From assembly GCA_976226885.1 (NCBI GenBank), contig OZ320320.1:75392001-75456000 (forward strand): a DNA stretch of 64,000 bases, read 5' to 3'. The notes beneath the pieces were generated by a model, which searched no databases, was not told the DNA's origin, and was given only the letters and a program-made list of their open reading frames with translations. Each line of letters opens with the position of its first letter. Within the stretch, counting starts at the first letter, position 1. Origin of the DNA: Iphione sp. A-MEVVRFRX5. Lineage: Eukaryota. Below, one piece after another: positions 1-64,000 of this stretch. A program made the position numbers and the translations under genes.

Positions 1-2621
1 GGAATAATAGGATACGAGGCAATTGACTCTGGTTACCTCGACCTACCCGCACCCTAGCGGGTGCTCCGTGAACTGCTGGACGTGGACACTTTGGTGACGT
101 CATTGGTGACACACTCAAGGACACATCAGAGGACACACTCAAGGACACATCAGAGGACACCTCCACGCCTACCTTGACACCTTTAGACACTGCTACTGCT
201 GCCACCTGGGGACGGTGCCTGAGCAAGGGGTCATACCCAGGAACAGGTAACCCACTCAAGGGGATTATCACTACGTTGTTGTTACCATGACTATTGACAC
301 GTCACCGAAATATGTCAGCTGCCATGAGATATCTTAGGTTTGTTTATGGTAAGGTAAGGAAGGCCTCCGAGCACAGACATCATTTTTTTCTCTTGTTATT
401 CTAAAGGATTGTTGTCATGATAGTCTGTGGGTCCGACACCTATTTTATGTACAGACGTTTGTGAATACCACCTTCCGAACCTGGGGAGCTTTGTTGCTCT
501 CTGCGACCCCCCCGACCCTAACCCTGCCCCTACCCTCCACCACATATCCCCACCTTCCCCATAAGAAATAGGAAGCGACGTTGAAAAATAATAGTGTTAA
601 GTACAGAGATTGTCTGTAACGTCACCCATAGGCTACAACTATGATAACCATCACAGATACTACTACTACTGTACTACTATTACTACTACTACTACTATTA
701 CCAGTAATCCTCCCCCCCCCCTTGTACATAGTTTAAGGACAGTACGCCTTATCCCAGACTGGTGCCCTGACATTTATAGAGCGTTGTAAGCACCGTCCCC
801 CTGGTGATCAGGCGGTAAACTACTGTTCCTTCGGGATCCCCCCTTAAAAAAACAGAAACAAGTAAATAACCTTCTCATCACCATGACGAGAATAAGTACA
901 CTTTTTTTGTTGGCGTGTCTTTGATATGTCTGTGTGAGTTTTTTCTTCAATTTCTCTTTCTCAAGTGATTAATATTCCGACTTACGGGTGTAGGGGTTAG
1001 TTTTAACAAACACGTGTCAGGAGGGGAGTGAGATTAGGGAGCCTGTGGTCCACCAGGTGTGGCCCCGGGGACAGGAGTGGAAGGGGGGGTTTTACCATGG
1101 AGGGCCCCCCCCCCTCCTCCTGTAGGTCCCCAGTCCCCAGCCATCCGGGTAGCCTCTATCCAGCTGCTGCTGCTGCTGCTGCCCCCTGGCCAGCGTGTCG
1201 GAAGCAGGGCGACCCCGGGTCTCTCTCCCTTTCTTTCTGACTAAAGGGGATGCACTCGGGCGCCCTACGAGAGATTACCACTCCCTGTGCCTTCGTCAAA
1301 GCGGCCGACACGTTTGGCTGATTACCATACGGTTCTGATGGGGTGAACACCGCTTCAGTGGGCCACCCCCAAGCCTCCCTAACGCCCTACCTTCCCGGCA
1401 GCCGTGAGTACACTCACCACAGGCCTTAAAGCAAAAGAAACTCAGATCCTCCTCGTAGTAATCCCCCCCAATCAAATCAACACAAGTTGACTATAGATTT
1501 TTAAGCATATGGAATTATACACACACATATATATATTATATATTCTACTGTATAGTGTTGGTGTATGGCTATAGGTCCCCCCCGCAGCTCCCCCGCCTCG
1601 CCAAACCCCACCTCTACCCCCAGCCCACCCCCCCCCCCACAAAATGTAAGAGGTGTATTTTTTCGTAATTTTGAGGACGGCATGATGGCCGTCTATCCAC
1701 TCTCAGTTCCGTTTCTTTCCCGACTTTCAGCACAAAATCTGCTACCATAGCATGAATGGCGGGACTGGCTTCGTTTTAGGTTGAGGAAATGCAAGAGATT
1801 AGAATCATAGAAAAATAAAACATACTGAGAGAGGAAGACGAAGAATAAGAAGACAGTTGTAGTATTTTTTGTTACTTACTCACTAACAATATTTTATTTT
1901 ATGGCCATATTGTGAGTTCATCATGAGACATTAGTCTGTTATCGCAGCAAGGGACATAGGGGCGTCAGCGGTGGAGAAGAGGACTGGCGTACTTTCACGT
2001 TGGCTTTACCTTCAGCCAGATTTTTTGCTCAGTAGGTGTCGCTAACTATCGCCCCTTCAGTATCCCCTCCCCCCCTCCCCCTCCCCCCTCCCCCATACAG
2101 TCACAATTGTGAGGTAATAGTGAGGTTAGCTCAGGTGGACCTTTTTGAAAATATCAAATAGCATTAAGACAGCGAGTACCTTAACATACCTCCCAGCACC
2201 TTTGGGAAGAGACACTAGAACACGTCTTAACATGCATTAACATACCTCCCACTTACCTACTAGGTATACCCTAGCCTCCCTCCTCCCCAAACACCACCAA
2301 ATGTTCATTATTTTAGTGTAGCAGCCTTGGATGGACCTTTTATAAATATCAAACTGCATTAATAGAGCCAGCATCTTAACATACCCGCCACCCCCCCTCC
2401 CCCGTCGCCAACTAGGTATACCCTAGCCTCCACCTCCCTGCAGCTGGTGATGTTGCTAACCACAACATCGAAAATTCACCAAACCACCACCATCTACCAG
2501 CCTGTTGCTACCCAACTTTTTACAATCTGCAAGCATCTACAAACCTCCACCTTCCTTCCATCCTCAAGGTACCAAACCAAATATTGCATCTCACGGTCTG
2601 CACATACGTAAACACCACCAA

Positions 2622-2790
2622 CCTACACACTTACAAAACAGCATAATACCAAACTTCCTACCAAACAGAGCAGAGTGCAACAAACTTAACCAAACATACA
2701 CTCAAAAAACAACAACCAGCCTACACACTTACAAACCAACATAATACCAAACTTCCTACCAAACAGAGCACAGTGCAACAAACTTAACCA
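2622..2790. repeat. 98-bp tandem repeat (about 1.7 units)
   Basis: cctacacacttacaaa...taataccaaacttcctaccaaacagagca at 2622 and 2720. Confidence 0.85.
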
Positions 2791-5700
2791 AAGCTAAAGC
2801 CTAACTGCCCAACTCCACACCCACCAAAAGGAGCGATGCTTCACCAGCCGCCCTGGTTGAAGCCTGGAATCTCCACCAATCTAGAACATCACCTTAACCA
2901 TACCAACCCCAGATAAAAGTCAGGGAATGTTCCCCTTAACGTATTCAAACAGGTGCGTGTCATCATTTCAGACAAGTGATCAGCACCAGGACTGTATTTT
3001 GGGGAGTTCAGGGTTTCCCAGGTGATTATTCGTACAACGAAACTGTCAAGGATAGCTGTCCAACGATACCACACAGATCAGTGGAAAAATTACCTTAATG
3101 ACAACTGAATAGTTGCTAATTAAACATACACTAAACTGTTCGCCACACTGTACACCACTACTGTCATAAACTTCCAGCTCTACTGAACTATAACTTCTTA
3201 GCCTCAAAACCCCCAATATGAGCACACACCCTCAAACAACAAACTTCTCACACATTCTAAGGCATAATTTCCATGTCCGTGCGTTTTCATGGCTGTGTCA
3301 CCATGTTTTCACTGTGGTTTACGTGTGACTATTCATAACAACTGGAGTGTTTCCATGTACCCGTGGATCTGCGCTCATTCCTATTACCATGTTTTCACAT
3401 ATGGAATTGTCCGAAATTCCAAAGCTGGGTGTGACCGTGTTGTTACCATGATTTTTGGTGATTGTGGTATCTGCTGGATACATACAAGAAAAACACAGTC
3501 ACAACACAGTGACAGAGTACCACCACAATGACATGCTCCATGGTACTTCATGGTGCCCAACCACAGCCACGGGGACATACATACATGGCTATTAGGCCTT
3601 ACTACCAGTACTTATTAACTGTACTTACTACACTGCATATTAAACTGACTTGCCCAAATATACACTAATTTCCCCCTAACCAGTATTCTATTCACTCAAC
3701 AAGCACCATTGCAAGAAATTGATCCCCAATCCACCCTTGACAACTACTTACTCATTCATCTACTGAACACTCTGATCCAAAAATTTGCGGATTAAACAGG
3801 TTACAACCAGACGAAATGGCAGGTGTTACAAAGCTGGATAACCTACCAATCAACCCATCCAACAGCACACCACCTACAAAAACAGACTCATGATCTGCCT
3901 GATGATCAAACTACACCACCAACAACATACATGACATATCAATGCACTCACCCAACTATATTACACCTACCTAAAATATAACCTGAGTATACCCTTTCAG
4001 CTATGCAGCACCTCTCTCTCACTAGCCTGCTAATCTGTCTCTCTCCCCATTACCTCCAACCCCTTCTGTATATCACCTGCTAAAACAGCCTTCCAATCTA
4101 CCCGTCTCACTAGGCACATCCTCACCAGACAACACCATACCAGCCTAATTATTCATCCATATAACACTAAGCTAAGACAACCTACCATCCCCCCCCCTTC
4201 TTCAGGTAGGCAGCACCCACATACCTAAACAACCTACCAATCTACCCAGCCAACAAAGCAAACCGTAAACGCATCTCTACCTCTACCTCTAACCCCCCCC
4301 CCCCCACTCGCTGCCGCCTCAAGCCTGCAGGGGTTGACGAGAAATAAGGGTGGTAGAGTGAGTATTGATTTCCCCTATCCCAACGTACCAGACACTACAC
4401 AGCACTAGTCTCCAGCCAGCCTGGCGCCAGTTGTATACATCGTTAACCCCTCTGCGCCACCTCCCCACCTAACCATCCACCCACCCACCCACCACCTCCA
4501 CAACACCCATCCCAATCCCTCCTTACCTCCAGCTCCACCACGAAACATGCAGTTATGTCTCTGGTATCATTGTTATCCCCCCCACACACACACCAAAACA
4601 AGGTTTATTGGTTATTCTTTCAATCAAATTTCGGAAACATTGTGGCTGCTATCTCATGTTGATGACAGCGACCACTAGGAGGCGTTGCCGGCGTCGCTCG
4701 CTTCCCCTTATCCGGATGTCGTATCTGGACACGCGCTGTTTGTGCCTGTGTTCTCCCTTAGTGTTTGTTTCCCTGGCACCTGTATGCATAGCATGCCTAG
4801 TTAGAATTCCAAACGAGGATGGCGCCACCTGTGACAAAGTATCTGATGCTTTTGTGTGTGTGTGTGTCCGTGTGCGTTTGTTTTATTTTTTTCTGTTCAA
4901 GTAACCATATATGGTTGTAAAATAATTATTGGGTTTTCCACAGTTTTAGGGACATATAAGCAGAAAAAGACGTATATATGATACATAGATATATACACCG
5001 ACGTTACAGACCCAATTGGAACAAGTAACAAAGTTACGAATTGATTTGGAAGCGTCACTGCAGTCTACCTACCCATTTACGCTCTGATCCGCTGTGTTGG
5101 TTAAAGCAAGGCAGTGGATGCACCGGCGGTATATTTTTACTTTTTTTTCTAACACGTAAGCCTCCCTCCCGCCCCTCGAGCCCCCCTCCCCCCATCCCCC
5201 ATCCCCCCACCATCGCGTACATTACAAGGCGTGCCCCAGCGGTCGACCTTAACTAGGCCTCATAGCTGAGATCGATCAGTAGCCCGCCTGGATAGGGTCA
5301 TCAAGCATGGGCCGAGCAGAGGTTCTACCATTGACCACAGCAAGCAGATGGCCTTCTGCTGCTACTGCCGCCGCCGCCGCTGCTGTTCCATCTGCTGCTT
5401 CGGCTGCCGCTGCCGCTGCTGCTTCACAAGATGACCCCCCCCCCCAAACCTCACCATGCCCCGATCAGTAGACTACAGTTCAATGGCGGTGATCACGTGA
5501 CTCAGGTTTAAGATGCACCCATGAGACGAGAGCCCTCTACCTCCAGGTACATAAAACAGACCACGCTATCCTCGCCGGGGTCTTCCTTGCCCCGCTCAGG
5601 CCACCGCCGCCGTCTCCTCCTCCTCCTCCTCCGCCACCAACCAACCAACCAACCAACCACCAAGGCCACTAACAAATATTGCTGAGCCTTTGACGCATCA

Positions 5701-6232
5701 GCGGCTGTGTCAGTGAAAGAGGGTTTTTTGTCTGTATTCTCTTCGGTCACACCGTCCCATATTGAAAACGAAATACATATGTTTGAACAGGTCTCCTCCC
5801 TCTGTCTGCCTACCTCACAGTCTGTCCTTCATTCGTCTGTCTGTCTGACTGTCTGTCTCACTATCTTTCATCTCGCCTTAGCGCTTGTCTCTTTTTCTTT
5901 TTTCCCATCTTCTGACTCCTCCTCTACCTATCCCACGTATTCTGTCTGAAAGGAGTTCTCTTTCTCACAGATGGACAGAGACTGTCCCTTTAATGTCACG
6001 TTTGTCTTTCTTTTTTTAAAGGGACTTTCCCTTTTTTTTCACGAGTCTGTCCCTTTTTTTTCACCAGACTCGGCAGGCCCCAGCCTGCCTGGCTGGCGTA
6101 TCGAGTGAAAGGTGACCTTTCTTATTAACGGGCGCCATTGTACGTAGTTTAGCTGGTTATGCAGCAGGAATTCGCTACTCCATGAGGGTTCGATGTGCCG
6201 GTTGAAAGTAGCACAGGCCGATATAGACTGCT

Positions 6233-6270
<38 letters not shown>

Positions 6271-7368
6271 AGTCCTTGGACTGCACAGTGTATGTCAGAA
6301 GAATCCAGGTCGCTAGCCAAACCAAATGGGTGTTGGTACGTAGCCCCAAAAAATGCCAGCAGGCAGCTCTGCAGATGGACCAGAAATCCTTGTGGGTTTT
6401 TTTTGCCCCTATCTTATGCCATTCTCTTCGCGAACCCATCCCTAGCTCGGTACCAGTACACTGCCATGACCTCACGGCCAGGGTGATGTCAGAGGTCAGA
6501 CGGACCACTTAGTGCACTACCCCCCCCCCCCAATCATTATCTCTTGTCCTGCTCTCAACCCCCTCCTCCTTCCCCCAGGTACAGGGGTGAGTGAAGGCAG
6601 GGCTGATCCTACCTGTCATCCCAACCCAGACAGACCCCCACCCACCCACCCATCCACCCGTCAGCCCCGCCCTGTGGTTTGGTGAGCCTCAAGCAGGGGG
6701 CAGTGCAGAGCAGGGAGGGAGGGCGGTAGTCACCAAGGCTGCACGGTAGCCCATAAAGCGACCTAAGTGGCGAGAAAGACGAGAGCTCTCGCCGGGCTGA
6801 GGAGCGAGACGCGCGGAGGGGAGAGAGAGAGAGAGAGAGAGGGAGAGAGAGCGAAAAAAAAATCACCAAGACTGAATGCAGGTTGTCGGCTGAGGTTGGC
6901 GTAAAAAAGCCCGTCTGACCTACATGGGGCCACCACCACCACCAACAGCACTAGCGCGCCGCTGGGCTCTAGCAAACCATAAAACCTCGTCTATTTACCA
7001 TGTTAACCCATGCCGGCCCAAAGCCCGCGGCTCTCTCTCTCTCTCTCCTCGTCTCTCTACGGCGAGCTGCCCACCCTTCTCCGGCGGTGGAGCGGAGCCA
7101 GCCAAGCAGGCAGACAGACAGGCAGCCTCGTGCTCTCTCCACAATATCGACCCAACTCCCCCACCCTCCCTCCCTCCCTCCCACCCAACCCAACCTCCCT
7201 CCCTCCCCTCATCCTCAGCCAAGTTGCCACGTGCAAGCTTCATGGTAGTTTCCATATTGCCATGGATAGACCAGGAGTAGATCCCTTTTAAAGTACAATG
7301 TATGGCACCCACGTCTACTCCTATGGGCGTACATCTCTGGCATACATCTGTTATCTCGGCATGTTTGT

Positions 7369-7567
7369 NNNNNNNNNNNNNNNNNNNNNNNNNNNNNNNN
7401 NNNNNNNNNNNNNNNNNNNNNNNNNNNNNNNNNNNNNNNNNNNNNNNNNNNNNNNNNNNNNNNNNNNNNNNNNNNNNNNNNNNNNNNNNNNNNNNNNNNN
7501 NNNNNNNNNNNNNNNNNNNNNNNNNNNNNNNNNNNNNNNNNNNNNNNNNNNNNNNNNNNNNNNNNNN
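7369..7567. other. Assembly gap
   Basis: Run of N. Confidence 1.
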
Positions 7568-10500
7568 ACTGTAAGCTTTAAATATTGCCGTACACAAAAC
7601 CATACCTGGTGATGTACACTTATTCAACATGCTTATCATAGAAATAACGCGAGTGGAGCTATATCGGACGTACAGGGGAAACAACGACCCGCTGAGGCAT
7701 ATATTTTATATCCACGTGCGTTATATTGTCTTGCAGGGTGATAGGGAAACAGATCCACGAAATACACTCCTAGAAAGGCCTTGCCAGCCATGAACTTCTG
7801 CCTACAACAACACTTCATCATCCCCCCAGTCACCAAAAAAAAGTTGAAAATGTTATATTGAGGCCCCCAGAACGATGTTATTTGTTCGCTTTGGAGATAA
7901 ACATTTTCTATTTTGCTTCTTATCTGCGTGAACGAGCACTGGTGCACCAATACGTCTCCCAGATAAGGAAAGCATAAGGTCATAATACAATCGGAGCCGA
8001 GCCAGCCATCGACGGGCCGACCACCTCGTAATTAGCGTGCGCCAGATGACAGACATAGACGGTTGTCATGGTGACGTGGTGCCAGACAACTGACAGTCAA
8101 GGCATGTCAGTGTGTGTTTGTCTGTGTGTGTGGTTTTTTTTTATGTAGGACTGCATACCAGATGACTGATGGACAGACCATATTGGGGGCAGTCATAATC
8201 GCACATCAATGGCTAGACACACACACAGTGCGCTGATGCCGGTATCCGTGACCCTCAGCCATAATATATGACTGAGGTGGGGGTGCTTGGATGAGGTAGG
8301 GGGACTCTAGGCGCCAGGGAAAGGTGAGGGGATCCGGTAGTCAGGGCTGGTAGGTATGGTAAGGCGAGGGGGACGTTCAGGTTAGGGGATTGGTAGTCAT
8401 CATAAGACAACACTATGGTCGGACCATGTAGTTATGGTAGTCTGGAGGACCAGTAGTCATGGTGATTTCCACATGAGAGACTGACGGGAGGAATCTACGG
8501 CATTTGCCATCAGATACCTCATGACTTAGAGCAAAACTTCATCCGTTGACAGTCCTTCTGGTTTTTTTTTTAATCTGGCCACCGGTAAAATCATAGAAAT
8601 AAATGGAGGAAAAACAATCTCTGGCCAGAAGATAATAGTAGCATACAGTACTTGTAGTCAACCTTGCTGAACACGATTACAAGTTCAAAAAATAGGCTTC
8701 GGTGCAGACCTTCTTGTGCACCAAGAAACTGCAGGACGCTGTCGAAGGACCTCTTGGTGGTTGGGATGGGGTGGAGGGAGGTTTGGAATCTGGTTTTCCT
8801 GGTTCCCAGGTGCACTGATGACATCTAAGCAACCGGCAATTTCCGCTGGATACCTGAAATCACGTGATCAAATAGCTGTTTTCTGGCTTCGATACTTGCC
8901 GTCTTGGGGTTCGGGGAGGGGGGAGGCTTAAAGTTGCCAAATATCACGAGTGGATGCCGCAAATTGATTTCTAAAGCCACTAGGTGGAGCCACGCGTTAT
9001 TCACCCATAATGCACTGCTAGTAGACGCTATCCAAGATGGCCTTTGTAAAACGGTGGTGGTGATGTTGTTGCTTTACAATATAATTTATGGTCGATCGTT
9101 ATGTTCGGCTTTTGTCTGTACAGAGAAAGAAATTGTAAGAAACCCATTGAAATTACTTGCTGTACTTATTCATTTTTTTGGAGTATTACGCAAACCCTAA
9201 ACAAAAATGGGCTACTTATCAAAGCATTTATCTTTATCGACTTGTTTAGAAACATGTTCAACATGTTGCTCTTTTCACATATACTTATATCTATATATAC
9301 ATATTACATATTCGCACTCGGCCAAGCCGACCCTTTCTCCTCTCTCTGTTTGAATTGATTGTGTGTCGTTGAGAATGCGTCCACACACTGTAAAAAGGTG
9401 GGATAGGCGCACCCCCTCCTCCTCCTACTCCTCCTCCTCCTCCTAAACCCCCCCCCCCCCCCAACTAGCTGCCTTGGGTTTTCTTTTCCACTCCCTCCCC
9501 CGAGTCCACTGTCTACCCCAATTTTCCCCCACTCCTAGAGTTTTTTTTCTCATTCTACTTCATTTGCCAGTAGACGTTTCATGAGGTTCATAAACCACGG
9601 CAAGGCGCGGTTACCTGTTGTATTTTTTTTGTTCTTTTTAGTGATCTTTAAGCCGCGATACGCGTGAACCTGAAGCAGGGCGTTGAGTAATTCAGTTCGT
9701 CCTTCTGTACAATGATTTGCTGCCCAAGAGAAAGTCGCTTGATGAACAATACTGATGTAACTTTATTCGTTGTAGTTGCTTGCCGCACTTGAATGAGGCT
9801 GAGACAGCGAAAACGAGCTAGGCAAAACATGGCGTTTTCACCCCCTTGTTAATGGTGTCCCCCAACAGAGTTATTACACCCACGGTATTCCCGACTTCGT
9901 TGATAATGTTTATTGTACAAGAAAGACAGAATGCAGCTGACTCTAAAGGGCATTTTCACGATAAACGTGACAATTTTAATCATCATTATGACATTTCCTC
10001 CATTATGTAGTAATCTTTCTGTTGGTAACCTTTGGATGACATAGAATGTTTCAAATTAGGTTCCTTCCGCGGTGGTTTCAATGGGCGCGCATGCGTATTT
10101 GTACGGTTGTGTGTGTATGTGTGTGTGTGTGGATGTGTGTGAGCGTCCCCGCCAAGAGCTGCCTTCTCTGACATCGCTAGGGGGCCATGTTCTTCTCACT
10201 GTGTGGTCCACCCGACCATCTGTCTCAGCCCGCATGAAGAATCTACCGAATGTGAAGGTGTAGTGGTGATTCAATCCTCTCCACCCAGTAGAGGTTTAAT
10301 ATCCATGCATGCGTGTAGCGCGTTTCATGGCTGTACATAAGGCTGGGTTTCCATGTATGCATGTCACCATGAGGCATGTAAGCGTATTTGAAGCATGTTT
10401 TTTTCTTGGGGGGGGGGGGGTACATGAATATACACACATGTTTCAATGTATGTGTGGGCTGTGACATGTGTAACGTGTCTGCATGTTCTGTGTTATCGGA

Positions 10501-11938
10501 AGGAGACCTTCCCTTTCCACCATGAAAGTGACGTGTGTTTTCGGTGAGGTTTTTGGAGACCATCATTATGACTAGATGTGTTAAAGAAATACATGGTGAA
10601 AACACACTTCACAGCCTGTACGGAGCAGTAATTTGATTAACAAAGGATTAAGAGAAACATGCTGACAAACATGCCTACATACACACATGGAAACCCAGCC
10701 TAATGGAGTAAAAAGGTTGACACCGTGTTCTCTGTATATTGAGAAACAGAACCAGCATGGAGCCTAGTATTACCCCAGTAAATGACTATAGTTGCTGCTA
10801 AAAAAGCACACCTGAGCAGGTGTACACCGCCATGAAAATTGAGAACTTTTCGAATCAAGAACACTACATACAATACATGTTACAAAGTATCCATGTTTAC
10901 ATTGAAGCAGTCCTGCTATTACTGTATGTAAACCCCGCCCCCCCCCCCCAAAAAAAAAAAAGCCATTCTGAAACCATGCTGCCACACCCCCTGAAAACAC
11001 GCATGGAAGGATATCAAGCCTAGACATCCCGGTGACTAAACATACGCACACACAGACGGCCGGACATCCGTTTCCAGGGAGGGAAAGAGACCACAACCCA
11101 CTCTGAAAACGACCTGACCTCAGATGGTTGTTTGTTGTTGTTTTTTTTCATCTGACAACGAGATTTCTTCCATATATATTTCTAATTATATTCCACCCTC
11201 TCCCCTCGTCGTCCATTACAGTCGTTTGTGACTTTGATGGTGAGAGAAAAAAATTATTGAAGAGAGGCAGGGCTGTTGTCAGTGATGTTGAATCGTCTGT
11301 GTGTGGGTGGGTGAGTGGGTAGGAACAGCTACAGTCAGTCTTGTCCTTGTACACCAGGTGTCGCATACCCTAACTGCCATTTACTGGACACTCGTTATCG
11401 GCCTTGTTAATTATGTCCGATAAAAAAAACAGAACAGAAACTATTCACCAAGGTGTCGATTTTCTAAAAATCGTTTTCACGATTTTTTTAAGAGAGATTT
11501 TTTTTTCTCTTCATTCCGAATCGTTGTTTCTTCATTGTTGTCAGTTTACGAAGTAGACGTACGAGCGACACTTTTACATACAGTCATCCCGGTGGTGTCT
11601 TGAAGAATTCTATCCCTTCAGATGGATTGAACGGTAAGAAAAGAATATATGTGCCACGTGCCAACTCTGCAGTGTGAGAATAAAACCGCCTACAAAAAAG
11701 CGACATTTAGTACATCTCTGTAAGCTGTTCTTCATGTTTCTAACAGTGAATTCTCCGCTGATTGAGCCCCAAATGGCAGTCGAATGAGTCCACAATTATT
11801 TCAGAAAGTGACTTTTTCCCACGGATAAGCAAAGCTGATGTTGTCAATATGCGCTGTATACTGTTCAAGTATTGTGTAGTATACTTCACACCTGGGTTCT
11901 ACCTCTAGCTCATGGCTCAAGGAGTGGAGAGTCCACTG

Positions 11939-11976
<38 letters not shown>

Positions 11977-12773
11977 GTGCTGTCTCCTGTTCTACGCATG
12001 CCGATGATTTGAGAAAGTGGTATTAAATACAAATGGACGAACAGCTTGTTACTTCATACACAACAGGGAAAGCTTCCATGCCACAATGTAACGAGGCAAG
12101 CTTAGCGCTACGTACACGACGAGAAGAGCATAGATGTACCATGCTTGTCCCCCTGCCATGGAATCATGGGGGAGTCCTTGACGGAAACGAACGTCCAGGC
12201 GCCCCCTCCCCCGCCCGTTGCCGCCCGAACTCCCGACATCTGGCGGCTAATTCTGCTCCCATAGGTAGCGGGAAGTTGCTTTGAAGAAGGATTTGATAAT
12301 CAAATGGTAATTATGTTCCCTAAAGCCCCCCCCCCCCTCTCCTCCCCCTCTTCCTCCTCTCCCCGCGCCCTCCTTACAGTTAAAATAAGGTTAGTACCAT
12401 GTGATTACCTTTGACTACATTGAAGCCTGACTGTGATAACAAAAACAAAGTTGGATAGCAACAAAAAGTAGCATTCTTGTAGCGTTCATAGTAGCGGTCG
12501 CCGATGAGGGGGGGCCTTCTTAGGTCCCCCCCTTTGTTTGGGTCGAAACCACGTCGGGGGTCTCGGAAGGTCAGCAGGTCGCGAGACCTGAGTTGTTTCT
12601 ACAGCGGCCGTTAGGGGGCGACCGCAGCCGACCTGTTAAGTAGGAAGTAGAGAGGGGTGGACGAACCATGCGAGCTTTAACTGTTTTAACCCGGCGACTT
12701 GGTCTCACACACACACACATACCGAACAGGGAATGCTGGGACATGGGGGCCCAACAGCGCAGCTCCTCCTGGC

Positions 12774-12810
12774 GGCCACCAGGTGGCGCAGTAGGCGGTT
12801 TAACTTCCGG
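12774..12810 (+). promoter_or_regulatory. CTCF-like motif next to an ETS motif in a CpG-rich patch
   Basis: ggccaccaggtggcgca (12774-12790) matches the CTCF consensus. acttccgg lies at 12803-12810. Motif match only. Confidence 0.4.
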
Positions 12811-13016
12811 TCGGTTCTTGGAGCTACGTCCATAGCGTTTTTTTCATGAAATCAGTTGTCAAGGGCCATCTCTCTGTGGTTTGGCAGTGGTTCATAATGG
12901 AATTAAAAGCCAAGCTCTTGAGGAGAACGAGCCTTGTAGACTCGAGGACGGGTCCTCTTTATGGTGATATATATATATATATATAATATATAGCCATCCG
13001 CTTCGTCTGCACCTGA

Positions 13017-13059
<43 letters not shown>

Positions 13060-24920: not shown

Positions 24921-27900
24921 TATCTAAAACAATAAGATCGCTACGGTGTTGAGGTTTGCATTTGGGTAGAGAAATCTAGCCCTGAACATCTTATTTAAAA
25001 AGAATCGATTGAGTAAGTGAAGAGATTATCAACAGACGAAAAGTTTTACCATGGAAAATAAAATCACTTTAGAAGCGAAAAAGAAGAGATAGGAAAATGG
25101 TGACAAAATTTTAATATCTCTGGACAAGCAGAAGAGGTTGAATTCAAAAGTTAATTAGGTTGTTTTAAGTAGAAACATCCTAATCAACCAGTATAAGCTG
25201 GAGTAAACAGGATGTGGTCCGGTACCCCTTATTACCATATGATTCAAGTACTTGGCCCTATTAATTATAATCATAACGATAAATAACTGTTAACACCATG
25301 TCTATACGTAATTCTATATACCGTCAGGATAAATAACTAATCTTTAAAAAAAAGGTTCCAGGAGAGACAAAACGTGGTCCTGAATAGTGTCCTATATTTT
25401 TTAAATGATATTCAGCTCACAGGTACAGTGGAAAATTTGATCTATTGTAAAAGACATGTATACAGAACTTAGTCCTATAAGCGATATCTCTTTTAAACAA
25501 TTATTAAAATATGTTCTGTTCGAAGAAAAACAGGACTTGGGCCTTTATAAAACGCACTTTACGGATAAATAAGCAAGATGAATTCATCTTCTGACATACA
25601 TACCCTGGTCCAGTAGTGATCTGTTAGTACAGAATATCATACAGAAGGATGTTTTCTCTGTTACTTTGGATTGATAATAGTTGGGTGTAGAACACAAATA
25701 TTCTGTATCCAATACAGTATTATACAGTATTTTGTATTAATATTACTAGTGTATGATAATAATGTATGATGATAAATTACCTCCTGAAACGAATGGAAAG
25801 TAGTAGAATAATTGAACGTTTTGTGGTTTGCATTTTTGAAATAATTAAATTAGGTTGTAAACCTACAATAATTGACCTGCAGGTCCCCAACTTGCTTGTG
25901 TCAATATTATATTCTTAAAGACTTAGGGCAGGCTGTTTGTCCCAATAATTTGAAAAGAAGAAAATTAGTGCAAACTCACCGCAACACTAGTAGAGGCTGG
26001 TACTGTGGAAAAGAATATCAAGTAAAAAAGCCAGAGTTCTTCTTGTTTTGGCTATCTATTAAGTAAAGCTATATCCCAGAGAATAGTTTGGAATCTAGCT
26101 AGAGGAGAGTGATATCATCACTCTCATGACATCAACAACACTTACTTCTAGTGTTAAATATTGGAACTATAATTTTATGAAATAACAAACTGAACAATAT
26201 ACAGTGTGGTGTTGAAAGTAATCTGTGTGGTAGCTCTGTCTTGACACTTCATCTTGGAATGCACTGTTTGGTGTGATCCACATTGAGTGATCCAGTTGGG
26301 CCCAAATAAGATTCCATTGCATATAAGGTATTGCAATGTTGGTAACTGCATCATATGTGTCTATGATATAGAAGTTTATGTTTTGAAGACTGTAGCTAAA
26401 TTTAGCTCTGATTATGCAACCCAATCAAGAGTTGACACTTAACACCGTATTTTTAGCAACAGTTATGGAACTATGGAGTATATAGGGAGGGCAGTTTTTG
26501 TGAATAAACAGACACTATCTCACTGCACTCTTGAGAGAGATCACCCATGCACAATAGATTAATGTACTTGTACACGAGTGAACCAGATTTTTTATTTTTG
26601 TCTTTTGTTAATAAAATATACAAGGTGACTCGGCTCTTCTTGCATAGACACATTGCAGTAGACATCGTTTTTGGATATGACTATGCCTGTTTTTAAACAT
26701 GTACATTCAAAATCCTGCCTTGACATTAAAAAATCTTGATATAAATTTAGAGTGTGATGTCTCATGAATGGCAAAATAATCAATATAATTCGACTTTTCA
26801 CTACATGAACCGATGATCAGAAGTGGGGTGTGTTCAGAATACAATTTTACATTCAAGTATATTCACGTAAAATTGATATACTTTCATAAAGATATTTCAA
26901 ACAGAACGAGCCATTCATTTGTTTTTCATAACCATTAAGTACAGACCTTCAAATCACTTTAACATGCTGTAAAATATAACATTTTATTGCTCTCTTGTAT
27001 CAATCTGGCATACTTGCTGTGAAACATTTGACAGTAGTGACCACATTTTGTTGCAGTTTACCACCTTTCAGGAACGCCGGGAAATGTTCACAAAGAAATT
27101 ATGGGTATTAAGACGTAGTTTACGGATTTATTTCCAAAGAGATTATTCGAGAAAGATGAATTAATGAAAAAAATCGGTATTGTTTGCTGCAGAAAATATG
27201 TTGTATTTCCTTGAAACACAGACCCTTCTTATATTTACCAATGAGATGACCAGGTGGTTTGTCAGTGCCACGGATTTGTTTAATTTCATTAATGTTCGTG
27301 GGATTGAAATTAAACAGAGGCTTCACGGAAAGAACTCACCTAGGATGGGATTAAGGATAAAAAGGTTACGTCAAATGGCCAATTAAAAATTATGGCAATA
27401 TTTCCTGAAAGGGGAAAATCAGGCTAAATCTCTCGAAATCATTTTTGATAATGTCTCCTTAGTTGTGTAATTGAATCAACAAAGGTTAAGATGTTAAGGA
27501 AGTTGTCTTCAGCTAAAAGGCTATATGTGTTTTGACCAGCCATCGTATAGAATTATTACTTTTACTCAGGTATTGCTAAATTATTTCCTACGAATTAATC
27601 TTCATGTTCATGATAATATGTTCATGATATATTGGAACATTAGGGTGATCGCCTTCTATATGTGTGAAAGATGAAGCTAATTCCACCGTCCACGGTACTA
27701 GAATATAAAAACAATTCTAATCGCCATAAATACACCCATGTATGTAAAGTAGTTGGAGTGTGACATTTCAAAGACCGTTGAATGAATTTAAGAATCATTC
27801 TCAGTAGGTTTGGCATATGAGGGTATGCCCATTGCAAAAAAAATCCCTTCTCCTATTAATTTTGATTGGTTCTCCAAAAGGAAATGTCTAGTGGAATACA

Positions 27901-28364
27901 TGCTGAATATACATGTAATACATGTATTAGCACTCATGCTAGAATTGGATTTACTACAGTATTTTTCACATGCCTTGTTTGGTTCAAATGATGAGGAGAA
28001 GTGGCATTTTACCATATATACATTCACTGACATAATGTATTATCAAACCCATACCTCATACTTCATTAAGACATAGTTCTTTAATTGTTCTCCTAAGCTC
28101 GTAAGCTTTAGTACACAGGCCCCTTTCTAATCATTGGTATGGTCATAACGTAGGTGACAGCCCTATAAATACAGTTTCGCATTTATTAACACGTATATAA
28201 GAATGCAGGGCGGTTTGTATGGTTTTCAAAAATCTCCTGATAATGCTTGATCGTGGGTGCCCTTTCAACATACTGCATACAAATTCTAAGTTATTTGTGA
28301 ACTTTGTTATAATGACATAAATGACAGCTAGATGACAGACATCAAAAACAATAAAATATAGACT

Positions 28365-28750
28365 AGTAAAAAATTATGTGTATTTCTGGTAACCTGACCA
28401 ACCCTAAATTGAGATCATTTGTAATTTCTCTTTTGTTTTGTGTACATCTCCAGAAGAAATAATGGTAGGGACGTATATATACACCATTTTGTTGGTTACA
28501 TCAAAAGTGTCCATTTGACTTCATTAAAATGTAAGCAGTAGAATTTATGTAACCATATACATCTGTGGCTTTGAGTCTTACTTACCATTGAAAAAAATTG
28601 AACAATGAAAAACACACCTACCAACCACTCCTGTATTTTCAGCTTGTCACCATCTCTCCTTTCACTATCATGCAGATACTCTGTGTTTAGTATTAATCTT
28701 TGAGCTGTTTTGTTAACATGTGACCGGAAACACAGAACTTTTTTTAGGCC
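28365..28750. mobile_element. Zator-like MITE, degenerate
   Basis: Left tgtgtatttctggtaacctgaccaaccct; right ccggaaacacagaactttttttaggcc-TAA. Confidence 0.55.
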
Positions 28751-29859
28751 TAAATAGAATTTTATTGGCTCAGTGAATTAGAGCTGTAGGGTATGTTATA
28801 GATATATTTTCTGCTCTTAAGAAAAACATCATAGGGAACCGGTAGGGAATACATCAAGACATTGAATATAAAGAAAAAAATATTTCTGGCATTATAGACT
28901 TAACACTCTTTTCTGGTTTGTATAATGTTGACGATGTACACCAAGAAGGAAGAATCATCACTAAGGCAAGAGTCACCGGAAAAGATGAAGTGCATCATAA
29001 CTGAGACTGAGCATTCCTCAACACTGAAACGAGAGGTAACCGTTGTAAAATTCATTTTTCTCAGAGACAATGTCTGTCGAGACCTCTATAGTCATGGAGA
29101 CCTATTAAATTATCTTATATGGTTAAAATATTAACCAAATAACGGCGATGTATTCCTATAGGCATAACCATGGCTATGGTAGTACATGTATGTGCTTCCA
29201 GGTATATACGATTTATATTGTGTTTCAGTAAAATAGTATATACAATAATATCTACAAAGACAAACCTTATAATAACAAAAAGATAGGGTATTGTCCTATT
29301 TTAGTAGATTAATATATTATGATTTATTATATTTATAATAAAAATGCATCTATGACAATATTGTTACCCTGTATGGCTTAGCCCTCTGAAATGCTTATAT
29401 TATTTTGCCTGAAAGAAACCAATGAAGATGACTCAAACAAAGTGATCAATTTGTGCAACAACATAGGAGTGGACATTCCCATCCAACTTACGCGAATAAA
29501 TCAGATTTATAGAGAATAGCAGAAGAGAAGAAAATTGGGAAACGCCAAGACCATTGACCGTGAAACAGTCAGTAAAAATAGTGATTTTTGTTAGAAGAGC
29601 AAGGTTAATAAAGTACCAAGTCAAAGTCTTCGTGAAGGAAGATCTGCCGGAGGAGGTGCCAAAGTCGTTCTTTAAAGCAACACCCATGGTCAAGAATAAC
29701 TATCCAGAGCCTTTAACGCAGGTCAGGAGATTAAAATCATATGTACAGAGGATCCTGGACAAACACTAACACAATACGACCAAAATCTCAACAAAATGTT
29801 TATAAAAGCCTGGCATTCTCTCACAGGGCACTATGAGGGAGTTACACCCAAGCAGCTCT

Positions 29860-29949
29860 TTTTTCTGCATTTGGAGTAAACCAGATAGTTTGTGATCCTT
29901 GTTGTTATTTCACAGCACATTACTTGTTGGAGACCAGGCTCACGTTACA
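29860..29949 (+). repeat. 3' fragment of the second LTR family
   Basis: ttttctgcatttggagta...ttggagaccaggctcacgttaca matches 63273-63363. No 5' end found. Confidence 0.7.
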
Positions 29950-32731
29950 GTATATATCAAAGAGTGTATAATTTTCAGTAGGTAAAGAATCATTAGGGCC
30001 TGATGTCATCGGAGAAAAAGGACGGATGAGCAGTACCAAGACAGGACTGACACTGTGTGGTGGTACAAGGTTAAAAACGACACGGTGCGGTACAAGTGAA
30101 TGAGTTTTCAACCTTGGATAACCACGTTAAGTGCGGTCCTGTTGCTATTCCATGCATAAATATCTCTGATTTGATATCAGTTTAGTTATAATTTTTTTCA
30201 TTTCCCTTTAAAAATAGAATCAACGCATCTGCCATTTTGTTTGTTTACTTTCTATGGCTTCTTGTCTCATGGTACCCTGTTCCTAATATCGCCAGTGAGC
30301 ATATATGAAAACAGGGCATCAACAAATTTGAGCATGTGTGGTAAACAGAGAATTTGTGTACTTCCAGTCAGTGAGTTGATGACCTGTTTCACAAAACTCT
30401 TTTGCTTGAATATAAATGTCTTAAAGTAGCTTCAATTTGTGTCTAAAATGCTCGTGCATGCTAAATTCAATCAGTGATGTTGTCAGTGTAGTTAGGAATT
30501 GTCTTATTATATTATATTTCTCTGCTGAGAATTCACAATGACACCCGTCCCTCATTAATTATTTTGGCAGGAATGACATGAGGATGGCATCATGAATCCT
30601 TTGGTGCACAAACATAATACTGCACACCTGTGTGATACACACTACATGATTTTTAAGCCACTGGCACGTGGTATTGTGCCAAGTATATACTGCGTGAGCA
30701 TGGAATGAGTAATGGAGGTTAACATTAAAAAAAATCAATTTAGTATTTATTATTGAGCAATTTTATATAATTATATCGACATAGGGCAATCACTAAGATA
30801 AATGGATTTTGTATATAAGCAAATATAGTGTCAAGGACCAGCTGATATAGCACAACCAAAGATGATGAAGGGGCACTGACGGGTGTTATTGATCATGACT
30901 AATGAAAATAAATATTGCCTTGCTAGCCACAATTTGAATTGAATTATTACATTTACTGAATATATAATAAACATATTGTTAATTCGGATTCACTTGATGT
31001 ATGTTCCAATATGATCAACTATATATGACTAAAATTTGTAGTTATGTTGACTCAGATAGTTCTTGTCTAGGCTCCTTTCATGAGTCGGTATTAGTTGTGT
31101 CTGTATTCATTGTTTGATTCCTATGGCATGCTTTCGAAATTATAAGAATTTTTTTTTTTCAGACATTAGAGACAGACTTGACACGGTTGCACCGTCACGC
31201 ACACACTAGCCTCGTTTGTAATAGATTATTAGAATATCGGATAGGAATACTTTAAGTGATTCCAAGGGTTATAAAAATCACTTTTTGGATCAACCTAATT
31301 AAAATTACAAATGCAATGCATACATAACAGGTCCAGAGCCAGGAAGGTTTGTGGGAGGTATCGGATGATACCCCCAAGAACCCGAGAGGTTGATCTCCTG
31401 ACTGCCATCTCTATACATGTAATATACGATTTGTATATGTAAATAACTAAGATCGATGCCCATTGGCTGATAGTTCAACAACTATATGTCACCTAGCAAC
31501 ATATATTCCATGCATAGTCAGTTGCGCTGTAACGTCATTCAACTGAAAAATTCTTATGCTGATTAAAGAGATTTGTGTTACCCATCCTCTTGTCACCTGT
31601 TGTCATTACCCACCTAGATCGGTTATATATACATATATGTATATATAGGCATTATTTTATTATTACCCCCGATACCTCCATTGGTTACGGGCCTGCACAA
31701 GGGAGGGAGCAAAGCGTCTCTCGCTGGACTCACCTACCTGGTGCTGTTGCTTTACGCCTTCTGAATAAACTGAGCCTACTTGGGGCTGTGTACTGATTTC
31801 TGTTACAAATAAATTAAGATGAAGCCCAGCGAGAAGCCATATCGAGAAAATCTGCCAAGTAAATCGGTCAATGCATTAGGAAAATACACACGTGTGTGTT
31901 AATGGACATTCATTAAGGAAAAAAAATCAATCGAAAGAAAATTAGGCAAAGAGAAGAATAGATATGTCCCTGTATGTTCCTCGACGTAGTCAGCTTTTGT
32001 CCTGTTTCACCGTTGTACAAGGTGATCGTGACTAAAGGCGTTGGGCAGGGCATGCTACTGGGCTCATAGACAACTGATTGTTACTCGAAAGAATGAGTCG
32101 AGCTAAATTTCCACGCACCCGCATTCCCCATAAGTGTTTGGAGGTCGTATTTCCGTGTTGTTTGGCATGTAGACAGAGTAGTCTGGAGTCTAGAGAGCTT
32201 GCATGTATGTGAAACATATGCAGTGGTATTCAAAGGTCCAGAAAATGGAACGGCGCAAGCTTCACAGATCATTTATCTCTTTGTGGCGTAGAACAACACG
32301 AAGGAGAACAATTAGCACAGGCACGCGTAGTCACAGTATAGACAATATAGGAGCCACGAGGTTAGACTTTTTCAGCCCAATTTACATGTGTATATACAAA
32401 CGACACAAATTATACAAAATCCACCCATTTTCAGCAACATTTGCGGACAAATGGCACATCTTAAAGAAAATTCCCCCCCCCCTGTCCGGGAAGGTTAAGT
32501 ACAAATGGCACAGCTGATACAAAATAGCTAATTTTCAATACATGTACAGTATCATCTCCTCTCTAAGGTGTGGAAATTAAACCTTAAAACTAATCGGCGA
32601 AGGCCCATTCTTGAGCTGTTACGTAGTTACAGCATGGATCAATGCTTCATAATTTTCCTATGCCAGGAGTTGGCTTCTAGATCTAAATAACTGATATAAT
32701 TAAATTTTCCCAGTTTCAGCCTTATGTTTGG

Positions 32732-33455
32732 TGTAACACAGTAGTGTTAATATGGTGGACATTCATTTGGCAGACATTGGGCTTTGTGGACAATAAACTG
32801 TATATCTTGCGGACCTATGGCGGACATATATTATGTATATGTGAAGATACAATAAGTGTATGTTTCATAATTAGTGTCTTTAATGTACAATGCTAAGTGT
32901 AAGGAAGAGAGTTCCTATGTACAGTGTACAGATATAAGCTTATAACGTGGATCCTTGTCTCAGACAACAGGTGTGTCATGTTACGATGTGACGCCTCTGA
33001 TAGTCTGGATATCAACGTCCTGCACACCAGTAGACACCCATAAACCATGTAAAAGTGACAGGTTAGTCTAAACAAACGCTACATTGGAATCGGGATTTTG
33101 AGGCACTTCCAGGGAGGGTGTTGACAGTTTTCACATCCATCATTGAATGGTGCTAGGGTGGGACACGGGGTTAATGTGATTCTTGACTAGTCATGACCCA
33201 GGGCATGCACCCAGGTCGGAGGTCAGGTAAACTATGACCTAAAGTTATGAACTATTATGAACTTTGTGCCTAAGGTTGCGAACTATGACCAGAGGGGTAC
33301 CGAACTCCTAACATAGGGTTGTGACCTATCAGTATATAATGTCTTGATTTCTTCACACTTTTCGGAGAGCTCTGTGGCCACCACCTGTAAGTGTCTACTG
33401 TCCGGAATAAAAGATCAACTAACTTGGAAACCTGTGTCGTCTTGAGTGTGTTACA
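32732..33455 (+). repeat. 5' LTR (724 bp)
   Basis: TGTAACAC...GTGTTACA termini. TATA-like tatataa near 33333 and aataaa near 33406. Aligns to 42703-43903. Confidence 0.95.
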
Positions 33456-33463
33456 ACTTGATT

Positions 33464-33484
33464 TGGTGCCATGATCAGGATTCA
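33464..33484 (+). promoter_or_regulatory. Primer-binding site, tRNA-His-like
   Basis: tggtgccatgatcaggattc lies 8 nt after the LTR. It resembles the complement of the eukaryotic tRNA-His 3' end (TGGTGCCGTGACTCGGATTC) with 4 mismatches. Confidence 0.7.
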
Positions 33485-33528
33485 TCTGTTGATCGCAAAA
33501 AGAAACACTGTCCCCTATGAGTTTTATC

Positions 33529-34520
33529 ATGGACATAGCCGAGAAGGCTACCAGTGTCACCCTTTATGTCACAAGGACGCAGCCGTTAGGATGATGTTCA
33601 CAGTTCCAAGGTGCCGAAAAAAGACTTGTCTGCACTCGAACCCGAGGATGAGGGATTCTCGCCAGAACATGTCACCTTCCTCCAGAGAATCGGAGGGTGA
33701 CCATTTACCAACCAGTCGATCTCCATGTATATGGACGTGAATTGCAGCAGCTGTTAAACGAATTCACAGGAAGAATTGTGGTGGTGGAACCGATCCGTCG
33801 AGTGAACCGCGGCACAGGTACCCGATCTGGCCGTACAGCACCGCCTGCACTGCAGCCTGTATGTTTGATACTTCCGAGGAGTGCCAGAAGTACGCCGAAA
33901 ATGCTGACGCCACCATCTAAGACACCGTCTCCTACGGTGTCACCGCTTACCATCAGTTTGCCAGTCCCAGTCACAATGGCTGACAATATCTGTCCACCCA
34001 TCCCACCATCAGACGAGTGTCTGGGTAAAACCCAGGACAAGCTGTTGTCCAAGGGAAGTCTAATGGACATGGACATTGCGGATAGTCCTGTAGCAGACGT
34101 GCCCGCGATGTACAAGCCAGTGATCAACGAACCCGAGGTAGATGAAGGAGCAAGCTGACCCGCCGACGGCACAACCGAAACCACCACGCGAATCCAGCCT
34201 GTCATCCCCAGCCTTCGTTGACCACTCCGCTGACCGATTTGGCGACCACGCCTGGAACCAGCCTAGACACTATCACCGAGGCAGGGCACAAGTTAGCCAA
34301 ACTGTTGCGGACCATGGAAGCTGACTCTGCAGAAACCATCCTTGACTTCAGTGGAGGGCCCTTGGACACTGACACGCCAGTCTTGTTGTTCCCAACAGCT
34401 GGACAGTCACCAAAAGGTCTAGTGACTCTGCCTATGGACCTTGATGATTTGTTCCCAATGGGTTGGAGAGACGACCTGTATGGATACGAAACTATCTGGT
34501 GGACATTGAATGAGAAATAG
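33529..34520 (+). pseudogene. Unidentified accessory ORF (ORF0) upstream of gag, disrupted
   Basis: ATG at 33529 is in frame with ORF 33697-34158 through two TGA stops. A frame change leads to ORF 34218-34520. Pro/Ser/Thr-rich middle and acidic-aromatic C-terminus; no family recognised. Confidence 0.6.
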
Positions 34521-34787
34521 CAATCACGGTGAGTGAGTCTTCTTTACTCTCCAAATAAGCCACTTTGAGTCAGAAATTTTTCTTGCAGTGGTTAAGTGCT
34601 GTGTAGCCCAAATGGGTTGGGTAGGTTGTTGTATTTGCTTGTTTGCAATAATAGGGACCATGATTAGTCTTTGGCCGCTAATGCGATATGTCATTGATGA
34701 AAAGGTTTTGAACCAACTAATTTTGGTATTATTGCCTGGTAAGCCCTCCTTTTTGCCTTTCCCTTTTTGGTAGAATAATTAAGGGAG

Positions 34788-35575
34788 ATGGTACAGCCCG
34801 ACCCCATTGTTGTTCACTTACAGACTATTGGTGCTCTATTTGGTCTATAGACCGCCAATTCTACTGTTCCTAAATTTTCAGGATCAGCCAAAGCTTTTGA
34901 AGCTTGGATTAATGCAGTTGAACATGAATCTGCAGGACTAGATGGAGGGGATCATGAGTGAACACTTTTTAGGAAGGTCCTAACCCAACGAACAGCCGAT
35001 GGAGCTGTAGCGGATTATTTGCTAAGGTTAGCTGCTGAACATCCAGGATATACTTGGGCAGAGTACAAGCAAGAATTAACCACTAGATTTGGGGAGGTAG
35101 TAGATTGAGCACGTGCTAAAAGTATTCTCCGAAAATGTAAACAGAAGGCAGATAAGAGTGTCTATGTTTATGCTGAGTGGATATTAGACCTCATTCAGGA
35201 TGCTTACTCAAGATGCAACTGGTGGAATATTTTACTGATGGCCTTAAGTCCGACAAGATAGCATGAAAGGTGTTAAGGGAACACTCCGCAAATCTTCATG
35301 ATGCTGTTGAGTTAGCAGGTTGACAGCATGATGTGCTAAAACAATTTTCATTAAGAAACTGAGATGAAACCCCCATGTAAATAGACAAGGTGGAGGAGAA
35401 AGGAAGATTCCGAGGCAACTGTTATAGTTGTGGGAAATCGGGCCATATGAGTCGTGATTGCAGGCTTAAAAGGAAGACTGGCACGGGTATGAAAAAGAAA
35501 GCTGTTTGTTTTAAGTGTAAGAAAACAGGTCATTATAAGAACGAATGCCTAGGAGAGGACAGTGCAGATTTATAA
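34788..35575 (+). pseudogene. gag: Gag (capsid-like region plus two CCHC zinc knuckles), disrupted
   Basis: ATG at 34788 reads ...VPKFSGSAKAFEAWINAVE...KCKQKADKSVYVYAEWILDL (major-homology-like). Knuckles CYSCGKSGHMSRDC and CFKCKKTGHYKNEC. Contains stops and frameshifts. Confidence 0.9.
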
Positions 35576-38500
35576 TACCAGAGGGAAAACCTACAGTAAG
35601 GGTGTGGATTGGGAAGCAATGGTATTGTGCCTTGATCAATACAGGGATGGATGTTTCGTTAATTAGAGCTACCATTTATCATGAACTCAACAAGAGAGGG
35701 TTAGCTACTGAGCTTTCCTCAATTGAGTCCACTATTCAAGGAGTCGGAGGTGCAGAGATATGACAGTTAGGAGGAACTTTCGTTAGTTCTATTATTAATT
35801 CACAAGAATTAGTGGAGAGTTTCAGGTAGTATTGGGAATAAACCATTCTTTTATATTGGGATGGGATTGGTTGACACAATTTACCAATGAAATTAATATT
35901 AGCAGAGAATATTTAGTAATTAATGGGGCACAAGTGCCTTTGGTCAGAACTGACACGATTGCTTTGTTAGTTCAGATAACGGAGGATGTCACCCTACCAC
36001 CAATTGGCACAGTTTTCATGCATGGACGTTGTACGCTCCCGCTTCAGGAGCAATATATGGTTGTTACCATTGCCACTCAAGGAGCACCGGCTAATGAGCT
36101 GGACGTTATGATTCCTAACTGTTTGCTTCCAAGAAAAAATGTTTCCTGTGGTTAATGGCACTACACGGACCCTGACCTTTAAAAAGGACAATGTGCTTGT
36201 ACATGCCGAGGACAGTGAGATCCTGCCTTTTGCCATGGTTAGTGTCATAGCTGGTACCAAGAAAACACAACGGGATGAAAGGGTGCACTGTTATACTTTA
36301 GAAGAGTTATTAAATCAAAATTAAGATTCATTTGCCGAGTCTGATTTGCAGTTAGGTCAGACAGAATTGGTCACCATGAACATAGATACTGGTAGCACAC
36401 CACCGATTGCGCAGAAACCCTATCGCACACCCTTAGTCAAGCAAAAGGTAGTGGAGGAGAAGATTAATGAGATGCTAAAGGCTGTGGTGATAAAGCCTAG
36501 TAGAAGCCCTTGGGCATCTCCAATAGTGCTTGTAGCAAAGAAAGATGGCACTCAATGGTTCTGTGTGGACTATCATATACTTAACCATGTCACTACCAAA
36601 TTTAACTGGCCTCCACGCCACATTGATGATATTCTAGCCCAACTGGCTGGGAGTAAGTGTTTTTCGACACTAGACTTGCGAAGTGGTTACCATCAAGTTC
36701 CAATGGAGGAGGAGTCAAAGGCAAAAACTGCTTTTGCTTGTCATGCCGGTCTGTTTGAGTTTAACGTCATGCCATTTGGACTTTGTAATGCACCGAGTGT
36801 ATTTTCCGAACTCATGGCTGGAGTACCAGAAGGTGTTAATAGGACTTTTACAACCGCCTATCTGGATGATATCTTGATATGGTCTACAGCAACCCATTTG
36901 CACCACTTGCAGCTCGTCTTTGACCGACTTAGAGCAGCAGGGCTGAAGCTTAAGCACAAAAAGTGTGATTTCTTCTGCAACAGCCTCAAGTACCTAGGCC
37001 ATGTGATAACCGCTGATGGAGTTAAGCCGGACATGACCAAGGTGCAAGCGATTCGCGACTTGCCACCTCCTCAGACAGTTAAAGATATTAGGTCATTTAT
37101 TGGTATGTGCAGTTTTTATAGACGATATGTCCCTAAATTTGCAGAGATTGCTGAACCTTTGTTAGCATTGATGCAGAAACATGTGGACTTTGTGTGGAAC
37201 GAGGAGCACCAATATGCTTTTGAAGCACTTAAAACTAAGTTGATATCACCTCCAGTTTTAGTATTCACTCATTTCGATCGACCTTTCCTCTTGTACATGG
37301 ATGCCAGTGATAGCTGTATAGGTGCCATGTTGTTGCAGGAAGGCAATGATGGAGCAGAATGTCTGATACAGTATCTGTCACACCACTTGTCATCCACTCA
37401 GCAGAGGTGGCCGATTATCGAGAAAGAGGTTTATGCTATAGTGAAGGCTATTAACAAGTTCGAGCCTTTGTTATACGGCAATAAGTTTATTGTGCGCACA
37501 GACCATAAACCACTTAAGTTTTTGTTTAAAACCGAGATGAAAAATGCTAAAGTCCAATGATGGGCTATGAACTTGATATGATTGTACCATCGAATACATA
37601 AAAGGAAGCGAAAATGTAGTCACTGACGCATTAAGTCGACTTTGGGATGATGACATAAAGGGTTCATCTGATTGTAAGACGGACAAGGGTTTGTCCCCAA
37701 AAATGCGTATTGCAGACAAAAGTATGCCCAACGATTTAGCGGACACGGAAGTGCCCGCAGGTTTGTCCGGAAAATTCAGTTCCGCGGACGTGGCCGCTAT
37801 TGATAACGAGCCACTGGTCAATCCACGCACTGATGAATACCGTGATGTGATGTGCGCACAACAAAACGACCCTGCGACTGCTTCCTATGTACATGATCCT
37901 TCTTTTATTAACAGACAGGATTGCTGGTATTATATCACGGACAAGCCAGAGGCTTGGTTGCACATAGTGGTGCCAACTGGATACATCCCCGAGGTGTTGA
38001 AGCACCAACACAATTTAATGGGCCATATGGGGAGAAATAAGACCTACGATCGTATTCGCGAACAATTCTATTGGAAGCATCTATATCGTGACATAGTCAA
38101 ATATGTCACACAGTGTGTAGATTGTAACATGAGAGTTCTATGATGACAATTGTGACCGCTCCAGGAGATGGAAGAGATTACTTTTCCCTTCCAGAAGATG
38201 GCCATGGATACCTGTGGTCCCTATCCAGAGCCGTTGGCAGGTTATAATTACCTGTTGACTCTGGTTTATGTCTATTCAGGATGGCCAGAGTTCTATCCCT
38301 TGAAGGATAAGTCTGCAAGTGCAGTTTGCCTAATATATGTTGACGCAATGATACCGCAGCATGGGTGTCCGTTGGTACTGTTGTCGGACAATGGTACTGA
38401 GTTTGTCAACAGGATAGTAAAAGAAATTTGCAATGTGTATGTCATAACAATAATTACTACTAGTCCGTATCATCTGGCGTTGAACGGTAAGACTGAGCAG

Positions 38501-39857
38501 ATTCATCGCTTCTGGAATGACATCTTAGCGAAATAAGCAGAGGGAGAATGTTGATCCCAGTGGCGCTAATGGCAATACGAATGAGTACTCACAAGTCCAC
38601 CAAGTATACACCATTCTACTTGTTGAATAGTAGAGATCTTATACTACCATTGTATACTCTACTCAAGCCCTGCGTGAAGTACTATGGTGACGAACATCAC
38701 TGCTTGGCCATACAGGCTCAGCACTTAGCGATGATAGAGGTTCACCAAAATGTTGCTCAAGCCCGAGAGCACATGAAACGGAACCATGACAGTCGTGCTC
38801 AAGACATCCACTTTGAGGTAGGAGATCCGGTATCCTTGCATAATGCAACAAGACAATATAAGACGGATGTCCGATGGAAACTGTATTACCACATTATTCA
38901 GCGCATAACCCCTGTTAATTCCTTGGTGAGGGATCAAGTAACTGGCACCACCGAAAAGGTACATAGCCATCGCTTGCGATTGGCTAACCTTGATTGGGTA
39001 TTGCCTCTGCAAGAAAATGCGTGACAGCCAAGACAGCATACTGCTTGGGCCGCAGGTCCTGAACCTCCTAACGAGGGAGGGGATGGAGGGGAACTGCCTA
39101 TAGATGATGACGGTTCCGGGTTCTCGTCAGAGGAAGAAATTCCTTTGGCCCAGTTATTTGGACGAGAACAGGCTGATGAGGTTCTATTGTTACAGCCAGA
39201 TGTTGGTTCAGGCAAGGAGCCAAATGCCAACAGGGTGGAAGTCAACCCACCTGGGGATGCAATTGTTGCACCCGAACCCAGGGCACAAGAGCCGATTGAG
39301 GTAGAGGATATGCCTGTGGCCAGGGCTGCCTCTTCTCCAATACCATTGGCAGACGATACTGCTCCCATGGTGCCAGACGACACAGCAGGGGCCAAGGGAC
39401 GAGGTCCCATAGACCCGAGCCAACATGATGTCAGAGCCAAAGGAGGCATGGATACATTGGACCGAGCCATGGGAGGTGCCGTTCCCAAAGCTCAGGCACA
39501 AGAGTTGCGAACTAAGGCTTTGCGCAAAGCCAACGATGAGCTAAGTGACAGGGCTAAGAGGTATTTACGTAGACAGGAAAAGAGAGCTAAAGATGAACCT
39601 CTAGAGATGTTAGGAGAACAACCTAAATGAGTTAGGGAAGTTAAAAGAATTGCGAGTCAAATTACAAGTTCAATCCAGGGACTAATCAAAGTAGTAAGGG
39701 ACAATAAAAAGTGTTAAGAGGAGTAGTAGATGTCTTACAAATGATAACCGAACTAGAAATTGAGTATAGCAGTTTGAGTTCCTCAAATTCATTGTACACA
39801 GCATCAGATGAGTCAAGTTTGGTTGACGGACCTAGGTCTCTCGATTATTGCAGATAA
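35545..39857 (+). pseudogene. pol: Pol: aspartic protease, reverse transcriptase, RNase H, integrase and long C-terminal tail, disrupted
   Basis: Protease LINTGMDVSLI (DTG changed to NTG). RT LDLRSGYHQV and YLDDILIW. RNase H YMDASDSCIGAMLLQ. Integrase HHCC (HNLMGHMG...CVDC) and DDE core (AMDTCGP, LSDNGTEF, NGKTEQ). Many TGA stops and frameshifts. Confidence 0.95.
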
Positions 39858-41919
39858 TCATACTGAGATATGGCCAAATGCGGTAATTATCCTGTTTGTC
39901 CGCTGGGCACTGGTTGCGGGAGGACCATTTGACAACATCATCTTCCATAAACGGACTGAGGTTCTGGCAGTGTTGTCTAGTTGGGAGATTGACCTGGTAT
40001 CCAGTTTTGGCATTTACAAGCAAGCATTGGATCACTTGACTCTCGACTTGGTCAAACTACGAGAAAAGTTAGATGCTGCCGCTGTGATTCCAATGTTACA
40101 GAAAGAATGACCGACTGTCCATGCATGAGAAGTAGCCGCTACTCTTTCCAACCATACACGAGTACTGTGGCAACAAATTTTTCGCACACATGAGAGAGTA
40201 GATCAGATCGTGAGATTGGGTACCGTGGTTGAACTAAGCCTGTGTGAATCAACTCACCTCACCTTAAATGAGGCGCGACCGCCATTGTTGCAGGCATTAT
40301 CGTGGTCATACTAGCAGCTACTGTGGCAGGAGCTATGTTTGCTGAATTAGAAATGTTGAAGGGACGTGTGAATGTGCTGCATTGGGCCCAAAGAGAAATG
40401 GTGACTTTAATTGAAGACACTGTGGCTATTCTCAATCAGACTCGACAGGAGATACAGGCCAACCATGTTTTGATAAATCAGATAATTGCCATTATACAGA
40501 GAATTGAAACTGATTTGTGGGCAGGCATTAGGTATAATGGACATGAAATATCAATGGCATATGCATTTATTGATGCTGAGTGAATGATTGGAACTTTTGA
40601 AGAACAGCTGTATGTAGTCGAAGATGCTATTGTTCGGTTAGAGATTAAAGTGGCTCACCTCATGGCTGGGAGGTTGACACCGGAGGTACTGCCCATAAGT
40701 GAATTAAAGTTGGTACTGGCACATATCCAGCACAACTTGCCGATGCACATGTCATTACCATTTCTGTTGGAAAATGTTTGGGAGAACTACACCACTGTTC
40801 AGACAACTACTGTGTTGATGGGAAAATCACTGGTGGTGACTCTGAAAGTACTGCTAGTGGACCCCTGCGCTAATTTGACCCTGTATGAGGTCATTAACAT
40901 TCCTGTACCCGCATGAGATTTGCCTTATATCGTTAGGTATCACTTGGAGTTCCCTTACTTTGGTATAACTGCCGATGGCAGAAGGTATGCTCAAGTGACA
41001 GGAGAAGATCTTGTCAGGTGCGAGGACATTCATGCAAAATGTTGTGTCGTAACATCCCCACTGTATGAAATTAACCAACATCAGTATTGTGTCATGGCTT
41101 TGTTCCGAGCTGAGTCTGAAATAGTTGATACCTTATGTCAACGTGAGGCTGTAGTCGATGAACATCTTCCCATTGCCCATTATGTAGAGCAGGGGAGATA
41201 GGTAGTGTCCACACGAGAAGATGTTAGCTTTCGGGTTGATTGCCAGAACAGGACACAGCACACGGCACATGCATGTTTTGTTTTTTCTGTAATTACACTG
41301 GGTAATGGATGTAGGGCTAACAGTGATCACCTATCTTTACCCACTTATTATCATAAGCGAACTGAGTATGAAGTTTAAAAAGGCGCCTTTAGAGATGCCC
41401 CCAGAGTTAGATATCCATGAACCTGTGATTGTTACCAACCATTCTATTCATCTGAGTCCTCTGCGTAACCTGACCAATGACGACTTAGGACGACTCATTA
41501 GCTGACTGAAATCTCTGAAGGAACAGATTGATGAACAAGGTTGGGGTACTGGGCCTAGTTGGATGACAATTGTGGTTATTGCTATGGGAATTCTGCTTAT
41601 TGTGCTTGCATGTGCATGCTGTGCATGTAAGAAGGGATGGTGTGGTAAATCCTCTGTACCTGCAACTACTGTAAATTTACCAATGACCTTGTCATGGATG
41701 TGGGAAGGGTCTGCGTCTGGCAATGCTAGCACAGCGAGTGTTCCTTCACCACTCCCCATACTTTCAAGAGGAACCTTGAGGGTTAGGACAGACAAAAAGG
41801 GAAGTAGAATTGATGTTATTGACCCTATTGAACCAGTAGATAACCTTGAAGTTAGGTCGACCCTGTTACAACCGAGTCTCAATGCTATATTGCCTACGGC
41901 CTTGGGACGTGTGTATTAA
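39808..41919 (+). pseudogene. env: Env-like class I membrane fusion glycoprotein (baculovirus F / errantivirus env-like), disrupted
   Basis: Signal-like WPNAVIILFVRWALVAG. HLK* at 40260-40271 (probably RLKR before decay) followed by hydrophobic GATAIVAGIIVVILAATVAGAMF. Heptad-like HR1, a GRLTPEVLPISELKLVL motif, a Cys-rich ectodomain, HR2 (LRNLTNDDLGRLIS*LKSLKEQIDEQ), a TM segment TIVVIAMGILLIVLA, a CACCAC cluster and a ~95 aa tail. Confidence 0.8.
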
Positions 41920-42754
41920 GACTGGTGGCAGGGGAGTGATGAATTCTTGCTATAGTCTAGAAAGGCATGCTTTGTTGTGTTTGATTTGTTATTTACCGTA
42001 TGGTGTGTATTATGATGATGTCATAATGGTGCTGATTCTATCTGCAGACATTTATGTATTACATTATCCACTAGGAATATGAATATGATATCCAATTTTT
42101 TAAGCTTTCCAAGATGTACATATCGTTCATCACATGAAAACACATGGCATCTTTGTTGTTTGTCCTGTAGTGTCAACTTTGTCATTCCTTTAATGGGAGG
42201 GATGTGTCCTTAAACTGCTTGGTGTGTGTTGAAAGTTTTAGGAGCATCTTCCCACCAAAGGGTTATGCCCTCTAGCATAACCTTCTGGCACCAATTGTGT
42301 AGCACTAATTGAACTCTCTTCAGCTTTCATAAAAACAAAGTGCCTTTCTGAAGATAATTGGCTGTAAGTGGGACCACTATGCCACCTCAGTGAACCAATT
42401 GGAGAGTACAGTTACAAGTTTCGATTGAATTGAACAGGTTCATGGTTGGGGTCTGGCCTGACCATCTGGGTGATGGGTAGTTCGGGCATACAACCCATGA
42501 AATGTGGTGGTATCCTTTAGGGTCAGGGAAACCATGGATACTGTACTAGACTCCTGAGGAAAATTGTCCCTTCGTGGACCGGGTTGCTCCGGGCCCACTG
42601 TGAAGGTGTCTCTCATGGTCAAGCAGAGAGTCGGAACTCGTGATTAGGGTTCCGATAGTTTTGGCATCCTTGGAGTGAGTTGGCTGCTGGGACAACCCCA
42701 GGCAATAAACTGTATATCTTGCAGACCTATAGCGGATATATATTATGTATATGT

Positions 42755-43103
42755 TGAGGGTGGGGAGTTAGCTCAGTGGTAGAGCACTGGTCCACTGACT
42801 GAGAGGTCGCAGGTTCAATCCCGGGCCTGGGACTCCTGATCAGGACCAGACAGATTTACTGTAGCCCCAACCCAGAGTGGTCCACAACTTGTAAAAAGGC
42901 CGTGGGTGTATAGGATTCTGTCCCATATGCACAAAAAGACCCCAGAAACCTATTCGAAATAAGAGTAAGGGGCAACCCCGGGTATTCTGGTCTCTCAATT
43001 CTCAATAATAGATGGTAGTATGCTACCCCAGGAGGATATGGAAGATCCCTGTCGTATGATAGGTGAATATATTCCTGGTAAAAGATACAATGAAATGAAA
43101 TGA
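42755..43103 (+). mobile_element. tRNA-derived SINE (MetaSINE-like core) inserted in the 3' LTR
   Basis: A box tagctcagtggt, B box ggttcaatccc, (TGAAA)n tail, and ATATGT duplication (42749-42754, 43104-43109). Absent from the 5' LTR. The central segment resembles the Meta domain as I recall it. Confidence 0.85.
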
Positions 43104-43212
43104 AATATGTGAAGATACAATAAGTGTACGTTTTGTAATTAGTGTCTTTAATGTACAATGGTAAGCGTAAGGAAGAGAGTTCCTATGTACAGTGGACAGA
43201 TATAAGCTTATA

Positions 43213-43390
43213 CAGTGGAGTCTTAATTTGCGACCACATCAATTTCCGACCATTCTTGCTATTACGACCACCTGATGTGGGAACCAAAGTCTTGATTCTA
43301 TTAGAGTAGAGTCTCAATTTCCGACCAAACTTGTTATTATGACAATTTTGGGTCGGACCTGGCCACTGGTCGGAAATCAAGACTGCACTG
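43213..43390. mobile_element. Tc1/mariner-like MITE in the 3' LTR
   Basis: TIRs cagtggagtc / gactgcactg with TA duplication. Absent from the 5' LTR. A homologous copy lies at 45855-46033. Confidence 0.9.
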
Positions 43391-44311
43391 TAATGTGGAT
43401 CCTTGTCTCAGACAACAGGTGTGTCATGTTATGATATGGCACCTCTGATAGTCTGGACATCAATGTCTCGCACACCAATAGACACCCATAAACCATATAA
43501 AAGTGACAGATTAGTCTAAACAAACGCTACATTGGAATTGGGATTTCAAGGCACTTCCAGGAAGGGTGTTGACAGTTTTCACATCCATCATTGAAGGGTG
43601 CTAGGGTGGGATACGGGGTTAATGTGATTCTTGACCGGTCGTGACCCAGGGCATGTACCCAGGTCAGAGGTCAGATAAACTATGACCTAAGGTTACGAAC
43701 TATTATGAATTTTGTGCCTAAGGTTGCGAATTATGACCAGAGGGGTACGAACTCCTGACATAGGGTCATGACCTATCAGTATATAATGTCTCGATTTCTT
43801 CACACTTTTCGGAGAGCTCTGTGGCTACCACCTGTAGGTGTCTACTGTCCAGAATAAAAGATCAACTAACTTGGAAACCTGTGTCATTTTGAGTTGTGTT
43901 ACATTGGCATTTCCTAGAAATACCAGAAATTTTCATTGGCAAACGTTACGGGATGTGCCCGCAGCCTTCAGTTGTCAAATTTAGGACATTCAAAAAGAAA
44001 TTTCCCTGATTTGCTTGTGAGACTACATGCCAAACGTGTTGTGACCTCCAGCCTCGATGATTGTCTCTATTGTTTACGATGTCTTACATAATATGCCCGC
44101 CGAGTGAATCGTTTGCGATGAGCATCATCACACCTGACGTCAAGTGTAACAGGTTGCCGGTGAATAGGCCGGACGTCTCTCTCCTGCTGTGTGACCTGAA
44201 TCCCTTTCAAAACCTGCAAACTATGCCACGTACATTCATTCATTCAGCAAATAACTGTAACTCTGAGTGTAAAACGATTAAAAATACGAGTGGAAAGATC
44301 AGATAGAATTA

Positions 44312-44602
44312 GGCCTCAGCAAAACGATATCTGTTTCCGGTAACATGACCGAGCCTGATTTTTTTTGTCCTAACGGAATTATTTTTTAAACAGCTGTATC
44401 TTCATCAATAATGGACCAAGAAAGACATACTCTGACTGACTGGCTTTCTTGGCTCGTCACCTTTCAGATGGAATCTATTGCGTTAAGATCGAAGAGAACC
44501 ACAGATGCTCTTTTCACTGAAGTCACTGTCTTTAAAAAAAAACCTACCAGCCGACCCTATTTTTCTCAAGCTGTCACCAGAAACACAGATATCTTTTAGA
44601 CT
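44312..44602. mobile_element. Zator-like MITE (related family)
   Basis: TTA-ggcc...ctgtttccggtaac ... accagaaacacagatatcttttagact-TTA. Similar ends occur at 28365-28750 and near 49460-49515. Confidence 0.6.
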
Positions 44603-45854
44603 TTAGCTATAAAGACAGGAAGACACCACTTGGTTCATAGCTTCGAGGCTTCTAATGGCGATGGAAAAGTTGTGATGACTGGCCTAACATTGAGCGTAGC
44701 CAATATTTGTTTTTCGCAGTTTTCCGCACCTGTTGCTTACGCGTAGGCCACGTGAGGCATAAATTAAGGCATCCGAGTGCTGTGGCTTGAAAGCACGGTA
44801 CGACCCACCACATCTGTACAGGCCATTTTAAAAGGATGTTTGCTTCGACAGAACGAGTTTTTTTGTATAATTTTTATCACGAAGATCGCCAACCCAAAGA
44901 GGAGGGCCATATAAAAAGCCCACAGACTGAAAAAATTTTCCATTTTCCTTTGGTAAACCAGGACAAACATACCTATTTATGCTCCTTGGTAACAGTGATT
45001 TCCACGTTCATCGAATGCTCCCTGCCCGTTCTCCGCCGAATTAGTTATGTTTAATTCAATGTTTGAATAATTTGAGTTAATCTATTTATTTGAATCTTTA
45101 TCTTAAGTTGTATCTTACTCGGTGTGGCCGATGTCAGTTTGATATTCTAAGCGATTGGGATAACATTATTCTCGGACTAAGAAAACGGCATTGTTCTGTA
45201 TTCGGCTCGAGTGGAGACGGATTCATTTGGCGGATGCTGCCATTCATGTCAGACCTGAACTTTGGTCGGTTGTGAATTCATGAGTGATTCTGGTCGACCA
45301 ATTGCCATCGTCAAATGGTTGCTCCTAAAACAGAGCATCCGTGTTTCTTGTGTCTGTCTGTCTGCCTGTCTGTCTCCTGGTTACCTTTTCAGTCCACTAG
45401 TAGCCTTTATTGCTCAGTAAAATGGTCTGCCTAAACATTTTTCTTGTATTTGTAGCAGTTCAGCTTTTGTCTGAGTAACCTTAGGAGCATATTTCTGAAT
45501 GCTGACGCTCACAGTGCTGATTTACCCATCACATCTCAAGGCTGACGGTACGGGCTTCCATCTTGGACTGTAACGGACAATGTTAGACCAATGAAGAGGT
45601 CCATTATTCTATATGTTTTTAAAGTAGGTAATGTGCCCCCCCCCCAAAAAAAAAAAAATCCTTTAATTGTTAATGCCAACACGGATTTTGTTAATGGAAA
45701 ACGGTGTCATCTCATCCTGAAAGGGCACAGCACTTGTGTACGGTGAAAGCGGTAGTCATATGTACGTCACATCAGATAATACGGATCGGTTGCAGGGACC
45801 GTTAATTCACAATGACAAGTTATCAAGGTGAATATGCTCCTTCATCGATATATA

Positions 45855-46033
45855 CAGTGGAGACTCTATTTACGACCACCCCCTGGGAGCAAGCTGAACT
45901 GGTCGTAATGGTGAATTTGGTCGTAAATAGATTATTATTAAGTATAGAAATCCAAACTTTTGTACTATGCTGTACTGGTCGTAATAACAGGAATGGTCGG
46001 AAATTGATGTGGTCGCAAATTGTGACTCCACTG
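45855..46033. mobile_element. Tc1/mariner-like MITE, inverted copy related to 43213-43390
   Basis: cagtggagactc...gactccactg flanked by TA. Its right end is the reverse complement of the left end of the LTR-inserted copy. Confidence 0.85.
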
Positions 46034-47117
46034 TATAGAGCGAAGGGCACTACTCCTGTATCAACCTCTTTTCGGTCTCCCCATTTTGGAAGCGTACCCA
46101 GAAATACTGCGTCGGTTTGGACGATTCATCTCACCAGCCTAAGGTAGCCACACTAAGCCCGTGTCGCCTTTATTACCAGACCACGTAAATTATGCAAAAT
46201 TGTTGCTGTGGGAAGCATTGCGCCCATTAATAATTAGTTGGCAACTCTGGAATGTATTAATACAATCGACCAGCTTCCTCTCTGGAGCAGATTAACAATA
46301 AGGTTATGTGATAAGAATTCAGTACTAAATATATTGCTTACCCCAAGTAGGTAATTAGAGACATAGATTTTCTATATAGAGTCAGATTTATGCTACGTTA
46401 ATCAAGACCAATCATTTGCATATTGTAACACTAGCCTGATAGAAAATATGTGTCAGCATCTTATTTTACCAATATGAAATAAAAATCCACACAAACATCT
46501 GGTTTAACACCAAGTACACAACCTCGGGGTGTATGGGTGTCCGTTTATTCAATTCTCTGGTCCTTCTTATATGCAATCCATGCCCCATTGGTTTTTGCAA
46601 CAATGCCAAGGTATTTTGCAATCACAGCTATGCAAGTCAGACTAGAAACCATATCCACAGTCTGGAATACAGGAGCATAAACTGGAGTACCAGACCTCGA
46701 AGCACCAAATCTACCTTGGTATCTAGAGTATCCTACGTCCCCGTCTATCACAATATGATATCCTTGCTGCGTGATATTGCACGAATTTTAAGTGGTGCCC
46801 AACTTTGTTTTTATGAATAAAGAAAAACTCTATTCCCACCATCAGACGTAGGTGACTAAGTACACAGTAATGTTGTTAAGTGTGTGTTCAGTGGATGAGG
46901 TCTCTGATAATCAAGTGATATCAGGTGTATCATCCAGACCCATAAAAAGCGCAGGCTGATACTAAGGTGTTTCTCCTAGGGCCTATTCTACATACTCTCA
47001 TATAGTGTGTAGGTAGGTGTAACGGACCTGGCTATACATTTCTCTATACTCCTCCTTCTCCCCTCACTCCCAAACTCCAAAATGTCAAATAAATACAAAA
47101 AAATATATAAAAATACA

Positions 47118-47252
47118 NNNNNNNNNNNNNNNNNNNNNNNNNNNNNNNNNNNNNNNNNNNNNNNNNNNNNNNNNNNNNNNNNNNNNNNNNNNNNNNNNNN
47201 NNNNNNNNNNNNNNNNNNNNNNNNNNNNNNNNNNNNNNNNNNNNNNNNNNNN
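47118..47252. other. Assembly gap
   Basis: Run of N. Confidence 1.
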
Positions 47253-47532
47253 GGGGAGAGCATGAGGAGAAATAAAATCATTCCTCTTAGAACAAACAAA
47301 ACAAAGTGGCAGGTATCAAATAGGACTTATAGAATTCCAAAGAATGGTCCAGAACGAGCCTGCTTAGTGCACTTGTTAGAAGCAAGCGAGGAGATAAAGA
47401 GGTTGCTACTGTAACCAGCGTGCAAGAACCTCAGAGAGCTGCTGGAGCTCCTCTCCTGGTAGGACATGCCGGGGTCTCATGGTGACAGTAACTAAGGCAA
47501 CATTCACGTCCATACATATACTTGGTGTTGAA

Positions 47533-47710
47533 CAGTAGCAACTTGCCTTGTGGGCAACTCAACCAGAAGGGCAACACAGGATTAAGGGCAAGTTTGGTTG
47601 GTCCCAATGGTATATTTTCTATAATATAAGAACCCAGGTAGGAGGGCAACTTGCAGTTAAGGACAGTTTTGTTTGGTCCCATTGGTCGTCTTAACTCTGA
47701 GTTGCTACTG
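47533..47710. mobile_element. MITE (178 bp) with perfect 11-bp TIRs
   Basis: cagtagcaact...agttgctactg with an internal repeated ggtccca(a/t)tgg. Flanks are not a clean TA. Confidence 0.65.
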
Positions 47711-48334
47711 CACATGAAAGCACAACTAGCAGAATGTTGGCAACGACTGTAGGATGGATTTTTTTCTAGCAAAATGTATCGGGTGGCAATGGCATTAGGT
47801 AGCTGGTGAACTACTTCATCGAGCTTCGGCAAAAATCTTGGGTAAAAAAGAAATGTTACAATTTTAGAAAAAGAATCTAGCTGCACGGCCAAATTCTTCC
47901 ATGATTTTAAAGTTTACATACAGAAATGCAATCCTATCTCATCTGGCATCATCTTTAAGAACAAGAATGAATACCTTAGGGAAAAAAAAGCAGCAACCAT
48001 TTTCCCTCATTTCTACAGACGCTGCGCATTGTTTAGATTTAAATACCACAACACGACAGGTTTAAACGTTAACCTTTACTTCCGTCAGGATGGTAGGGGA
48101 GTCGAATGTAAGCATGAATATTGCAACCAACGTTTATCATCCTTCTTCCATGTATGTCTAACAGATACATGTTTGACTCTCCTGCTCTCCCAGCCTTGTG
48201 CGTTCTGCCTTCCTATGTAGGACCTAATGATTCATCCATTACGGTATATGCTGCAGATTGAATCGGGTCAGCAGTAGTTTTAAAATTCAGTAGAATTTTA
48301 CATTGTTGCCATTTACCTGCTCTCCCAGTACTGG

Positions 48335-48468
48335 AAGATCTGTGGAAAATCCGACACCTTCACCAGGTGGCCCATAAAAGACATCTCCAGCTAGGTGATG
48401 TACAAGGGATTCACTGGTGCAGGGGATCACGCCTACTTAGGCGAAAATGCTAAGAGACTGGAAACACC

Positions 48469-48500
<32 letters not shown>
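48335..48500 (+). mobile_element. Probable 3' end of a non-LTR retroelement with (TAA)n tail
   Basis: GC-richer segment ending in ccataataataataata..., like RTE/CR1-group 3' tails. Confidence 0.4.
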
Positions 48501-48504
<4 letters not shown>

Positions 48505-50228
48505 AAATAAGTTTATTGTCAGTAAACATCTCAGGTACAAAGCTTTTCAGAGTATGACAACAGCAATGAGGGCAACAAATAAGCAAAATTGATTTTTGTA
48601 TATGTCTTAGGTATCTTGTGACATTACTTCATATGCAAGACTTTATTAACCGTTATCATTATATAGTGACAAAATGGACATTAATATACATTTACTGTTA
48701 TGATGTCATGTCGCGGCATATATTCATTCCTTGTACATCAAGTCATTGTAGAAGAGAAATGGTCGTTAGAGTAAGACCGCCACAGCGACACCCGTTAAGT
48801 AATGCCGCCATGGCGATACCTGTTAAAGAACTATATAAGAACAGATAGGTTTTTATGTGAACACTGATTCTAGTGTGGTTAGGGTCGGTGCGGCATGCAG
48901 GGGATGCAAATACAGTTTACTGGTATTATTCCTTTCAATGAAATCGTCGGCAGTTCACAGTGTACAGGGGCTAAAAAAAGAGATATACGTAAGGCTCAAC
49001 TGTATGAATGAAAGAACCTTCATCCTGCAAACAAGGGACACTGACTAGACTAAAAGTGTCAAGAGAGACCGGTAAAAAGGGAATAATGGCAGTCACCCTT
49101 GTCTGAAATGCCTGCCTTAGATAGGCATAGCATTGTAAAAAATACTAGTATTGTTATGATACCGACGTCTGAGTGGTGCACACCGATTGCGTAATGCTGA
49201 CAGGTAGAACATTATGTCAAGGTGTGTACAAGTTACATAATGCTAACAGGTAAAACATGTTTTATTTCTCCTTATACACACTGCTGTATACGTAAAGGCC
49301 CCTCCCCCAAAGTTGCTACAGATTCAGTTTTCATTCAAAAAGGATAATTGCACCTGACAATTTACAGCCCATGGTTTCAACTTAGGTTTATGTAACAGGA
49401 TTGTAAAGTAATTTCTAGCATTATCATTGTGACAATTTTGTTAATTAAAAAAAGCCACTGGCCTACTGACCCCTTTTTTCAACATGTTACTGGAAACACA
49501 GATATTTTTTTTCTCTAATGGAGAAGCAGATGCTCATGAAGTGTGAGGGTTTCTCTATAATATCACCGTTATCGTTGTCGTTTCAATAGGCAATAACATT
49601 TTCGATTAATTCACTCGCACACAAAAATATAGAAGAGGCAAAGTAAAACACTGCACAACCTATACATCCTACATATCCTCCTCTCATAAAAGCCTAGCAT
49701 ATAGACCAACTAATCAGGCTTCTCCCTAAATAAGCCCGTATATTCCTCTCTCAGCACACACAGGGAGCGCCCATTAGCGTGCAAGCAGCCTGTAAACACA
49801 GGACCTGGGCAATACGTCACCAATATGGGGGCAATAGGCACAACCCGAGTCCCACTCATGAAACATTCAGTGCAAACGGCGGGAGATAGGCAGCCATAAC
49901 CATAAAGCGGCCATGTGTACGTGCCGAGGCCAGGTTGACTGCAGCCCTCCGTCCCTCAGGCCCAACCCCCACACACACCCAACCGCCATCCTAGGGATTT
50001 AATGGCGAGTAAACCCACTACCTGCAACCGCCCTGCACCATCAAATGGATGGAACAGGCACAGCTCTGGCCGAGGTCGGGTAGGATTAAAAGGACATGGG
50101 AACAGAGGAGAGCCATGAGAGGCAGACAACAGGCGAAGATAGGGATAAGGAAAAGAGAGAGGGAGAGATGGACAGGACAGGAAAAGTATAGGAGGGAAAA
50201 GCGGATGGACGAGAGAAATACTATGCAT

Positions 50229-50678
50229 TGTAATGTGAACTTGGTCTCTGATAAGGAAGGTGACATGAAATTATGACAACAATGATAAAATATATGGTTC
50301 ACTACAAATGCAGAAAATAACCTGCTGAAGTGTGACTCTCTTGGAATACAATTGAGAGAATATCTGTTTATTCAATGGAAAAGTATGTCCTTATATACTC
50401 TTTAGACAAGTCATATGACATAACCATTATATAAGAGTATCTATATGTGAACATTCTCTACATCTATGTCTGGATCTTCTCCTAAAAATAACTCTTACAA
50501 CCTTCCTGATTGGTTGCTCCATTTAAGTTGCTGGAGTGGTCATGTGACCTTTGCAGGTGCACTCTTACACAATACCGAATGACCCTATTATGTAATAGCA
50601 ATCAACTATGATGATTATTAGCACACACTCTAACCATGTGGTTGGGAACTAGTGGATGGCGAGCATGTCTCTGCTACA
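50229..50678 (-). mobile_element. Solo LTR, second family, reverse orientation (450 bp)
   Basis: Reverse complement aligns along 62992-63363. Flanks are GCAT and GTAT (3/4 match). Confidence 0.75.
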
Positions 50679-51845
50679 GTATTTTAGAACGGCTGTTTAT
50701 TTTACATTACCTCAGAAGAATACTGCTTAGTATAAAGGAGGCAACAGCGCAGAGTGGGTCGAATCTGTAAGCTCACCTCCGCAGGTCATGAATCATTGAA
50801 AACACAGCTAGGAATGGTTCAAATCAACAGGCATGGTTATACATTCAGTAGAATATTCCTGTGCAAGACCACATTCAGGGACACATCAGTGTGTACCACA
50901 GTATCTATTCTGTGTATACTGTATGAGTAAATTTGTACAGATATGAGCCATCAGGAAAGTGCAGTTGGGATGCGTGTTTCAGACAGGCACTTCGATTTCA
51001 TTTCTTTTTTGTCTCCAGTGAGGATCGCCTTGAGGAAAAACTAACCGACGTTATAAGAAACATGTTGTAAATTTTTAAACGTGTTCTGGCACAAGGGACT
51101 TGTTCCCATGTGTCAGAGGTACTGATTCCTCATAAATCCTCATAACTAACGTGAACAGACGGTTTTAATCTGGATGATTCTGCTCTTTCCATGGGTCAGG
51201 TGCCCCTATGGGTTCGTCTTTAGGAGTTTCATGACTCTAATTACTTATAGTGTAAAGATACCAGGTGAATTTCCAGAAAGAGCTCTCCAAGTCTGGTAAT
51301 TCCAGAGTTATACTGTGCATTATTTCATGTCCTCTTCAGTGAATGATTACAGTAGAATTTCAGACTCCAAATGACTGGCTATTCTGTATTGCTTCTAGGC
51401 AAAACCAAAAGAAAGTTCTATCTACCAAATATCAGGTAATGCACACATCCTGCAATAAGATATTTAGGGGGTGTCGGATACACAGATCTACACAATGGTC
51501 GATGATATTATGAAATTGATAGCAAATGTGGATCAAACATTGTGGTTAAAACTGGATGTAATCCCATTTTTTTTAGCACTATATTCGGGGGCCAATATTT
51601 TTCAATGCAATATGCAACTCTGTCAAGAGAAATTTATTAGAGGCTCTGCAAGAGACCAGCACACTAAATACGGTACTGCAGAGTGTAAACTAATTCATTG
51701 CCCATTCCAATTACTGCAATAGCCAGCCAATACCATTAATTTGGCAATCAACTTTTAAACTATTTAGGACAAATAGTGTAAGCTTACTTTTGTCTTCTAG
51801 ACTTGGATCTGTATCTGGAGAGTACTAATTACGCGAATGTGGTAA

Positions 51846-52125
51846 GGCCCCCCCCAAAAAAGGTGTGTTTCTGGTAACCCACCCCTACCTAGTAAAACAT
51901 CACCCTACCTAAAAAATTTTTGGTCCCAGAGAGTTTCCAAGGCTGAATTTCATAAGATACATGTTTTCACAGCACAAGTTTTGGGTAAATTCAATAAAAA
52001 AACAACCAAATCCATGGAAATTCAGCAAAAAACTACAAATTGGTCAAAATTACTCATGTTATCCTTATTATTATTGAAAACAAGAGGAAGAAAATGGAAA
52101 GAAAATTAAAAAAAAAAGATCAAGT
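51846..52125. mobile_element. Zator-like MITE, inverted truncated copy of 24429-24772
   Basis: Reverse complement aligns over ~280 bp with 24490-24772. Confidence 0.75.
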
Positions 52126-52370
52126 GTTTTCCAATTGGCCTATGTGGGATGAAGGGTGAAGTTCTGATACAGTAATGGTTTGTGTCAAGTATTATTAAAA
52201 AAAATTATTTTGATTGGCCCAAAATATGTGGCTGAAGTTTTGGGGATACACCAAGCAAAGCCCAAAAATTGCTTGCATATCAATTTATTTTCTTGCTGGA
52301 TTCTCTCTGTCGTATGTACAGTCTTTTGCTAGGCTCCTGTGGATAAAAAAAACTGTTATTAATGGGGCAG

Positions 52371-52760
52371 TTTAATGTGCACAGCCTCTCTAGGAAATAT
52401 GAGGTGATAGTTAATTATTTCTGTCCATAATGAAATTATGATATTAACTGAAACTTGGCCCAAAGTCAGGGTCAATGATCAAAACTTACATATCCCAGGG
52501 TATAGTTATAGGAAACTAGATAGGATGTAGTTGGAAATCAAGAAGGTGGCATGGTAATGCATGACAAAAAGCACCTGGGTATTATGCGAATTGATTTAGA
52601 ATGTTTAGGGGTAAACGTGAAACCTTTTATAAACCAATATACAGTATTCATTAAATAGGTCTCTACAGACCAACCTCAGGAGAGTATAAAGGGAGAAATT
52701 TGTCCAATGTGGGTATAATGACTATGATATATTCAGTTGCTCATTAGTGGACTTGTTATG
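52371..52760 (+). pseudogene. LINE apurinic-like endonuclease (APE) fragment
   Basis: FNVHSL..K, ILTETWPK, DQNLHIPGYSYRKLDR, EGGMV, RIDLE and GLYRP in the expected order, with frameshifts. Confidence 0.75.
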
Positions 52761-54451
52761 ACAGTCTCAGCTACATTCTGTGGTATTTGTCATATGCATT
52801 TATAATGGACCAGACGTAGTCAGTAGAGGGATTCCTAATAATAAAGGTAGTACCTTATGTTACGATTTTTATAAAATCTAATAAGCTGCTAATAGATTTT
52901 TTCCATGACCTTAGATAGTACTGATGGTAGGGAGATAGCTGTGAGGATCTTCTTTGCTAATTTGTTTGTGAAGGGAGATGCGAGTAGCTTGTTCTCATAT
53001 TTTGGAACATTGTAATTCTTTACTGATAGATTGAACAGATGTGTGAATTCCTGTATGCAAGAGGATGGTTTTACAATCAGAAATTCTGCTTTATAATTTA
53101 TATGCTTAAATCACAATTTTTCAACATCTTGTGAATGGCAGTGCAACCTCATAAAAGCTGCTATAATTTCAAATGTTCAGGTAGTGCTTAATATCCAAAT
53201 TAGTTGACTTTGTGGTTGAATCCTATCCAAAACAAGGGAGACAGGAATCTTAGATGACGAAGTTCTGTGATTTTGTTTTATGAAAATCATGACCAGGTTG
53301 TCAGAGAGACATGTTTCTACTATAAACCTGAATGCATGACACCTTGTTTGTGCAGAGCTACAACAGCTGAGGTTCTCCACCCTACTGATTGACCAAGCTT
53401 GCTCTCTGATGGAGGTTTCAACTGCATTTGAGTTTCTGTGAGTTGTCAGAACACACAATGGACAGCCAGATATAGCACTATTAGAGTGCCCTTTTAACCA
53501 CTATTTTTATTTTTAGTGTATAGCTCCTTCAAAATATCGCTAGAAATCGAATACAAGGACCCTTGCGGAGTGTACTCGTACAAATGGCAGTTCTAAATAC
53601 ACGCTGTCGTACTAGGACGTATCCTTGAGGTCCCATGCTGGCCGGCATCGTGTATCCTTTGGGGTACATGCCTTCCTTATTAGGTTGAAAGATGTTGATA
53701 GGAGGTACGTGACAGACAGATCTGTTTTGTTTTAATTTGGAGACAATTTCTGTATACTGTAGTGAACTTCCACATGGTCACGAAAAAAAAAAACGAATGG
53801 ATTAGAGGGGTAATTATGATTACGGGTGGCTTTTTATATCACAAAGAAGTAGGTCTCCACCTGCCGTTGCCAGGTCAGCCTCAGTGCCCCATCTCCAGTC
53901 TGAATACACCGTGACTGCTGTCAGTAATCCATGGTGAATCAGCCGACAGCCAAACCCACATGATCAACACATCAAAGTAGATTATCCTTGCCGCAATTGT
54001 TCTTTGGCCCACTGTTAACACTGTTGTATTGAGAACATTATTTAAGCATTAAGAACTGAGTCTGTCATGAATGAATTCTTCCTGACAATTCGGTTGACAT
54101 GTACGTAAATCAAGTCCTAAGCCTGGGTCACACAGAGTCGTGTAAAATATGTGCAGGGATAGGCGTTTGCCTTGATGGCATTGTATCAGACCAAAAGTAC
54201 TAACACGCGGAATGTGGACTTCGTCAGGTCATATGTTAAGAAATATGTCAGAACTTACTTTTGTGCTCTGAAAATGCTCTAACAACAAATATATTTCTAT
54301 AAATACAATAGAGATCAGCAAATATCTGTGGAACAAAGGTTTCATTCCGACCTCGTGACACGACATTGTCTATCTGCGTCCAGCATTGCTGCTAACATTC
54401 TCTAATCGACAAAAAGCCATAAAATATGTTTATTTTGCCCAGGTGGTGTTA

Positions 54452-57400
54452 ATAAGCTAGTAGCTGAGTTCAGTAGAGATGATGATAAGCAAATAACGTG
54501 AAGAACATGTAGAATGTAGACATCTTGAATGGATGAACTAGACACAGGAAGTAGCTGCATAAAGGTATCACTATACTAATTTACCAACAGATGAAACTGC
54601 ATCAGAGTTAATACATTATTTGGTCATGGTTTGTAGACAGTTTATCCAACCAAATATTAGCGTCATTTCCAACTTAATTCACGTCATCTGAAACTCAACT
54701 ATTAAGATGAACCCAGCGCTAGCACGAGGAAGATGTACATATTTAGAGGGTTTACCGTAGCGTGGACCCGAAATGGTTAGAGAGATGGAAGCTGGTATCG
54801 TTTATGTCAGGGTTTATAATGACTATTTTAAGCAAGATCTATTTAGCATTGGTTTACACAGACAGGTAAATAGAGTGTAAATGTCATCAGGTACATCATC
54901 TGAGTGAGCCCATACACGGTAAAATTAAAAGCAACTATCAGAGATTGGAGTTGGTAGTTTCTTCAAGATAGGTTCCCTCTTTCCACGGCCATATTTGCAT
55001 ATACTGTATACTATATAACAAAGTCATGTAGTTCTTTTCAAGATCATTATCTAATTATTTCATTATGCGGTACTTATTTCAAAACTTCAAGGCATTCTTG
55101 GGGAAAAATGTCCCAACATCAGAACTGTGCTTACCTGTTATTACTTACGTGCCTATTGACAGTTTTCCTGTGTCTAAATACGACTAATCCATCAGAGTTT
55201 CTTTTTAGGCCGAGCTGACTAGATGGTGGGTTAGAGTGAAGAACCTCTGTCTCAGACATCTGTAGTAATATTTTTCTGTGAAACAATAAATGTGTGAAGT
55301 GTGCAGATATAAGTACAAACGGAAAGAGTGCATTTAGTAAGCTGATATATATTGGAACTGCTGTACTATTTGGAAGTGTGATTAATTCTGGTAAGGTAGG
55401 TTACATATGCATGTATTGTGAATTAATATAGCTTTGTTGTAATAGCAGAATGTCCTTAAGATAGAGGGTAGTCCTAGAAGCTTGCGATCCTGGGCCCAAT
55501 TTGCTCAGAGATCAGGAATGAAAAACAACTCAATGTTAGAGATAATGGTTTACATTACTCTGATGGAGACTGATGGAAGAGTTGTTGGATTATTCAATCT
55601 TTAGTGGTGAAGCGAGTATTGGTTGGTTTACTGTAGAACCTTACCAGCATGCACACTGTATACCTGTTCTCGTGAAGAAGCAGCTTATGCAAGCAGTCCA
55701 TCTTCTAATTTGTTACACTTCATGCATCTGCTTTAGTTGAACTACCTCCGTTTGGATAAAATTACATGTTCCGACTGCCAACAGAGATTTAATGATAGCA
55801 CCCAGATTTTGGGCCTCCACCCTAACTCACCTCCCTACACCTTTCAGTCCATCCGTGAAAACTATTTGGTTGCGTTAATATTCCACATCTCTAGCAAACT
55901 GCTTCATATAACCTGAAATTAATGAATGTATACAGACAAATCAATGAAATACTGTGAAAATCCAGATCACAGGGGGAGACCAAGCCAGGACAGGGACTAA
56001 GATTTCTAGGACAAAATCAAACTGTTCACTCTATAGAGGGTATGTTTAATGTGACCAAACCATGGGACAGACCAAAATTGACCATCCCCAAGTTTAGTCT
56101 CTTTCACAGGTCTCCTCTGTAAAATTATTTCTTTGGGCAAAAGCCTGTGAATGCCATAGGTCGCCTCTGACAGTACAGTGCCCCTTCGCTCATAAGACCA
56201 GCATCGGTTCCAACCTGTAATAGTCCCAAGAGAGGGCGCTCTTACTCGAGAGAGGTATGTATGTGTATTATGTATAATTCAGTTCCTTAAAAATGGTCTT
56301 ATTGTATAGGTGGTCTGGCGAGAGAGGTGATTGTAGTAATAATTACTCTACATTATCTAGGTCACCAATCTATGCCTCTTACCTACATGCATGTACAAAA
56401 ATTACCGTATTGTGATGTTATAGGAATATCATCATAAATGTCACGGAAATGTTAGGAAACAAACTTTTTAGCAACATTGTGATGGTGTGGGCAACCTCGC
56501 ATTAATGCCGGCTCTACGAAATTGAAGCGCTGTGGGAAAAAAGGTTCTTGCAATCTAGTTTTTAAAAAGTACAGAAAAGCTGAGGTCACAACACACACCT
56601 TGGCCTTGCCAGACCTCGGCCAATTGACTTCTCAGTGCAGAATGGTCAAGAAATGCTGTTTTTAAAATCTACATAATTTCGTACCAGGACCATTTCACCT
56701 CTCAATTATTGTGTTTTTTTTTCACCTTGATAGGAGCCAATCGGACCAGGAAACAAGCACATCTTTGCTACGTAACCTTCCTCGCAACACGTCTGCAATA
56801 TCGCCCAAAGAGGAAAATAATCGTCCTTCTACCGACCACAGTATGTCCATCATAATTAGTGGTATCTAGTCAAGACAGCTCGATGGGCAAGGCTAGTTCG
56901 AATTGTAACACTTCTGACCCATTCCTGACGTGTAATATTGTTGGCTAAGTAGTCAGCACAGGGGAAAAATATATTTGAAGGACAAGTGCAGGTATAGCTG
57001 CTGTAAGTAGGTTAACAATTCGACCATGTCTGGTGCACCCACCTGTGGATTGAACATATAAAAACATACGAAATGTAACGCCTTTTTCTGTGTCTCCGCC
57101 AACCCCCTCCCACCACAAAAATATATATACTTCCCCAACCATTCTGGTTGTGCTCTTCAAGTATGTAATATACATTTCCTCCTCATGAAATCATTTTAAA
57201 CCAAAACGGCGATTTTTGGGGTCTTGCGGAACTGTGCTAATTAAGAATTAGGAGACGTTTCCGTTGAAAAATATACGACAGCATTACGCGTGCAGGAGCA
57301 ATTAACTTTAAAAAGGTAAGAACATGCAGGTGTCAATAGACCGGACGGCTCAGGTGCCTATCCGCACACCTGCCTTCCCAGGTGAGAGTAGGTGATGTCA

Positions 57401-57939
57401 CACATTCATACCTGTCCAAATCTGCTTTGGCAAACTTTGGCAGTGACGTTTGATGAGAAGTGACCGCCTACGAAATTACGGAAGGGCTACAGGAGGCTCG
57501 GAATTGTTTTTCTTGAAAAAGTATTACTGAAACGGAACTCTTTTTCATAATATTTTCCTATATGTTCTGTTAAAAGTTCTCAATCTTAATCTATTAGTAT
57601 CCGGGGGAAACCATCTCCCTGCCTGCTATATATGGTCACACCTATCAGGGGATCCATATCAGGGCCTCATTAGTGCCCCCATCAACAGTAAAAGAACTAT
57701 CAATACTCTAAATATAACGAATCTGCACCTATCATTGGCAGAGCTTTTTCTGCTTATATGTTATCCATTATTCAAAAAGAATATCAGCCATCCCTGTCTA
57801 TAAGTTAGTAGCTGGATTCAGTAGAGATGATGATAAGCAAATAGCTTGAAGAACATGTAGAGCGTAGACATCTTTAATGGATAAAATAGACACACAGGAA
57901 GTAGCTGCATAAAGGTATCACTATACTAATTTATCAACA
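54452..57939. repeat. Dispersed ~140-bp direct repeat pair (54452-54589 and 57800-57939)
   Basis: Both copies share cagtagagatgatgataagcaaata...ggaagtagctgcataaaggtatcactatactaattta. Confidence 0.9.
55970..56333. mobile_element. Two adjacent short MITEs (55970-56119 and 56176-56333)
   Basis: Imperfect TIR pairs cagggggagacc/ggtctcctctg and TA-cagtgcccctt...gagaggtgattg-TA. Confidence 0.5.
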
Positions 57940-59078
57940 AGCCCTATGTGAATTAATGGTTTCTATCAACTGTTTGACTTAATTTGTTACTTCAATTGTT
58001 TATAAATATTGTAAATCACATCTTTCACAATGAAGAAAAGGTTTTTGACCACATGGAGAAAAACTATAGTGGACTCTCACTTAGGAAGGTTATATATATA
58101 TATATATATCCATATTCATGATTTCAAATCATGAAAATCTAGACATAAGGGATGTACTGACAATGACAATGTTGGGACTGGACTGAAATTGTCCGTAGTG
58201 GGGGGGGGTGTCCGCAGTGGCGAGCTACCCCTTCTCCCTCTTTCTCACCAAAGTCTAGACATTGTACAAACATTATTTAGATGTTATTGGGGGGGGGGGG
58301 CAAACGAGCAGCAGCAGGTACACGGCAAGAAGCAATAGGGTGTTGAGACTCTTCAAAGGGGTGAGAAGTCTCGCCCCCTAAAGGTGTCAGGAGGCAGGTC
58401 GTCCACTGTTAACCCTCTGAAATCATTGTTTGGGACTGTAACCTGGGTATCGAGAAGCAGGTGCACGCTGTAGCTGAGTGTCTGCAGTGGCTGGGCAATA
58501 TCAAACATGATATTTAGTGTTTTAGGCTGGGACTGTATTGAATTCATCCGTTATGAGACTTGTCTGCAGTGTCCGGGCATCCGTATACAGAGGGTCCACT
58601 GTATGTGCAGATAAACATTCAAGAGAACACAGCACTTTCTACTCTATTATTTCATAGCTTTAATGGTGGATCAGATTTAAACAGTTATATGAGGAGTATA
58701 AGGAAATAGGTCTTTCGTAGGCCACCTTTCAGCTTCTTAGACCTAAAGCTACCCTGGGAACATGAGATATATCATGTACATAGTTTTTTTCAATAATTAG
58801 CATGTACATAGTTTTTTTAATAATTAGCAAAGTTATTTGTCACACTTTATGACTTCGTACACTGACTTGCTCAATGGACAAAAAAGAAATTAGAACGCAC
58901 TAATTAACTGCAGAGAGAGATCACTCACAATGCTTCCTGCACTGATATAAAATGTGGACGGGTAAGTTTAACATGTTAAATGTCGTGGCCACACTTACTA
59001 CGCTGTATCTCTTACCAGTAATATTATCATGGTGTGGTAGTTACCTGCATTGGTTGGGCATGTTTTATAGTTTATATA

Positions 59079-59876
59079 CATTGGAACCTCTCTACAGCGG
59101 ACAGCAAAGGGACTGGCCAAAAACTGTCCATAAAGAGGGGTGTCCTTTATAGTGTAACACAGTTACGGATATGATGATGATGCTGTATTGAGACATTTTG
59201 GTTTGTCCGATGTAATAAACAGAACAAAAAGGGATTTGACGTTGTATTAAAGCATTTCATTACATAATGTTGTGCATGAAGGGCTAATGAAATAATACAA
59301 CGTATGCACAGTGTATAGATATACGAATTGTAAGTAAGGCCACTTGCGGAGTAATGTAATGGTACGGAACAAAACTTTTGTCCTTCTCAGGAAGTGCTCT
59401 TTCGCGTACTTCGTAGTTCTTCATTGTATCAGGGATAACGGTAATCAGATCTGTGAACATTAAATTCTACTTGTTTCACACGGTGTCATGGCGTACCAAA
59501 GCAAGATAAGGCATAAGCGATGCTCGAGCATGACCCTGGACTCGGGGTGTTTGTGATGTCAAAGAACATAAAAGCTTAACCACCCATTGTATGTTTGACA
59601 TCTGACGGACGACCAAATCCAGTCGTACTGGTATATAACGTTAGCAGTCTGCCGTGAACAGTCAGACTCATCCCAGTTGCTGTTGAGACGATGATTGCTG
59701 TACGCTGACATTGGCTCAAGGATAAAGGCTGACTCGAACCTGACTCGTGGTGTTTGCATTTGTGCTACAATAGCAGGGGTATTTAAACATGATTATATAG
59801 AGTTGGTTCCTCTCCAGTCTGTCCATAATGAGGGGTGTCCTATGTAGAGGATGTCCTTTGTAAAGGGGTTCCACTG
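59079..59876. mobile_element. Tc1/mariner-like MITE interrupted by a solo LTR
   Basis: TA-cattggaacctctc...aaaggggttccactg-TA with internal repeated ctgtccataa(a/t)gaggggtgtcc. Confidence 0.8.
59153..59769 (+). mobile_element. Solo LTR (617 bp)
   Basis: TGTAACAC...TGTGCTACA flanked by ATAG on both sides (59149-59152, 59770-59773). The 5' end resembles the provirus LTR start (tgtaacacagt ... gacatt ... aataaac). Confidence 0.8.
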
Positions 59877-59879
59877 TAT

Positions 59880-60490
59880 ATGCATCATGGTCGAATCCAC
59901 TTTGTCCTGCTGCAGTCTCACGCTTTCATCAGGTGCAATGTATCCGTACCTGTGGTGATTGTAGTCAGCGATACCCATGCTGAATGCAGTGCAGAATATC
60001 ACCCTTGTATTTGGTAGGCTGGTATGTATCCTATCACGCTGGTGAAACAGGAGATCCTCAGGTGCCCAACAGCTATCCGTGATCCTGTTGTATCTTGGGA
60101 CCACACACACCAGTGTGGCTTGGCCATGCTGTTGCTCAACTCAAAGTATCGTGGTCAGTCATTCGCACTACCAAGGATAATGCAATTAGGTATATCAAAC
60201 CTTCTGCATATCCTTATCCCCTCCACTATGTACAATGTGCTTGTATCCTTTTCCTGGATGAACTGATACAGCCAAACTGGTATCGCCTAGCCCATCCAGG
60301 TGTGGTCAAACGTTACGGCCATGGCTTGCAGAGACAACTGGGGTGTTAACATTGTTACCACCCCGACTGGACAGTTTCAGGCCAAGCATACATCGCTTTA
60401 AAGAGGCTCACATTTCCTCAAGAATGTTTCCAAATTCGTTTTGACCTGTACCAGTTATCCCAGTCAGCTCTTCAATTGGTGTCAGCCTAC
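59880..60490 (-). pseudogene. Fossil SGNH/GDSL esterase-like domain, as found in some LINE ORF1 proteins
   Basis: VVSASHGRNV (block I-like), SVHPGKG (block II-like), CIILGSAND (block III GxND-like) and SLPNTRVIFC, in SGNH order. Contains TGA stops and frameshifts. Confidence 0.5.
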
Positions 60491-60511
60491 TCACTTAACT
60501 ACAGCGTTGAG

Positions 60512-60879
60512 TGATAGGTGTGGGAGATTAAGCCACGAGGGCCGAGGGCTGGGACACAGTCCCAACCTGAGGCCCAAGTGGCTTAATGTCCCCTCCTATC
60601 ATGAAAAAAAGTAGTTAAATGAGGTTCTGATATGGCTCGCTGCTGAGATACCAGCCAGCTGTCTTAAACCAGGGACTAATCCCTAGGGAAAAAGTCATCC
60701 CAACCTACATAATTGTCTTCTCATTGGCTAGGCTAACATACAGGTCTACTTTATCCAATGAGAGCACAGTTATGTAGGTTGGGACAGCTTTTTCCCCTAG
60801 GGATTAGTCCTTGGTTTAAGAGAGGTCGCTGGGACACTGAACATATAGGAGTGTCACTGTTAGCCATATTAGAACCATT
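60512..60879. mobile_element. Foldback/palindromic non-autonomous element
   Basis: Hairpin 60512-60601, long inverted arms 60662-60727 / 60755-60821, and outer arms 60618-60638 / 60861-60879. Confidence 0.7.
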
Positions 60880-60979
60880 GTCCCAATGAGCATCCCCTCC
60901 GTGCGCTACAATGTTCGCTTGTAGCCGTTGCCCTCAATTCGTGTTGTGCTTGACGGTCCTGTGGTGCAATATTTTCCAT

Positions 60980-62226
60980 GATTAGGTGTTGCATAACATT
61001 AGTCTCGTTCGCCTCCAAGTGGACCGAAGGTTTTTATTTTCTTCGAGACGGTGCCAACCTTGTTCTGGTTTCGTGCCTTCGGCAGCTCTTTTGCCGCTTT
61101 GTCGTTGTGACATCGCACGGCCATCTCCCAGTAGTATGTGTGTAGGGCCGATCTGAGGGTATGACTTTTCCACATCAGTGGGAATTCATAATTTGTGCCC
61201 CAGTCGATCAATCGAGGGGTGTATGTGGGTCGGGACCGCACTAGCCTTGCTCGTCTTCACACCTCCCACCTGGGTTGATAATGTCAATTACTCTTTCTCG
61301 AGGCCTCTTTCTCTGCTCCCCGTGCTCCTTCTTCTCTCCAAAACGACACCTTTGTGTTTGCCGTTCTGGAGGATAATCACCCAGTGTGGTATCCTCTCCT
61401 TGGGGTCTCTGTTCGGTTGCATTCGAGTCAGTATTCTGAGCATTTAGTCTGTTTTCTCTTCAGTTACTCGTCTCGTTGTTTCTTTGTTAGGTCATTGTTT
61501 ATCAGTCACTGCTTATTTCGGTCACTGCTTATTCTTCATAACCAGGTATGCATCGTCATATTGGTTGAACCTCACAAGGATTCCTTTTATACTGTCCTTA
61601 TTTTCACGTTCGTGTGTCTCAACCTTGCTTAGTATTTCTGGTTTGTACCTCCCCTTGATTGAATGTCTGGTTAACAGTTCAGAGTTTTCATACTCTAGCA
61701 TGGCAACTCTGTTGGACAACTCGGTTACCTCTTTTCTCATGTCAGCTATATATCGGCAGAATCTTTTGTGGCCATTTTAGTCACCTCTTTAATGCTAGTA
61801 TTGCAGGTTCCCATTACCTTTGTCAGGTGGCTGTGCCTTTTCCCTATCCATTCGCCATAGCTCCTTAATCATAGTTTCGAGCGACAGCTCCTTACCATCG
61901 TTTTCTTCTTCTTTGCTTGGAGGCTCCTCCGTGTTTGCTTCATTGTGGTACTAAGGAGCTGATTTAGTAGTATCCACCTGGATTTTCCTTTGTAGGCGGT
62001 CTATTGGGCTCACATCCTTCCTTTTTGCAAGTCTGTCAGCTCTTGTTGGAGGCCAGTCGCTAGTATCCTTGTTGGTGCTCTCATTTATATCCTCTGTATT
62101 GCAGGTTTCCTCATTTGTATCCTCTGTATTGGAGGTTTCCCCATTTGTATCATCTGTATTGCAGGTTTCCTCATTTGTATCCTCTGTATTGCAGGTTTCC
62201 TCATTCTGCGCGGAGCTTGAGGCCAT
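60980..62226 (-). pseudogene. Probable LINE ORF1 N-terminal part (acidic repeat plus coiled coil), disrupted
   Basis: ATG at 62226, an (EETCNTEDTN)x4 repeat, and heptad MRKEVTELSNRVAMLEYENSEL. Contains stops and frameshifts. The family assignment is inference. Confidence 0.45.
62081..62205. repeat. 30-bp coding-frame tandem repeat (about 4 units)
   Basis: tcatttgtatcctctgtattgcaggtttcc units at 62081, 62111, 62141 and 62171. Confidence 0.9.
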
Positions 62227-62991
62227 TCACCACGTAAATCACTGAGTTACTTCCTACTGTGGTCGTGTGGTAGTGTTAGCGTGAGCCTCTTACGTGTTTT
62301 AAGCCCAACGGTTCTTCACGTTTTGACCAGGCAGCACTGCTTTGCCTTTTAAATGGTCTTATATTTGCCAAGCTACATTTGTCTGGTACCACAAGGTACT
62401 TTCACGCTGGTTCTTGATACCTTTCCAGTGGTATTGCAATCCACGGAAGCTGGATGCCCCATTCTTGGTGTTTAAATCCATGTTTTATCTGCGGAGCACT
62501 CGTCGCGTACGTCTTCACACGCAGGTCGCCATTCAATGTATGATAGTATTGTCAACATTACATACAATAAGATAGTAATTGGTATTCTAACACAATTCGC
62601 TTTAGAAAGATGAATGCTATGTGAAGGCATAATGATCATTGTGTGAAGGTAATTGATATTGTGACACCTGATGCATAATATGAGGGTAGACAGCACTGTA
62701 CCACATTTTCTATATTGGGCACCAGTATAGCTGGCAACAGGATAATATTATATTACATCATTGGTGCTGGTGTTATTACATATTACACATTACATAAATA
62801 GCTTCTGATGTCACATATTGTAGATTATATTGACAGAGACTGCGTGCTGATGGCGCAGCTTGCCATGCCTCTGGCGATCCGGATTGGGGCTTGACATCAT
62901 GTCTTGTTCAATATTTAGGGCAAGAACTGTACCATCTTAAAGTTTGTGAAATAGATTTTTATTGTGAAAGCCACTAGGACATCAGTTATAT

Positions 62992-63363
62992 TGTAGCAGG
63001 GACATGTCATCCTGCATGCTCAGAATAGACATTTGAGTTGATTGCCATTACATAATAGCATTGCTCGGTATTGCATAAAGAGTGTACCTGCAGAGGTCAC
63101 ATGACCACTCTGGTAACCACCCGGATAACATTAATGAAGCAGCCAATCAGGAGAGTTGGGAAGCTGCTTTTAGCAAAGGTCTGGACAAATATCTAGACAG
63201 TGTGTCTATTTTTAGCTACTGTTATGTAATCATTATGTCACAAGACTTATCCTAGAGTATATAAGGATGTACATTTTTCTGCATTTGGAGTACACCAGAT
63301 ATTTTACGATTATTATTGTCATTTCTCATCACCTTACTTATTGGAGACCAGGCTCATGTTACA
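62992..63363 (+). mobile_element. Solo LTR, second family (372 bp)
   Basis: TGTAGC...GTTACA with ATAT on both flanks (62988-62991, 63364-63367). Homologous to 50229-50678 (inverted) and 29860-29949. Confidence 0.8.
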
Positions 63364-64000
63364 ATATGTAAGAGAGAAGGAGTGTAAATTCAGACACTTG
63401 TACTTCATACCGGACAAGTGAACCAGGTCCACCAATGTGAGCTTTTTTTACTACTTCACAAGAAACACTTAAAGCTGAGCAAGAAACACTTAAAGCTGAG
63501 CGAGGTCATGCTACAACTGTTTTGGAGCTACAGTTCACCTATTTTCTATGTCTTCTGCTCTAGTGCACATTAGGTAGACAGTCTGCACTGAACCTGACCA
63601 TACGATGTAACTTTAAATAGAATCGTAATTTATGTCCTTCATACCTCCTGTGTACACAATATCTAACCTAACCATATTTTTCCAAAGAACTTTTCATGTC
63701 AGCATGCTATAATTCAAGCATAGGGAACAAATAATGTTGCGCTATATGCTTTTCTTGGCATTGCTCTGATAACAAGATCGAAGTTTAAAGAGACTCATCA
63801 CGACAAACCATCATTTTTCATCCCCAAATCAAGGTTGGAGTCCTGTGAGAAAGGAACCCTCTTATTATCATTAGTTCCCCCATCGGGACCCGTGCCACAC
63901 GAGCTTTTGAAACAGTCCGCACACATAAATCAGTCCAAGGCATGACTTGCCGATTCTAATACATTATCCGAAAGTAGATTGCTGCAAAATGGTAGTTTTC

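What the first reader, a model, noticed from the sequence alone, without database searches (positions are those of the whole stretch)
33529..34520. Unexplained ~330-codon ORF0 between the PBS and gag
Seen: a reading frame opens at ATG 33529 and runs through two TGA stops into 33697-34158, then changes frame into 34218-34520. It ends about 270 bp before the gag ATG. It has a globular-looking N-terminus (VTIYQPVDLHVYGRELQQLLNEFTGRIVVVEPIRR), a Pro/Ser/Thr linker and an acidic-aromatic end (DLDDLFPMGWRDDLYGYETIWW). Canonical Gypsy elements have gag as the first ORF. Inference: this is an accessory gene, giving an ORF0-gag-pol-env 'complex' architecture. The acidic-aromatic tail could be a transactivation or host-interaction motif, but that is speculation.
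Basis: partly seen in the sequence, partly recalled or inferred. Interest (0 to 1): 0.7.

Follow-up and report, generated by a model that had tools for sequence, protein, structure and literature searches.

The report
Retrotransposon accessory gene ahead of gag
A dead copy of an envelope-bearing jumping gene in an animal genome carries, in front of its capsid gene, the broken remains of an extra 330-codon gene that is unbroken in a relative and may have regulated the element, making its layout more like a complex retrovirus than a standard retrotransposon.

Summary
The frame is real. It lies in a decayed Ty3/Gypsy element with an env-like gene (LTRs 32732-33455 and about 42203-43903, K2P 0.077). 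ORF0 runs 33517-34520 (about 333 codons) with three stops and one frameshift, no more damage than gag, pol or env. One natural relative (P0003, 326 aa, unnamed ENA contig) is open across both pieces (53% and 61% identity, E 4e-90). Its two ends are about 70% identical, close to Gag (78%); the linker is 34%. A rival overlapping frame failed its tests. Gag stands alone, behind the strongest splice-acceptor-like site among 642 AGs in the element. Best reading: ORF0 is the first cistron and encodes a mostly disordered regulator (basic N-part, acidic C-part, two conserved LxxLL motifs), while gag comes from a spliced RNA. The gene is well supported (about 0.85). Splicing (about 0.55) and function (about 0.4) are inferred. 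No family or fold was found, nor any second relative, DNA of a relative or RNA data. ORFs ahead of gag are known (412/mdg1 sORFs, plant Tat eORFs); I found none described ahead of gag-pol-env.

The parts
32732..33455 (+). 5' LTR (724 bp), TG...CA ends with 8-bp terminal inverted repeat; TATA-like at 33333, donor-like GTAAGT at 33387, AATAAA at 33406
   Evidence: 4-bp target duplication at 32728-32731 and 43904-43907
33464..33475 (+). primer-binding site, tRNA-His type
   Evidence: 2 mismatches to the His_GUG 12-mer of PMC13524379 supplementary file 1; next-best position has 5
33517..34218 (+). ORF0, first piece (basic N-part, LxxLL, Pro/Thr/Ser linker); in-frame stops at 33592, 33649, 34156
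   Evidence: P0003 residues 1-240 align at 33517-34215, 53% identity; stops
34197..34520 (+). ORF0, second piece after a frameshift (amphipathic helix with LxxLL, acidic LxxLF end, stop 34518-34520)
   Evidence: P0003 residues 235-326 align at 34197-34478, 61% identity; 70% over the 73-residue core
34529..34534 (+). splice-donor-like GTGAGT, 8 nt after the ORF0 stop
   Evidence: 3 GTRAGT on the sense strand against 5.7 expected, so only its position is suggestive
34717..34773 (+). splice-acceptor-like site: branch-like CTAAT (34717), pyrimidine tract (23 of 24), AG ending 34773, 14 nt before the gag ATG
   Evidence: ranks first of 642 sense-strand AGs in 33360-42200 (mean 11.4, sd 2.7; next best 20); antisense control best 22, 1 of 466 at 22 or more
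34788..35569 (+). gag (capsid plus two CCHC knuckles), broken
   Evidence: relative P0008, 271 aa, aligns at 76% and 70% in two frames; Retrotrans_gag and zf-CCHC on the relative
35580..39630 (+). pol, order PR-RT-RH-IN, broken, with a long acidic then basic tail after the integrase
   Evidence: RVP_2 (weak, E 0.066), RVT_1, RT_RNaseH, Integrase_H2C2, rve; best PDB match is Ty3 RT, E 7e-80; ends approximate
39809..41919 (+). env-like gene, probably F-type, broken
   Evidence: hydrophobic peptide followed by an 86-residue predicted helix; weak match to PDB 9w4c 'fusion protein', E 0.18; C-terminal hydrophobic stretch followed by Cys and Lys residues; no Pfam hit; start approximate
42192..43903 (+). 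polypurine tract (42192-42202) and 3' LTR, interrupted by three insertions
   Evidence: 92.8% identity to the 5' LTR over 670 aligned sites

Best explanation
ORF0 is a genuine accessory gene of this Gypsy lineage that was intact when the copy inserted and then decayed with the rest (shown as far as one relative allows; about 0.85). Its product is a soluble, largely disordered ~330-aa protein with a basic, Arg-rich N-part, a fast-evolving Pro/Thr/Ser linker and an acidic C-part carrying LxxLL and LxxLF motifs (composition shown; disorder inferred). It is the first long cistron of LTR-initiated RNA. Gag(-Pol) is most likely made from a spliced RNA that uses the acceptor at 34773, either from a donor in the LTR R region (33387; this removes PBS and ORF0) or from the donor just after the ORF0 stop (34529; this brings the gag AUG to 22 nt from that stop) (inferred, about 0.55). 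The most likely role is a nuclear regulator of the element's own expression: the basic part binds RNA or DNA and the acidic and LxxLL part recruits a host factor, for transactivation or for export of unspliced RNA, as CERV does for Cer1 (inferred, about 0.4).
For: Relative open across both pieces, E 4e-90; also the only hit among 1.84 billion representatives. Identity 98 of 142 (N-part), 30 of 87 (linker), 51 of 73 (C-part), 107 of 138 (Gag N-part); Fisher P 4e-7 and 9e-6 for ends against linker, 0.14 for N-part against Gag. Single-step differences are more conservative than a neutral model from the LTR spectrum: N-part P 0.0008, C-part 0.04, Gag control 0.018, linker 0.73. Stop density 3 of 334, against 3 of 144 in gag, 1 of 466 in RT-RH, 3 of 319 in IN, 3 of 368 in env. 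Relative: 17 Arg and 6 acidic in residues 1-125; 19 acidic and 3 basic in the last 76; highest 19-residue hydropathy 1.16, so no membrane span. Two LxxLL in both sequences; 0.6% of 20,000 shuffles reach two; none in the Gag relative or RT. Only ATGs between 33340 and 33520 are 33471 (inside the PBS) and 33517. Acceptor ranks first of 642.
Against: Only one relative, without DNA or context, so no dN/dS and no proof that it sits in a gag-pol-env element. Conditioned on the same base change at codon position 1, the conservative excess is weak (z 1.36; Gag control z 1.54). The neutral model comes from LTR decay (44 transitions, 4 transversions), while 8 of 24 position-1 differences in the N-part are transversions, so the null fits imperfectly. 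The motif test was post hoc. No family, fold or feature match. Donor-like sites are not enriched (3 against 5.7 expected), and the R-region site differs between the two LTRs. An antisense AG scores almost as well as the acceptor (22 against 23). The ORF0 AUG has a weak context, which fits leaky scanning as well.
Confidence: 0.5

Rival explanations
1. ORF0 is a real gene, but gag is reached on unspliced RNA by leaky scanning, reinitiation or internal entry, and the pyrimidine tract is a translation or packaging element rather than a splice acceptor.
For: Weak context of AUG 33517 and strong context of the gag AUG. The relative has only 2 Met and 2 Cys+Trp in 326 residues, which caps AUGs in two of three frames at 2 each. 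Retroelements normally translate gag from unspliced RNA (PMC10309623 introduction).
Against: The third frame could hold up to 19 AUGs in the relative. This copy has 27 ATGs between 33517 and the gag start, both excluded. Low Met, Cys and Trp are also typical of disordered proteins. The branch-tract-AG order fits an acceptor.
Confidence: 0.2
2. ORF0 is a real gene with a structural or cytoplasmic role: a separate matrix-like or adaptor protein that links capsids to membranes or Env, or an antagonist of a host defence factor.
For: The Gag relative is only 271 aa (capsid plus nucleocapsid) with no room for a matrix domain, yet the element has an env-like gene. Short helical motifs in a disordered chain suit an adaptor.
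Against: No membrane span. An ORF0-Gag fusion is disfavoured: ORF0 has its own stop before the donor, an in-frame stop lies four codons before the gag ATG in this copy, Gag relatives start at the same Met, and the search without length limit found no longer form.
Confidence: 0.17
3. The region is a conserved RNA leader (packaging or dimerisation) or codes in another frame; the ORF0 frame is open only because the region is G+C-rich.
For: G+C is 0.54 at 33700-34200 against 0.41-0.45 in gag and most of pol. In 33517-33697 all 10 position-1 differences are silent in a shifted frame that reads as an acidic peptide. The periodicity of G+C by codon position is flat in the first piece.
Against: 10 of 10 is near the expected 9.0; over the whole N-part it is 18 of 23 against 17.7, and the in-register antisense frame gives 16 of 23 against 18.0. 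The shifted frame has 12 stops in 233 codons and no homolog among 10 candidates. Chance of a 326-codon open frame is about 6e-7 at this copy's composition. A second conserved block lies 800 nt from the PBS, beyond a diverged linker.
Confidence: 0.1
4. The segment is a copy-specific insertion of unrelated DNA, and P0003 is a relative of that insertion, not of this element.
For: Higher G+C than the rest; the relative's context is unknown.
Against: It starts 41 nt after the PBS 12-mer with no repeat or duplication at its ends. Its damage equals that of the other genes. Its distance to its relative is similar to the distance of Gag to its relative.
Confidence: 0.03

Closest known systems
'Ancient' env-bearing Ty3/gypsy errantiviruses with His_GUG PBS and F-type env (Chary and Hayashi, PMC13524379; abstract, passages, sections 6 part 1, 7, 14, 15, and part of supplementary file 1 read)
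   Same: PR-RT-RH-IN pol, env-like gene after pol, His-type PBS within 2 mismatches. Of the 17 rows labelled His_GUG that I saw, 16 have F-type env: 10 Mollusca, 4 Annelida, 2 Thecostraca; the other is a hymenopteran HSV-type.
   Different: The survey describes gag-pol-env and two reordered forms and states that it did not search other ORF arrangements. Word searches of its main text for additional, extra, accessory or upstream ORFs gave no gene ahead of gag.
412/mdg1 group sORF1 and sORF2 of Drosophila (PMC11952523 and bioRxiv 10.1101/2020.09.24.311225; passages read)
   Same: Accessory ORFs between 5' LTR and gag in an animal Gypsy lineage; sORF1 is translated and subnuclear.
   Different: They are about 110 and 70 aa, the elements lack env, no splicing was seen, and sORF2 is a membrane fusogen. 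ORF0 is one ~330-aa ORF without a membrane span, in an element that has an env-like gene. No sequence comparison was made.
CERV of C. elegans Cer1 (PMC10309623; abstract and passages read)
   Same: A lineage-restricted, fast-diverging accessory protein of a Gypsy-type element, encoded in its 5' part, nuclear, and needed for export of unspliced RNA: the closest functional model.
   Different: CERV is 517 aa, made from a five-exon mRNA and shares reading frame and sequence with Gag. ORF0 is a single frame separate from gag. No homology was tested.
Plant Tat/Ogre extra ORFs and the upstream accessory ORF of planarian Burro-like elements (PMC4408406, PMC6431247, passages; PMC7264820, first third; rice Retrosat2 ORF0, PMC3485330, search listing only)
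   Same: Extra ORFs, some upstream of gag, mostly of unknown function.
   Different: Other lineages; their products carry PMD, Tr28 or MATH domains, and ORF0 has no Pfam match.
Foamy virus R-region major splice donor (PMC3694450, abstract read)
   Same: A donor-like site in the R region just upstream of the poly(A) signal, as at 33387 and 33406 here.
   Different: Retroviridae. Here the site is unproven and differs between the two LTRs. That foamy viruses make pol from a spliced RNA and encode the transactivator Tas is recalled, not from a call.

Membership tests
Ty3/Gypsy LTR retroelement | LTRs with TG...CA ends, target duplication, PBS and PPT | tested here: met
Ty3/Gypsy LTR retroelement | pol order PR-RT-RH-IN and RT closest to Ty3 | tested here: met
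   (PR hit weak, E 0.066)
errantivirus-like (env-bearing Ty3/gypsy) | env ORF between pol and 3' LTR of F or gB type | tested here: inconclusive
   position, long helix after a hydrophobic peptide and C-terminal hydrophobic stretch fit F-type; PDB match E 0.18; no Pfam hit; fold search gave nothing at E 0.001 or below
errantivirus-like (env-bearing Ty3/gypsy) | placement in the 'ancient' clade by RT tree; RNase H plus 'mini' domain in the bridge region | not tested
412/mdg1 sORF1/sORF2 | two short ORFs (about 110 and 70 aa), sORF2 with a membrane span and polybasic patch, no env | tested here: not met
   one ~333-codon ORF, highest hydropathy 1.16, env-like gene present
CERV/Rev-like export factor | nuclear protein required for export of unspliced RNA | not testable with these tools
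   only composition and motifs are compatible
CERV/Rev-like export factor | spliced mRNA sharing frame with gag (CERV) | tested here: not met
   separate frame with its own stop; stand-alone Gag
plant Tat/Ogre extra ORFs | PMD or Tr28 domain | tested here: not met
   0 Pfam families for P0001, P0003 and P0005 at E up to 1
functional protein-coding gene | dN/dS below 1 among copies; transcription; translation | not testable with these tools
   no genome held, no runs listed, no DNA of relatives; protein-level proxies positive

The most novel reading that the evidence does not exclude
A lineage of non-insect env-bearing Gypsy elements is organised like a complex retrovirus turned around: the unspliced genomic RNA gives its first cistron to a regulatory protein (transactivator or RNA-export factor), and gag-pol is made only from a spliced RNA, with an R-region donor that also controls poly(A) choice. 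Such genes may sit unannotated in other catalogued errantiviruses.
Probability: 0.25. Interest if true: 0.75.

Novelty: new variant of a known kind. Interest (0 to 1): 0.55.

Why it matters
Accessory genes ahead of gag have recently proved important in Drosophila 412/mdg1 elements (a fusogen and a nuclear protein), and CERV shows that a Gypsy element can encode a Rev-like factor. A conserved 330-codon gene ahead of gag-pol-env would be a fourth gene in an env-bearing Gypsy lineage, with a protein of no known family. It raises a concrete question: how gag is translated behind a long upstream cistron. The large published survey of such elements did not look for this layout, so its 1,512 elements can be screened directly. 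The limits are that this copy is dead and only one relative is known.

Tried and rejected
No whole genome is held for the window, so copies could not be counted. No sequencing run was listed for 33460-35600 ('none was listed', no RNA holder listed; this is no evidence either way), so no reads were laid. DNA of relatives was sought without success: metagenome contigs with P0003 and P0008 (0 of 228 and 0 of 112 pattern matches confirmed); viral contigs with RT, P0008 and P0003 (0 of 6, 0 of 1, 0 of 4) and with an LTR-end plus PBS pattern (0); prokaryote genomes (0 of 110, 0 of 139). The shifted + frame from ATG 33566 looked attractive at first (12 of 12 position-1 differences silent) but matched expectation once base changes were conditioned on and had no homolog; rejected. 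The in-register antisense frame was rejected likewise; the two antisense ORFs have no Pfam match. ORF0-Gag fusion rejected. Pfam, PDB sequence search and ESM Atlas (whole protein and residues 240-326; TM 0.45 or lower) gave nothing for ORF0. Single-sequence AlphaFold of the relative: mean pLDDT 38.9, helices at 2-12, 76-82 and 252-271 only; not searched further. Env model: pLDDT 43; fold search against viral structures meaningless. Rfam 0 and ARAGORN 0 over the window. Pfam on 33 other long frames outside the element's genes: nothing above a cut-off, so the host was not identified. Leader lengths could not be derived from the published table because its reference point is unclear. Earlier scan findings: none by sequence or place or by the first word set.

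Full report
THE ELEMENT. The finding lies inside one decayed LTR retroelement on the + strand. The 5' LTR runs 32732-33455 and the 3' LTR ends at 43903; both end in the same 8-base inverted motif and a 4-bp target duplication flanks the element. The LTRs are 92.8% identical over 670 aligned sites (44 transitions, 17 of them at CpG, and 4 transversions; K2P 0.077), so each side has gathered about 4% change since insertion. A PBS at 33464-33475 matches the His_GUG 12-mer of a published table with 2 mismatches. Gag (34788-35569) aligns with a 271-aa relative that has Retrotrans_gag and two CCHC knuckles. Pol has the order PR-RT-RH-IN and its RT is closest to Ty3 among solved structures (E 7e-80). 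An env-like gene follows (about 39809-41919). Its F-type assignment is only suggestive: a hydrophobic peptide, an 86-residue predicted helix, a C-terminal hydrophobic stretch and a PDB match to a 'fusion protein' at E 0.18, but no Pfam hit and no usable fold match. The host was not identified.

THE OBSERVATION. The frame starts at ATG 33517, has stops at 33592, 33649 and 34156, shifts between about 34197 and 34218, and ends at 34518-34520, 267 nt before gag: about 333 codons. Three stops compare with 14.4 expected from local dinucleotide content (P 3e-4; this uses the decayed copy's composition and so flatters the result). The other + frames hold 12 of 233 and 6 of 233, and 7 of 99 and 6 of 99. 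Damage is ordinary for this copy: 3 of 334 codons, against 3 of 144 in gag, 1 of 466 in RT-RH, 3 of 319 in IN and 3 of 368 in env.

IS IT A GENE? A search with the first piece found 1 homolog among 280 candidates: P0003, 326 aa, from an unnamed 1,322-nt ENA contig. It was also the only hit among 1.84 billion representatives with no length limit, and it is alone in its cluster. It is one open frame covering both pieces: residues 1-240 at 33517-34215 (53%) and 235-326 at 34197-34478 (61%), E 4e-90. It stops about 13 codons short of the window's stop, probably at its contig end (inferred). Identity is uneven: 98 of 142 codons in the N-part, 30 of 87 in the linker, 51 of 73 in the C-part, against 107 of 138 for Gag and its relative (Fisher P 4e-7 and 9e-6 for ends against linker, 0.14 for N-part against Gag). 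Whether the ORF0 and Gag relatives come from the same family is not known. Single-step differences are more conservative than a neutral model built from the LTR spectrum in the N-part (P 0.0008), the C-part (0.04) and Gag (0.018), but not in the linker (0.73); break codons were left out of these counts. Against: once the base change at position 1 is held fixed the excess is weak (z 1.36; Gag z 1.54), and the null fits imperfectly because the between-lineage differences hold more transversions (8 of 24) than the LTRs. I also tested a rival frame. In 33517-33700 all 12 position-1 differences were silent in a shifted + frame that reads as an acidic peptide. Without break codons it is 10 of 10 against 9.0 expected, and 18 of 23 against 17.7 over the whole N-part. 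That frame has 12 stops and no homolog, so it was rejected. No DNA of any relative could be fetched, so dN/dS is missing. I put the gene at about 0.85.

THE PROTEIN. In the relative, residues 1-125 hold 17 Arg, 2 Lys and 6 acidic residues; 126-250 are 48% Pro/Ser/Thr; the last 76 hold 19 acidic and 3 basic residues. There is no membrane span (highest 19-residue hydropathy 1.16). Both sequences carry an LxxLL in the N-part (relative 76-80) and in the C-part (265-269), and an LxxLF in the acidic end (314-318). Two LxxLL occur in 0.6% of 20,000 shuffles and none occurs in the Gag relative or RT; the motif was chosen after looking, and amphipathic helices favour it. AlphaFold without an alignment is uninformative (mean pLDDT 38.9) apart from modest helices, the best at 252-271. 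Pfam, PDB and Atlas give nothing. That LxxLL and acidic-hydrophobic motifs bind co-regulators, and that Arg-rich stretches bind RNA or direct nuclear import, is general knowledge, not a result here.

HOW GAG WOULD BE MADE. After the TATA-like site (33333) the only ATGs up to 33520 are one inside the PBS and ORF0's, so ORF0 is the first long cistron and gag lies 1.3 kb downstream. The spacer is T-rich (37%) and ends in a branch-like CTAAT (34717), a tract with 23 of 24 pyrimidines and an AG at 34773, 14 nt before the gag ATG. This ranks first of 642 sense-strand AGs in the element (mean 11.4, sd 2.7, next best 20); the antisense control has 1 of 466 at 22. Donor-like GTRAGT occurs at 33387 (R region, 19 nt before AATAAA), 34529 (8 nt after the ORF0 stop) and 36653; three is below the 5.7 expected, and the R-region site differs between the LTRs. 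Splicing from 33387 would give a gag mRNA without PBS or ORF0. Splicing from 34529 would leave ORF0 whole and put the gag AUG 22 nt behind its stop. A fusion to Gag is disfavoured because ORF0 stops before the donor, an in-frame stop precedes the gag ATG in this copy, and both Gag relatives are 271 aa and begin at the same Met. Leaky scanning remains open: the ORF0 AUG context is weak and the relative is poor in Met, Cys and Trp, but up to 19 AUGs are possible in its third frame. No RNA data were available.

BEST READING. Shown: the layout LTR-PBS-ORF0-gag-pol-env-LTR in this copy, a natural open relative of ORF0, domain-like conservation, and a strong acceptor-like site before gag. Inferred: spliced gag (about 0.55) and a nuclear regulatory role, transactivation or export of unspliced RNA (about 0.4). 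Rivals: scanning or reinitiation, a structural adaptor or defence antagonist, an RNA-level constraint, a private insertion.

WHAT IS KNOWN. ORFs ahead of gag exist: 412/mdg1 sORF1 (nuclear) and sORF2 (fusogen) in env-less Drosophila elements with no splicing seen (PMC11952523, passages; bioRxiv 10.1101/2020.09.24.311225, passages); plant Tat eORFs (PMC4408406, passages; PMC7264820, first third); an upstream accessory ORF in a Burro-like planarian element (PMC6431247, passages); and rice Retrosat2 ORF0 (PMC3485330, listing only). CERV is the functional model but shares frame with Gag (PMC10309623, abstract and passages). Foamy viruses have an R-region donor upstream of the poly(A) signal (PMC3694450, abstract). 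The survey of 1,512 env-bearing Gypsy elements (PMC13524379; abstract, passages, sections 6 part 1, 7, 14, 15; supplementary file 1, part 1 of 34 and a His_GUG search) reports no gene ahead of gag in what I read and says other arrangements were not searched. Passages of PMC2774666 and PMC8220671 added nothing. Eight literature searches showed no description of an ORF0-gag-pol-env animal Gypsy element. The library lacks most subscription papers, and Repbase and Dfam could not be searched, so an entry there may already show this ORF. Six of the seven supplementary files of PMC13524379 and all figures were not read.

VERDICT. A real, dead accessory gene in an unusual position; a new variant of a known kind; mechanism partly inferred. 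Interest 0.55.

Noticed in passing
window 42203-42702: About 500 nt with TGTCC...GGACA ends directly after the PPT, where the first ~55 nt of the 3' LTR should be; looks like a solo LTR of another element inserted with a small deletion.
   Followed up: partly
window 42755-43104: SINE-like insertion in the 3' LTR: tRNA-like head with A- and B-box-like motifs (recalled) and a (TGAAA)n tail; not called by ARAGORN or Rfam.
   Followed up: partly
window 43213-43392 and 45854-46037: Two related MITE-like elements with CAGTG...CACTG ends flanked by TA, one inside the 3' LTR; 62 nt at 94% between them.
   Followed up: partly
window 39025-39630: The integrase frame continues about 200 codons as an acidic, Pro-rich tail ending in a basic helix-like stretch with no Pfam match; possible targeting or nuclear-import domain.
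   Followed up: no
window 39790-39860: Two acceptor-like AG sites just before and inside the start of the env-like gene, seen by eye; neither is among the 12 best-scoring sites.
   Followed up: no
window 31575-31810: A ~230-nt stretch beginning TGTTAC and ending TGTTACA with an AATAAA; may be a short solo LTR.
   Followed up: no
window 1-17000: Strand-skewed region rich in microsatellites (CT, GT, CCA-type runs) with many frames of 100-236 codons and no Pfam match above a cut-off.
   Followed up: no
window 60651-60832: Nested inverted repeats forming a ~180-nt near-palindrome, MITE-like.
   Followed up: no
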